Positions 1 through 41,474 of a DNA stretch of 41,474 nt are shown here, piece after piece. Position 1 is the first letter of the stretch. Every line of letters begins with the position of its first letter. Source of the DNA: Gammaproteobacteria bacterium (GTDB taxonomy: Bacteria; Pseudomonadota; Gammaproteobacteria; JAJDOJ01); the NCBI GenBank assembly GCA_027030565.1, contig JALVEU010000057.1, positions 1 through 41,474 of the forward strand, read 5' to 3'. A program made the position numbers and the translations under genes. The notes beneath the pieces are model-generated. The model was not told where the DNA came from and made no database searches. It saw only the letters and a program-made list of their open reading frames with translations.

Positions 1-998
1 CCGTCCGGGGCCGTGTTGCAGCCGTGCGGGCTGTTGGAGATGGGGATATAGCGCGTATAGGGCGAGCCCTTGCGCCCGTCCAGCACCGGTACCCCGTTCA
101 TCTCCTTGAAATCGCCCTTCTTGACCCCCTCCTCGATGCGCTTGATGTCGAACACCACGGCCCAGTCCTGCTCGTTGGCCGTCATCTCCTCCAGGGTGAC
201 GCCCTCCTCGCCGTTGTAGCAGGTCGAGACCGCATAGCGACCCTGGTAGTCGGCGTCGCAGTTGTCGAGGTTGCCGTCCACGATCACTTGCCAGGCCACC
301 TTCATGGTGTCGCCGTCGATGGCCGTGAAGATGGCGTGGTACTTCTCCGGCTCGTCCAGGACACTGCCGTCGTTGGGCATCGGTACCCGGTGCTCGCCGT
401 TGGCGAACACGTAGCCGGTGCGCGGATATTTCTGCGGGCGCAGGCCGTGGATGTCGGCGGCGTTGGGAATCTCGATGATCTTGTCGCACTTCATGACGTC
501 GCAACGGACCCGCGCCACGCGGGTGTTGGCCTTGTCGTTCATGAACAGGTAACGCCCGTCGTAGGTGCCGTCCGTGAACGACATGTGTGGATGGTGCAAA
601 TCGCCGTTGAGCCAGATGCCACCGCGTGATTCCAGGAATTTCCTGGTTTCCGGCAGCAAGCCCTCGGTGAGGATCTTGCGGCTCTCGTTGGTCAGCCCCC
701 AGCCGGTGGCGCTGCAGCGATTGAACACCGGGATGCGCATCAGCTCACGCATGGACGGCACGCCGAACACGCGCAGCTCGCCCGTCTGCCCGCTGCTCCA
801 GAAACCGTAGTACTCGTCGAGATCACCCGGCGCCACTTCGGCCCTGTTCCGGCGCGCCGCTCGTGTGACGGACGGCGCCAACAGCGCACCGGTCAATCCT
901 GCCACCCCGCCGGTGCCGGCAAGCGTCGCGAGTTTGAGTGATCCTCCAAGCAATTCCCTGCGGGTGATGCCCTCCCCTGGTTCGCGTTTGCTGGACAT
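1..998 (-). CDS. nosZ: Nitrous-oxide reductase NosZ, N-terminal about 332 codons; the 3' part lies beyond the left window edge
   Basis: Absent from the ORF track because it has no stop in the window. My reverse-strand translation from ATG at about 998 (GGAGG just upstream) reads [31 protein letters not shown] (twin-arginine signal) ...[32 protein letters not shown]...[18 protein letters not shown]...[14 protein letters not shown]. This is colinear with the clade I NosZ beta-propeller. It lies directly downstream of nosR. Confidence 0.9.
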
Positions 999-1082
999 GA
1001 GCTCTACCTCCCTCGGTTCCCAACCGATGTCGGGTTTGACGGATGGCCCCGATCCTGCGCCGGGGTGCCTTTCAAACGGGCT

Positions 1083-3287
1083 TCATCGCTCGGCCTCACG
1101 CTGCCTGCGGATCTCCTCGAGCACCACCGAAACCTCGACCCGGTCGGCGGTGGACAGGGCTGCCGTCCGCTCGCGCCTGAGGCGCTTCTGAATCATCACG
1201 GGACACTTCTGATCGTCGAAATACAGCTCCTGGCAGTGGAGGCAGTACAGACATTCGTTGACGTTGATCTGACCTTCGCGGTGGATCGACTGCACCATGC
1301 ATTCGTTGGCACAACGCTGGCAGGGGCTGCCGCATTCCTTGTAGCGTTTGAGCCATTCGAACATGCGCAGCCGCCCCGGGATTGCCAAGGCTGCGCCCAG
1401 CGGGCAGATGTAGCGGCAGTAGAAGCGCTCCACGAACAGACCCGCCGCCAACGTCAACACGGCAAACAACACGAAGGGCCACTCACGCGCAAACTTGAGC
1501 ACGATAGCGGTCTTGAAGGGCTCGACTTCTGCCAGTCGCTCTGCCCAGCCCAGGGAATGGAGCGAAAAACCAAACAGCACAAGAAAGATGACGTACTTGA
1601 CGGCCCAGAGCCGTTCATGCAGTGCCCAAGGCACCGTCCACTGCGGAATCCGCACGGCCTTGGCCAGCTTGCTGATCAGCTCCTGCAGGGCCCCGAACGG
1701 ACACAGCCAGCCGCAGTAGGGACCGCGGCCCCAGAACAGCAACCCCGCTGCAGTCGCCCCCCAGAGCACGAAGATCAGCGGCTCCATGAGGAAATACTCC
1801 CAGTCGAAGCCACTCGCCAGGGCATTGAACACGGTGAGGATGTTCACCACCGAAAGCTGCGCATTTGCATACCAGCCGATCCCCACCAGAGTGAACAACA
1901 GAAACCCGACCCGCAGCGTCTCCTTCAGCCGGGGACGCTGCACCACCCAGTTCTGGAAGAAAAAGATCAGCGTCAGAAGCCCCAGCGCCATCACCAGCAC
2001 GGACAGCTCGATCCGTTTGGCGACCCACATTTTGGTCCACAGCGGGGCCTTCGGGCCGAACAGCTCGGGAAACAGCGCGGCCAACCCCCCGGGCGCCTCC
2101 GGGGCGGGCAAGGGTTTGAGATAGCGCTGCGGCAACCGATAATCGAGATCGAAAGTCAGAAAGGCCTTGGTGGTAGGCCCCGTTCTGCGCCCCACCAGCA
2201 GCTCCACGCGCCACGGTCCGGCCGGATCCAGCTTTTGGTCTTCCGGGACGATGAATAGATCCACCTCATCCAGGTCGGGGGCACCTTCGGCTGCGATCGC
2301 CCGCAGCCGCTGGTGATCTCGGTCCCGAAACCGGATCAGCGTGTCCCCTTGGATGACCTGGAAACGATCAAAGATGCCGCCCCGGACGTATCCCGAGCCC
2401 TTGAACGAATAGCGGCCGCGGGCGGCCAGGAGGATGGCCTGCTGGCCCGGTTTGAGCCGGGCGGTCAGATTGGCATAGCGGCGTTCGCCGAGCAGGCTGC
2501 GGCCGATGGTGGGCACCGAGACCAGGGCCGCATAGAGGTCGATGAACAGGTCGTTCGGATCGCCCGGCTCCGGACGCTGGGCCGCCTGCGGGTCCCCCAG
2601 CCGTTCAAAGGCGGCATTGACCTGGCCGATGGTCAGCTTCAGGTGGGCCACCGAGCCATCCTCCAGCAGGGCTCGCCAGCTCCGAACCTCGGACAGCGCC
2701 ATATCCACCTCGGGGCGGGGACCCTCGTGCTCCGGTTCCGGACCGAGACCGCCCAGCCTCAAGGCGCGCGCCACCTTGATGGCAGAGCGCAGGATGCTGT
2801 CGTCGATCACCATGACCGTGACGGTGGCCCCGGTCACCACGTCAAACTCGTGATCCTGCACCTCACCACGTGCAATCGCCGCTACGTCCAGCCCTCGGTA
2901 TACGTCCAGCACCCGAATGATGCGCTCTTCGGGAATGCCCACGAGCACGATCGGCTCGTGGTGCTCGACCAGGGTTGCCTGGCGGATCACCGCCTCTTTG
3001 TCCATGGCGACCAACACACGGATCGGCTTGCCGGAGTATCCGATGGCATTGGCGAAGTCGGCGTTCAGGAACAGATATCCGAGCAGCTCGCCTCCCGCAT
3101 ATGCGGGGGCCACCGGCAGGTCTTTTCGCAGGGGACCGATCTGGTCCGCACCAGGGTATAGCTGAGCAGGCGAAACGCCTTGTATGAATCGGGATATCGC
3201 AGCCTCCGCCGCCACCTGGGTGCACCACAACACACCGATTGCCGCAACCAGCAGAACGGTGCTACGTTGTAACCAGACCGCGCGCAT
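1083..3287 (-). CDS. nosR: NosR/NirI-family membrane flavo-iron-sulfur protein needed for N2O reductase function
   Basis: 734-aa track ORF. It has an N-terminal signal/TM, a periplasmic FMN-binding-type region, several TM helices, paired CX3CP motifs (CGWLCPFGALQE, CRYICPLGA) and C-terminal ferredoxin-type Cys clusters (CGSPCQRCANEC, CLYCLHCQ). It sits immediately upstream of nosZ. Confidence 0.9.
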   Translation of the reverse strand: MRAVWLQRSTVLLVAAIGVLWCTQVAAEAAISRFIQGVSPAQLYPGADQIGPLRKDLPVAPAYAGGELLGYLFLNADFANAIGYSGKPIRVLVAMDKEAVIRQATLVEHHEPIVLVGIPEERIIRVLDVYRGLDVAAIARGEVQDHEFDVVTGATVTVMVIDDSILRSAIKVARALRLGGLGPEPEHEGPRPEVDMALSEVRSWRALLEDGSVAHLKLTIGQVNAAFERLGDPQAAQRPEPGDPNDLFIDLYAALVSVPTIGRSLLGERRYANLTARLKPGQQAILLAARGRYSFKGSGYVRGGIFDRFQVIQGDTLIRFRDRDHQRLRAIAAEGAPDLDEVDLFIVPEDQKLDPAGPWRVELLVGRRTGPTTKAFLTFDLDYRLPQRYLKPLPAPEAPGGLAALFPELFGPKAPLWTKMWVAKRIELSVLVMALGLLTLIFFFQNWVVQRPRLKETLRVGFLLFTLVGIGWYANAQLSVVNILTVFNALASGFDWEYFLMEPLIFVLWGATAAGLLFWGRGPYCGWLCPFGALQELISKLAKAVRIPQWTVPWALHERLWAVKYVIFLVLFGFSLHSLGWAERLAEVEPFKTAIVLKFAREWPFVLFAVLTLAAGLFVERFYCRYICPLGAALAIPGRLRMFEWLKRYKECGSPCQRCANECMVQSIHREGQINVNECLYCLHCQELYFDDQKCPVMIQKRLRRERTAALSTADRVEVSVVLEEIRRQREAER

Positions 3288-3400
3288 CAGCCGCTACGCA
3301 TGACAGACGCCGGTTCGGAATGGGGTAAGGGCGGGCATCAGCCGCAGGCACCGCAGGACCGTTGTGAGGCACACGTAATCACAAGCCGATGCCCGGGCAC

Positions 3401-3414
3401 TTGACCCAGCTCAA
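3401..3414. promoter_or_regulatory. FNR/DNR-type box candidate TTGAC-CCAG-CTCAA in the nosR / ferritin-like divergent intergenic region
   Basis: 8/10 match to TTGAT-N4-ATCAA. It lies about 115 bp upstream of the nosR start and 40-80 bp upstream of the two candidate starts of the divergent gene. Confidence 0.4.
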
Positions 3415-3452
3415 CAAAGCCGTTTTCAATGCCTCCCGAGCCCCTCGTTTGA

Positions 3453-4262
3453 GTGCCAGCGCCGAGAGCCCCCACTGCCGGTATGAACGCAAGAGACGAA
3501 CTGGACCCCGGCGACATCACCTCCGTGGCACACCTGCTCTCGGCCGCGATGGCCGCCGAACACGAGGCGGTCCGCCGGTACCGGGCCCTGGCGGAACAGA
3601 TACGCGAAGCGGGTAATCAAGAGGTCGCCGCCCTGTTCGAGCGACTGATGGAGGAGGAGCGCGGCCATGAGCAGCAGCTCGAACAATGGGCCGCCGAGGC
3701 GGGCGTCACGCCCGATACGGAGACGCGGGGCGTCCAGTGGCGTCACCCCGCGGTGCGCAGCGACCACGATGCCGAGGCGGTGGACCCGGCCCGCAGCACG
3801 CCTTACAAGGCGCTGTCCTTCGCGGTGCACAACGAGGAGCGCGCATTCCGTTTCTATGCCTATGTCGCGGCGTTCGGCCGGGACGCACGGCTACGCGACT
3901 ACGCCGAACGGCTGGCCCACGAGGAGCTGGCCCATGCAGCCCTGCTGCGCTCGATGCGCCGCAGGGCCTGGCGCAAGGAACGAGAGAGCGGCGATCGGCA
4001 GCCGGAGCTGGACGTCCGCCAGATCCGGACCGTGCAGGATCTGACCCACACCGCCGCGCGAATCGAAGAAAGGCTGGAGGTGCTGGAGAGGCGGGCCGGT
4101 GAGGACGACCAGGCCTTGGCGGCGCTACGCGCCGCCTGCGACGAAGCCTTCGACTTCTACGATGCGCTGGTGCAGCGGACCGACGACGAAGCAACGCTGC
4201 TGGAGGCCCAGCGTCTCGGCAAGGCCATGCTCACCCGGATCCGGAATCTGCCGCCTCCCTGA
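3453..4262 (+). CDS. Ferritin-like / rubrerythrin-family di-iron protein (two four-helix halves)
   Basis: 269-aa track ORF. Two ExxH-type motifs sit in helical contexts (LMEEERGHEQQL and LAHEELAHAALL), with AEHEAVRRY and NEERAFRFY partner helices. The start is uncertain: GTG 3453 or ATG 3483 (MNARDEL), neither with a strong SD. Confidence 0.6.
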   Translation: MPAPRAPTAGMNARDELDPGDITSVAHLLSAAMAAEHEAVRRYRALAEQIREAGNQEVAALFERLMEEERGHEQQLEQWAAEAGVTPDTETRGVQWRHPAVRSDHDAEAVDPARSTPYKALSFAVHNEERAFRFYAYVAAFGRDARLRDYAERLAHEELAHAALLRSMRRRAWRKERESGDRQPELDVRQIRTVQDLTHTAARIEERLEVLERRAGEDDQALAALRAACDEAFDFYDALVQRTDDEATLLEAQRLGKAMLTRIRNLPPP

Positions 4263-4272
4263 CCCTGCGGTC

Positions 4273-4290
4273 TGCGTTGCGGGCAACGCA
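4273..4290. terminator. GC-rich hairpin between convergent genes (TGCGTTGC-GG-GCAACGCA)
   Basis: Perfect 8-nt inverted arms lie between the stop at 4262 (+) and the stop at 4308 (-). There is no U-tract on either strand, so terminator function is only suggested. Confidence 0.3.
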
Positions 4291-4307
4291 CCGGGATCGC
4301 TCCCAGT

Positions 4308-4718
4308 TCAGCGCGGCCCCTCCTCCAACCGGAAGTCGAGGCGCACCACCTCACCGGATCGAATCCGCACCGCCTGCGTGCTCGGCGTGTAACCCTGGGC
4401 CCGCACGGTGAGGTCGTACTCGCCCGCTGGCAGCGGCCAGACGTACCGGCCTTCGGCATCGGAAGTCCTGGCGATTTCGGGAATGGCCGGGGCTGGCCCC
4501 GGCCCCCGGAACCGGGGCGTGACCACCGCGCCGGCCACGGGCCGGCCGGCGGAGGTGGTGACCCGCCCCATCACCCCTTGGCGAATCGCTGGTCGCTCAC
4601 CGTTCATCGTGGGGCTGCTCACCGGGTTGTCCAGCGCGTCGGTCCCAGCGCCGCAGCCGCTGAAGCACCCCAGCAGCCCCACCAGGAACCCGATCCGGAT
4701 CGAGCCGGTGTAGACCAT
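4308..4718 (-). CDS. Lipoprotein with a carboxypeptidase-regulatory-like (Ig-like beta-sandwich) domain
   Basis: Start moved to the internal ATG at 4718, 29 nt after the protease stop and behind a G-rich SD. MVYTGSIRIGFLVGLLGCFSGC is a lipobox-like signal. GRVTTSAGRPVAGAVV...DAEGRYVWPLPAGEYDLTVRAQGYTP...VVRLDFRL matches the CarboxypepD_reg pattern. Confidence 0.65.
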   Translation of the reverse strand: MVYTGSIRIGFLVGLLGCFSGCGAGTDALDNPVSSPTMNGERPAIRQGVMGRVTTSAGRPVAGAVVTPRFRGPGPAPAIPEIARTSDAEGRYVWPLPAGEYDLTVRAQGYTPSTQAVRIRSGEVVRLDFRLEEGPR

Positions 4719-4746
4719 CGGACGCCTCCCCAGTCTCCGGGCCCGG

Positions 4747-5745
4747 CTAGTTCTGGTCGTTGATCCAGGCCACCAGGTTCTCGAAGACCTGCTTGCTGAT
4801 CCGGATGCCGTGGGTGTACTTGGCATGCACGCCCCAGCCGTGCTGGGCATAGGCATGGACGCCGATGATGAACGGGCCGTTGCGATCGTACCAGACCGGA
4901 CTGCCGCTCATGCCGCCGAAGGTGTCGTTGGTGTAGAAGATCTGTCGCGCGGTCAGCGCACGCACCTTGTCCACGCTGAACCATTGCTCCAGGGGCTTGT
5001 CCCCAGGGTAGCCCTGGATGATGGTGGGCTGCCCCTTCGGGTCCGTGGCGGTGACCCCGAACCATCCGGTCTGACGGCCCACGCTGCAATTGAGCTTGAT
5101 GGCCCCGTAGTCGAACTCCTCCCTGCCCTGCTCGGCCCAGCCGCTGACGGTGTAGAGCCGCTTCGCGGTACAAGACCCGAACGGTGTCTTACGGGCATCC
5201 TTTGCCGGAAAGACCTTGACGTCGTCATACCAAGTCCCCCAAGCACCATCGTGTACACAGTGACCGGCCGTCAATACCGTGTCCTTGCTGATCATCGCCC
5301 CGGAGCAGCGTCCCCACCCGAAGGTGACCAGCACCGTGGCCCTGGCGGGATAACCGGTGCTGTAGGTACGCTGGCGCAGGTCCGGGCCGATGATGTTCTC
5401 CCTACCGGAAAACCCTTTCGCTTCCCCGGTGTTCTGCGCATGTAGGCCGGGGACCGGCAGCTTGACCAGCCGCTGGAATTCCTCCTCGGGCGTGGTGCCC
5501 AGATCATAGATCTCCACACCCTCTTGCAGCAGTCCCCGGGTCCTTCCCCTCCTCTTACCCACGCCCTTGAACGGCTTGGTGAACAAGCGCTTCGGGGCCT
5601 TGGCCTTGAAAACTTCCACGGGTCCGTTGCCGTCGCTGGACACCGGTCGGTGCCCCCCACGCCCCGCGAATGCGGGCCCTTGCACCATAAGGGCCGTCAC
5701 GCCCACCAGCAGCAACGCATGTTTATTGAATTTCGAGCTCTTCAT
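4747..5745 (-). CDS. Secreted trypsin-fold (S1, glutamyl-endopeptidase-like) serine protease
   Basis: Start set at ATG 5745 (GGGGAG SD), giving MKSSKFNKHALLLVGVTALMVQGPAFA as signal peptide. Catalytic motifs are TAGHCV (His), DYGAIKL (Asp) and GGMSGSPVW (Ser). Confidence 0.8.
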   Translation of the reverse strand: MKSSKFNKHALLLVGVTALMVQGPAFAGRGGHRPVSSDGNGPVEVFKAKAPKRLFTKPFKGVGKRRGRTRGLLQEGVEIYDLGTTPEEEFQRLVKLPVPGLHAQNTGEAKGFSGRENIIGPDLRQRTYSTGYPARATVLVTFGWGRCSGAMISKDTVLTAGHCVHDGAWGTWYDDVKVFPAKDARKTPFGSCTAKRLYTVSGWAEQGREEFDYGAIKLNCSVGRQTGWFGVTATDPKGQPTIIQGYPGDKPLEQWFSVDKVRALTARQIFYTNDTFGGMSGSPVWYDRNGPFIIGVHAYAQHGWGVHAKYTHGIRISKQVFENLVAWINDQN

Positions 5746-6150
5746 TGGCTGAGACTCCCCTGACACAGCTGGACGATCCCATGGTCGTTGGTTAGCGAAT
5801 TCCATGGGGCCTTGTATTGCTTGTTTGTGAAAACATCGATGCGGCGCCCGAACCGCCCCGCAGGTCCAGCAACCTAGCCGGGCGTTAGAAGGTCGGCAGA
5901 ACCACACCGTCCATCTCAAACGCCCGGCATTCTACGCCCAACCTGTGCTATTTTTGTAAAGTTTGGAGCGCATTTTGCTTGTTTCGAGGCGAAACAAAAG
6001 AAAAAATATTGCCTTTGTCACACAGACAGAGGCTGGCGCGATGCAGACAACGCATCGCGCATTGGCACCGAGAAAGAGGTTCGCTACGGATTAGGGCAAG
6101 TCCCGCGGGACAATGCCCGCGGTCGAGCAGCAAGGCCGCAGCAATGGGGC

Positions 6151-6705
6151 TCAGTGGGCCTCGAGCTTGCCCAACTCCTCGAGAATGGATACCACCAGCC
6201 GTTCGCCCTCGGCCCCCATGCCCGCGCACAGGGCCTCGGCGTCCCGCTCGCCGTTGACCAGCCGGCGCATGAGACCCCCCAAGCGCCCCATATCACCACC
6301 CACGCGGGTCATCTCCTCGGCCATGTGGGCAACGAGCTGCAGGGCCTGCACATCGCCCTTGCCGGCCGCATGGATCATGGCCGCCAGGCCTGGGGCGGCC
6401 AAGGACGCATCGCCCAGCTTCTCGGGGTCGGGCAGGGTCTGCGGATCGCGGATGCCCCGGAGTATGGCTTCCACGATGACGGCGTCCTCCTCGTCCAGTC
6501 CCTCGAACAGCCGCGCCGAGCGCTCACCGGCGAGAATCCTGCGGATCGCCCCCACCAAGGCCACCCAGCCGTTCTCCTCGGAGACCCTGAGCGCATGATC
6601 CAACTCCGGGCGCAACTCAGGATTCTGAACGGTGCGCACCACCGCATGGATCAGATTGGCATGGGCGAGCACGATCTGCTCCTGGGCGGGAGGGAGCCGG
6701 GTCAT
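6151..6705 (-). CDS. Hypothetical helical protein with an internal two-fold repeat
   Basis: 184-aa track ORF with good coding look. The repeat is ILAGERSARLFEGLDEEDAVIVEAIL versus LVNGERDAEALCAGMGAEGERLVVSILEEL. It lies 57 nt downstream of the glcG-like gene on the same strand. Confidence 0.55.
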   Translation of the reverse strand: MTRLPPAQEQIVLAHANLIHAVVRTVQNPELRPELDHALRVSEENGWVALVGAIRRILAGERSARLFEGLDEEDAVIVEAILRGIRDPQTLPDPEKLGDASLAAPGLAAMIHAAGKGDVQALQLVAHMAEEMTRVGGDMGRLGGLMRRLVNGERDAEALCAGMGAEGERLVVSILEELGKLEAH

Positions 6706-6762
6706 GGGACATCATCCGGGTTTCGAATACGAGTGCGGCCAGCTTAGCACGCTAGGGCCGTG

Positions 6763-7278
6763 TTACTCATCGTCCTCGAAGAAGTCCAGACGATCGGCCA
6801 CGGCCTCCAAGGCCGCCACGGCACAGGCCTCGTCCTTGTCGCCGCCCGGTGCACCACTTACCCCCACGGCGCCGATCAGCGATCCGCTGGACTGGATGGG
6901 GACACCTCCGGCGAGCACGATGATGTCGTGGATCTCGTTGAGATCGCGGCGGATCCCTGCCCGATTCTCGGCGAACGCACTCGTGGACACCCCTCCCATG
7001 AGCGCCGCATTGGCCTTGCGCCGGGCGATCTCCGTCGTGAACCGCGTCGCGTAGGCGTCGCGCAGCACCGCCACCACGTTGGCGCCACGATCCACCACCA
7101 CCACCGAGACCTGGTAGCCATCCTTGCGGCAGGCCTGCATGGTCTTGATGGCGATTTCCATGGCGAGCTCCGCGCCCACGTTGCGCGTCGTGACCACGTC
7201 CACCGCCTGGGCCGGTGTCACGGCCCCCAGCAGCCAGACACCCAAACCGCACCACATCGTCCGCATTGCATTCGTCAT
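6763..7278 (-). CDS. GlcG/HbpS-like (DUF336) haem-binding protein, secreted
   Basis: ATG at 7278 follows GGAGGTGTGGAG. The signal peptide is MTNAMRTMWCGLGVWLLGAVTPAQA. VVVVDRGANVVAVLRDA...GGVPI...GAVGVSGAPGGDKDEACA is the DUF336 signature. Confidence 0.75.
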   Translation of the reverse strand: MTNAMRTMWCGLGVWLLGAVTPAQAVDVVTTRNVGAELAMEIAIKTMQACRKDGYQVSVVVVDRGANVVAVLRDAYATRFTTEIARRKANAALMGGVSTSAFAENRAGIRRDLNEIHDIIVLAGGVPIQSSGSLIGAVGVSGAPGGDKDEACAVAALEAVADRLDFFEDDE

Positions 7279-7378
7279 CTCCACACCTCCCATACATCGG
7301 TTGCTACGCTGGTTCCTCCGGGCGGGCCGCTTGAACCGCTTGCCAACGAGGCCCGCCGGGCCGACGCCGGGTTCACAC

Positions 7379-9016
7379 TCATGCGGTCACCCGCGCCACC
7401 ATGGCCTGCGCCTCCTCCTGGATGCGTCGTAGATGCTCCTCGCCGAGGAAACTCTCCGCATAGATCTTATAGACATCTTCGGTCCCCGAGGGGCGCACCG
7501 CGAACCAGCCATTGCGTGCCACCACCTTGAGCCCGCCGATGGGGGCATCGTTACCCGGCGCGCGGGTGAGGATGGCCTCGATGGGCTCGCCCGCCAGCGT
7601 GTCGGAGGCGATCTCCTCCGGGCGCAGTGCCTTGAGGCGTTCCTTGACCCGGGGTTCGGTCGGCACGTCGATGCGCGCATAGATCGGAGCGCCGTACTGC
7701 GCCTCCAGGTCGGCATAGTATGCCCCGGGATCGCGCCCGGCGCGGGCGGTGATCTCGGCGGCCAGTAACGCCAGAATGATCCCGTCCTTGTCCGTCGTCC
7801 ATACTGCCGCATTCCTGCGCAGGAAGGTGGCCCCGGCGCTCTCCTCGCCTCCGAAGACGATCTCACCGGCCATTAGGGGCTCCACGAACCACTTGAAGCC
7901 CACCGGCACCTCCACCACCCGCCGCCCCAGCCCGGCGGCCACCCGGTCGATCATGGAACTGCTCACCAGTGTCTTGCCGATGCCGGCCCCGGTGGGCCAC
8001 TGGGGCCGATTGCGCGCCAGGTAGTCGATGGCCACCGCCAGGTAGTGATTGGGGTTCATGAGGCCGCGACCGGGTGTGACGATGCCGTGGCGGTCGAAGT
8101 CCGTATCGTTGCCGAAGGCGATGTCGAAGCGGTCCTTGAGCGCCACCAGCCCCGCCATGGCATAGGGCGAGGAGCAGTCCATGCGGATCTTGCCGTCGTG
8201 ATCCAGGTGCATGAACGAAAAGGCCGGATCCGGATGGTGGTGGAAGACTTCCATGTCCAGACCGTAGCGCTTCGCGATGGCCGGCCAGTACGCCAACCCC
8301 GAGCCCCCCATGGCATCGGCGCCGATGCGGATGCCCGCTGCGGCGATGGCCTCCATATCGATCGCGTGCTGCAGGTCTTCCACGTAGGGCGTCACGTAGT
8401 CGTGGGCCTCGACGCCGGCGGCGGCCAGGGCCTCGTCCACCGACACACGCCGAACCGCGGTGAGGCCCCCTTCGAGAATCGCGTTGGCCCGCGCCTCCAC
8501 CCAGCCCGTGACGTCGGTGTCGGCAGGTCCCCCATGGGGCGGGTTGTATTTGAACCCGCCATCGCTGGGCGGATTGTGGGAAGGGGTGACGACGATGCCA
8601 TCGGCCTGCGCCCCTCCGGCTGCGTTGTGGGTGAGGATGGCATGGGAGATCACCGGGGTGGGCGTGAATCCGAGACCGCGTGCGTAACGCACGTTCACGC
8701 CATTGGCGGCCAGGACCTGGAGCGCCGTCAAATGCGCCGGCCAGGACAAGGCGTGGGTGTCCATGCCGATGAACAGGGGCCCCTCGATGCCCGCCTCGCG
8801 GCGATATTCCACCACTGCCTGGGTGACCGCCAGGATGTGATCCTCGTTGAAGTTGCGCGACAAGGCGCTGCCGCGATGCCCGGAGGTCCCGAACTGCACC
8901 CGTTGTCGGGGATCGTCTGGATCCGGGTGGCGCGTGTAATAGGCGCTGAGCAGGGCAGGAACATTGACGAGCAGATCGGGCGGCGCCGGCTTGCCGGCCA
9001 GGGGATGGACAGTCAT
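7379..9016 (-). CDS. pgm: Phosphoglucomutase, alpha-D-glucose-phosphate specific
   Basis: 545 aa. N-terminus is [19 protein letters not shown]. The active-site loop is [15 protein letters not shown], followed by [17 protein letters not shown] and GGEESAG motifs in the canonical order. Confidence 0.92.
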
Positions 9017-9116
9017 GGAAACGACCCTCGGATAAAGGCATCACTGAACAAGAGCCCCGCAAGCATACACGGAGCACCGGAGGCACCGCTTGCCCGAGCG
9101 CGGGGCAGAGGCGCGA

Positions 9117-9812
9117 TCACGGCGGCTGTCCACCCGCCTGCGCCACCCGGTCGCGGAGATACACGGGTTCCACCCGCCCCGGAGGGACGGCCTGGCCCCG
9201 GGTCCAGGCCGCCGCCGCAAGCCGCAGCATCGAAGCGGCGTGGGGCAACGCAGCAGGATCCACGCCGGTCAGCCGGGCGCCCAACCGTGCCCGCAGCGCC
9301 TCGCCATGGGCCGCCCAGCCCGTGCCCACGCCGTAGCAGGGCTCCACCTCCTCGGGCAGCGCCACCGCGCCAGGGGCACAGACCCGCTCGCGGCCGACCG
9401 CGGTCACCAACCCGTCCGGGCCGCGCCGGTACAAGCCCCAGTACACCTCACCCATGCGCGCGTCAATGGCCGTCGCGATCCATTCCACCGCTGCGGCGTC
9501 CGCGGCGCCCTGAGCCAGAGTGGCCAAGGTGGAGACTGGAATCACGGGCAGACCCGCGGCGTAACCGAGTCCTTGTGCCACGCCGATACCGATCCGCACG
9601 CCGGTGAAAGAGCCCGGCCCACGTCCCACCGCCAGCGCATCCAGGTCGGCAAGCCGCAGGCCCGACTGGGCCAGCAGTACTCGGCAGTCGTCCAACACCC
9701 GGTCGGCGTGGCCCCGGGGCGTCACCGCATGCCGCACCTGGACTCCCCCTTCGATCCACAGGCCCACGGTGCAGGCTTCGGTAGCCGTGTCGACGCCCAG
9801 GATCCGCGTCAC
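9117..9812 (-). CDS. tsaB: tRNA t6A37 threonylcarbamoyl-transfer protein TsaB (YeaZ)
   Basis: 231 aa. MTRILGVDTATEACTVGLW...GRGPGSFTGVRIGIGVAQGL is the typical ASKHA-fold TsaB signature. Confidence 0.88.
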   Translation of the reverse strand: MTRILGVDTATEACTVGLWIEGGVQVRHAVTPRGHADRVLDDCRVLLAQSGLRLADLDALAVGRGPGSFTGVRIGIGVAQGLGYAAGLPVIPVSTLATLAQGAADAAAVEWIATAIDARMGEVYWGLYRRGPDGLVTAVGRERVCAPGAVALPEEVEPCYGVGTGWAAHGEALRARLGARLTGVDPAALPHAASMLRLAAAAWTRGQAVPPGRVEPVYLRDRVAQAGGQPP

Positions 9813-10096
9813 GCCCGATCACCCCGTCCGGTAGTCATGAGCCTCGGGATGACTGGCATGCCCCGTTGCGGCAGTCCCGCGTAGTCTCGGTAAGGCCGTC
9901 CACGAGTCCGCTTCGCAGCCAGCCGAAGAGGTCGCCGGCCTGCGCTTCGCGCACCAGGGCATCGACGGCGGGATGGAAGCGGTCGAGCGGCATGGGGGCA
10001 TTCTATCCGCACGCCGGCCCCGGCGTCGGACAAACGCCCCAGGCGGCACGACGAGGAGCGCTCCACGAAAGCGCGGGGACTCTAGAATCAGCTTCC

Positions 10097-11671
10097 ATGG
10101 GCGCTGCATTCAAAGTGGTCTTCCCAGGGAGGACTCGGCCGGGGGAGAAGCGGTCTGGTGGCAAACCCGGTCGAGTGACGGCGGCGCTTTTCATCCTGGC
10201 TGTCGCCGTGGGCTTCATCGGGATGGGCTTCTACCTCCAGGAACGGATGGCCCGTCTCGCCGGTTGGCCACAGGCCCCCGCCCAGATCCTGGAGAGCCGA
10301 CTCGAACAGGTCCAGCACGGCTCGACACGCCCCGGCAATCGGGCATGGCAGCCCCATATCCTCTACCGCTACGAGGTCCAGGGCCGCAGCTACGTGGGCG
10401 AGCGCGTCGGGGCCTTGACGCTCGGCAGTGATTTCCCGTCGTTGGTGGAGTCCGTGGTCCGGCGCCATCCGGCGGGCAGCCAAACCCGCGTGCACTACAA
10501 CCCGGCCGATCCAGCCGAGGCCGTGCTGGAGCCCACCTGGGGGCGCCCCTTCGCCCACGGCCTGATCTGGGCGGGACTGGCCCTGGGCTTCATCGGCCTG
10601 CTCGCCCTGCGACGGGCCCGCTCGCCCCGGCCCGAGGCGGCGACGAGGGCCAGCGTCACCCGGCCGCCGGCCCCGAAAACGCAGCCTCGCGGCCCGGTGG
10701 TGACCGATCGAGGCCGAGAGGACCGGCGCAGGATCCTGCTGCTGGGGGGATTCGTGGCCATCCTGGTGGGCGGCTATTGGATGTATGCGCACGTCCTGGA
10801 ACCCATGCTCACCGGCATGGGGGAGCGCCCAGCGCAGCAAGCGGCGCGGCCGGTCGTCGCCACGCCACCGCCATCGCCACCGCGCGTCACGGCGCGCACG
10901 CAGCCGCAGAGGGCGGCCCAGAGCGCGACGAAGGCGCCACCCTCCCAGACCGCTGCTGTGGGTAGCCAGCCGGAGGCCTCGGTGCCCGGGGCGGCGCAAT
11001 GGACGGTGATCACGAACGCATCCGCCGCCCCCGCCCAGACGGTGTTCATCTCTCGGCTGCAGGTGCGGCCCTGGCGCTTGGCGGCGGGGGAACGCCGCGT
11101 ACCCCTCTCCAAGCACCTGTCCGGCTGCACGCTCCCCGCCGGATCCTATCCCGCCGATAGCGCCGCGCCCTGGTACGGCCGCGTGGTCCTGCACGGCACC
11201 GCGCATTGCATCGCCATCACCGGCTGGGAACACGGTCGGCCCCTGCTCTGGTTCGACCGTGCGGGCGACGGCAGCCTGGCCGACGCCCCCCCATGGAAAA
11301 ACCAAGGCAGCGGGCGCCTGGCCGCCCGGGTGCGACTGCCGATGCCGGACCCCGAGGTGCGCGCGGCCCACCCCACCAACGCGTATTACACGCTGTGGAT
11401 GTGGATTCGTGAGGTCGATGGGCGGCCGGTGGCCTACTACTACCCCACCGTGGAGCTCGAAGGCGCGGTGAATCTTGCGGGCACACGGCGCAAGGTGGTG
11501 GTGGCCGAGCGGCACGACGCCATGGACGGCGACTTCACCGACGACGGGGTCTACGTGGATCTGAACGGCGACGGCAAGCTTTCGCGTCGCGAGTACGTCG
11601 CACCCTCGGCCCGGATCCGCACACCCACGGGGACCCTCTGGCAGCTGGTCGTCGCCCCAGGCTCGGGTTGA
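10097..11671 (+). CDS. DUF3592-type membrane protein with Pro/Ala-rich linkers and a long C-terminal extracytoplasmic domain
   Basis: Start set at ATG 10097 (MGAAFKVVF...). A TM helix precedes a DUF3592-like block (WPQAPAQILESRLEQV...HILYRYEVQGRSYVGERV...TRVHYNPADPAEAVLEP), then a second TM. After that come an Arg/Pro linker, a third TM, a Pro/Ala-rich tract and an approximately 220-aa domain ending in a DxDxDG-like motif (VDLNGDGKLS). Confidence 0.7.
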   Translation: MGAAFKVVFPGRTRPGEKRSGGKPGRVTAALFILAVAVGFIGMGFYLQERMARLAGWPQAPAQILESRLEQVQHGSTRPGNRAWQPHILYRYEVQGRSYVGERVGALTLGSDFPSLVESVVRRHPAGSQTRVHYNPADPAEAVLEPTWGRPFAHGLIWAGLALGFIGLLALRRARSPRPEAATRASVTRPPAPKTQPRGPVVTDRGREDRRRILLLGGFVAILVGGYWMYAHVLEPMLTGMGERPAQQAARPVVATPPPSPPRVTARTQPQRAAQSATKAPPSQTAAVGSQPEASVPGAAQWTVITNASAAPAQTVFISRLQVRPWRLAAGERRVPLSKHLSGCTLPAGSYPADSAAPWYGRVVLHGTAHCIAITGWEHGRPLLWFDRAGDGSLADAPPWKNQGSGRLAARVRLPMPDPEVRAAHPTNAYYTLWMWIREVDGRPVAYYYPTVELEGAVNLAGTRRKVVVAERHDAMDGDFTDDGVYVDLNGDGKLSRREYVAPSARIRTPTGTLWQLVVAPGSG

Positions 11672-11784
11672 GCGCTCATACTCCCACACGCACAGTCGCG
11701 AAACGCCGCGACTCGCGCCCCGCCGCAAGCCTTCGTCGAGACCCGTGAGCGTGGTCCATCCGCCCGGCCGCCAGCTCGGATCGC

Positions 11785-12807
11785 TCATGAGCCCTGCTCC
11801 ACAGGGGCCTCGTGGCCTCCGAAGGCATAACGCATGGCCGACAGCACACGATTGGCGAACTCGGCCTCGCCGCGGGATGCGAACCGGTCGAACAGGGCCG
11901 CGCTCAGCACGTGGATGGGCACCCCGGCCTCCACGGCGGCGATACTGGTCCAGCGTCCCTCTCCCGAGTCCGCAACCTGGTTGGAAAAGCTCGCCAGTGC
12001 CGGGTCCTGGTGCAGGACCTGCGCGGTCAGATCGAGCAGCCACGAACCGATGACGCTGCCGCGCCGCCACAGCTCCGTGACCTCGGACAGGTCGATGGCA
12101 TACTGAAAGGCCTCGGGCTCGCGCAGGGGCGCCGTCTCGGCATCGGCTCGCCGGTCGGCACGACCGATCCCCATGTGTTGCAGGAGGTTCAGGCCCTCGG
12201 CATAGGCCGCCATGAGTCCGTACTCGATGCCGTTGTGCACCATCTTCACCAGGTGGCCGGCACCGGCCGGGCCGCAATGCAGCCAGCCCTGCTCGGCGGG
12301 CGTCGGCGGGCCCTCGCGTCCCGGTGTGCGCGGCGCGGCCTCCACCCCCGGGGCCAGGGCCGTGAAGATGGGCTCGAGGGCTGTCACGACGTCCGGCTCA
12401 CCGCCGATCATGAGGCAGTAGCCGCGCTCCCGTCCCCACACCCCGCCGCTGGTGCCCACGTCCACGTAGTGGATCCCGATCTCGGCCAACCGCCGGGCGC
12501 GGACGATGTCGTCCTTGTAGTAGGAATTGCCCCCATCGATGAGCACGTCGCCACGCTCCACCAGTGGCGCCAGGTCCTCGATCAGCCCGTCCACGTGGGC
12601 GGCGGGAATCATCATCCAGATCCGCCGCGGCGGGGAGAGGTTTGCCACCAGCGCTTCCAGGCTTCCGGCCCCGAGGGCACCGGCCCCCACCAGCGCCTGT
12701 ACCGCGTCCGCATCCCGGTCGTACACCACACAGTCGTGGCCCCGGTCCATGAGCCGGAGCACCATGTTGGCGCCCATGCGCCCCAGTCCGATCATTCCCA
12801 GTTGCAT
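11785..12807 (-). CDS. gnd: 6-phosphogluconate dehydrogenase (decarboxylating), short YqeC/Gnd-like form
   Basis: 340 aa. MQLGMIGLGRMGANMVLRL is the Rossmann motif. GGNSYYKDD, GTSGGVWG and VKMVHNGIEYGLMAAYAEG are signatures of the short 6PGDH family. Confidence 0.88.
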   Translation of the reverse strand: MQLGMIGLGRMGANMVLRLMDRGHDCVVYDRDADAVQALVGAGALGAGSLEALVANLSPPRRIWMMIPAAHVDGLIEDLAPLVERGDVLIDGGNSYYKDDIVRARRLAEIGIHYVDVGTSGGVWGRERGYCLMIGGEPDVVTALEPIFTALAPGVEAAPRTPGREGPPTPAEQGWLHCGPAGAGHLVKMVHNGIEYGLMAAYAEGLNLLQHMGIGRADRRADAETAPLREPEAFQYAIDLSEVTELWRRGSVIGSWLLDLTAQVLHQDPALASFSNQVADSGEGRWTSIAAVEAGVPIHVLSAALFDRFASRGEAEFANRVLSAMRYAFGGHEAPVEQGS

Positions 12808-12895
12808 CTTCTGACTCCTGTTGCCGTGGTGCCCGCCCTCAGAAACGAACAGGCGGGCCGATACCGGGCTGCTGCATGCAAGGCCGGCAAGTGTT

Positions 12896-13933
12896 TCAGG
12901 ACCGTGTCGCCTCCAGCCTGCGGGCCGCGTAAACGGCCGGACCGTACAGCGCGGTGCGATCGTTGAGGATCACCTGCACCGGCACGCGCTCCAGCAACGG
13001 ACGCATGCGGCCCTTGTCGAGGAAGGCCTGTATAAAGCCGTCGTCTTGCAGGGCCCCGAGGATCTTCGGCGCGATGCCGCCACCCAGATACAGCCCGCCG
13101 GTGGCCATGTGCTTGAGCGCCAGGTTCCCGGCCTCGGCGCCGTAGAGGCGGACAAACAGCCCCAGGGCCTCGGCGCAAAGCCCATCGCGCCCTTCTTGGG
13201 CCGCACGGGAGATGGCCGCCGCCCCATCCCCGATGCGCATCTCCTCCTCCAGCCACTGGGGCATCGGGACGGCACGCTCTTCGCGCAGGAATGCATGGAT
13301 CGCCACGAGCCCCGGCCCGGAGAGGACCCGCTCCCAGCTGACGTGCCCATGGCGCGCACGCAGGAAGCGAAGGAGTGCGATCTCCAGGTCGCTGCCTGGC
13401 GCGAAATCCGCATGCCCGCCCTCAGTGGCGAAGGGGTGCCAGCCGCCCCGGTCCCTACAGATACCCGCCTCGCCGAGCCCGGTGCCTGCGGCGATGACCG
13501 CCGCGTTGCCCTCAGGGTCCGGATCCCCCTCGTGCAGGGTGTGCAGGTCTTCTGGCCCCAGGGCCTGTATCCCCCAGGCGTTGGCCTCCAGATCGTTCAG
13601 CAGGAAGACCCGATCAATGGAAAAGCGCTTGGCCAGTGCGTCGGCCTGCACCCGCCAGGGCAGATTGGTGGTGCGCGCCCGCCCGTCGCGCACCGGGCCC
13701 GCGATGCCGAAACAGGCGGCCTGCACGGACGCCGGATGGTCGCTGAAGAACACCGTGAGGATCGCCTCCAGGGAGGCATGGGCGGCACTTCGGTAGGTCG
13801 CCTCCACCACAGAATGCACCCTGGCACCGGCCACCTCCACCACGGCCAGGCGCGTCTTGGTTCCGCCGATGTCGCCGGCGAGCACGCGCACCGAATGGGA
13901 TCGTCTGGTATTCATGCCATCGCATCCTGCCAT
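12896..13933 (-). CDS. glk: Glucokinase
   Basis: 345 aa. VLAGDIGGTKTRLAV is the phosphate-1 motif. NDLEANAWG, AAGTGLGEA and GGLYLGGGIAPKI are typical bacterial Glk motifs. The start could also be ATG 13915. Confidence 0.88.
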   Translation of the reverse strand: MAGCDGMNTRRSHSVRVLAGDIGGTKTRLAVVEVAGARVHSVVEATYRSAAHASLEAILTVFFSDHPASVQAACFGIAGPVRDGRARTTNLPWRVQADALAKRFSIDRVFLLNDLEANAWGIQALGPEDLHTLHEGDPDPEGNAAVIAAGTGLGEAGICRDRGGWHPFATEGGHADFAPGSDLEIALLRFLRARHGHVSWERVLSGPGLVAIHAFLREERAVPMPQWLEEEMRIGDGAAAISRAAQEGRDGLCAEALGLFVRLYGAEAGNLALKHMATGGLYLGGGIAPKILGALQDDGFIQAFLDKGRMRPLLERVPVQVILNDRTALYGPAVYAARRLEATRS

Positions 13934-14087
13934 AGAGGAGCCTCGCTTCGCCCCAGACTACGCCGGGGGCAGCCTGCTGGATGCACCCGCCGCAGGGAAC
14001 GTGCAAGGACCGATCGAATCCCTTTTCCAGCGACAGAGGCGGATCCAACAGTGGTCGGGACCGCGCCAAGCGCGTGGAACCCCGCTC

Positions 14088-14117
14088 GTTGACGATGTCA
14101 ACAAGCCCGCCAATACT
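14088..14117 (+). promoter_or_regulatory. Sigma70-like promoter candidate (TTGACG-17 nt-AATACT) whose -35 lies inside the palindrome GTTGAC-GAT-GTCAAC
   Basis: About 55-85 bp upstream of ATG 14172. The -35 matches 5/6 and the -10 matches 4/6, with a 17-nt spacer. The perfect 6-3-6 inverted repeat at 14088-14102 overlaps the -35. Confidence 0.35.
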
Positions 14118-14171
14118 CCATGCAGGGAGTGAAACACAACCCGTTCCGGACCACCAGAGAAGAGAACCGCC

Positions 14172-16232
14172 ATGGCCACCATCCACTTCCAAGGCCGGAC
14201 CTTCGACGCCCGCCCCGATCGCATCGATTTTCGCGACCGCCTGTACCGCCCTGCCCTCGAATCGCTGCCCCCGTGCTTTCCCGCTTCCCACGTGGTGGAG
14301 CAGTATCTGCCCCGGTACCAGAAAGCTCGCCTCGTGTTGGACCAGGGCAAAGAGGGGGCATGCACGGGATTCGGCCTCGCTGCCGTCATCAACTACCTGT
14401 ATTTCCGACGCGCCCTGGAAGAGGCCGAACGCAATGGGACCGAGCCGGCCCTGCCATCGAGGGTGAGCACCCGCATGCTCTACCACATGGCACGCCTGTA
14501 CGACGAATGGGAAGGTGAGGACTACGAGGGGTCCAGTTGCCGCGGGGCCATGAAAGGCTGGCGCAAACACGGTGTCTGCGCGGAGGACTTCTGGCCATAC
14601 CGAGAGAACGACAAGGTTCGCTTCATCAAGCCCCGAGACGGCTGGCAGCAGGATGCCGCACAACGTCCCCTGGGGGCGTATTACCGAATCGACAAGGACT
14701 CCATTGTGGATATGCAGGCGGCCCTGCTGGAAGTGGGCGCCATCTATGTCTCGGCCAGTGTCCATGAAGGATGGTACCTGGATTCCGCCACCGAGCTGCC
14801 CATCATCGAGCTCAGGGAAGAGCCCGTGGGCGGGCACGCCTTCGCGTTGGTGGGCTATACGGCGGACGGATTCATCGTCCAGAACTCCTGGGGCGGCGAC
14901 TGGGGCTTTCACGGGTTCGCCATCCTCCAATACCCGGACTGGGTGAAGAACGGCAACGATGCCTGGGTGGCGGTCATGGGTGCACCCATGCGGGTCCCGG
15001 CCCCGGCATCGGTCAGCTCGGTCTCCCTCCAGGGCCTGGCGGCAGGGGAGGAGCGCCGTGCACAAGGTGTAAGCCCGGCCCCAAGGGCCGGCTTCCAGTA
15101 CCGACACCCCGACGCGGCCCCCTGGTCTGAGGAGCGGGCCTACCGGCACACCTTGGTGATGGGCAACGATGGAAGGGTCCTGAATCGGCTCATCGATGTG
15201 GAAAATGCCGAAGCGGCGATCACAGAAGTCCTCCTGGAACGGCCCCAGGAATGGCTCGCCCGACGGCGCGGCCAGCGCAGGCTTGCGCTATACGCCCACG
15301 GTGGGCTGAATGACGAGGCCGCCTCAGTGGCCCGCATCCGCATCATGGCGCCCTACTATGAGGCCAACGGCATCTATCCCCTGTTCCTCACCTGGCGCAC
15401 CGGCTTTATGGAGAGCATCCAGGGCATCATCGAAGACGCCATCGACGACATCTTTGGCCGAGAGCGCTTCCGCGCGGCCGGCTGGGACTTGGGCAAGTTC
15501 GTGAAAGATGCCCGAGACCGAGCCATCGAGGCGGTGGCTGAACGCATCCTCGTCAAGCCCATATGGACGCAGATGAAACAAAACGCCGATGCGGCGGCGG
15601 ACCGGGGCAACGGCCTCTGGCACACGGCTCGGGCGCTGGAAATGCTCAAGGCGCGCTGGCCGGAACTCCGGGTGCACCTGGTGGGCCATTCGGCCGGATC
15701 GATCCTTCTGGGCCATCTCTTGGAACGGACCCTCCGGGCCGGGCTGCCCATAGACGGCGTCCATTTGTACGCGCCCGCCTGCACCATGGGATTCGCCAAC
15801 AGGACCTATGGGCGAGCCATGGATCGAGGCCTCCTGCGTCCCGAGGCCGTGACCATAGACAACCTCACCGATGAACGGGAGCGGGCCGACTCCGTGGGCC
15901 CCTACGGCAAGTCGCTCCTGTACCTGGTGAGCCGTGCCCTGGAGGTGGTGCACAAAATGCCGTTGCTGGGATTGGCGGCAGCCTGGAACGAGGAAGACCC
16001 TTCCGACCTATGGAACCGGGACAGACGCCGCGACATCGTCCGCTGGATGCGCAAGTGGGGAGACCGGGTCACCCTGACCCTTCAAGACAAAGAGATGGTC
16101 TTCGACGGGCAGACCTCGATCCCGGCTGCCCACGGGGCCTTCGACAACGATGTTGAAGTGGTGACCCGGACCCTGGAACGAATCCGGGGTGGGCCCCTGA
16201 AGGTCCCTGTAGAGAATCTGCATGGCTTCTGA
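14172..16232 (+). CDS. Two-domain hydrolase: N-terminal papain-like (C1) cysteine peptidase fused to a C-terminal alpha/beta-hydrolase (GxSxG) domain; no signal peptide
   Basis: 686 aa. The papain tetrad is in canonical spacing: Q and C in DQGKEGACTGFG, H in VGGHAFALVGY, N in IVQNSWGGDWG. In the C-terminal half, LALYAHGGLNDE is the strand before the oxyanion region and VHLVGHSAGSILLG is a nucleophile elbow. Confidence 0.8.
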   Translation: MATIHFQGRTFDARPDRIDFRDRLYRPALESLPPCFPASHVVEQYLPRYQKARLVLDQGKEGACTGFGLAAVINYLYFRRALEEAERNGTEPALPSRVSTRMLYHMARLYDEWEGEDYEGSSCRGAMKGWRKHGVCAEDFWPYRENDKVRFIKPRDGWQQDAAQRPLGAYYRIDKDSIVDMQAALLEVGAIYVSASVHEGWYLDSATELPIIELREEPVGGHAFALVGYTADGFIVQNSWGGDWGFHGFAILQYPDWVKNGNDAWVAVMGAPMRVPAPASVSSVSLQGLAAGEERRAQGVSPAPRAGFQYRHPDAAPWSEERAYRHTLVMGNDGRVLNRLIDVENAEAAITEVLLERPQEWLARRRGQRRLALYAHGGLNDEAASVARIRIMAPYYEANGIYPLFLTWRTGFMESIQGIIEDAIDDIFGRERFRAAGWDLGKFVKDARDRAIEAVAERILVKPIWTQMKQNADAAADRGNGLWHTARALEMLKARWPELRVHLVGHSAGSILLGHLLERTLRAGLPIDGVHLYAPACTMGFANRTYGRAMDRGLLRPEAVTIDNLTDERERADSVGPYGKSLLYLVSRALEVVHKMPLLGLAAAWNEEDPSDLWNRDRRRDIVRWMRKWGDRVTLTLQDKEMVFDGQTSIPAAHGAFDNDVEVVTRTLERIRGGPLKVPVENLHGF

Positions 16233-16275
16233 GCGGGGGCTTCCGGGGACACGGGCAGAACGTCGGGGCCGTTGC

Positions 16276-17055
16276 TCAGGCATGGGCCCCAATCACCTTA
16301 CCATCGATGAGCCAGCGTGCCATCAGCGCGGCGGCACGCTCGGGGACGTAGGCCTCGTCGATCCATTCCACCAGCCCGGCGCAGACCTCGGCGAAGGGCG
16401 CCCCCGCACGCATTCGGTCCAGCGCCCAGGCCTCGTCCACCTCCAGTGAGCGGAACCAGGTGCGCAGCTCGCGGCGCCAGATCACCCAGCCGACGGGATA
16501 GGGACCGCGCTCGGGGGCCACCGGCTCCCTTCCGTCGTCGATGGCCTGCCAGAGCTGCACCGTGTTCCATTGGAGATCCAGGCGCTGCACCGAGGGATGG
16601 AAGTCGAGTCGCAGCCCGGCCCAGGCCTGCGGTGGCAGGGCGGCCAGATCGGCCCGTGCCAGCGGTGCGGCATCGGCCGCGTCGAAGGCGTCGCGCAGCG
16701 CCCACTCGAAGGCGGCCATCTCGGCCAGGATCGGCTGCTCGCACCAGGGCGCACGTTCGGCCAGGTACGCAGCCAGGCGGTCGCCGAACCAGCGGATGGA
16801 GCGGTACGTGGAAGGGTGGGCCTCGATGTAGCTTCGCGCCAGGGCGTCGAAGCGGGCATCGCCGAGCAGCGTGTGTACCGCAGGATAACTGTCGGCCAGC
16901 GCCTCGGCGAGCCGCAGCCCATAGGCGTTGCGGTAGACCTCCAGCCGAGTCTGCAACGGCAGACGACCGTCGTCGGCCACGTCGGCGGCAAGCTCGGGAT
17001 CGCCCTGCAACAGCCAGCGCATGAACCGGCCCTGCAGTGCTGCGAGCTCAGACAT
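16276..17055 (-). CDS. DUF2063-family partner protein of MNIO maturases (BufC/HvfC type)
   Basis: Start at ATG 17055 (MSELAALQGRFMRWLLQG...), which overlaps the upstream stop in ATGTCTGA. LQTRLEVYRNAYGLRLAEAL...FDALARSYIEAHPS...IRWFG is the DUF2063 N-terminal signature. Confidence 0.8.
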   Translation of the reverse strand: MSELAALQGRFMRWLLQGDPELAADVADDGRLPLQTRLEVYRNAYGLRLAEALADSYPAVHTLLGDARFDALARSYIEAHPSTYRSIRWFGDRLAAYLAERAPWCEQPILAEMAAFEWALRDAFDAADAAPLARADLAALPPQAWAGLRLDFHPSVQRLDLQWNTVQLWQAIDDGREPVAPERGPYPVGWVIWRRELRTWFRSLEVDEAWALDRMRAGAPFAEVCAGLVEWIDEAYVPERAAALMARWLIDGKVIGAHA

Positions 17056-17893
17056 GGGCGGCGGCCTGGGCGCCTTCGGCGATCTCCCGCATCCGCTCCA
17101 CCTCCTCCATGAGCACCTCGAGCGGCGGGATGTCGGCATCGCGCTCGATCATGCACGAGACCGGCCCGAAACGCTGCACGGCCGCCTCGTAGAGGCGCCA
17201 CACCGGGTCGGGCACCGGGTGGTCGTGGGTGTCGATGACGTGATCCCCATAGTCCTGGTGGCCAGCCAGGTGGTGCTGTTGCACACGCTCGGCGGGCACG
17301 CCCGCCAGGTACTCCAGCGGATCGAAGCCGTGATTGCGGGCGCTCACGTAGATGTTGTTGATGTCGAGCAGGATCAGGCAGTCGGCCTCCTCGGCCACCG
17401 CGCCCAGGAATGCCCACTCGCTCATCTCCGAGCTGCGATAGCTCAGATACGAGGAGACGTTCTCGATCAGGATGCGCCGGCCCAGAAAGTCCTGCACCTG
17501 CCGGATGCGCCGCGCCACGTGCCGCACCGCCTCGCCGGTATACGGCAGTGGCAAGAGGTCGTGTGCATTGATGCCGCCGGCGCCGGTGAAGCAGAGATGG
17601 TCCGAGATCCACGCGGGCTCGATGCGCTCGACCAGCGCCTTGACCTGGCGCAGGTAGTCCCAGTCCAGTGGATCGGTGCCGCCCACCGAGAGCGACACCC
17701 CGTGGAGCACCACCGAATACCGGGCGCGCACCTGCTCGAGGAAGTGTAGGGGCTTGCCACCTGGGACCAGGTAATTCTCGGTGATGGCCTCGAACCAGTC
17801 GATCTGGGGAGGCTCATCCAGGATGGACTGGTAGTGCTCCTTGCGCAGGCCCAGGCCGATACCGAGATGGGGATAGGTGAGAGAAACCGTCAC
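17048..17893 (-). CDS. DUF692 / MNIO (multinuclear non-haem iron oxidative) peptide-modifying enzyme (BufB/HvfB/MbnB-like)
   Basis: The GTG at about 17893 gives VTVSLTYPHLGIGLGLRKEHY. WFEAITENY, VLHGVSLSVGG, ISDHLCFTG, ILIENVSSY and HLAGH.....IDTHDHPV form the TIM-barrel DUF692 motif series. The track ORF (to 18058) runs into the precursor gene and is trimmed. Confidence 0.88.
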   Translation of the reverse strand: MTVSLTYPHLGIGLGLRKEHYQSILDEPPQIDWFEAITENYLVPGGKPLHFLEQVRARYSVVLHGVSLSVGGTDPLDWDYLRQVKALVERIEPAWISDHLCFTGAGGINAHDLLPLPYTGEAVRHVARRIRQVQDFLGRRILIENVSSYLSYRSSEMSEWAFLGAVAEEADCLILLDINNIYVSARNHGFDPLEYLAGVPAERVQQHHLAGHQDYGDHVIDTHDHPVPDPVWRLYEAAVQRFGPVSCMIERDADIPPLEVLMEEVERMREIAEGAQAAAHV

Positions 17894-17936
17894 GGCGAGA
17901 AGACCCCCGGCCGGAGCCGGGGGATGTCGAAGGATC

Positions 17937-18206
17937 CTACTTGCCGTTCTGGGCGACCGTGCCCCCCTTTTCCTTGCACTCCTTCTCGCTGCTGGTGGGC
18001 AGCCAGCCCTGTCCCTTGCAGGCGTTCTGGCCCTTGCAGGCGTTCTTGGCCGTGGCACAGGCCGTCTGGCCCTTGCAGGAATTGATCCCGTAACAGTGCA
18101 CCTTGCCTTCGCTGGCAGCGGCCTGCTGGGGGACGGCGGTGCCGGCCAACATCAGTCCGGCGATGGCCGCCAGGGCAGCGGCGGTGGTCTTTTGTTGCGT
18201 CTTCAT
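17937..18206 (-). CDS. Cys-rich, Sec-signal-bearing RiPP precursor (DUF2282 / BufA-type metallophore precursor)
   Basis: This is the last 89 codons of the 482-aa track ORF. ATG 18206 follows GGAGGAG. The sequence is [31 protein letters not shown]|[58 protein letters not shown]. The core has six Cys and three CKGQ units. It lies immediately upstream of the DUF692 gene. Confidence 0.85.
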
Positions 18207-18388
18207 CGGATGGTTTCTCCTCCACGGTGGACGTTGGATCACCCGGCGCCCTGCAGGCGCCCGTGTCGATGCCCGGGCCTGCGCCTCGGGCACCAAAGAC
18301 CAAATACGCCGTTTTAAACCCCTTGGATGCACCCGGGCGGAAAAATTCCCGAGCCTCGCCACGCTCCGTTGGACGCGGCGGTCGCGGA

Positions 18389-20407
18389 TCACGCCAGCCC
18401 CAGTGCGCGTCCCCCCTGATAGACCAGAAGGCTCGCCAGCCACGCCGACGTCAGCCCCAGGGTCACGCTCAGCAGCGTGACCCGCCAGCTGCGTGACTCG
18501 GCACGGATGGCCGCCACCGTGGCCACGCACGGCGTGTACAGCAGCACGAAGACCATGAAGCTGAGCGCACCCAGGGGTGTCATGCCTGCGGCCAGCGCCT
18601 GGCCGAGCTCTGCAGTGCCATAGATGACCGCCAGGGCCCCGATGACGATCTCCTTGGCGATGAATCCGAACAGCAGGGCCAGGGTCTCCTGCCAGTGGAT
18701 GCCCAGGGGCGCGAACACCGGAGCCAGCAGGTGACCGAGCCGTCCGGCCCAGGTACCGGGGCCGGCAGGCGGCTCGCCCGGCGGCAGGTGGGTGAGCAGC
18801 CAGACGACGATCACGCCGGCCAGGATCAGCGTGGCGGCCCGGTACAGGAAGTCCTTGAGCTCCTGCCAGCTGCGCAACAGCACCGTCCCAGGTGTCGGCA
18901 GGCGATACGGGGGAATCTCCATGATGAAGGGCTCGGGACGGCCTGCCAGGCGCAGGGCGCGCAGCACCAGCCCGATGCCCACCACGGCTGCGAAGCTCGC
19001 CGCATACAGCCCCAGGATCACCCACGGCGCGGTACGCGCGTCGAAGAAGATCGCCGCCAGGAACACGAACACCTGCAGCCGCGCGCTGCACAGGGTGAAG
19101 GGGATGAGCAGCATGGTGACGATGCGGTTGTACGGGCTGGAGAGGATGCGCGTGCCCATCACCGCCGGCACGTTGCAGCCGAAGCCCAGCAACAGGTTGA
19201 TGAAGGCCTTGCCGTCCAGGCCCAGCCCGTGCATGAGCCGGTCCATCAGAAAGGCGGCACGCGCCATGTAGCCGCTGTCCTCGACGAGGGACATGAGGAC
19301 GAAGAAGAGCACGATGATGGGAAAGAACGACAACACCACGCCCACCCCCTGCCACAGCCCGTCGATCACGAAGCTCTGCAGCCACCCTGGCAGGGACTGG
19401 AAGAGGCCTTGGGCCTGGATCCAGGCGGCCCCGGCCTCGAAACCGCGGGCCAGCAGGTCCTGCAGCGGTGTGCCCAGGCCGTAGATGAGCTGGAACAATC
19501 CCGCCATGACGAGCAGGAAGGCGGGCAGCCCGAGCCAGCGGTGCAACAGGATGCGATCGATGGCCTCGGAGCGTGGATCCGGCCCCGGGGGATGTCGCCG
19601 GGTCACCTCAAGCGCCAGTCCGCGGGCCGCATTGAACCGGCACTGGGCGCAGGTGACCGCCAGCGGGGCGTGGGTGAGCGCCTCGATGCGCCGCCGCCAG
19701 TCGGCGGCACGCTGCGCGAGCTCCGGCGATTCCGGCCGGCGGGGATCCTCCAGCATGCGCATGGCGACGAACGCCGGATTGAGTCGCCGCACCACGCCGG
19801 ACCGCTCCAGGCGTCGCGTCAGGTCCCGTACCGCCTCCTCCAGCACCGGCGGGCAGGGCAGATGCGGGGGACGTGTGGTCTCGGGGTGCCGGATGACGCG
19901 GTACAGGGTCTCCAGCAGCTCCGGAATCCCCTCGCCGGTGCGTGCGGAAATGCCCACCACCGGCACGCCCAGGTGCTCGGCCAACGCCTCCAGGTCCAAC
20001 CTCAGTCCCTGGGCTCGGGCCTCGTCCATCATGTTGACCGCCACCACCATGGGCAGCCCGCTCATGGCCATCTGCAGGGTGAGCCCCAGACCCCGGTACA
20101 GGTTGCGGGCGTCGAGCAGGTTCAGCACCACGTCCGGCGGGTCCTCGAGGAAGTAACGTGCGACGATCCGTTCTTCCTGGGTCGCCGGACTCAGCGAATA
20201 GGCCCCGGGCAGGTCCACCAGCTCCACGTCGTACTCGCCCAGGGTGAAGCGTCCGGTCTTGCGCTCCACCGACACCCCAGGCCAGTTCCCCGTGCTCTGG
20301 TTCGAAGCGGTGAGCCGATTGAACAGCGTGGTCTTGCCCGTGTTGGGAATGGCGCTCAGCGCCACGGTCACCCGATCAGTGGGCATCGGCGGGCTCCACG
20401 AGGACAC
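18389..20407 (-). CDS. feoB: Ferrous iron transporter FeoB (G-domain plus permease)
   Basis: 672 aa. G1 motif is [15 protein letters not shown], followed by DLPG, NMMD and a polytopic C-terminal permease. The real start may be the ATG at 20386 ([10 protein letters not shown]). Confidence 0.9.
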
Positions 20408-20867
20408 GCCGCGCCTCGCCCCGGCCCAGCGTCAGCGGGTCGCCACCCGCCAGGACCATCCGTGGTGCAGACGAAGCGCCGTCGAGCAGCCGCAGCACGG
20501 TGCCCGGCTGCAGGCCGCGGGCCCCCATGCGGATCCGCAGGGCCCGGCCGCCGGCGAAGCCGCGCACCCGCAGCGGGCGATCGCCGAACAGACGGGCATG
20601 GGACAGCGGCAGCACCAGCGGCTCGCAGTCCAGGGCCGCCAGCTCGCCGGACCGCAATGCCAGTCGCTGGCCGGGGTCCACCGCCAGCTCCACGGTCCCG
20701 CCGAGGGGCGCCACCCGGGTGACTTCGAGCGCCATACCCGGCAGGATCCCCATGCGTGAGAGCCGCTCGGCCAAGGCCGCGTCCCGGCCCAAGCCGCGGA
20801 TGCGGCACCGGCAGCCCGGCACGGGCGGACAGGACAGACGCACCCGATCGCCCCGCTGCCGCCTCAC
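20376..20867 (-). CDS. feoA: FeoA-family protein made of two tandem FeoA (SH3-like) domains
   Basis: Repeat 1: CRCRIRGLGRDAALAERLSRMGILPGMALEVTRVAPLGGTVELAVDPGQRLALRSGELAAL. Repeat 2: LRVRGFAGGRALRIRMGARGLQPGTVLRLLD....[21 protein letters not shown]. The start is uncertain: GTG at 20867 or 20843. The track start at 21023 looks too far upstream. Confidence 0.6.
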   Translation of the reverse strand: MRRQRGDRVRLSCPPVPGCRCRIRGLGRDAALAERLSRMGILPGMALEVTRVAPLGGTVELAVDPGQRLALRSGELAALDCEPLVLPLSHARLFGDRPLRVRGFAGGRALRIRMGARGLQPGTVLRLLDGASSAPRMVLAGGDPLTLGRGEARRVLVEPADAH

Positions 20868-21026
20868 GGCGTGTGCACCGAAGGCAGCAGGACGATGCGA
20901 CCGGCAAGCGAACGGGACGACATGGACGCAGCGCGGGTTCGGGTGATCGGGGCGCCCAGTGTACCCAAAACCTCGTCGTCGGGCGCAGCGGCGCCCTCTT
21001 CGAGGCCGAGTTGACCGAGCCATATC

Positions 21027-21040
21027 AGTGCATATACACT
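21027..21040. promoter_or_regulatory. Near-palindrome AGTGCAT-ATACACT just upstream of marR (operator candidate)
   Basis: 14-bp inverted repeat with one mismatched pair, 7 bp before ATG 21047. It shares the core GTG(C/T)AT-(A/C)TACAC with the site at 21536-21549. Confidence 0.35.
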
Positions 21041-21046
21041 CATCCC

Positions 21047-21514
21047 ATGACTGAGATCGAGACCTCTTGTGATCCGCAGCAGTGTCGGGAGATCGGCGAG
21101 CGTTGTGCCGTCCTGAACCTCCGCAAGGCCGCCCGGCTCATGACGCGCCTCTACGAGGAGACCATGAAACCCGCCGGCCTGCTGCCCACGCAATTCAGCC
21201 TGATGGTGGCGATCCGGGCCATGGATCCGGTGCGCATGTCACAGCTTGCTGCGGTGCTGGCCATGGATCGGACCACCCTCACCCGCAACCTGCGCCCCTT
21301 GGAGCGTCAGGGCCTGGTGACCACCGGTCCGGCGGCCGAAGACCGGCGCACACGCGAGGTGCGCCTGACACCCGAAGGCCAGGCGCGTCTGGCGCTCGCC
21401 CTGCCCTTGTGGCGACAAGCCCAGACGCGGGTCGCCGAGCGACTGGGCGAGGCACGCCTCTCGCGCCTGCTGGCTGACCTCCAGGCCGTGGCGACCACCT
21501 TCCTGCCCGAGTGA
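21047..21514 (+). CDS. MarR-family transcriptional regulator
   Basis: 155 aa from ATG 21047. It has a winged-HTH pattern: LLPTQFSLMVAIRAMDPVRMSQLAAVLAMDRTTLTRNLRPLERQGLV...DRRTREVRLTPEG. Confidence 0.85.
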   Translation: MTEIETSCDPQQCREIGERCAVLNLRKAARLMTRLYEETMKPAGLLPTQFSLMVAIRAMDPVRMSQLAAVLAMDRTTLTRNLRPLERQGLVTTGPAAEDRRTREVRLTPEGQARLALALPLWRQAQTRVAERLGEARLSRLLADLQAVATTFLPE

Positions 21515-21535
21515 GCATGCCTTTTTCTGCAAATA

Positions 21536-21549
21536 CGTGTATCTACACG
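21536..21549. promoter_or_regulatory. Perfect inverted repeat CGTGTA-TC-TACACG between marR and the downstream membrane-protein gene (second operator candidate)
   Basis: Perfect 6-2-6 palindrome 22 bp after the marR stop and about 70 bp before ATG 21621. Its core resembles the site at 21027-21040. Confidence 0.35.
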
Positions 21550-21620
21550 ATCCTGGGGAGGCCACCGATGCGCCAACGGCACGGTCCCCCGAGTGTGCCT
21601 TCCCTTGCCGGAGAACGCCC

Positions 21621-22340
21621 ATGCACGAGACGCCATACGCCTATATCTTGGTTGTGATCGAACTCCTGTTCACGTCCATGCTCCTGGCGGCGCTGCGCCG
21701 CGCCGGGGCCCGGCGCCGGACGCTCGTCCTGAGCGGTGGGGTGCTCGTTCTGTGGCTGACCGCGGCCTACGGGCTGCTGGCCACCGGCTCGCTCGCGGCC
21801 ACGGGCATGCCGCGCACCGCCTTCACCCTGGCTGTCGCCCTGCCCACCGTGGGGGGTCTCCTGGCCGTGTTCCTGTGGCGCCCGTTGCGCAGTGCGGTAA
21901 GCGCCATGCCGACCCGCAGCTTCCTGCGCCTGCAGCGCATGCGCGCGGTCTTCGGGTCCCTGTTTTTCTTCACCGCGGCACTGCCGGCATGGTTCCAATA
22001 CGTGGGCGGCCTGGGGGATGTCGCCGCAGGCACGGCCGCCCTGCTCGCGCTGGCCTATCTCCGCGCACATCCCGACCGGGAAAGGCGCGCCGTGCTGGTC
22101 GGCAATCTTCCCGGAGTCCTGGATTTCGTCGTGGTGATGACCCTCGGCGTGTTCGTCGTGTTGCGGGATCACGCACCCGATTTTGCGTTCAACCTGATCC
22201 CGCTCTACGTGGTCCCCTTGTTCATCCTGCTGCATGTCTTCTCGTTGCGGCGGCTGGGCCACTTGCACGAACTGGCCGCGCCGCAGAGCGGCACACGAAC
22301 CCCACACCCCCTCGCCACGGAGGTCCCGCCCCATGTCTGA
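21621..22340 (+). CDS. Hypothetical polytopic membrane protein
   Basis: ATG 21621 follows GGAGAA. There are about 6 hydrophobic helices (YILVVIELLFTSMLLAAL, VLVLWLTAAYGLL, and others). It is translationally coupled to the next gene by an ATGTCTGA overlap. Confidence 0.6.
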   Translation: MHETPYAYILVVIELLFTSMLLAALRRAGARRRTLVLSGGVLVLWLTAAYGLLATGSLAATGMPRTAFTLAVALPTVGGLLAVFLWRPLRSAVSAMPTRSFLRLQRMRAVFGSLFFFTAALPAWFQYVGGLGDVAAGTAALLALAYLRAHPDRERRAVLVGNLPGVLDFVVVMTLGVFVVLRDHAPDFAFNLIPLYVVPLFILLHVFSLRRLGHLHELAAPQSGTRTPHPLATEVPPHV

Positions 22341-22854
22341 GTCCCAGGTGGGCCCCGACACTCCGCCGCCCAATGCACCCCGGAATCGGGCGGCCGAAGC
22401 CGACCATGCACACGTGCACGTGCCGCCGCCCATGGTCCACGGCCTGAGCATCTTGCTGGGTATGGGCGCGGCCGGCCTGCTCCCCCTGCGGCTACCGCCG
22501 TCGGGCTGGCTCACCGCCACCGGTGCACTCCTCCTGGCGGTCGCCGGAATCCTGGCAGGCTGGGGCTTCCGCGAGTTCCAGCGCAGCCGCAACCCCGTAC
22601 CGCCGAACCGGCCCGTCCGCGCGCTCATGACCCGCGGACCGTTCCGCTTCTCCCGCAACCCGCTGTACCTGGCCTTGGCCCTGCTCCACGGGGGCATGGG
22701 CCTGGTCCTCGCCAACGGCTGGGTGCTCTTGAGCCTGATCCCGGCCCTGTTGATCGTCCGCTACTACGTGATCCCCCGCGAGGAAGCCTATCTGAGGCGG
22801 CGCTTCGGGGTGACCTACGCCGCTTATGCGGCGCGGGTGCGCCGCTGGCTCTAG
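22333..22854 (+). CDS. Isoprenylcysteine carboxyl methyltransferase (ICMT)/phospholipid methyltransferase-family membrane protein
   Basis: The C-terminal signature is GPFRFSRNPLYLALALLHGG...VIPREEAYLRRRFGVTYAAYAARVRRW, which is the RNPxY...EE..L...FG..Y..Y pattern. Confidence 0.75.
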   Translation: MSESQVGPDTPPPNAPRNRAAEADHAHVHVPPPMVHGLSILLGMGAAGLLPLRLPPSGWLTATGALLLAVAGILAGWGFREFQRSRNPVPPNRPVRALMTRGPFRFSRNPLYLALALLHGGMGLVLANGWVLLSLIPALLIVRYYVIPREEAYLRRRFGVTYAAYAARVRRWL

Positions 22855-22875
22855 GCACGGGGCGCGCGCCCGCGA

Positions 22876-23385
22876 TCAGGCCAATACCGGTTGATCGGCC
22901 AGCGAGATGCGGATGTCGGCGTCCCGGTGATGACTCCGGATCAGTTCCACCACCGCCTCCACCTGGTCCTTGGGCACGTCCACGATGAGCAGCAGCCAAC
23001 CGGAGAGAATGGCCGATTCGTAGCGGCGCAGCCGGCGGTTGGGCATGTCCTTGGCGATCAGCGCGCAGACGAAGGTGCAGAACAGGGCGCCCGCGGCGGT
23101 CGTGGCCCAGAGGATCCATTCGCCCGGCTGTACGCCGCCGGGCGGGTGGGCATAGGCGAGCCACCCACCGAGAAAGCCCCCTGCGCCGCCCACCACCAGA
23201 CCGCCCAGCACCCCCGCCAGGAGGTCCGTCTTCTGGGCCAGTGTGGCGGGATCGACGTCGCGAATGGAGAGCCCCTCGCCGCCCACCAAGTGGATGTGGC
23301 GGCGGGGTATGCCGAACGCCTCCAGCTCGTGGACGATGGTCTGGGTGGTATCCGGGTCCGGGACCAGGAAATACAGACGACGCAT
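22876..23385 (-). CDS. Hypothetical membrane protein with a glycine-zipper TM region
   Basis: ATG 23385 follows GGAGG. The sequence is MRRLYFLVPD...LLAGVLGGLVVGGAGGFLGGWLAY...WATTAAGALFCTFVCALIA, with soluble alpha/beta-looking termini. Confidence 0.55.
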   Translation of the reverse strand: MRRLYFLVPDPDTTQTIVHELEAFGIPRRHIHLVGGEGLSIRDVDPATLAQKTDLLAGVLGGLVVGGAGGFLGGWLAYAHPPGGVQPGEWILWATTAAGALFCTFVCALIAKDMPNRRLRRYESAILSGWLLLIVDVPKDQVEAVVELIRSHHRDADIRISLADQPVLA

Positions 23386-23536
23386 CGGCTCGACCTCCAC
23401 GATATGCGCATGCAGTCCTGCGATGCGACGAATGCCACCCCAGGCTTCCGGCCAGGGAGCGTGGCCATGCATTATTGTACCCCCTCCATCGGCAACGGGC
23501 ATTGGGGATATACCGGGCCCGCTGCCATACCGCCCG

Positions 23537-23738
23537 CCCCGTGGGCCGCATCGGCGCAGCCCATGAGGCAACTTCCATGCCGGGCCCGCCCGATGCGCTA
23601 CGCTTATCGGGCCTACAGCCTTGTGGACGCGGCTTCTCCGGCATCAACGGCCCAGCCCCGTAGGCCGCATAAGCGCAGCGCATGCGGCACCTTCCATACC
23701 GGGCCCGCCCGATACGCTGCGCTCATCGGGCCCACGGC
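23537..23738. repeat. Two approximately 119-bp-spaced BIME-like units, each a pair of inverted REP-like palindromes
   Basis: Unit 1 (23537-23620) and unit 2 (23656-23738) align almost base for base. The left arms are GTGGGCCGCATCGGCGCAGCCCATGAGGC and GTAGGCCGCATAAGCGCAGCGCATGCGGC. The right arms are GCCCGATGCGCTACGCTTATCGGGCCTAC and GCCCGATACGCTGCGCTCATCGGGCCCAC. The right arms are close to the reverse complement of the left arms and resemble the enterobacterial REP consensus (GCCxGATGCG...CTTATCxGGCCTAC). Confidence 0.7.
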
Positions 23739-23827
23739 TTTGCCCGATCCACCCCGCTGCCCCCTTCAGATCCCGGGGGCCCGAGAGTATCCTGTGCATA
23801 CCCCAGGCCCACCGCTGCGGAGGCCGC

Positions 23828-25120
23828 TTGCCCCACCGTTCAGCAGCCCGTTCGCGGGCCGTACCGGCTCCCACGGACGCCGCCGACAGCGATCTCCTCG
23901 CCCGCTACCGGACCGTGCGGACCTGCACCGAGACCCTCTGTGCGCCGCTGGCCATCGAGGATCATTGCATCCAGACCATGCCGGACGTGAGTCCGCCCAA
24001 GTGGCATCTGGCGCACACCACCTGGTTCTTCGAGCAGTTCGTGCTGGTGCCGTATCAGGCGGGGTATTCGATCTTCGATCCGGCCTTCGACCATCTCTTC
24101 AATTCCTACTACCAGACCCATGGCCTGCCCTTCCCGCGCCCACAGCGCGGCCTGCTGGCGCGTCCGACGGTGGAGACGATCCTGCGCTATCGGGCCCATG
24201 TGGACGCGGCCATGGAGGCGCTGCTGAGTGACGCCGCGCTGCCTGGAGACGCGGCGTTCCGCACGGTGCTCGGCTGCCACCACGAGCAGCAGCACCAGGA
24301 GCTCCTGCTCACCGACATCAAGCACATCTTCGCCTTCAACCCGCTGCGCCCCGCCTATGTGGAGGGGGCCCCACCGGCAACCACGCGGGTCCCGGAGCTG
24401 AGCTGGGTGCCCTTCCGGGGCGGGATCGGTGAGATCGGGCACGCGGGCGGCGGCTTCGCCTACGACAACGAGACGCCGCGCCACCGGGTGCTCGTGGGCG
24501 ACTACGCCCTGGCGCAGCGCCCCGTGACCAACGGCGAGTACCTGGCGTTCATGGAGGACGGCGGCTACGCGCGGCCCGAGCTCTGGCTCTCCGACGGCTG
24601 GGCGACGATCCAGCGCGAGGGCTGGCAGGCGCCGCTGTACTGGGAACGGCAGGGTGAGGCCTGGTACGCCATGACGCTCGCGGGCCTGCACCCGGTGGAC
24701 CCCGATGCGGCGGTGTGCCACGTGAGCTTCTACGAGGCCGACGCCTATGCCCGCTGGGCCGGCGCGCGGCTGCCCACCGAGGCGGAGTGGGAGCTCGCCG
24801 CCGTGCGCCAGCAGGTGGCCGGCCGGCTCGCCGAGGACCACGCGGTGGCACCGGGAGGCAGCGACGACCAGGCGCCGCTGGCCCAGCTCTACGGCGACGT
24901 CTGGGAGTGGACGGCGAGTCCCTACGTCCCCTACCCCGGCTTTCGACCCCTGGCCGGGACCCTGGGCGAGTACAATGGCAAGTTCATGAACAGCCAGATG
25001 GTGCTGCGTGGCGGGTCCATCGCCACCCCAGCCGATCACATCCGGCCCACCTATCGCAACTTCTTCTATCCGGGAGACCGCTGGCAGTTCTCCGGGATCC
25101 GCCTGGCGAAGGACCTGTGA
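23828..25120 (+). CDS. egtB: Ergothioneine biosynthesis sulfoxide synthase EgtB (DinB-like plus FGE-sulfatase fold)
   Basis: LLARYRTVRTCTETLCAPL...PPKWHLAHTTWFFEQF...HHEQQHQELLLTD is the DinB_2 part. YAL...PVTNGEYLAFMEDGGY...AYARWAGARLPTEAEWE...GDVWEWTASPY...RGGS is the FGE part. The start is proposed at the in-frame TTG 23828, 4 nt after GGAGG, giving about 430 aa. The track ORF start at 23621 lies inside the REP block. Confidence 0.85.
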   Translation: MPHRSAARSRAVPAPTDAADSDLLARYRTVRTCTETLCAPLAIEDHCIQTMPDVSPPKWHLAHTTWFFEQFVLVPYQAGYSIFDPAFDHLFNSYYQTHGLPFPRPQRGLLARPTVETILRYRAHVDAAMEALLSDAALPGDAAFRTVLGCHHEQQHQELLLTDIKHIFAFNPLRPAYVEGAPPATTRVPELSWVPFRGGIGEIGHAGGGFAYDNETPRHRVLVGDYALAQRPVTNGEYLAFMEDGGYARPELWLSDGWATIQREGWQAPLYWERQGEAWYAMTLAGLHPVDPDAAVCHVSFYEADAYARWAGARLPTEAEWELAAVRQQVAGRLAEDHAVAPGGSDDQAPLAQLYGDVWEWTASPYVPYPGFRPLAGTLGEYNGKFMNSQMVLRGGSIATPADHIRPTYRNFFYPGDRWQFSGIRLAKDL

Positions 25121-26088
25121 GCCGGCCCGCCGTCCGCTTCTACGACGAGCACCCGGACCTCGCAGACCTGCGCGAGGAGGTGATCCGGGGGCTCTCCCAG
25201 CGACCGAAGTCGATTCCCCCCAAGTTCTTCTACGACGCCCGGGGATCGACCCTGTTCGACGCCATCTGCGATCAGCCCGAGTACTACCCCACCCGCACGG
25301 AGATGGCGATCCTGGCGCGGCACGCCGCCGAGATCGCCGCGGCCATCGGCCCCGAGGCCTGGCTCGTGGAGCTCGGCTGCGGCGCCAGCCGCAAGATCCG
25401 GCTGCTCCTGGAGGCCCTGCGGCCCCACGCCTGGGTGGGCGTGGACATCTCCCGCGACTTCCTGCGCGGCGCGGCCCAGACCCTGGCTTGCGAATATCCC
25501 TGGCTCGAGGTGCACGCCGTGTGCACCGATTTCTCGGAGCACCTGCACCTACCTCTGGTGGAGGCGGGCGGGCGGCGACGCGTGGCGTTCTTTCCCGGCT
25601 CCAGCATCGGCAACTTCGATCCGCCGCAGGCCGAACGCTTCCTGCGTGGCGTGGCCGAGGCCCTGGGCCGGGGCGGCGCACTGCTGATCGGCGTGGACCT
25701 GCAGAAGGATCCAGCCGTGCTGGACGCCGCCTACAACGATGCGGCCGGCGTCACGGCCGACTTCAACCGCAACCTGCTGGTGCGCATCCGCGACGAGCTG
25801 GGCGCCGACGTGGATCCCGAGGCCTTCGCCCACCGCGCCTTCTACGACGCCTGGCGCGGACGCGTCGAGATGCACCTGGTCAGCCTGCGCGCCCAGACCG
25901 TGCGACTGGATGGGCATCGGTTCCCGTTCCAGGCCGGAGAAACACTGCACACCGAAAATTCCTACAAATACACCCTGGACGGCTTCGAGCACCTGGCCCG
26001 ACGTGCCGGTTATCGCAGCCAACGCGTGTGGACCGACGAACGCGGCTGGTTCAGCGTGCACCTGCTCCAAGTCGTAGGCGGCCAATAA
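25117..26088 (+). CDS. egtD: L-histidine N-alpha-methyltransferase EgtD
   Basis: The GTG start overlaps the egtB stop (GTGA). IPPKFFYDARGSTLFDAICDQPEYYPTRTE, ELGCGASRKIRLLL, FFPGSSIGNF, YNDAAGVTADFNRNLL and HTENSYKY are EgtD signatures. Confidence 0.88.
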   Translation: MSRPAVRFYDEHPDLADLREEVIRGLSQRPKSIPPKFFYDARGSTLFDAICDQPEYYPTRTEMAILARHAAEIAAAIGPEAWLVELGCGASRKIRLLLEALRPHAWVGVDISRDFLRGAAQTLACEYPWLEVHAVCTDFSEHLHLPLVEAGGRRRVAFFPGSSIGNFDPPQAERFLRGVAEALGRGGALLIGVDLQKDPAVLDAAYNDAAGVTADFNRNLLVRIRDELGADVDPEAFAHRAFYDAWRGRVEMHLVSLRAQTVRLDGHRFPFQAGETLHTENSYKYTLDGFEHLARRAGYRSQRVWTDERGWFSVHLLQVVGGQ

Positions 26089-26129
26089 GAGCACATCCGA
26101 ACCACCCCGCTCGTCAAAACGAGCTGCGG

Positions 26130-26342
26130 GGCGGCGGTGTGCGAGAAGCGCGGCTCCACGGTCATCAGGCGCATGCCACAGGCCTTGGCGTCGGTGATGG
26201 CATGGTCCAACGAGCGCGCCCATTGCCCGGCCTCGAAGGGGTTGGCGCCCAGGGTGACGAGCAGCCGGGTGTGGTCCAGATCGGGCATGAAGGCGTACCC
26301 GCCCGAGGTGAGCTCGTCGGCCACGTGGCGGGCCGCCCGCAT
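26130..26342 (-). pseudogene. About 70-codon internal fragment of a molybdopterin (Mo/W-bisPGD) oxidoreductase catalytic subunit
   Basis: YAFMPDLDHTRLLVTLGANPFEAGQWARSLDHAITDAKACGMRLMTVEPRFSHTAA matches the conserved xxxGxNPxxxxP....I..AK..G.KLIVVDPRxTxTA block. Similarity stops after TAA, and the reading frame then runs into egtD. There is no N-terminal Fe-S or Tat part. The apparent ATG abuts the upstream stop (TGAATG). Confidence 0.4.
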
Positions 26343-28301
26343 TCAGGCCGGGGCGGAGGCGTCGGACAGCTCCGGCGTCAGGACCACGCGCGGAAAGGCC
26401 CCGATCACCTCGCGATAGACACGCGCCGGATCGTTCTCATAGCGCCTGGAGAAGTGGAAGGGCACGAGCCGGGCCACACCGGCGGCCGCAGCGATCTCGC
26501 CACAGGCCCGCGCCGTGAGATGGCCGGTGCGCCGGGCCTGGGCACGGTCGGCCCGCACGAAGGCGGCTTCACAGAACAGGGTGTGCGCCCGGTGGGCGAG
26601 ACGCTCCAGGCGCCCGCGGTTGTCCGGAGTGTCGGCCAGATCCGTGGCGTAGACCAGGCGTTTGCCGGGGCGGATCAGCACGAGATCCCGCGCCAGATCC
26701 CCCACCCGTTCCATGACGCCCGTGGGCAGGGTGATGCGCGCGCCGAGCGCATCGGCGTGGATGCGCCGCTTCAGCTCGCCCAGCCACGGCCCGGCTTCCA
26801 GGCCCCGGGCCGCGAGACGGTCCTTGCGCACGTTGATCTCGCGGGCGGGCTCGAGGGCGAAGGCCAGCACCGGCGTGTGATGATCGAGCAGGGCCGCACG
26901 CACCCGAAACCCCGGCTCGTCCAGCAGCACACCGGACGCATCGGGCGCGGTGCGCAGGGCCACGGGGCCGTCACGACCGGCCTGGAGCTGGAACACGTAG
27001 CGCAGGGCACCGTCCCACTCGGTCACGATAAAACGCGGCCCGCGGTCCCCGATCCGGTCCCAGAGGATGCCGCGCAGGAAGCCGGCGAGATGGTCGGCGA
27101 GCCCGGGTGGACCGTAGAGCCGGCAGGGCTCGGTGAGGCCGATGCGGGCGCGCAGGAGCCAGAGGAAGCCCGCAATGTGGTCGAAGTGGGCATGGGAGAC
27201 GAATACATCGGTGAGGCGGTGGGCCACCCGGGCGGGCAACCGCGCCCCCTCCCCCAGGTCGAAGAGCAGCCGACGCCCCTGGTGCACCAGGCGCAGGTGC
27301 AGGCAGGGATCACCGAACACGCCGTTGACCAGGTTCGCCTCTACGTGCCCCACTCGCAGGGCGAGAGGCCGCGGTGTTTCCACCTTCGCGGGCGATGCCA
27401 GTCCTTCGGGAAGCACGTCGATCGGCTCGGTGCAACCTTCGGCGAAGGGCTCCAGAGTGGTCAAGAAACCGCTCTCGTCGCGCGCCGCATCGCGCACCAG
27501 GAGGGTGTCGGCATCGGCGGGCAGGGATGGTGCACGCAGCTCCAGCCGGTCTCCTTCCACCGCCACTACCTCGCCCATCGCCCGCGTCCGGCCGCGCGAA
27601 AGGAGGGCCACCTGCCGGCCGGTCCAGGCCTCCGGCACGTCCAGCGGAGGCGGCGTCCCGGTGAGGTGCCAGCGCCCGAGCTCGATCCGCTGTGCCGTGG
27701 CACGCTCCAGGTAGCGGTCCCAGAGCATGGTGCGCTCACGCAGACGCTGGCGCAGACCCGGGCGCCGGGCACGCGGATCGCGCGGGATCCGAAGCACCGG
27801 GAGACCCAGCGCCGCGAGTTCCTGCTCCAGCGTCACCACACCGGCGGCTCCCCCCAGCACCAGGACCACCTCTGCCGAGACGGCCTCGGCCGTTGCCGTC
27901 AAGAGCTCGGCCGCCGCCACCCCGCGCACCACCCCCGGTGGATCGACCACGAGTGTTGCGGGCGGGATCGTTCGCAGCAGCCGTTCCATGGCCGCCACCA
28001 GCGGCAGGCGGAATCGCGCCGCATTCAGGGAACACAGGGCCTCCATCCCTTCCAGCCGCCATGCGCCGTGATCCCAGCGGCCCAGACACACTGCGCCGGG
28101 AACGCCGAAGGGCGGGGAGCCTGGATCTGCACTCAAGCAGTAGACGGCCTCATGCCCGTGCGACAACACGCCGCCCAGACGCTGGGCCAGGGTCGACTTG
28201 CCCGCCCCGGGCGGACCGGACAGGAGGATGCGCCGGCGGCCACGCAGGGCCTGCACCACGGCGTCCAAGGTGGCGGCGACCTCCGGCTTCATCGCCGCCA
28301 C
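26343..28301 (-). CDS. Fusion protein: N-terminal Clp1/Grc3-type P-loop polynucleotide-kinase-like domain plus C-terminal RNase Z-like metallo-beta-lactamase domain
   Basis: 652 aa. The Walker A is ILLSGPPGAGKSTLAQRL, followed by CLSADPGSPPFGVPGAV and LVVDPPGVVRG, which is the Clp1_P pattern (DxDxGQ-like, DTPG-like). The C-terminal part has FDLGEG...VFVSHAHFDHIAGF (HxHxDH)...LDHHTPVLAF...YATD...LFCEAAF...GHLTA...LVPFHFSRRY. Confidence 0.8.
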   Translation of the reverse strand: MAAMKPEVAATLDAVVQALRGRRRILLSGPPGAGKSTLAQRLGGVLSHGHEAVYCLSADPGSPPFGVPGAVCLGRWDHGAWRLEGMEALCSLNAARFRLPLVAAMERLLRTIPPATLVVDPPGVVRGVAAAELLTATAEAVSAEVVLVLGGAAGVVTLEQELAALGLPVLRIPRDPRARRPGLRQRLRERTMLWDRYLERATAQRIELGRWHLTGTPPPLDVPEAWTGRQVALLSRGRTRAMGEVVAVEGDRLELRAPSLPADADTLLVRDAARDESGFLTTLEPFAEGCTEPIDVLPEGLASPAKVETPRPLALRVGHVEANLVNGVFGDPCLHLRLVHQGRRLLFDLGEGARLPARVAHRLTDVFVSHAHFDHIAGFLWLLRARIGLTEPCRLYGPPGLADHLAGFLRGILWDRIGDRGPRFIVTEWDGALRYVFQLQAGRDGPVALRTAPDASGVLLDEPGFRVRAALLDHHTPVLAFALEPAREINVRKDRLAARGLEAGPWLGELKRRIHADALGARITLPTGVMERVGDLARDLVLIRPGKRLVYATDLADTPDNRGRLERLAHRAHTLFCEAAFVRADRAQARRTGHLTARACGEIAAAAGVARLVPFHFSRRYENDPARVYREVIGAFPRVVLTPELSDASAPA

Positions 28302-28578
28302 CCCCCTGCATGGCCCCCTGCCCTAGACCTCGGGCACGCCGGCAGCCTGCAGGGCTGCCGGGTGGCGGCTACACTCCTTGTGGGAGGGCACGTACCATGG
28401 CCGACCCGAGCGACCTTGAAACAGGCCTTGCTCACGTGGATCCCGTTCCTGCGCATTTCATCCATTCCGTATCCCCTTGGGCACTCGAAGAGGCGCAACG
28501 CTCGAGGCCGCGCGAGCAGGCGCGCCCCTCCGGGCCGCTCGATTCGGGCTCCAGCGGGCCTTCGCGCCACGAGGCTAC

Positions 28579-28881
28579 ATGGTCTGCCTGGTGCATTACG
28601 CCGACGGCTCCACGGGTGTGCTCCTGTATCTGAAGACCGCGCTCATCACTCAGGTGAGCTTTGCGGTCAAAGGCTATGCGGCGCTGAACCCCGACTTCCC
28701 GGATCAGAGCACGGTGGATCAGTTCTTCGACGAGGTGCAGTTCGAAGCATATCGTGCGCTCGGCTACCGCGTGGCGAGTCGGATGCTGGACGACCCGGTC
28801 CCGCAGGCATGCTTGCGCGGGCTCGACGTGGACCCGCTCCCCCAACACATACAAGGGCTCATCGAGCATCTGACGGCCTGA
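28579..28881 (+). pseudogene. Orphan 100-codon ORF resembling the extreme C-terminus of large patatin-like phospholipase-family proteins (probable remnant)
   Basis: ...LYLKTALITQVSFAVKGYAALNPDFPDQSTVDQFFDEVQFEAYRALGYRVA resembles the FP(H/D)xST.DQFF.E.QFE.YR.LG tail that I recall from patatin-like proteins. No catalytic domain lies upstream, and the upstream frames are broken. Confidence 0.3.
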
Positions 28882-29000
28882 CCCGGCAGTGGCCTGCACC
28901 CGAACAATCCACCTGGGCGGTGCGCGGAACCTATTTCCACAACCACGACGTGGTAGGATGGCCCCGTGGCCGCCCCCCGACCCGCGACGGAGGTTTCCCC

Positions 29001-29237
29001 ATGAGCGACATCCCACTGGTCGACGTCACCCTGCATATCGACGAGACGCTGGACAAGGCGAAGCGTGCAGAGATCGAAGAACGGCTGCGCGCGCTGGACG
29101 GGGTGATCAGCGTGCATTCGCCGGACGACAAACCGCATCTGGCCATCGTCGAATACAATCCCGACCGGCTGAACTCGGCACGGATCCTGGAGACGGTCAC
29201 CCGCCAAGGGGTGCATGCCGAGCTCGTGGGATTGTAA
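29001..29237 (+). CDS. Small ferredoxin-fold (HMA-like) protein lacking the CxxC metal site
   Basis: This is the last 78 codons of a 1409-aa shadow ORF. ATG 29001 follows GGAGG. The sequence MSDIPLVDVTLHIDETLDKAKRAEIEERLRALDGVISVHSPDDKPHLAIVEYNPDRLNSARILETVTRQGVHAELVGL has a beta-alpha-beta-beta-alpha-beta periodicity and no Cys. Confidence 0.6.
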   Translation: MSDIPLVDVTLHIDETLDKAKRAEIEERLRALDGVISVHSPDDKPHLAIVEYNPDRLNSARILETVTRQGVHAELVGL

Positions 29238-29274
29238 GCGCCGGCCGGGAGCGGCGCTGCGCTGCGGTGCCAGA

Positions 29275-29871
29275 TCACTCCCGTTCCACGACGCCCGCGT
29301 AATAGGCAGCGACGGATTCGATCTCGGCCTCGCTGAGCTTCGCCGCGATGCCCGGCATGGGTCCGAGACCCGGACGACCCCGGCGCCCCGATCGCCAGGC
29401 GCGGAGCTGGCGGGCGAGGTATCGGGCCGGCTGCCCAACCAGCACGGGAATGTCCTCACCTCTGAGTCGGGCGGCGGGGGCATGGCAGGCATCGCAGGGC
29501 GCCAAGCCGCGTGTCGGGTCGCCCGAGCGGGCCAGGCGCTTGCCCGAGCCCGCGGGCAACACGGCCGCCGGCGGCGTGGGCAGCGCCGCGTAGTGGCCGG
29601 CCAAGGCCTCCCCGTCCTCCGGCCCGAGCAGCTCCGCCACCGGACTCATCAACGGGCTGGTCCGCTCACCGGAACGGAACGCCTCGAGCTGGCGTTCGAG
29701 ATACCGCGCAGGGAGGCCCGCCAGACGGGGGATGCCGGCGTGCGCATCGCCACGACCGCCCTCACCGTGACAACCATCGCAGAAACCCGGATCCCGCAGC
29801 GCGGAGGCCGACAACGGCAGCAGGGTCGCGACCCCAACCACCAATATCGCCCTGCGCGCGGCGCGTTCCAT
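29275..29871 (-). CDS. Dihaem c-type cytochrome (c4-like), periplasmic
   Basis: Start at ATG 29871 (MERAARRAILVVGVATLLPLSASA signal). Two CxxCH sites are present (CDGCHG, CDACHA), each followed by P.L.GQ...Y...QL..(F/W)RSG, the typical c4/c553 pattern. Confidence 0.8.
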   Translation of the reverse strand: MERAARRAILVVGVATLLPLSASALRDPGFCDGCHGEGGRGDAHAGIPRLAGLPARYLERQLEAFRSGERTSPLMSPVAELLGPEDGEALAGHYAALPTPPAAVLPAGSGKRLARSGDPTRGLAPCDACHAPAARLRGEDIPVLVGQPARYLARQLRAWRSGRRGRPGLGPMPGIAAKLSEAEIESVAAYYAGVVERE

Positions 29872-29996
29872 GACCTGAGAGTCTGGCCCCGCAGCACCGC
29901 CAAGGCAAGGCGCGGATGCCTGGTTGCGTCTGGAATGCATCTCGACCACCCACGGAGCCGCACGAGAACGGTCCGCCGCACCGGAGGGAGACACCC

Positions 29997-31145
29997 GTGA
30001 ACCGTCAGCAAGCCATGGCGATTTCGCATCGCATCCGCAGCACCTGCGTCCTGCTCGCCGTGCTCTTGGCCGGCTGTGCCGATCATCAAGACCAGAGCCC
30101 GCCACCCGGTCGCCCCGACTGGGCGCACATCAAGGCCCACGCCAAACCGCAGCTCGTGCTCGCCGATGAATTCTCCACCCCCGTGCTCCTGAAACCTCCG
30201 GCGAGCCCGGCCTGGGAAGACGGCATCTTCATCAGCCGGGACGGCCTCCGCCTCTACGCCTTCTATTCACCGGCCGACGTGTACCAGTATGCGGTGAACA
30301 CGGCCGGGCAAACCGGCTGCATCGACATCACCCCCTATTTACGCGGCCCCCGGCTCGGCATGGATCTCCAAACCAACCCGTGGGGTTGCGACAAGGTGCT
30401 CCACAGCGACATCGCCTATGCCACACGCGACTCCACCAGCCGACCGTTTGGACCTTGGCGCCTGTCGAACATGGCCGCGCCGCTCACCTGGGAAGGTGGG
30501 TTCCAGGCCATGGACAACGGCGATGGCGCCATCGATGCCGTCCTCTCGAGATCGACCGACGAGCGCAAGAACGACCTGTACTGGGCACGGGGCGTCTCGC
30601 ACAATCCCCCCTTGAGCGCATTTGCACCGATGCCCGACCCGATCAACTCCCCGTCCCAGGAGGACAATCCCCATCTGGAGCGGCTCGACGACACGACCCT
30701 GGTATTGCTCTTCGACAACCATGGCCAGGGCGATTCCAGAACGACCATCCGATACGCCATGAGCCATGACGACGGCGTCCACTGGACCCCGCCTGCCGCG
30801 CTGGGCGCCAACATCAACGCGGGCCCCCACGATCTCACCGGGCATCTGTACTTCGATGGCGACGAGTGGTGGCTGTACTTTGCCTCCGAGCGCGACGGTG
30901 CGCTGGCCATCTACCGCAGTTTGCATCAGACGGGCGACCTCATCGCCGACTTCGACGACTGGGGACCGGCTCAGCTCGTCGTCGCCCCGGGTCCGGTGGA
31001 CGATGGCTCGGGATTCATGTCCGGCGTCGGCGAGCCCTCGCTCACCAGCCGTGGGGATCTCGTCTTCGCCGCGGTCTATGGCGCCAGCAACCCGACGCCC
31101 TTTGACGCCTCCGACATCGATGCGTGGATCGCGATGCGCAAGTGA
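29997..31145 (+). CDS. Lipoprotein, probable beta-propeller (BNR/sialidase- or TolB-like) fold
   Basis: GTG 29997 lies 9 nt after GGAGGGAG (alternative ATG 30015). The lipobox is VLLAVLLAGC. Repeated strand-rich motifs include RDGLRLYAFYS, DDGVHWTPP (BNR-like SxDxGxTW variant) and DEWWLYFASERDG. Confidence 0.6.
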   Translation: MNRQQAMAISHRIRSTCVLLAVLLAGCADHQDQSPPPGRPDWAHIKAHAKPQLVLADEFSTPVLLKPPASPAWEDGIFISRDGLRLYAFYSPADVYQYAVNTAGQTGCIDITPYLRGPRLGMDLQTNPWGCDKVLHSDIAYATRDSTSRPFGPWRLSNMAAPLTWEGGFQAMDNGDGAIDAVLSRSTDERKNDLYWARGVSHNPPLSAFAPMPDPINSPSQEDNPHLERLDDTTLVLLFDNHGQGDSRTTIRYAMSHDDGVHWTPPAALGANINAGPHDLTGHLYFDGDEWWLYFASERDGALAIYRSLHQTGDLIADFDDWGPAQLVVAPGPVDDGSGFMSGVGEPSLTSRGDLVFAAVYGASNPTPFDASDIDAWIAMRK

Positions 31146-31418
31146 AGCGCCAGGGAAAGGCCCGTCGAGCGAGGTGGAGGCAGCGCAAGGCACACCCAAC
31201 CACGGAATGCAGGGCCCGTCCGCCGAGAGCCGCCACTGAACGCGTCGGCAGGCACCTGCATGGAACCGACCGCTGCGCCTGCCCGGGGTTGCGGGCGTCG
31301 AGATGGAGGCGATCCTTGAGCCAGCTCATGTCACGCCGTCGATGCGATCGCACACAATTGGCGGCGGACTGATCGGCACTTCCTCGACGTCAAGGCGCAG
31401 CCAAAGGGGGATTCTTCC

Positions 31419-33173
31419 ATGTTCGGCCCCGGACAGAAGCGTGACACGGCCCGATCCCGTTCTCTACACCAAGCGGCCCTCGGGGTGGTGCTTGGTGTCC
31501 TCGCCGCAGCAGGCCTGCGCGTGACGTCTGCGGAACCGGCGCCTGCGGCATCCATGGCGGCGGTGGAGGGCCCCGCTTCCGAGCGGATCGAGCTGGGCAT
31601 CCGGGAATACGACGTGACGGCCAGAAAACGGCCCGTGGACAAATCGGTGACACGCCTGCTGGAGAAACCGGAGGACACCTCCACCACCGACCACAGCGAG
31701 CTGGACGAGCTGCAGGGCCCCTTCCACAGTGGCCCCGAGGTGACCAAGGCCTGCCTGGAGTGCCACAACAAGGCGGGGAAGCAGTTCCGAAAAAACATCC
31801 ACTGGACCTGGCGCTGGCACAACCCGCGCACCGGCCAGGAGTTGGGCAAGGCGCTCCTGGTCAACAATTTCTGCACCAACGCCGCCGGCAACGAAGGCAT
31901 GTGCGCCCAGTGTCACGCCGGCTACGGCATGACCGACGCCCGTACCTACGACTTCTCCAACGAGGAGAACATCGACTGTCTCGTCTGCCACGAATCCACG
32001 GGCACCTATTACAAACTGCCGCCCACGCGGGGCAACAAGGCCTGTGCGGTGATGTTCGAGGGCAAACCCCCCATCGATTGGACCCGGGTGGCGCAGAGTG
32101 TGACCCTGCCGGGACGAAACAACTGTGGGGCCTGCCACTTCTTCGGTGGCGGCGGGGACAACGTGAAGCACGGAGACCTCTCCTCGGTGCTCTTCAATCC
32201 ACCCAAGGACGTCGACGTCCACATGTCCCCACAGGGCGAGAACTTCGCCTGCATCATCTGCCATGTGGGCGAAGGCCACAAATGGGCCGGCAGCCGTTAC
32301 GCCCCCCTGGCCAAGGATCCCGGTGAGACCAAACCCGGCCTGCCGCGGCACACCGCCACCTGTGAGAGCTGTCATACCCACGAGCCTCATCCCCTGGGGC
32401 TCATGGGACTCAAGCTCAACGATCACACCGACCGCGTGGCCTGTCCCACCTGTCATGTCCCCGCCTTCGCCCGGGGAGGCGTCGCCACCAAGGTCCACTG
32501 GGACTGGCGCACGGCGGGCCGACTCCGAAACGGAGAGGGATACCGTGAAGAGGGCTACATCCAGGGCAACGGAGAGCCTCGCCACACCTACAAGTCCATC
32601 AAGGGCAGCTTCAAGTATGGCGAGAACCTGGTACCGGAATACCACTGGTTCAACGGCGTCGAGCGGTACATCACGGTGCACGACCGGTTCGATCCCTCCA
32701 AGCCCGTGGAGATCAACCACCTGGAAGGCGGCCCCGACGACCCGAACGCACGCATCTGGCCCTTCAAGCGCATGGTCACCATCCAGCCCTATGACAAGGG
32801 CAACAACACACTGGTCTACATGCACCTCTGGGGCGACGACGAAGACGCGTTCTGGGGGAACTACGACTTCGCCCGCGCCATCCGCCGCGGTATGGCGGAC
32901 TTCGGACTGCCCTACTCCGGCGAGTACGGATTCATCGAGACCTGGTCCTACTGGCCCATCGTCCACATGGTGGCGCCCAAGGAGGACGCCCTGGCCTGCC
33001 GAGACTGCCACGCCCGCCAGGGACGGCTGAAGGACCTGGCCGGTTTCTACATGCCCGGTCGGGACTACAACCCCTGGGTGGACCGGATCGGGATCGCCGT
33101 GGTGCTGGCGACGCTGCTCGGTGTACTGGGCCACGGCTTGCTGCGCGTGGTTCTGGCCGCTAGACGGAGGTGA
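31419..33173 (+). CDS. Octahaem c-type cytochrome of the tetrathionate-reductase (OTR) family, with N-terminal signal and C-terminal TM helix
   Basis: There are eight CxxCH motifs: CLECH, CAQCH, CLVCH, CGACH, CIICH, CESCH, CPTCH, CRDCH. The context matches OTR (HWTWRW, GGGGDNVKHGDL, HWDWRT). The C-terminus IGIAVVLATLLGVLGHGLLRVVL is hydrophobic. Confidence 0.88.
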   Translation: MFGPGQKRDTARSRSLHQAALGVVLGVLAAAGLRVTSAEPAPAASMAAVEGPASERIELGIREYDVTARKRPVDKSVTRLLEKPEDTSTTDHSELDELQGPFHSGPEVTKACLECHNKAGKQFRKNIHWTWRWHNPRTGQELGKALLVNNFCTNAAGNEGMCAQCHAGYGMTDARTYDFSNEENIDCLVCHESTGTYYKLPPTRGNKACAVMFEGKPPIDWTRVAQSVTLPGRNNCGACHFFGGGGDNVKHGDLSSVLFNPPKDVDVHMSPQGENFACIICHVGEGHKWAGSRYAPLAKDPGETKPGLPRHTATCESCHTHEPHPLGLMGLKLNDHTDRVACPTCHVPAFARGGVATKVHWDWRTAGRLRNGEGYREEGYIQGNGEPRHTYKSIKGSFKYGENLVPEYHWFNGVERYITVHDRFDPSKPVEINHLEGGPDDPNARIWPFKRMVTIQPYDKGNNTLVYMHLWGDDEDAFWGNYDFARAIRRGMADFGLPYSGEYGFIETWSYWPIVHMVAPKEDALACRDCHARQGRLKDLAGFYMPGRDYNPWVDRIGIAVVLATLLGVLGHGLLRVVLAARRR

Positions 33174-33178
33174 GTCGG

Positions 33179-33835
33179 ATGAGCATACACAAGGTCCGCG
33201 TCTTCACACGCTTCGAGCGGTTCTGGCACTGGACCCAGGCCCTGCTCATCTTCGTGCTCCTGTTCTCGGGCTTCTCCATCCACGGCCTGATCCCCGGCAT
33301 CGATTTCGAAAAGCTGGTCTGGACGCACGTGGGCGCCGCGGTGGGCCTCATGGTGCTGTGGGTATTCGCCATCTTTTGGCATCTCACTACTGGCAACTGG
33401 CGTCACTACGTGCCCACCGTCAACGGCCTGTTCCGGGTGGCGCGTTACTACGCCTGGGGCATCTTCCGGGGCGAGGACCACCCCTATCGCAAGCGTTTCT
33501 GGCACAAGCACAACCCGCTGCAGGCACTGGCCTATCTGGGCCTCAAGCTGGGCCTGTTCCCGGTCCTGTGGGCCACCGGGCTGGCCTATCTGTTCTACGG
33601 ATTCTGGGGACAAGGCGCACTGACGGCCGGCTCGCTGGAATGGATCGCCGTCACGCACACGCTGTTCGCCTTTTTCATGGCCGCCTTCGTGATCATCCAC
33701 GTCTACCTGCTCACCACGGGCGAGTCCTTCGTCGAGCATGTCAAACCCATGATCACAGGCTACGACAAGGTGGAGCTCACCGAGGCGGAGCTCGCGTACC
33801 TGAAAGAGGACGAACCGGACCGCGTGCTGGACTGA
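33179..33835 (+). CDS. Membrane b-type cytochrome (Ni/Fe-hydrogenase/PhsC-like cytochrome b561 family)
   Basis: ATG 33179 lies 8 nt after GGAGG (the track start is GTG 33170). FERFWHWTQALLIFVLLFSG carries a haem-ligand His. There are four TM helices, with further His in WHLTTGNW and FVIIHVYL. The start abuts or overlaps the OTR stop. Confidence 0.8.
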   Translation: MSIHKVRVFTRFERFWHWTQALLIFVLLFSGFSIHGLIPGIDFEKLVWTHVGAAVGLMVLWVFAIFWHLTTGNWRHYVPTVNGLFRVARYYAWGIFRGEDHPYRKRFWHKHNPLQALAYLGLKLGLFPVLWATGLAYLFYGFWGQGALTAGSLEWIAVTHTLFAFFMAAFVIIHVYLLTTGESFVEHVKPMITGYDKVELTEAELAYLKEDEPDRVLD

Positions 33836-33899
33836 GGCGGCCCACGCGCAGAACGATCCCACCCCCGGAAACCGGTCCAGCGTACACATTAGCGCACGC

Positions 33900-33908
33900 T
33901 TATGCACA
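33900..33908 (+). promoter_or_regulatory. DnaA-box match TTATGCACA
   Basis: Perfect match to the relaxed consensus TTATNCACA. It lies about 180 bp from the tight box cluster at 34079-34113. Confidence 0.4.
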
Positions 33909-34078
33909 TGCGGGATCGGGCGGGACGAGCCCCTCCCGCCACGGGGCCATCCGCCGTACCAGCCCCTGCCGGTCCCGTACAACGGGTTGTTTCCAAAGGA
34001 CTTTCCAGAGGTGGTCAGAATCCGACCAGAACAACGCCGACCACGTTCCGCCGGGGTCTGGCCAGCGTTGACGACAAC

Positions 34079-34113
34079 TCATTCACAGGGTTATCCACAG
34101 GAATTGTGGACAA
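34079..34113. promoter_or_regulatory. Tight cluster of three DnaA-box-like 9-mers: TCATTCACA, TTATCCACA (perfect) and inverted TTGTCCACA
   Basis: 34079-34087 is TCATTCACA (1 mismatch). 34091-34099 is TTATCCACA (exact high-affinity consensus). 34105-34113 is TGTGGACAA, which is TTGTCCACA on the minus strand. Spacings are 3 and 5 bp, in a 400-bp non-coding gap. Confidence 0.5.
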
Positions 34114-34234
34114 CCGGGAAATCTGCTCCACCGAGCGTCACTTAGCGTTCAAAGGCGAGAAAATCCATCAGCCCGCTGTGTCGGTGGCACACCTTCCCGC
34201 CGGTCCCCGGGGGACGAACCGGCAGATACGGGGC

Positions 34235-34726
34235 TCAGTGCAGGACCGGTCCGGCCATACCCGGCCGGCCCTCACGAATCTCCTGGGGCGTAGCGTCGCG
34301 GACCTCCTGCACCTGGACGATGTAGCGCAGGGTCTTGCCCGCCAAGGGGTGGTTGCCATCCACCGTGAGCTTGCCGTTCTCGATCTTGGAGACGATGAAC
34401 GTCCGCACATCGCCCGCATCGTTCATCATCTCCACCTCGGCGCCCACGTGGCGAAACTGCGGCGGCACGTTCTCGATGTCATCGGTGTAGGTGAGCGCGG
34501 GATCATGCGGTCCGAAGGCCTCCTCTGGCGGGACGAGCACCTCCACCTGATCTCCCACCACCTTGCCCTCCAGCGCACGCTCCAACCGCTCGAGCAAACC
34601 GCTGTCCGCACCGTGCACATAGGCGATGGGCAGGTCCACCTGTTCCAGGACCCGGCCGCTCTCGGGCTCGACGATCCGGTATGTGAAGCGAACGAACTTG
34701 TGTCGCGTGATCCGTTCCTGCGGCAC
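34235..34726 (-). CDS. slyD: FKBP-type peptidyl-prolyl isomerase with insert-in-flap chaperone domain (SlyD-like, no His-rich tail)
   Basis: 163 aa. IAYVHG....L...LE.ALEGK.VGD...V.V.PEEAFG..D and VDGNHPLAGK.L.Y.V.V..VR.AT.EE are the SlyD/FkpB signatures. Confidence 0.85.
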   Translation of the reverse strand: MPQERITRHKFVRFTYRIVEPESGRVLEQVDLPIAYVHGADSGLLERLERALEGKVVGDQVEVLVPPEEAFGPHDPALTYTDDIENVPPQFRHVGAEVEMMNDAGDVRTFIVSKIENGKLTVDGNHPLAGKTLRYIVQVQEVRDATPQEIREGRPGMAGPVLH

Positions 34727-34799
34727 CGCTGCCTCCTGGACTCAAACGGCTTTTCTATACTATACGCGTCCCGTTCGCCCCCGCCCGAGAGAACGCAGC

Positions 34800-35465
34800 T
34801 TGAGCTTTCCCCCTTCCCTCGACGACGTCCAGTCCCTGATCGCCGAGACCGCGGGCGCGGACACCTCCGCCACAGGCCCCGTTCTGCAAGCCCTCGGCCA
34901 GTTCCTGCAGATCGCACGCAGCCCCGACGCGGCCGCCCTGCAGCCGGGCGAGGTCACCGAACTGGGTGACTACGCCCTGCAGCTCTTGCAGTCGCTGGCC
35001 CTCCAGGCCCGGGACACGCCCCGAAGCTGGGGACCGGCGGCCGTCGCGGTGGCGGACTGGGTGATGCAGCGTGGGGGTCGCGTCCAGACCCTGGAGCCCG
35101 TGGTGGACGCCTTGGCCGAGCTGGCCAACCGGACCCGGGAGCCGGACAGACTCGCGGAGATCACCGACTTCATGGAGCGGCTCACCGGGGCCTGTGCCCA
35201 GTCGGTGCGCGCGGACCTGGAGCTGAGCAACCCCGGACGTCCCTGGCGCATCCTTCATCTCAACCGCGCCATCACCGCCACGCGGAGCCTGGACCCCGAG
35301 CGCATGGTACGCGCCTTCGACGCCCTGACCCACGCGCTCCCCCACGATGCCCCGGAGTTCTTCCATCAAGGGATGGGAGAAATGGAGCGCCTGGGATACC
35401 CCGAACCCGTGCGGCGGGTGATGGCCGACTACCACCGGCGCTGGACGCGCCCGAAGACCAACTGA
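34800..35465 (+). CDS. Hypothetical protein (helical, acidic)
   Basis: The track ORF 34626-35465 overlaps slyD at its 5' end. The in-frame TTG at 34800 (MSFPPSLDDVQSLIAE...) is the first plausible start outside slyD. I recognised no family. Confidence 0.45.
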   Translation: MSFPPSLDDVQSLIAETAGADTSATGPVLQALGQFLQIARSPDAAALQPGEVTELGDYALQLLQSLALQARDTPRSWGPAAVAVADWVMQRGGRVQTLEPVVDALAELANRTREPDRLAEITDFMERLTGACAQSVRADLELSNPGRPWRILHLNRAITATRSLDPERMVRAFDALTHALPHDAPEFFHQGMGEMERLGYPEPVRRVMADYHRRWTRPKTN

Positions 35466-35467
35466 AC

Positions 35468-35806
35468 TCAGTTGGGGGTGTGCGTGCCGGGGACGAAGCT
35501 CGCCAACGGCGAGTCGGGCGCGATCTCCACCACGATGGTCTCTTCCAATGCCAGATCGCCGGCCTCGATATAGGGGTAAAGCTGCTCAGCGATCTGGCGG
35601 ATGGTGGCCATTCCCCGGCCGTCGCGCGAATCCTCGCCGAGGTCCAGGATTCCGGTCTTGAGTGCTGCGATGTAGTCGCGCATCTGCTCGGCCTGGGCCT
35701 CCGCGGGGAGTGCCTGGAAGGCCTCGGTGAATTCCAGATGCAGCTCGTATCCCGCTTTCTCGGGATTCTCCATCACGGAGATGCGAAACGGGCCTTCGAT
35801 TTCCAT
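35468..35806 (-). CDS. Hypothetical small acidic protein
   Basis: 112-aa track ORF (MEIEGPFRISVMENPEKAGYELHLEF...). It has a coding-like composition and sits tightly between neighbours. No family recognised. Confidence 0.5.
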   Translation of the reverse strand: MEIEGPFRISVMENPEKAGYELHLEFTEAFQALPAEAQAEQMRDYIAALKTGILDLGEDSRDGRGMATIRQIAEQLYPYIEAGDLALEETIVVEIAPDSPLASFVPGTHTPN

Positions 35807-35834
35807 CGTCTGAATTTCCTCTGAAAAGCTGGCG

Positions 35835-36761
35835 TTGAGCGGCCGGGAGCGCCGGACCTACAATCCCTGCATCATCCCACGAGCTCCACCCGATCACAAA
35901 CCCTTGACCCAGCCGCCCGCGGTCAACCCTTATGCAGTGGAAACCACCGCCGCCAATTTCCAGCAGGTGGTGATCGAGAACTCGCGCCGGGGACCGGTGC
36001 TGGTCAACTTCTGGTCGCGACGTGCGGGTCCTTGCCTGCGTCTGTATCCCATCCTGGACCGTTTGGCCCGCGACTTCGGCGGTGGATTTCTGCTGGCCAA
36101 CCTCGATACGGATACGGACGGGCAGTTCGCACGCCGGCTCGGCATCACCAGCGTGCCCACCCTGAAGCTGTATCGCAACGAAGCGGTGGTGGAGACGGTC
36201 TACGGGTTCGAGAACGAGGCCGCGCTCCGGCGGCTGCTCGGTCGCCACGCGGCCACGCCCGCCGATACGGTGCTGGCACGCGCCGTGCAGGCCGTGCGTG
36301 AGGGCCGTGAGAAGACTGCCATGCAGATCCTCGCCGAGGGCGCCGTGACCCATCCCGAGGACCTGCGCATCCCCTTGACCCTGGCCAAGCTGCTCATGCG
36401 CAGCGGTGAGCTCGAGCAGGCCATGCGGCTCCTCGCCCACATGCCGGGGCCGCTGCGCGAGCAGGCGCAAGCCCAGGATCTCATGGCCCACCTGGATTTC
36501 CTGCTCAGCGCCCAGGCGGCCGCCGGTCCGGGGCAGCCGGCCGATGTGCGGGAGCGGCGCTTTCTGGAAGCGGCCCGGGCCCTGGTGGAAGACGACGATC
36601 TGGAGGTTGCAGCGAATACCCTGGCCGAGCTGGTGGAGGCCGAACCGAACTGGGCGGAGGGCAGGGCCAGACGGGGCCTGCAAGCCCTCCTGCGGCTGCT
36701 GCCCAAGGACGACCCGCTGAGGAAGGGAATCCTGGAGCGCCTCCCGCAACTGCGGCCCTGA
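35835..36761 (+). CDS. Thioredoxin-fold plus TPR cochaperone (YbbN/CnoX-like) with a degenerate active site
   Basis: FQQVVIENSRRGPVLVNFWSRRAGPCLRLYPILDRLA...GITSVPTLKLY is a Trx fold with a single Cys in place of CxxC. The C-terminal half is helical and TPR-like. The start may be TTG 35835 or TTG 35904. Confidence 0.8.
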   Translation: MSGRERRTYNPCIIPRAPPDHKPLTQPPAVNPYAVETTAANFQQVVIENSRRGPVLVNFWSRRAGPCLRLYPILDRLARDFGGGFLLANLDTDTDGQFARRLGITSVPTLKLYRNEAVVETVYGFENEAALRRLLGRHAATPADTVLARAVQAVREGREKTAMQILAEGAVTHPEDLRIPLTLAKLLMRSGELEQAMRLLAHMPGPLREQAQAQDLMAHLDFLLSAQAAAGPGQPADVRERRFLEAARALVEDDDLEVAANTLAELVEAEPNWAEGRARRGLQALLRLLPKDDPLRKGILERLPQLRP

Positions 36762-36783
36762 GCACGCAGGCGGGCCGAGGGGG

Positions 36784-37302
36784 TCAATCGGGTTCGGCGT
36801 ACAACCCGGGCCTCGGCTGCCCCGGATGCAGGAGGACCGGATCGCCGAACTGGGGCTCGCGTGCCAGCACGCGGCGCTGGTGGATCCGCATGGGGGTGGC
36901 GTCACGGAAGACGAAGATGACCCCGGTGAGCCCACCGCGTGCCATACGCAGGGGCGCTGCCGAGCCCGCCACGGGCAGCGACGCGCCGTCCTGCACCACC
37001 ATGAGCGCGTGATTGCCCGTCTCCACGCGCCGCCCCGTGCGTACACAGGTCTCCACCGGGTCGGGCTCCTGCTGGCCCGTCTGTTCGTCCAGGAGGCGGA
37101 CGACGCGTCCGAACGGCAGACCCAGGATGTGCATCGTGTCGATGCCCATCAGAAGCCCCGCCACCGGGTTCACTTCGAGAATACGACCACCCGCATCGGT
37201 GCAGACCACGCCATCGCACGGCTCCGGGGAGAGCCCGCCGTCTGGGGTTCTGCGATCGAGCAGCTCGCGGAGCTGTAGCGCTCCTGTCTGCATCAGACCC
37301 AT
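36784..37302 (-). CDS. Stand-alone PAS-domain protein
   Basis: ATG 37302 follows AAGGA. GVVCTDAGGRILEVNPVAGLLMGIDTMHILGLPFGRVVRLLDEQTG...LTGVIFVFRDAT fits the PAS fold pattern. Confidence 0.65.
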   Translation of the reverse strand: MGLMQTGALQLRELLDRRTPDGGLSPEPCDGVVCTDAGGRILEVNPVAGLLMGIDTMHILGLPFGRVVRLLDEQTGQQEPDPVETCVRTGRRVETGNHALMVVQDGASLPVAGSAAPLRMARGGLTGVIFVFRDATPMRIHQRRVLAREPQFGDPVLLHPGQPRPGLYAEPD

Positions 37303-37475
37303 CGAGTCGTCCTTCGCCCGCCTTGCGCGGGCCCCTTGGTGGGCGGCCCCGGGCCAGAGCCCCGGCCGCGTTTTTCTATGGTGGCCTCTTGCGTGCCGTT
37401 TGCCGCCCAACGGCCCCGTTCGGGTGCCTGAACGGCTTCAATTTGGATTTAGAATAGCATCCGCTGGGGGGGCTT

Positions 37476-38111
37476 TCATCCGAAAGAATGCGTACTTTCG
37501 TCCTTGCCGCCGATGCCGAAACGCACTGCGGCCTGGACCAGTTCGGCCAATGACCCGGCCTCCATCTTGTGCATGATCCTGGCCCGGTGGACCTCCACGG
37601 TGCGATGGCTCACGTCCAGCTTCTCGGCGATCTCTTTGTTGGAATAGCCCTGCACCAGCAAGGCCAGGACTTCGTTCTCGCGCCGGGTCAGGCGCTGCAG
37701 TCGGGCAGCCACGCGCTCGCGTTCCTCGCGCTCGGCCCGACGCCGCGCATCCAGTGCGAAGGCCTCGCGGATACGGTCCATGAGCTGGGCGTCGTCGAAG
37801 GGCTTCTCCAGGAAGTCGATGGCGCCCCCCTTCATCGCCTGCACGGAGACCGGGACGTCGCCGTGCCCCGTGATGAAGATGATGGGCAGTTCCACCCCAT
37901 CGTGGCGAAGCTGGTCCTGGAGCTCGATGCCGCTCAGACCCGGCATGCGCAGATCCAGGACCAGGCAGCCCGGAAGCTCTTCCCGGTATTCACGCAGGAA
38001 CGCCTCGGCCGACGCGAAATCTCGCACGTTGAAACCGGACGATTCCAGCAGGAAGCGCAGCGAGCGACGATAGGCGTCGTCGTCATCGACCAGAAAGACC
38101 TGTGGACTCAC
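37476..38111 (-). CDS. FixJ/NarL-family response regulator (REC plus LuxR-type HTH)
   Basis: GTG start follows GAGGAA. VFLVDDDDAYRRSL..., CLVLDLRMPGLSG and PIIFITGHGDVPVSVQAMKGGAIDFLEKP form the REC domain. LTRRENEVLALLVQGYSNKEIAEKLDVSHRTVEVHRARIMHKM is the HTH. Confidence 0.88.
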   Translation of the reverse strand: MSPQVFLVDDDDAYRRSLRFLLESSGFNVRDFASAEAFLREYREELPGCLVLDLRMPGLSGIELQDQLRHDGVELPIIFITGHGDVPVSVQAMKGGAIDFLEKPFDDAQLMDRIREAFALDARRRAEREERERVAARLQRLTRRENEVLALLVQGYSNKEIAEKLDVSHRTVEVHRARIMHKMEAGSLAELVQAAVRFGIGGKDESTHSFG

Positions 38112-40161
38112 GTGGCATTTCCTCGTCGCAGGTTTCCTCCAAAGGCAGGCTCACCTCGAATACGGCGCCGCCCAGCTCGCCGCGGCACTGCACGTCGATA
38201 TGCCCGCCGTGGGCCTCTACAATGGTACGACAGATGGCCAGACCCATTCCCGTACCCTCGCGCCGCGTCGTGTAGAACGGCTCGAACACACGGGCGCACT
38301 GCGCCCGATCCAGCCCCGGTCCGCTGTCCGCCACCAGGATGCACGCGTTGCGCCCGGAACGCGTGATCGTCAGGCGCAGCCGACGGGGCACCAGCTGCGC
38401 CTCTTCCATGGCCTCCAGGGCATTGAAGATCAAATTGAGCAGGACCTGCTCCAGCTGGATCCGGTCGCAGCGCACCTGAATCCCCACCTCCGTGGCCACG
38501 ATCTCCATGGACACCTTACGCGCGCGCAGCTCGGAGGCGGCGAACCCAGCCGCCTGGCGCACCAGCTCCTCCAGATCCGTGCACACGAAGTGCGGCTGGC
38601 CCTTGCGCACGAACTCACGGGTCTTGCGCACGATCTCGGATCCGCGCATGGCCTGGTTCACCGTCTCCTCCAGCACCTGCTCCAGGCGCTGCCGATCCGG
38701 CGTCCCCTGCCGCACCAGTTTGAGACTGGCCTTTGCATAGTTGACCACGGCACCCAGGGGCTGGTTGAGCTCATGGGCCAGGCCGGTGGCGAGCTCCCCG
38801 ATGATGCTCAGGCGGTCCACATGGGCCAGCTCCAGCTGGTGGCGCCGCAGGACCTCCTCGGCCTGCTTGAGCTCGGTGACGTCCTGCCGGACCCCCACCA
38901 CGCCGGCCACCTGTCCGGCGTCGTTGTAGACCGGGGCGCGGGTGCCGAGCACGGTGCGATCCCCGTCGGCGGGCTCCTCGCGCATGTCCACCCGCCCCGA
39001 GCGCATGACCCAGTGCTCCACGCTGCGGTTGCGCTCGGCGGTCTCCGGATCCAGGACCTCCATGTCCGTACGTCCCAGCAGTGCACTGCGGCTGCGTCCC
39101 AGGGAGCGCGCATAGGCCTCGTTCACCAACCGGTAGTGCCCTGCCCGGTCCTTGAGATAGACGCCGTCGGCCATGGCCTCCACCACTGCACTCAGGGTGG
39201 CATGGCTGTCCCGCAACAGGCGCTCGGCGGACATCCGCCGGCGCTCGGTGCGCCACGACCAGACCATCATCAGCCCTGCCGCCAGCACCACGCCCACCAT
39301 GAGCACCGCCGTCTCGCTCCAGACCCGCTCGCGCTCCTCCTCGAACAGCCCGGCCTCCGGCAGATCCGCGAGGATCCAGGCGGTCCCCGGAACCGGAGCC
39401 TGATACAGGGCGCGCACCCACTGGGCGGCGGGGATGATCTCCACAGGCTCTTCCGCCGCGCGCCAGGACTGCGCCGAGACGTCCACCACCGCCTGGCCCC
39501 CGGCCCCCTCGGTCACCAGCACGAGCCGGTGCCCAGGAGGCTGGGCATCGGCGAGCACCCGCGTCAACGACTCCGGGGAGAGGCTGATGAAGAACACCAG
39601 CTCCTGGGCACCCGGCCGCCCCGGAACCGGCACCATGACGTCGAAGTGCGAACCCAGCGGATGCGGATGCAGCCGCAGCACTTGCTGGTGCCCGTGCAGC
39701 ACGAAGTCGGCAATGTCCAGGCGGCACACGTCCCCCACCAGGTCGTGCCCGGAGTCGATGAGGATGTCCCCGAAACCGTCCACCAGGGTGAATGCAAAGA
39801 CCTCGGGGAAGAATGCCTGCACCCGCCGGCGCAGTGCGGCCAGGTCACCGGCGTCTCCGGCGCCCGAGGCCAGCCTGCGCAACCGTGGCGCCTCCTCCAC
39901 GGCCAGGATCCGCACGGAGCGGTTCAACTCGCTGACCCGCACCCCGATCTGGCTCACCGCACCGCTCACCGCACCGGCAGCCAGTTCCCGCTGCACCGCA
40001 CTGAAGCCGTGCAGGCGTTCCTGCGCCTGCCAAGTCAACAGGGCGGCCACCACCCCGATGAACACCACGGAGTACGCCAGGGCCATGGGACCGGTGCGCC
40101 CCATCCAGCGGGAACCGCTGGCCCGCTGCATGCCGGCACCGTCCAAGCCACTGGGAAACAT
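38083..40161 (-). CDS. Sensor histidine kinase (two TM helices flanking a periplasmic domain, then PAS, HisKA and HATPase)
   Basis: The H-box is GLAHELNQPLGAV, and N/G boxes are LLNLIFNALEAM and DSGPGL...GTGMGLAICR. The PAS part is SAVVEAMADGVYLKDRAGHYRLVNEAYA. The start is uncertain: ATGs at 40161, 40131, 40104 and 40086. It overlaps the regulator gene by 29 nt. Confidence 0.85.
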   Translation of the reverse strand: MFPSGLDGAGMQRASGSRWMGRTGPMALAYSVVFIGVVAALLTWQAQERLHGFSAVQRELAAGAVSGAVSQIGVRVSELNRSVRILAVEEAPRLRRLASGAGDAGDLAALRRRVQAFFPEVFAFTLVDGFGDILIDSGHDLVGDVCRLDIADFVLHGHQQVLRLHPHPLGSHFDVMVPVPGRPGAQELVFFISLSPESLTRVLADAQPPGHRLVLVTEGAGGQAVVDVSAQSWRAAEEPVEIIPAAQWVRALYQAPVPGTAWILADLPEAGLFEEERERVWSETAVLMVGVVLAAGLMMVWSWRTERRRMSAERLLRDSHATLSAVVEAMADGVYLKDRAGHYRLVNEAYARSLGRSRSALLGRTDMEVLDPETAERNRSVEHWVMRSGRVDMREEPADGDRTVLGTRAPVYNDAGQVAGVVGVRQDVTELKQAEEVLRRHQLELAHVDRLSIIGELATGLAHELNQPLGAVVNYAKASLKLVRQGTPDRQRLEQVLEETVNQAMRGSEIVRKTREFVRKGQPHFVCTDLEELVRQAAGFAASELRARKVSMEIVATEVGIQVRCDRIQLEQVLLNLIFNALEAMEEAQLVPRRLRLTITRSGRNACILVADSGPGLDRAQCARVFEPFYTTRREGTGMGLAICRTIVEAHGGHIDVQCRGELGGAVFEVSLPLEETCDEEMPRESTGLSGR

Positions 40162-40236
40162 GGGGAAATCGACCTCGCGTGAATCTGCCGATGCTATTCT
40201 AACCCGCCGTTTCCGACCCCGCTCCCGCCAACGGCC

Positions 40237-41474
40237 ATGTCTGCAGACGACCGCCCCCTGAGCCCACCGGCCCTCGAGGAACGCCTCGAGGAGCACGTGG
40301 ACCCGGTGCTGTCCTCACGGCGCACGGCGGCGGGCCCGGCCGCTGCACTGGCCCGCTATAGCCGCTCTCAGCAGGAATTCGTCCTCCATTGGGTGGGGGC
40401 CATCTCGCGCAGCAACGCCGAGATGGCCTTCCAGGTGGCCGCCTATGCCCCCCAGGCCCTCGACGCACTGGACCTGGAGGGCGTGGAGGCATGGATCGTG
40501 CAGGCCATGGATGCCTTCGACCGCCAGGGCCTCATGGCGGGCATCGCCGCCCTGCGGGAGGTGGAGCGCTTCGCCCGGGACCGCCGGGAGCGCGTGCGCG
40601 GATTGCCCCTGGAAGAGGTCCAGGGCGTGCTGGAGAACTTCCTCCACGGGCTCGCCGGGCGGCCACTGCGCGTGGAGGCCGATGAGGAGGCCTGGACCGA
40701 CACCGAGACCATCCGTCTACCTCGCATCCTGGGTCGCTTTGCCGCGCGCAGGGACAACTTCGCGTTGTACAAGGCCATGGCCGTGCTGCTCTGGGCGCAG
40801 GGCTTCCATGGCACCTGGCGCAGCGACCCGTCGGAGCGGGCCGCCGAACTGCCCGACCCGGAACACGCACTGGCGCTGTTCCACGCCCTGGAGACCTTTC
40901 GCCTCGAGGGTCGGATCCGCGAAGAGCTGCCGGGTGTGTTCCGCACCATGCAGGTGCTGCGCGAGCGCCTCGACGAACCGCTCCCCGCCGTCTGGGCCGA
41001 GGCGCGTGCCGCGCTGAGCCGGGCCGCCGCGGACGGCGAAGCGGTCTGGCGGTGGGTGGAGCGCCTGTGGGGCACCCGGGCACCGCAATGCAGCTATGCG
41101 GGCACGCTGCGCCCGGAGGCCGTGCGCGAAGCGGTGCAGGCACGCATCGCCCGGGAGAAGCAGGCCTTCCGCGTCATGCTCGCCAAGCTTCAAGAAGAAG
41201 TGGAGGGCCATCCCCCAGGGCCCGAGGTCCGGCAAGGCCGATTCTCGATACGCGAGGTCGCACCCGCTGAACGTGCGGCAGGGGTCGGCTTCGAGCTCCT
41301 GCTCGACGGCAGACCGGTACCGCCTCCGGAGGGCGCCCGGGGGCTCATGGCCTCCATCGTCCAGGACCTGGGCGAGATTCCTCCGGACTACCTGGTGGCC
41401 GCGGGGCCCGGCGAGTACGCCGCCCACCAGAAGACCCCGGAGCGCGACCCCGACGCCGTGTGGAAGGGCACCTA
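40237..41474 (+). CDS. NorD/CbbO-like protein, N-terminal about 412 codons (the expected von Willebrand A domain lies beyond the right edge)
   Basis: Absent from the ORF track (open to the window end, frame 1). My translation reads MSADDRPLSPPALEERLEEHV...FVLHWVGAISRSNAEMAFQVAAYAPQAL...TIRLPRILGRFAARRDNFALYKAMAVLLWAQGFHGTW...ALFHALETFRLEGRIREELPG. This resembles the N-terminal region of NorD/CbbO activase partners. Confidence 0.6.
   Translation, partial: MSADDRPLSPPALEERLEEHVDPVLSSRRTAAGPAAALARYSRSQQEFVLHWVGAISRSNAEMAFQVAAYAPQALDALDLEGVEAWIVQAMDAFDRQGLMAGIAALREVERFARDRRERVRGLPLEEVQGVLENFLHGLAGRPLRVEADEEAWTDTETIRLPRILGRFAARRDNFALYKAMAVLLWAQGFHGTWRSDPSERAAELPDPEHALALFHALETFRLEGRIREELPGVFRTMQVLRERLDEPLPAVWAEARAALSRAAADGEAVWRWVERLWGTRAPQCSYAGTLRPEAVREAVQARIAREKQAFRVMLAKLQEEVEGHPPGPEVRQGRFSIREVAPAERAAGVGFELLLDGRPVPPPEGARGLMASIVQDLGEIPPDYLVAAGPGEYAAHQKTPERDPDAVWKGT

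Follow-up and report, generated by a model that had tools for sequence, protein, structure and literature searches.

The window analyzed here, a stretch of 41,474 nucleotides, contains three tightly packed minus-strand genes encoding a short Cys-rich precursor, an MNIO enzyme, and a DUF2063 partner. On one side they adjoin the ferrous-iron transport genes feoA and feoB and a divergent marR gene, and on the other side a convergent gene. The locus raises the question of which peptide family the three genes belong to and whether their surroundings give any reason to doubt the metal bound by the product or the chemistry installed on it. The first-pass annotation had assigned the cluster to the bufferin/HvfABC class and had regarded both metal specificity and chemistry as open. 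The features used in the following analysis are listed by position in the window.

16276..17055, minus strand: bufC, ATG at 17055 to TGA at 16276, encoding a DUF2063 partner (PME1 type) of 259 aa.
17048..17893, minus strand: bufB, GTG start at 17893, encoding an MNIO (formerly DUF692) of 281 aa.
17904..17923, minus strand: GC hairpin CCCCCGGC-UCCG-GCCGGGGG followed by UCUUCUC, from folding of the 43-nt bufA2-bufB spacer.
17937..18206, minus strand: bufA2, ATG at 18206 to TAG at 17937, encoding an 89-aa BufA2 precursor.
17940..18113, minus strand: predicted core peptide of 58 aa, by analogy with C. vibrioides Buf2.
18114..18206, minus strand: predicted Sec/SPase I signal peptide, residues 1-31, cut before S32, as read from the sequence.
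18207..18388, minus strand: feoB-bufA2 spacer of 182 nt, with the bufA2 Shine-Dalgarno sequence GGAGGAG inside.

All three open reading frames are intact. The tight packing described in the first-pass annotation is present in the sequence: a 43-nt gap separates bufA2 from the bufB GTG, and the start of bufC and the stop of bufB share 8 nt inside ATGTCTGA. The 89-aa precursor with six Cys residues was likewise read in 18206..17937. The 8-nt overlap indicates that bufC is translationally coupled to bufB. Four independent public contigs/assemblies gave the same gene calls and identical proteins, and the bufB GTG aligns with an ATG in the close relatives L085, L088, and L089. The base composition is that of the surrounding genome, so nothing points to recent acquisition of the locus.

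Comparison of the precursor with family models revealed a match to the BufA2 (Buf_6/12Cys) family of periplasmic bufferin-type metallophores (NCBIfam NF050166; 92.1 bits, cutoff 60, E = 1.8e-26), in which precursor residues 10-84 aligned with profile positions 2-78 of 79. The DUF2282 family proposed for a check of this protein was not recovered, since Pfam PF10048 gave no match at E <= 0.01 and the sole Pfam match was a sub-threshold one to DUF7640. Membership in the Buf1 (DUF2282) group was rejected in favor of BufA2. A precomputed PF10048 match is carried by a minority of the listed precursor homologues. A database search recovered 2061 cluster representatives homologous to the precursor, which carry the name BufA2 in NCBI and UniRef, and comparison with the PDB gave chance matches only. 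The Cys residues are located at positions 38, 44, 50, 57, 63, and 77, and three CKGQ motifs are present. The resulting pattern, C-x5-CKG-x3-C-x6-CKG-x3-CKG-x11-C, is common to 81 precursors extracted from related loci. Neither an EGKCG nor a KCG motif occurs in the 89 aa.

The N terminus of the precursor consists of an MKTQQK n-region with two Lys residues, a 19-residue uncharged h-region, and a PQQAAA end, with Ala at positions -3 and -1 of the predicted signal-peptidase site. This layout suggests cleavage by SPase I after Ala31. Where lipoprotein relatives have LAGC, the precursor has LAGT, and the lipobox Cys is thus absent. In C. vibrioides Buf2, the outer Cys residues are unmodified and the four central ones each lose 4.03 Da, for a net change of -18 Da (PMC11626156). 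By analogy, a C38–C77 disulfide and four 5-thiooxazoles at C44, C50, C57, and C63 are expected in the core, the assignment of the modified Cys residues following the family pattern. The computed monoisotopic mass of the core is 5972.79 Da in the unmodified form and would be 5954.65 Da in the mature form (net −18.14 Da).

Profile searches with the second protein agreed with the earlier reading of a DUF692 enzyme. Pfam PF05114 (MbnB_TglH_ChrH, formerly DUF692) matched BufB with 376 bits (E = 9e-113), and NCBIfam NF050167 (MNIO_BufB) matched with 381.2 bits (cutoff 310, E = 2.3e-114). The HvfB and MbnB models gave 284.9 and 56.1 bits, respectively, under their cutoffs of 360 and 325. A related MNIO structure, PDB 3BWW, was found with E = 2e-52. 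Alignment with 80 relatives demonstrated that H64, H99, E144, D177, N180, H208, D221, H223, E250, and D252 are invariant (80/80). Nine of these ten positions align with MNIO iron ligands, and the tenth is the Asp equivalent to FonB-Asp249, the catalytic base (PMC13097082). Most of the ten are identical to the aligned residues of the MbnB/TglH chains.

The third protein, BufC, matched Pfam PF09836 (DUF2063) over residues 7-98 with 79.8 bits (cutoff 27.2, E = 1.9e-22), which bears out the proposed DUF2063 partner. The HvfC model aligned with residues 35-219 (E = 2.8e-9), and its 37.2 bits were under the cutoff of 142. BufC is 31-72% identical to the BufC proteins of related loci. The RRE-like C-terminal domain expected of a Buf2 partner protein found no confirmation in searches of the PDB with the single sequence and with a 34-sequence profile, which revealed no match, 3DEE included, or in a single-sequence AlphaFold model, which was unusable (pLDDT 42).

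Together, these results indicate that the locus is very probably a Buf2-type bufferin operon, bufA2-bufB-bufC, which under the newer name belongs to the Cys-Lys group of captophorins. The bufferin half of the original class assignment was thereby upheld, as the BufA2 and BufB models were passed, and the HvfABC half was dropped. Membership in HvfABC was rejected on the scores of both HvfB and HvfC and on the absence of EGKCG, and membership in the methanobactin family was rejected on the MbnB score.

One active-site position deviates from the common form. Cys-Lys MNIOs tend to have an Asp at the site equivalent to FonB-Phe250, giving ERDD; this is a tendency of the sequence logo and not a strict family criterion (PMC13097082). 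BufB instead has ERDAD (Ala253, Asp254) at this proposed Lys-recognition site. At position 253, the relatives have Asp in 71, Ala in 6, and Gly in 3 of the 80 sequences. The uncommon ERDAD beside the catalytic Asp might suggest that the MNIO forms another type of group, for example oxazolone/thioamide pairs as in methanobactin, in place of 5-thiooxazoles, and oxazolone/thioamide was indeed the structure first assigned to the related HvfA product (PMC11252979). We consider this highly improbable. The HvfA product has been reassigned to 5-thiooxazole, and this heterocycle has been confirmed for bufferins, in Buf1 by selective labeling, and for EGKCG peptides (PMC13097082; bioRxiv 10.64898/2025.12.15.693703). 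BufB passes the BufB cutoff and falls far under that of MbnB, and the six relatives with Ala253 all have CK-type precursors, which are normal in the Reyranella-type loci among them. The chemistry, described as open in the first-pass annotation, is that of a class to which 5-thiooxazole has been assigned, and a 5-thiooxazole peptide is the product expected from the Buf2-type operon.

Analysis of the genomic neighborhood addressed the features that had been seen as unusual. No DoxX gene and no ECF sigma/anti-sigma pair were found among the window open reading frames scanned, NrsF included, in agreement with the earlier observation. Their absence had been read as a departure from described loci, and it proved to be the normal state of Buf2 clusters. 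The Buf2 type locus, buf2ABC of C. vibrioides (CCNA_02999-03001), has no bufD/doxX (Leprevost et al. 2024, PMC11626156), and in a family survey Buf1 BGCs contained sigma/anti-sigma genes and Buf2 BGCs did not (PMC12452194). In the 80 related loci, a Pfam scan covered 42 genes that immediately follow bufC and revealed no DoxX (0/42). A convergent DoxX is present in the close relative L088/L089. The related loci keep the A-B-C order, and in the closest precursor relatives (L085, L086, and L089) an A-B spacer of 43-46 nt and the 8-nt B/C overlap recur.

The reported flanks were also observed, namely feoA, feoB, and the divergent marR gene upstream of bufA2 and, downstream, the convergent gene for a hydrolase, a 686-aa protein with a Peptidase_C1 domain. 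A PADLOC scan of the neighboring large proteins revealed nothing meaningful. This arrangement permits a reading in which bufA2BC is tied to ferrous-iron uptake by co-transcription with feoAB, and in which the peptide would deal with iron itself, supply it to the MNIO, or safeguard Fe(II) uptake. The reading draws on the shared minus-strand orientation of feoA, feoB, bufA2, bufB, and bufC and on the 182-nt spacer between feoB and bufA2, in which that strand shows neither a terminator-like structure nor a recognizable promoter. Comparison with related loci makes it very unlikely. The genes for FeoA, FeoB, MarR, and the Peptidase_C1 protein were searched by tblastn within 8 kb of bufB and were found in 0/80 related loci; L005, which is 84% identical, was among the loci without them. 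In the closest precursor relatives, the neighboring genes are hdr-like and biotin genes or those of an RND efflux system with PadR. A conserved link of bufA2BC to either flank was rejected on these grounds. Furthermore, copper, unlike Fe, Zn, or Mn, induces buf1 and buf2 of C. vibrioides, and Buf1 is copper-selective (PMC11626156). Because the flanks are not conserved, their adjacency is no reason to question the metal specificity of the Buf2-type product, as had been done in the first-pass annotation.

The region upstream of bufA2 revealed little about regulation. Scanning of the minus strand near bufA2 and in the 182-nt spacer gave no sigma-70-like promoter and no terminator-like site, and the spacer has no significant RNA structure (z = +0.27). 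Alignment of the upstream region with those of L005, L085, and L088 revealed nothing conserved past the Shine-Dalgarno sequence. The SigF-type pattern GTAACC-N16-CG is uninformative, as it occurs 385 times in the window against 368 expected. No copper-responsive regulator was found. Sigma70_r4 matches at 37476-38111 were rejected as an ECF sigma factor; they belong to a LuxR-type response regulator. Upstream motifs differ by lineage: one is ECF-like, and another is similar to a direct repeat of the response-regulator type. Such lineage-specific motifs bear on the regulation of Buf2 operons, which is largely undescribed in the literature consulted, and may be of more use to the field than the locus itself.

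The intercistronic spacer, in turn, contains the GC hairpin listed above. Its stem consists of 8 bp of G+C, and the 66-nt context folds with -30.6 kcal/mol (z = -2.05). The 3' arm (GGGGG) is positioned 10 nt ahead of the bufB GTG, and the hairpin overlaps the likely bufB ribosome-binding site. The hairpin sequence is kept in L085, L088, and L089; the one difference, C to U, retains pairing as G-U. A strong stem-loop past the precursor stop recurs over 64 related spacers (median z, -3.0). The hairpin may act as an attenuator or as a mask of the ribosome-binding site, and its probable effect is that more precursor than enzyme is made. The recurrence of this stem-loop between bufA2 and bufB bears on Buf2 operon regulation and may serve the field more than the locus itself.

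The same region invites the reading that the cluster is silent or decayed and that the peptide is an unmodified secreted Cys-rich protein or is never made, given the promoter scan without result, the GTG start of bufB, and the likely Shine-Dalgarno sequence within the hairpin. The intact open reading frames, catalytic residues, and Cys pattern and the identical proteins on four independent assemblies make this extremely unlikely. The hairpin and the start-codon arrangement are kept in close relatives, which argues for function over decay.

A further reading combines both noncoding regions. In it, the vent-lineage bufA2BC would be under feoAB read-through, with Cu/Fe cross-talk, and the hairpin masking the bufB ribosome-binding site would constitute an undescribed device that sets the precursor:enzyme ratio. 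The read-through part takes its evidence from the 182-nt spacer, in which the minus-strand scan detected no terminator or promoter. If true, feoAB read-through would link Fe(II) uptake to the output of the copper-buffering peptide, itself the product of an iron-dependent enzyme. We regard this combination as unlikely.

For the Buf2-type operon, the characterized homologues provide a model for the modified positions, the mass of the product, its export and its binding of copper, and the part played by the hairpin. BufA2 would be synthesized with its Sec signal peptide, and before export the DUF2063 partner BufC would bind the precursor and present it to BufB. BufB, as a multi-iron MNIO, would use O2 for four-electron oxidations of C44, C50, C57, and C63 to 5-thiooxazole heterocycles; three of these four central Cys residues sit in CKGQ motifs. 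The Sec system would then export the peptide, signal peptidase I would cut past Ala31, and the outer pair C38 and C77 would form a disulfide. The folded 58-aa periplasmic peptide would chelate Cu(I)/Cu(II) via thiooxazole N and S and thereby buffer excess copper. The GC hairpin past bufA2, holding the probable bufB ribosome-binding site, would probably keep the precursor above the level of the enzymes.

The locus is one further environmental member of a family that already numbers in the thousands and has both curated NCBI models and a characterized type locus, and the correct name for bufA2BC is expected from standard annotation pipelines. As a compact Buf2 cluster from a vent organism, it may offer an extra substrate/enzyme pair for studies of 5-thiooxazole installation; this practical value is small. 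The less common ERDAD active-site variant is one point of value of BufB.

Among known systems, methanobactin MbnABC resembles the locus in that an MNIO-fold iron enzyme with aligned iron-ligand positions oxidizes Cys residues of a ribosomal peptide, which would here likewise yield a copper chelator. The methanobactin precursor has a leader peptide and the partner is MbnC, whereas a Sec signal, a 58-aa core, and a DUF2063 partner are predicted or found here, and its oxazolone/thioamide product serves copper acquisition as opposed to detoxification. The EGKCG (Lys-Cys) captophorins, i.e., the H. influenzae oxazolin HvfABC, gonophorin, and fontiphorin FonABC (PMC11252979, PMC13097082), share the MNIO, a DUF2063 partner (DUF2063/RRE in those systems), and a Cys-rich precursor, with a signal peptide that is predicted here, which here too would become a copper-binding thiooxazole peptide. 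In these systems Lys precedes Cys and the residue past the catalytic Asp is Phe, whereas the present precursor has CKG, with Lys after Cys and no EGKCG repeats, and BufB has Ala/Asp at the corresponding place. The Buf1 operon buf1ABCD is closer in its MNIO subfamily and DUF2063 partner logic, and its product, which is exported by Sec, binds copper, and contains 5-thiooxazoles and an outer disulfide, matches the one expected here. It differs in its DUF2282 precursor with four conserved Cys residues, against a non-DUF2282 precursor with six, and in having the DoxX protein BufD and a nearby SigF/NrsF, neither of which was found among the window open reading frames scanned.

The buf2ABC operon of C. 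vibrioides comes from an alphaproteobacterial isolate, and the present locus comes from an uncultured hydrothermal-vent metagenome organism. The former is under the control of SigF in trans, SigF being encoded beside buf1 (PMC11626156), whereas no regulator was recognized here, and BufB has ERDAD in place of the common ERDD. The likeness between the two, as set by the family models and the published description, covers the three-gene A-B-C layout without doxX or an adjacent sigma/anti-sigma pair, the six-Cys precursor with a Sec signal (predicted here), the BufB-type MNIO, the DUF2063 partner, and the NCBIfam BufA2 and BufB families. In C. vibrioides, buf2ABC protects against copper (PMC11626156).

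Analysis of the open reading frames of the window placed three genes on the minus strand, at the positions reported in the first-pass annotation. They encode a precursor (BufA2), a multinuclear non-haem iron oxidative enzyme (MNIO; BufB) and a DUF2063 partner (BufC).

18206 to 17937, minus strand: bufA2, ATG to TAG, 89 aa, open reading frame read from the sequence
17923..17904, minus strand: intercistronic hairpin, CCCCCGGC-UCCG-GCCGGGGG, then UCUUCUC; 8-bp G+C stem in the 43-nt bufA2-bufB spacer that precedes the bufB GTG
17893 to 17048, minus strand: bufB, GTG start, 281 aa
17055 to 16276, minus strand: bufC, ATG start within ATGTCTGA, 259 aa

The same three genes were called independently on four public contigs that carry identical proteins; these contigs belong to metagenome assemblies (one with the label hydrothermal vent) and to MAG GCA_011332105.1. 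The GTG at 17893 was confirmed as the bufB start because an ATG is aligned with it in close relatives. Base composition is uniform across 12-24 kb of the window.

The triad had been described as a bufferin/HvfABC-class RiPP metallophore cluster, and profile searches supported the bufferin class. The precursor scored 92.1 bits (cutoff, 60) with the NCBIfam equivalog "BufA2 family periplasmic bufferin-type metallophore." The enzyme scored 381.2 bits (cutoff, 310) with "MNIO family bufferin maturase" (BufB) and 376 bits with Pfam MbnB_TglH_ChrH (formerly DUF692), and the N terminus of the partner scored 79.8 bits (cutoff, 27.2) with Pfam DUF2063. The HvfABC label was not sustained: the enzyme reached 285 bits with HvfB (cutoff, 360), and the partner reached 37 bits with HvfC (cutoff, 142) in an alignment extending to residue 219. 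The enzyme also fell below the cutoffs for MbnB (56 versus 325), ApyH and ChrH. DUF2282 had been named as a family to search with the precursor; Pfam gave no DUF2282 match, and the precursor falls in BufA2. The subtype is Buf2 (BufA2/BufB/BufC), neither DUF2282 nor HvfABC. For a putative RRE-like C-terminal domain of BufC, PDB sequence and profile searches returned no match, and the single-sequence AlphaFold model of the protein had a pLDDT of 42.

The locus was compared with 80 loci from other species whose BufB proteins are 54-84% identical to that of the window. A BufA2-like tblastn match was present at 68 of them, nearly always directly upstream of bufB, and BufC followed directly downstream of bufB at 78. 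With the precursor as database query, 2061 cluster representatives matched at E <= 1e-3, many of them named BufA2 in NCBI and UniRef. Precursors extracted at related loci (n = 81) share the pattern V-H/K-C-x-G-x-N-x-CKG-x3-C-x-T-A-x-N-x-CKG-x-N-x-CKG-x-G-W/F ... C-x3-GG, to which the window precursor, with six cysteines (residues 38, 44, 50, 57, 63, and 77), conforms. Its N terminus (K2 and K6 in the n-region, a hydrophobic stretch of 19 residues, and AAA followed by S32) is predicted to be a Sec/SPase I signal cleaved before S32; the window protein has LAGT, versus LAGC in lipoprotein relatives. Many related precursors are 12-Cys duplications or lipoproteins, and several loci carry two or three precursor genes in tandem (loci listed for these forms: L005 [5870-6154 and 6224-6526], L010, L016, L024, L026, L069, L071, L078, and L083).

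BufB could be aligned with the solved MNIO structures 3BWW, TglH (8HCI), and MbnB (7DZ9 and 7TCR). Nine residues occupy what we take to be the iron-ligand positions, namely, H64, H99, E144, D177, N180, H208, D221, H223, and E250. D252 corresponds to Asp249 of the fontiphorin enzyme FonB, where it is the catalytic base (PMC13097082). All ten residues are invariant in the 80 relatives. MNIOs of the Cys-Lys type usually carry ERDD, the second Asp of which has been proposed to contact the substrate Lys (PMC13097082). The window enzyme reads ERDAD at residues 250-254 (17134-17142, minus strand). Among the relatives, this site is Asp in 71/80, Ala253 in 6/80, and Gly in 3/80, and ordinary CK-type precursors accompany several of the Ala253 enzymes (Reyranella-type loci).

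The modification chemistry had been regarded as open; the choice between oxazolone/thioamide and thiooxazole has since been settled as 5-thiooxazole for the bufferin and EGKCG families (PMC13097082; bioRxiv 10.64898/2025.12.15.693703). In Caulobacter vibrioides Buf2, each of the four central cysteines shows a change of -4.03 Da, with a net change of -18 Da, and the first and last cysteines are unmodified and probably form a disulfide (PMC11626156). By analogy with characterized homologues, the window precursor would be bound by BufC and its central cysteines oxidized to 5-thiooxazoles by BufB. Carried over from C. vibrioides Buf2, this would place thiooxazoles at C44, C50, C57, and C63 and a disulfide between C38 and C77. 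The computed monoisotopic mass of the predicted mature 58-aa peptide is 5954.65 Da, versus 5972.79 Da unmodified. Buf1, the DUF2282 type, binds copper selectively at 1:1. In C. vibrioides, Cu induces both buf1 and buf2, and Fe, Zn, and Mn do not (PMC11626156).

The bufA2-bufB hairpin is conserved nearly base for base at three loci of close precursor relatives (L085, about 8270-8295; L088, about 6440-6465; and L089), with one C-to-U change that keeps the pair as G-U. Its GGGGG 3' arm lies 7-10 nt ahead of the bufB start codon, where a Shine-Dalgarno sequence would be expected. In 64 spacers from the 80-locus set, a strong GC stem-loop mostly follows the bufA2 stop codon directly (median z of -3.0 against shuffled sequence, 72% below -2), and T-runs come after many of these hairpins. 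The element may act as a leaky terminator, a transcript stabilizer, or a mask of the ribosome-binding site, any of which would hold the precursor above the enzymes. Keeping the precursor in excess by such elements is a logic known in other RiPP operons. Neither of two bufferin papers that were searched for this hairpin mentions it.

The 182-nt feoB-bufA2 spacer contains a good Shine-Dalgarno sequence (GGAGGAG); neither a sigma-70-like promoter nor a terminator or significant structure was detected in it, and it did not align with upstream regions of relatives. Upstream of bufA2 in related loci, two motifs recur. One is the direct repeat CGTGAT-N5-CGTGAT (L037, L038, L041, L051, L068, L044, L047-L049, L059, and L077), whose 11-bp spacing we take to be typical of OmpR/PhoB-type response-regulator sites. 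The other, TGAAAG-N16/17-GGTCTT (L039, L040, L043, L060-L062, L065, L067, L072, L008, and L005), is ECF-like; its L005 form, GTAACC-N16-CGGTCTT (5814-5842), compares with the Caulobacter crescentus SigF site, GTAACC-N16-CGAA (PMC3511200). The occurrence of the two motifs in different lineages suggests that the regulator of Buf2 operons differs from taxon to taxon. In the window, neither motif is complete (isolated GGTCTT and GTGATC hexamers only), and the SigF site is not recognizable, its relaxed pattern occurring at chance frequency. Transcription may read through from feoB into bufA2; that feoAB-coupled expression operates together with a hairpin-based stoichiometry device is considered very unlikely.

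The following genes flank the operon.

About 20376-20750: feoA, upstream of bufA2
18389-20407: feoB, upstream of bufA2
marR, upstream of bufA2, divergent
14172-16232, plus strand: 686-aa protein, downstream and convergent with bufC; weak papain-like Peptidase_C1 domain (residues 119-252)

The long C-terminal region of the 686-aa protein contains a serine-hydrolase-like GHSAG motif and had no family match in Pfam, NCBIfam, or PADLOC. The first-pass annotation was right about the feoAB/marR and hydrolase flanks; their bearing on metal specificity did not hold up. Homologues of FeoA, FeoB, MarR, and the Peptidase_C1 protein were found within 8 kb of bufB at 0/80 related loci, including the closest, L005 (BufB, 84%; BufA2, 75%). 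The two precursors in a large protein database that are most similar to that of the window (73% and 70% identical) are encoded in loci with the same order, namely, A, a 43-46-nt spacer, B, C, and the 8-nt B/C overlap is preserved on L085, L086, and L089. Next to the operon, the closest precursor relatives carry one of two sets of neighbors: biotin genes together with heterodisulfide-reductase-like genes, or an RND efflux system accompanied by PadR and by a DoxX gene in convergent orientation. Because the neighbors are absent from the 80 loci and differ in the closest relatives, the feoAB adjacency is a lineage-specific juxtaposition, and it says nothing on metal specificity.

Elsewhere, ~13 kb away from the bufferin operon, the window contains a partial gene for nitrous-oxide (N2O) reductase, a copper enzyme (nos_propeller_2; 3-998, minus), and a gene for a NosR-like FMN-binding/4Fe-4S membrane protein (1083-3287, minus); a rubrerythrin/ferritin-like gene (3453-4262, plus) adjoins them. 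A DinB_2 plus FGE-sulfatase protein (23621-25120, plus) adjoins a Methyltransf_33 protein of the histidine-specific methyltransferase family (about 25117-26088, plus), an EgtB/EgtD ergothioneine-biosynthesis domain pair. Further genes encode a 652-aa protein with an N-terminal CLP1-type P-loop domain and a C-terminal metallo-beta-lactamase fold (26343-28301, minus), a multihaem cytochrome c (Cytochrome_cB, MtrC/MtrF-like domains) and, after it, a cytochrome b561-type membrane protein (31419-33835, plus), and a PAS protein, a LuxR-type response regulator, and a PAS histidine kinase (36784-40296, minus).

Neither a DoxX nor an ECF sigma/NrsF gene was found in the scanned window open reading frames, as had been noted; the view that this is unusual is not upheld. 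A Pfam scan of 42 genes directly downstream of bufC in related loci found no DoxX. One close relative has DoxX convergent with bufC, so the association is variable within Buf2 (L088, 8158-8622, minus; L089, 2792-3256, minus). Buf1 maturation and function do not need DoxX (PMC11626156). In a published survey of the family, sigma and anti-sigma genes accompanied Buf1 gene clusters and were not found in those of Buf2 (PMC12452194). What had seemed unusual is typical of Buf2: as in the window, the founding Buf2 locus of C. vibrioides (CCNA_02999-03001) "lacks a bufD1-like gene," and buf2 is controlled in trans by SigF, encoded beside buf1 (PMC11626156). The locus is an ordinary addition to a very large family that is already known.

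Follow-up and report, generated by a model that had tools for sequence, protein, structure and literature searches.

A Clp1-type polynucleotide kinase fused to an RNase Z-type metallo-beta-lactamase in Proteobacteria: a candidate RNA end-healing enzyme

In this study we describe a single protein in which, by domain identity, a complete Clp1-type RNA 5'-kinase of the bacterial kind is linked to a nuclease of the RNase Z type. It is encoded in a 41,474-nucleotide contig of a gammaproteobacterium (the window) by an intact open reading frame at positions 26343-28301 on the minus strand, which gives 652 aa from a GTG start. The ATG at 28292, codon 4 of this frame, is the start chosen by the metagenome gene caller and yields a product of 649 aa; the relative P0001 is 100% identical to the window protein. 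The domains follow each other as a Clp1-type kinase (residues ~20-198), a small beta-domain (199-283), a linker (284-319) and an RNase Z-type domain (320-641). Across the family carrying this fusion, constraint is strong on both halves and not on the linker. We infer from this composition that the physiological role may lie in RNA end-healing, and we give an even chance to a bifunctional enzyme that would act in this way on tRNA-like substrates.

The initial annotation had assigned the N-terminus to the Clp1 type, and this assignment held up. The strings on which it was based, GPPGAGKST (residues 29-37), ADPGSPPFGVPG (58-69) and VVDPPG (118-123), are present in the protein, as is HAHFDH (370-375) in the C-terminal half. 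Pfam CLP1_P (PF16575) matched the kinase domain (27708-28244, minus strand) with 41.6 bits (gathering cutoff, 26.6), residues 29-198 corresponding to profile positions 1-186 of 188, and a precomputed CLP1_P match was found in all of the at least 120 relatives listed. In Foldseek the domain retrieved human CLP1 (8hmy_E, E 4e-12) and Caenorhabditis elegans Clp1 (4oi0, 5e-12) as well as Grc3 (6of2_B, 8puw_B), and Clp1 and Grc3 were the only P-loop NTPases among the best 50 matches listed (E 4e-12 to 1e-7). A generic AAA/ABC NTPase, the outcome that had been named as fatal to the assignment, is ruled out by the full-length CLP1_P match together with the fold search. Since a search of the PDB with the sequence profile of the N-terminal half gave mostly P-loop-only matches (midasin, ArsA), we base the Clp1 identification on the fold search and on the HMM that covers the full domain. 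The pattern had also been called typical of eukaryal and archaeal kinases. This is correct only in part, as it is not confined to these groups: stand-alone bacterial Clp1 exists, and Ts-Clp1 of Thermus scotoductus is a proven bacterial RNA 5'-kinase (PMC6777427).

The core residues of the kinase are intact. Walker A (G29-PPGAGK35-S36, 28194-28217, minus strand) follows the pattern GxxxxGK[S/T], with G29, G32, G34 and K35 invariant and S36 at least 90% conserved in 26 members. In the Walker B equivalent (A58-D59-P-G-S62, 28116-28130, minus strand) the catalytic Asp D59 is invariant, and a Ser, at least 90% conserved in the 26 members, stands where the motif [D/E]hhQ (PMC6777427) has Gln. Stand-alone bacterial Clp1 relatives read DADPGQ or DADVGQ at this position and have retained the Gln. 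The clasp motif [T/S/L]xGW, defined in the same study, has no counterpart with Trp in the fusion family, which carries P122-G123-V124-x-R126-G127 instead, within the clasp-equivalent D120-x-P122-G123-V124-x-R126-G127 (27921-27944, minus strand). The Arg-rich lid R180-PG-x-R184-x-R186-xxx-R190 (27732-27764, minus strand) has the conserved arginines of the RxxxxR type; R186 and R190 are invariant and R180 and R184 at least 90% conserved. Within the fusion family the kinase domain shows a mean pairwise identity of 59.9% and 40 invariant residues.

Two of the four kinase motifs are non-canonical (DPGS for DhhQ, PGVxRG for [T/S/L]xGW), and this Walker B Ser and the clasp without Trp are points against the healing reading. 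They would fit a protein in which an RNase Z-type nuclease processes tRNA or other RNA 3' ends while the Clp1 module is an NTP-binding regulatory, scaffolding or RNA-binding part that does not phosphorylate RNA. Similarly, yeast Clp1 binds ATP and lacks kinase activity, a loss noted for Saccharomyces cerevisiae in PMC6777427. Of the two halves of the fusion, moreover, conservation is higher in RNase Z. Nevertheless, we regard a non-kinase module as rather unlikely, as the Walker A Lys and Ser, the Walker B Asp and the four arginines of the lid show little or no variation. Moreover, the clasp Trp is likewise missing in the stand-alone bacterial Clp1-like relatives recovered, where the clasp reads S/T-x-G-L/F. 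The kinase half is predicted to phosphorylate 5'-OH RNA.

The region between the two halves had been described as uncharacterised, which no longer applies. It consists of a Clp1 beta-domain, found in stand-alone bacterial Clp1 proteins as well, and, after it, a non-conserved linker of about 35 aa. The beta-domain (residues 199-283, 27453-27707, minus strand) is a small beta-barrel with seven strands and pLDDT >90 in AF2 models, the six best PDB matches to the isolated domain are all Clp1, though weak (E 5e-3 to 3e-2), and stand-alone bacterial Clp1 proteins of 275-292 aa align across it. It is the native C-terminal beta-domain of bacterial-type Clp1. The linker (residues 284-319, 27345-27452, minus strand) has low pLDDT, and none of its 36 positions is invariant.

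The C-terminal half (residues 320-641, 26379-27344, minus strand) was identified as an RNase Z-type metallo-beta-lactamase domain by NCBIfam, phmmer against the PDB and Foldseek. NF002558, a 'ribonuclease Z' subfamily, matched it with 280.2 bits (E 2e-83) over profile positions 5-337 of 345. None of the NCBIfam RNase Z cutoffs was reached (NF002558, 280.2 versus 315 bits; TIGR02651, 102 versus 293; NF000801, 92 versus 252), those of the RNase Z equivalogs being missed by a wide margin, and the half is a divergent RNase Z relative with a clear but sub-threshold match. Pfam Lactamase_B_2 gave 58 bits. In the PDB, phmmer found ELAC1 (3zwf, 2.8e-12) and Escherichia coli RNase Z/BN (2cbn, 1.3e-11), and Foldseek found 2cbn (7e-18) as well as the RNase Z-tRNA complexes of Bacillus subtilis (2fk6/4gcw) at a target-normalised TM of ~0.73. 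In the fusion family 91 of the 322 residues of this half are invariant. The zinc ligands of RNase Z are all present and invariant, namely H370, H372, D374 and H375 of motif II (H370-A-H372-F-D374-H375, 27177-27194, minus strand), H474 of motif III, D554 of motif IV and H616 of motif V. The latter three lie at 26454-26882 (minus strand) together with the HST-type loop H594-L-T596, which is invariant too and aligns with the GHST of ELAC1 and E. coli RNase Z. The canonical N-terminal loop of RNase Z, motif I, is PxKxRN. It is absent from the fusion family, which instead has L-V-N-G-V-F-G-D-P-x-L-H at residues 324-335 ('VNGxxGDP'), a variant shared with the stand-alone NF002558 member at locus L101. 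The sub-threshold scores and the missing loop count against the healing reading.

A further element of RNase Z enzymes, the flexible arm that forms the tRNA exosite, was found at residues ~488-535 (26697-26840, minus strand) with R492, K493 and a G-P-W motif at 504-506. In the phmmer alignment GLEAGPWLGELK of the arm is placed opposite GVPPGPAYGKLK of ELAC1, and the model shows a helix, a GP loop, a second helix and a hairpin. Invariant within the arm are R492, K493, G504, W506, L507, L510, K511 and P526. The C-terminal half had been described as an HxHxDH metallo-beta-lactamase of the RNase Z/PhnP type, and the flexible arm and the NF002558 match bear out the RNase Z part of this description. 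The PhnP part has to be dropped: no PhnP family is among the best 25 NCBIfam matches, which RNase Z models dominate (E down to 2e-83). This also speaks against a small-molecule phosphodiesterase and kinase, for instance in PhnP-like cyclic phosphodiester or cyclic-nucleotide metabolism, in place of a nucleic-acid enzyme. Besides the earlier naming of PhnP, such a function could draw on NCBIfam matches to GntH and to a cyclic-nucleotide-degrading phosphodiesterase (26.9 bits; cutoff, 400), all of them weak and partial. We consider it hardly credible, as the arm, which serves to bind tRNA, a macromolecule, is retained without variation in the family, and no phosphonate genes were found near the fusion. 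Based on these features the RNase Z half is predicted to have nuclease or cyclic-phosphate removal activity with tRNA as substrate.

The fusion is widespread. The domain matches lie far beyond chance level, and hundreds of relatives show them again. A full-length reading frame was found in 74 of 93 related loci, most of the others ending near a contig edge, and more than 100 full-length relatives are among the matches listed. An assembly or frameshift artefact or a fusion confined to one strain, the second outcome that would have counted against the initial annotation, is ruled out by these numbers. Among the matches listed the members belong to Gammaproteobacteria, Betaproteobacteria and one Desulfobulbaceae MAG, and the fusion is frequent among proteobacteria that oxidise sulfur or ammonia or live as methanotrophs. 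The family is compact, with 67 representatives after 50% clustering whose N-terminal half matches at E <= 1e-30. The 26 members used for the conservation analysis are 52-60% identical to the window protein and have kept the Walker A Lys and Walker B Asp of the kinase, the catalytic residues of RNase Z and the flexible-arm motif. Bacterial Clp1 kinases such as Ts-Clp1 are already known; the fusion to RNase Z is apparently undescribed, as we found no description of it in the literature searched, which did not include the RNA-repair survey of Burroughs and Aravind 2016 (PMC5062991).

In the window the gene stands alone, as had been noted earlier; it converges on egtD and diverges from a small ORF. 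The gene remnants reported on both sides are real, and both flanking ORFs are gene fragments. Downstream, a 110-aa ORF (26010-26342) contains a piece of ~53 residues from the interior of a molybdopterin oxidoreductase (26130-26288, minus strand), which matches residues 214-264 of the 949 of FdhA in the PDB (E 0.011) and residues ~167-223 of a plasmid-borne 728-aa molybdopterin-dependent oxidoreductase (E 4e-3). Upstream, ORF 28477-28881 contains a remnant of a patatin-like phospholipase gene from its extreme C-terminal end (28546-28878, plus strand), which is matched by 40 plasmid records (E down to 2e-13) and maps to about residues 806-865 of an 879-aa homologue. The acquisition by insertion that had been deduced from these remnants is without support: neither a GC step nor bounding repeats nor mobility genes were detected at the gene, and no plasmid or phage homologues of the fusion and no PADLOC or PHROG family were found. 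No promoter or terminator consensus sites were detected at the gene, and the whole window is free of tRNA and Rfam elements.

The related loci fall into 54 groups at 85% identity, and clustering of the neighbours within 6 kb across these groups revealed no conserved operon partner; the neighbourhood is variable with partial associations only. The commonest neighbours are a CapA/PGA_cap-like protein and a CheR-like methyltransferase, neither with an obvious RNA role. The latter lies near the fusion in seven groups and is absent from the window. A Tat-type signal was observed in the one N-terminus of the CapA/PGA_cap-like protein that was inspected. RtcB together with archease was found within 2-5 kb in three fusion members (3 of 54 groups) that are 54-57% identical to each other. 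At locus L013 the gene directly before a stand-alone NF002558 relative encodes a ThpR/LigT RNA 2',3'-cyclic phosphodiesterase, and RtcB is 1.2 kb away. An RNA ligase or other sealing or protecting partner was not consistently linked to the fusion in the 54 groups. DNA-repair genes do not recur in these groups either, which argues against a PNKP-like enzyme whose kinase would act on 5'-OH DNA ends and whose metallo-beta-lactamase nuclease would trim blocked 3' ends in strand-break repair. The nuclease half is moreover RNase Z-type with a tRNA exosite arm, the RNase Z/ELAC family accounts for all of its best matches to the exclusion of any DNA-repair nuclease, and Ts-Clp1 favours RNA (PMC6777427), so that we consider DNA end processing very improbable.

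The two modules also occur next to each other as separate genes. At L101-L103 a stand-alone Clp1, 33% identical to the N-terminal half, is located 777 bp from a stand-alone RNase Z of NF002558 (370 bits), which is 41% identical to the C-terminal half (E 7e-61). This is a Rosetta-stone case for the pairing of Clp1 and RNase Z. The unfused pair was present in only one of about seven stand-alone Clp1 contexts sampled and comes from one lineage.

Metal-independent ribonucleases such as toxins and anticodon nucleases leave 5'-OH / 2',3'-cyclic-phosphate ends. As in Pnkp-type healing, a predicted 5'-kinase and a predicted 3'-end phosphoesterase are here found in one protein, and in adjacent genes at L101-L103. 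We propose that the enzyme arose by fusion of a complete bacterial-type Clp1 5'-hydroxyl kinase with a zinc phosphodiesterase of the short-form RNase Z type, the two being connected by a flexible linker of ~35 residues. The RNase Z half, probably a homodimer like other RNase Z enzymes, would dock via its flexible arm on a tRNA or tRNA-like RNA at the elbow and acceptor region. Its di-zinc site would clear the 3' end of surplus or damaged material (a trailer or a 2',3'-cyclic phosphate) to leave a 3'-OH. The Clp1 half would convert a 5'-OH to a 5'-phosphate at the expense of an NTP. Both halves together would turn 5'-OH / 2',3'-cyclic-phosphate ends into 5'-P / 3'-OH ends, which could be passed to the CCA-adding enzyme, to a 5'-P/3'-OH ligase or to 5'-P- and 3'-OH-dependent decay. 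RtcB takes 3'-P/5'-OH ends, and the fusion enzyme would therefore be a competitor of RtcB rather than its supplier. The proposal is favoured by the catalytic residues that do not vary in the family, the wide conservation of the fusion, the gene pair at L101-L103 and the RNA-repair neighbours. The end requirement of RtcB, the lack of a consistently linked ligase, the variable neighbourhood, the commonest neighbours and the occurrence of the unfused pair in a single sampled context speak against it.

The products of RNase Z cleavage carry a 5'-P, and metallo-beta-lactamase nucleases leave 5'-P/3'-OH ends. Therefore, the kinase cannot act on the products of its own nuclease, a further point against the healing reading. 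This bears on a further alternative, in which the protein would cut and phosphorylate a specific rRNA, tRNA or mRNA precursor in the manner of Las1-Grc3 or TSEN-Clp1, and the kinase would mark 5'-OH ends for 5'-P-dependent decay or maturation, not for repair. Clp1-family kinases do pair repeatedly with endonucleases, as in Grc3-Las1 (PMC5900568; 6of2, 8puw) and CLP1-TSEN (8hmy), and no ligase is conserved beside the fusion. A nuclease of the present type, unlike Las1 or TSEN, cannot make the substrate of the kinase, and we consider such a coupled machine unlikely. As the 5'-OH ends must come from another enzyme, it collapses into the 'healing for decay' branch of the RNA end-healing reading.

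End-healing would gain a more specific form if the protein served bacteria specifically in the repair or recycling of tRNA ends, as an enzyme type not recognised before. Such an enzyme would dock via the arm on tRNAs that ribotoxins have nicked or damaged at the 3' end and heal both termini per binding event, turning a 2',3'-cyclic phosphate or damaged 3' nucleotides into a 3'-OH and a 5'-OH into a 5'-P. It would feed a 5'-P/3'-OH route parallel to RtcB or gating it, in some lineages perhaps with the adjacent CheR-like methyltransferase and a 90-aa protein as accessory factors, a possible analogue of Hen1 in Pnkp/Hen1 repair. We put this forward tentatively and think it unlikely. If both activities are real, the protein would be a new solution to RNA end-healing, built on folds that differ from those of all healing enzymes characterised so far and equipped with its own arm for docking on tRNA. 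It would also provide a cellular role for bacterial Clp1, which occurs in <1% of complete bacterial genomes and for which enzyme activity and no cellular function has been reported (PMC6777427). Moreover, it would extend the tRNA 3'-end repair role of short-form RNase Z to bacteria, and could bear on the survival of ribotoxin- or stress-induced tRNA cleavage in the sulfur-oxidising, ammonia-oxidising and methanotrophic proteobacteria.

Among known systems, stand-alone bacterial Clp1 (Ts-Clp1, PMC6777427; P0256, P0261, P0263, P0268 and P0269, of 275-292 aa) has the same layout as the N-terminal 283 residues of the fusion, with a short N-terminus, CLP1_P and the small beta-domain. Walker A, a DPG-type Walker B region, the Arg-rich lid and, in the relatives recovered, the lack of the clasp Trp are common to both, at 26-30% identity in the multiple alignment and 33% for P0263 by BLASTP over 153 residues. 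The fusion differs in the Ser for the Walker B Gln, the PGVxRG clasp and the covalent RNase Z domain. The main text of the Ts-Clp1 study contains no mention of a lactamase or RNase Z fusion; its Supplementary Figure S3 includes a Clp1-family protein of Nitrosomonas sp. Nm166 (PMC6777427), a strain that carries the fusion (P0092). The stand-alone short-form 'ribonuclease Z' proteins of NF002558 (PRK02126) resemble the C-terminal half in the LVNGxxGDP N-terminus, all metal ligands and the GPW flexible arm, whereas that half is fused to Clp1 and its 280 bits stay below the cutoff of 315. We found no biochemical characterisation of this subfamily, whose name is an annotation only. The short-form enzymes human tRNase ZS/ELAC1 and rice TMS5 are reported to remove a 2',3'-cyclic phosphate from tRNAs without CCA (10.1101/2021.08.05.455008, PMC11897441). 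They set a precedent for an RNase Z that heals the 3' end of a damaged tRNA and so permits renewed addition of CCA. Their fold and metal site are those of the C-terminal half, and the GP motif of the flexible arm aligns. However, they are eukaryotic, stand-alone and without a kinase, and the similarity is remote (E 2.8e-12; 17-19% identity in Foldseek).

Las1-Grc3/Nol9 and TSEN-CLP1 resemble the fusion in that they hold a Clp1-family kinase and an RNA endonuclease together physically (6of2, 8puw, 8hmy; PMC5900568). In these complexes the coupling is non-covalent, and the HEPN or TSEN nuclease makes the 5'-OH for the kinase, which an RNase Z-type nuclease does not. Bifunctional RNA end-healing enzymes include phage T4 Pnkp, bacterial Pnkp (with Hen1) and HD-Pnk. 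In these, as proposed for the fusion, one polypeptide holds a 5'-OH kinase and a 3'-end phosphoesterase, and 5'-OH / 2',3'-cyclic-phosphate ends are converted to 5'-P / 3'-OH ends. The kinase-CPD modules of fungal and plant Trl1 (PMC5824351) follow this logic too. In comparison with all of these healing enzymes, both modules of the fusion are unrelated in fold and no ligase is fused or consistently adjacent: its kinase is Clp1-type and not T4-Pnk-type, and its 3' module is an RNase Z metallo-beta-lactamase and not a DxDxT phosphatase, calcineurin-type, HD or 2H domain. The tRNA-binding arm of the fusion suggests that its substrate targeting is built in.

The gene at 26343-28301 on the minus strand comprised an uninterrupted ORF of 652 codons starting with GTG; in gene calls of a metagenome contig (ENA ERZ27262687 k141_95287) the ATG at codon 4 resulted in a 649-aa product. 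The initial annotation described a Clp1/Grc3-type kinase domain joined to an RNase Z-like nuclease, and every motif string quoted there was found in this ORF. Residues 29-198 covered the whole Pfam model CLP1_P with 41.6 bits (gathering score 26.6), and the C-terminal part matched Lactamase_B_2 and Lactamase_B. Moreover, residues 320-641 fitted the NCBIfam 'ribonuclease Z' model NF002558 (PRK02126) end to end (280 bits, E 2e-83), slightly below the model cutoff of 315 bits. In a PDB sequence search the C-half matched human ELAC1 (2.8e-12) and E. coli RNase Z/BN (1.3e-11). The fusion is a complete bacterial-type Clp1, a linker and a short-form RNase Z, in that order.

With 26 family members as input, an AlphaFold2 model reached a mean pLDDT of 83.6. 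In a structure search the modelled C-half superposed on RNase Z 2cbn (E 7e-18) as well as on the B. subtilis RNase Z-tRNA complexes 2fk6 and 4gcw (TM ~0.73, target-normalised). The modelled N-half superposed on human CLP1 in TSEN (8hmy_E, 4e-12), C. elegans Clp1 (4oi0, 5e-12) and the Grc3 structures 6of2_B and 8puw_B, and P-loop NTPase classes other than Clp1/Grc3 were not among the 50 matches listed. Of the uncharacterised middle region proposed between the two domains, only residues 284-319 remain as a linker of low model confidence without a single invariant position, whereas residues 199-283 belong to the Clp1 part. These are predicted to form a small beta-domain of seven strands (pLDDT >90). 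The six best PDB matches of the isolated beta-domain were all Clp1, with weak E-values of 5e-3 to 3e-2, and five stand-alone bacterial Clp1-like proteins of 275-292 aa (P0256, P0261, P0263, P0268, P0269) aligned with the fusion through this domain.

Conservation was analyzed in 26 members with 52-60% identity to the window protein. In the kinase half the Walker A residues G29, G34, K35 and S36, the Walker B aspartate D59 and the lid arginines R180, R184, R186 and R190 were invariant or nearly so. The same applied to H370-x-H372-x-D374-H375, H474, D554, H594-L-T596 and H616 of the RNase Z half and to R492, K493, G504-P-W506, L510 and K511 of the flexible arm, whose motif GLEAGPWLGELK aligns with GVPPGPAYGKLK of ELAC1. 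Mean pairwise identity was 59.9% in the kinase domain, 49.4% in the beta-domain and 65.9% in the RNase Z domain, compared with 45.9% in the linker. Therefore, both enzymatic halves are constrained. Canonical RNase Z enzymes carry a PxKxRN loop at the N-terminal edge; in the fusion family and the related stand-alone NF002558 proteins this position is taken by LVNGxxGDP. The kinase half also differs from the motif definitions that PMC6777427 gives for canonical Clp1, with DPGS instead of DhhQ in Walker B and PGVxRG instead of [T/S/L]xGW in the clasp. Stand-alone bacterial Clp1 relatives (clasp S/T-x-G-L/F) lack the Trp like the fusion, but unlike the fusion they keep the Walker B Gln. Such departures might point to a Clp1 module that is non-catalytic and regulatory; with the Walker A residues, D59 and the lid arginines retained, we consider this unlikely.

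A full-length query retrieved 1352 proteins at E <= 1e-5 among 8000 candidates scored, MBL-only relatives included, and all 120 hits listed had 623-715 aa, a query coverage of 93-99% and both Pfam domains. When the N-terminal 320 residues alone served as query in an exhaustive search, 279 representatives (50% clustering) were retrieved, including 67 with E <= 1e-30; complete fusion members in this search had ~620-700 aa. Sources include Nitrosomonas spp., Methylomarinum, Acidiferrobacterales, Chromatiaceae, Thiohalobacter, Thioalkalivibrio, Halospina denitrificans, Pseudomonadales and one Desulfobulbaceae MAG. Besides, scanning metagenomes for peptide patterns specific to the N-half led to 346 confirmed stretches. 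The initial annotation had considered an artefact confined to this strain; a full-length fused ORF was present in 74 of 93 loci and is thus not restricted to one strain, and most of the remainder stop near a contig edge. Plasmid and phage homologue searches found no fusion copies, and the fusion matched no PADLOC or PHROG family. Three proteins of ~300 aa (P0124, P0130, P0137), 43-47% identical to the window N-half, consist of the N-terminal Clp1 and beta-domain only and stop within the linker; contig ends may have cut them short, or the genes may be truly split.

The gene remnants described on both sides of the fusion were borne out by the partial homology of both flanking ORFs. Upstream, ORF 28477-28881 (+) matched patatin-like phospholipases only over their last ~70-100 residues, corresponding to about residues 806-865 of an 879-aa homologue; 40 plasmid records matched this ORF with E down to 2e-13. 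Downstream, ORF 26010-26342 (-) matched only an internal piece of ~53 residues of molybdopterin oxidoreductases (PDB FdhA, E 0.011; a 728-aa plasmid gene, E 4e-3, residues ~167-223). The two remnants derive from different genes, which points to a past deletion or rearrangement at this spot, and local rearrangement around the fusion gene is evident. Acquisition by insertion as a mobile unit was not demonstrated: the fusion is not bounded by direct or inverted repeats other than short matches at chance level, its GC content is continuous with the neighbours and the contig gene calls contain no mobility genes.

Among the other genes in the window, an ergothioneine-type pair at 23828-26088 (+) converges on the fusion gene and encodes an EgtB-like protein (DinB_2 and FGE-sulfatase) and EgtD (Methyltransf_33, 386 bits). 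A redox gene cluster at 29275-33839 comprises a di-haem cytochrome c (29275-30105, -), a 409-aa protein with a weak BNR-like match, a multi-haem cytochrome of ~540-584 aa (31419-33173, +) and a cytochrome b (Ni_hydr_CYTB, ~33183-33839). Contig gene calls mapped to window coordinates placed an MbnB/TglH/ChrH-family (DUF692) gene at ~17048-17893 (-), adjoined by an HvfC_N-domain ORF below 17055, and feoA-feoB at ~18389-20753. A 1409-codon open frame (25008-29237, +) running antisense through the whole fusion gene was rejected as a typical high-GC artefact; gene calling picked out no more than the final 78 codons (29001-29237), whose product had no family match.

The fusion gene mostly forms a transcription unit of its own, in varying surroundings. 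Neighbours were surveyed in 54 groups at 85% identity, only about 20-34 of which had useful flanks. Most frequent, in 8-9 groups and often adjacent, was a CapA/PGA_cap-like protein of ~406 aa with a metallophosphoesterase fold (loci L001 4902-6122, L010 4909-6132, L041 1322-2599, L044 2038-3261, L073 8760-9407 and others). The N-terminus of the L001 copy, the only one read, carries a Tat-type signal (MKRRDFLK...), so this protein is probably exported; beside a cytoplasmic RNA enzyme this is an odd pairing. A 271-aa CheR-family methyltransferase (PF01739) was encoded near and often adjacent to the fusion, in differing orientations, in 7 of the 54 groups (L001 7014-7832, L003 9977-10792, L031 3205-4038, L051 270-1106, L059 3993-4649, L095 1810-2625, L002 13416-14231). 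These copies are 40-47% identical among themselves, and one CheR-like gene overlaps the stop codon of the fusion. In L003 an MCP gene follows. The CheR-like neighbour could be a Hen1-like partner or a chance chemotaxis gene. Directly beside the fusion, four groups have a conserved 90-aa ORF (L001 10105-10377, L031 6192-6464, L051 1179-1433, L095 2769-3032) without a match in Pfam, NCBIfam, PADLOC or PHROG. The CheR-like gene is present in all four as well, so that fusion, CheR-like gene and 90-aa ORF may form a three-gene module in some family members. Genes for RtcB RNA ligase and archease were located 2-5 kb from the fusion in three groups (L040 11611-13498, L043 126-2015, L095 1-1249), whose fusion members are mutually only 54-57% identical. 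Members sharing a partner are 54-58% identical to each other at a family-wide median of 53%; as this divergence equals that of the family, these are not single synteny blocks. None of the four partners was found near the fusion gene in the window.

Unfused relatives were also found next to each other. In L101-L103 a stand-alone Clp1 (P0263, 33% identical to the fusion N-half) and a stand-alone NF002558 RNase Z (370 bits; 41% identity to the fusion C-half, E 7e-61) are separated by 777 bp; in six further contexts of a stand-alone Clp1 this pairing was absent. L013 (Desulfuromonadaceae) has a ThpR/LigT RNA 2',3'-cyclic phosphodiesterase gene (9137-9949; TIGR02258, 159 bits) immediately before a stand-alone NF002558 gene (9977-11077), and RtcB is encoded on the opposite strand 1.2 kb from the latter (12215-13672). 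The region 9137-13672 is a possible RNA-repair cluster around the unfused nuclease.

The reading with the best support is that the fusion heals RNA ends as a bifunctional enzyme with tRNA-like substrates as its targets. It builds on the domain identities, the intact active-site residues, the tRNA exosite arm, the constraint on both halves and the occurrence of Clp1 and RNase Z families both fused and adjacent; linkage to RtcB/archease and ThpR is sporadic. A bacterial Clp1 phosphorylates 5'-OH RNA (PMC6777427), and two reports describe short-form RNase Z enzymes that strip 2',3'-cyclic phosphate from CCA-less tRNAs, allowing CCA re-addition (10.1101/2021.08.05.455008, PMC11897441). The fusion would possess both kinase and RNase Z activities, act on damaged tRNAs and yield 5'-P/3'-OH ends for rebuilding or decay. 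Given the tRNA exosite arm, DNA end processing by the two domains is very improbable, and action on small-molecule phosphodiesters is barely credible. A processing or decay coupler resembling Las1-Grc3 would fit the superposition on Grc3 but appears distinctly unlikely. Metallo-beta-lactamase nucleases leave 5'-P ends, and therefore the ends phosphorylated by the kinase would have to come from some other nuclease, which speaks for healing rather than for a self-contained cut-and-mark machine. The ends required by RtcB (3'-P or cyclic phosphate, and 5'-OH) are the opposite of the proposed products. The healing enzyme would therefore compete with or replace RtcB rather than feed it.

Bacterial Clp1 and RNase Z are each already known, and database entries of the fused family bear generic names ('ribonuclease Z/BN', 'MBL fold metallo-hydrolase', 'Clp1/GlmU family protein'). 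A Clp1-family protein of Nitrosomonas sp. Nm166, an organism carrying the fusion (P0092), is shown in a supplementary figure of PMC6777427; the text of that study does not mention the fusion. A full-text literature search, with the survey by Burroughs & Aravind 2016 outside its scope, found no description or characterisation of the fused architecture. Compared with characterised end-healing enzymes, the fusion would represent a new combination of folds with predicted built-in tRNA targeting and a putative function in RNA healing.
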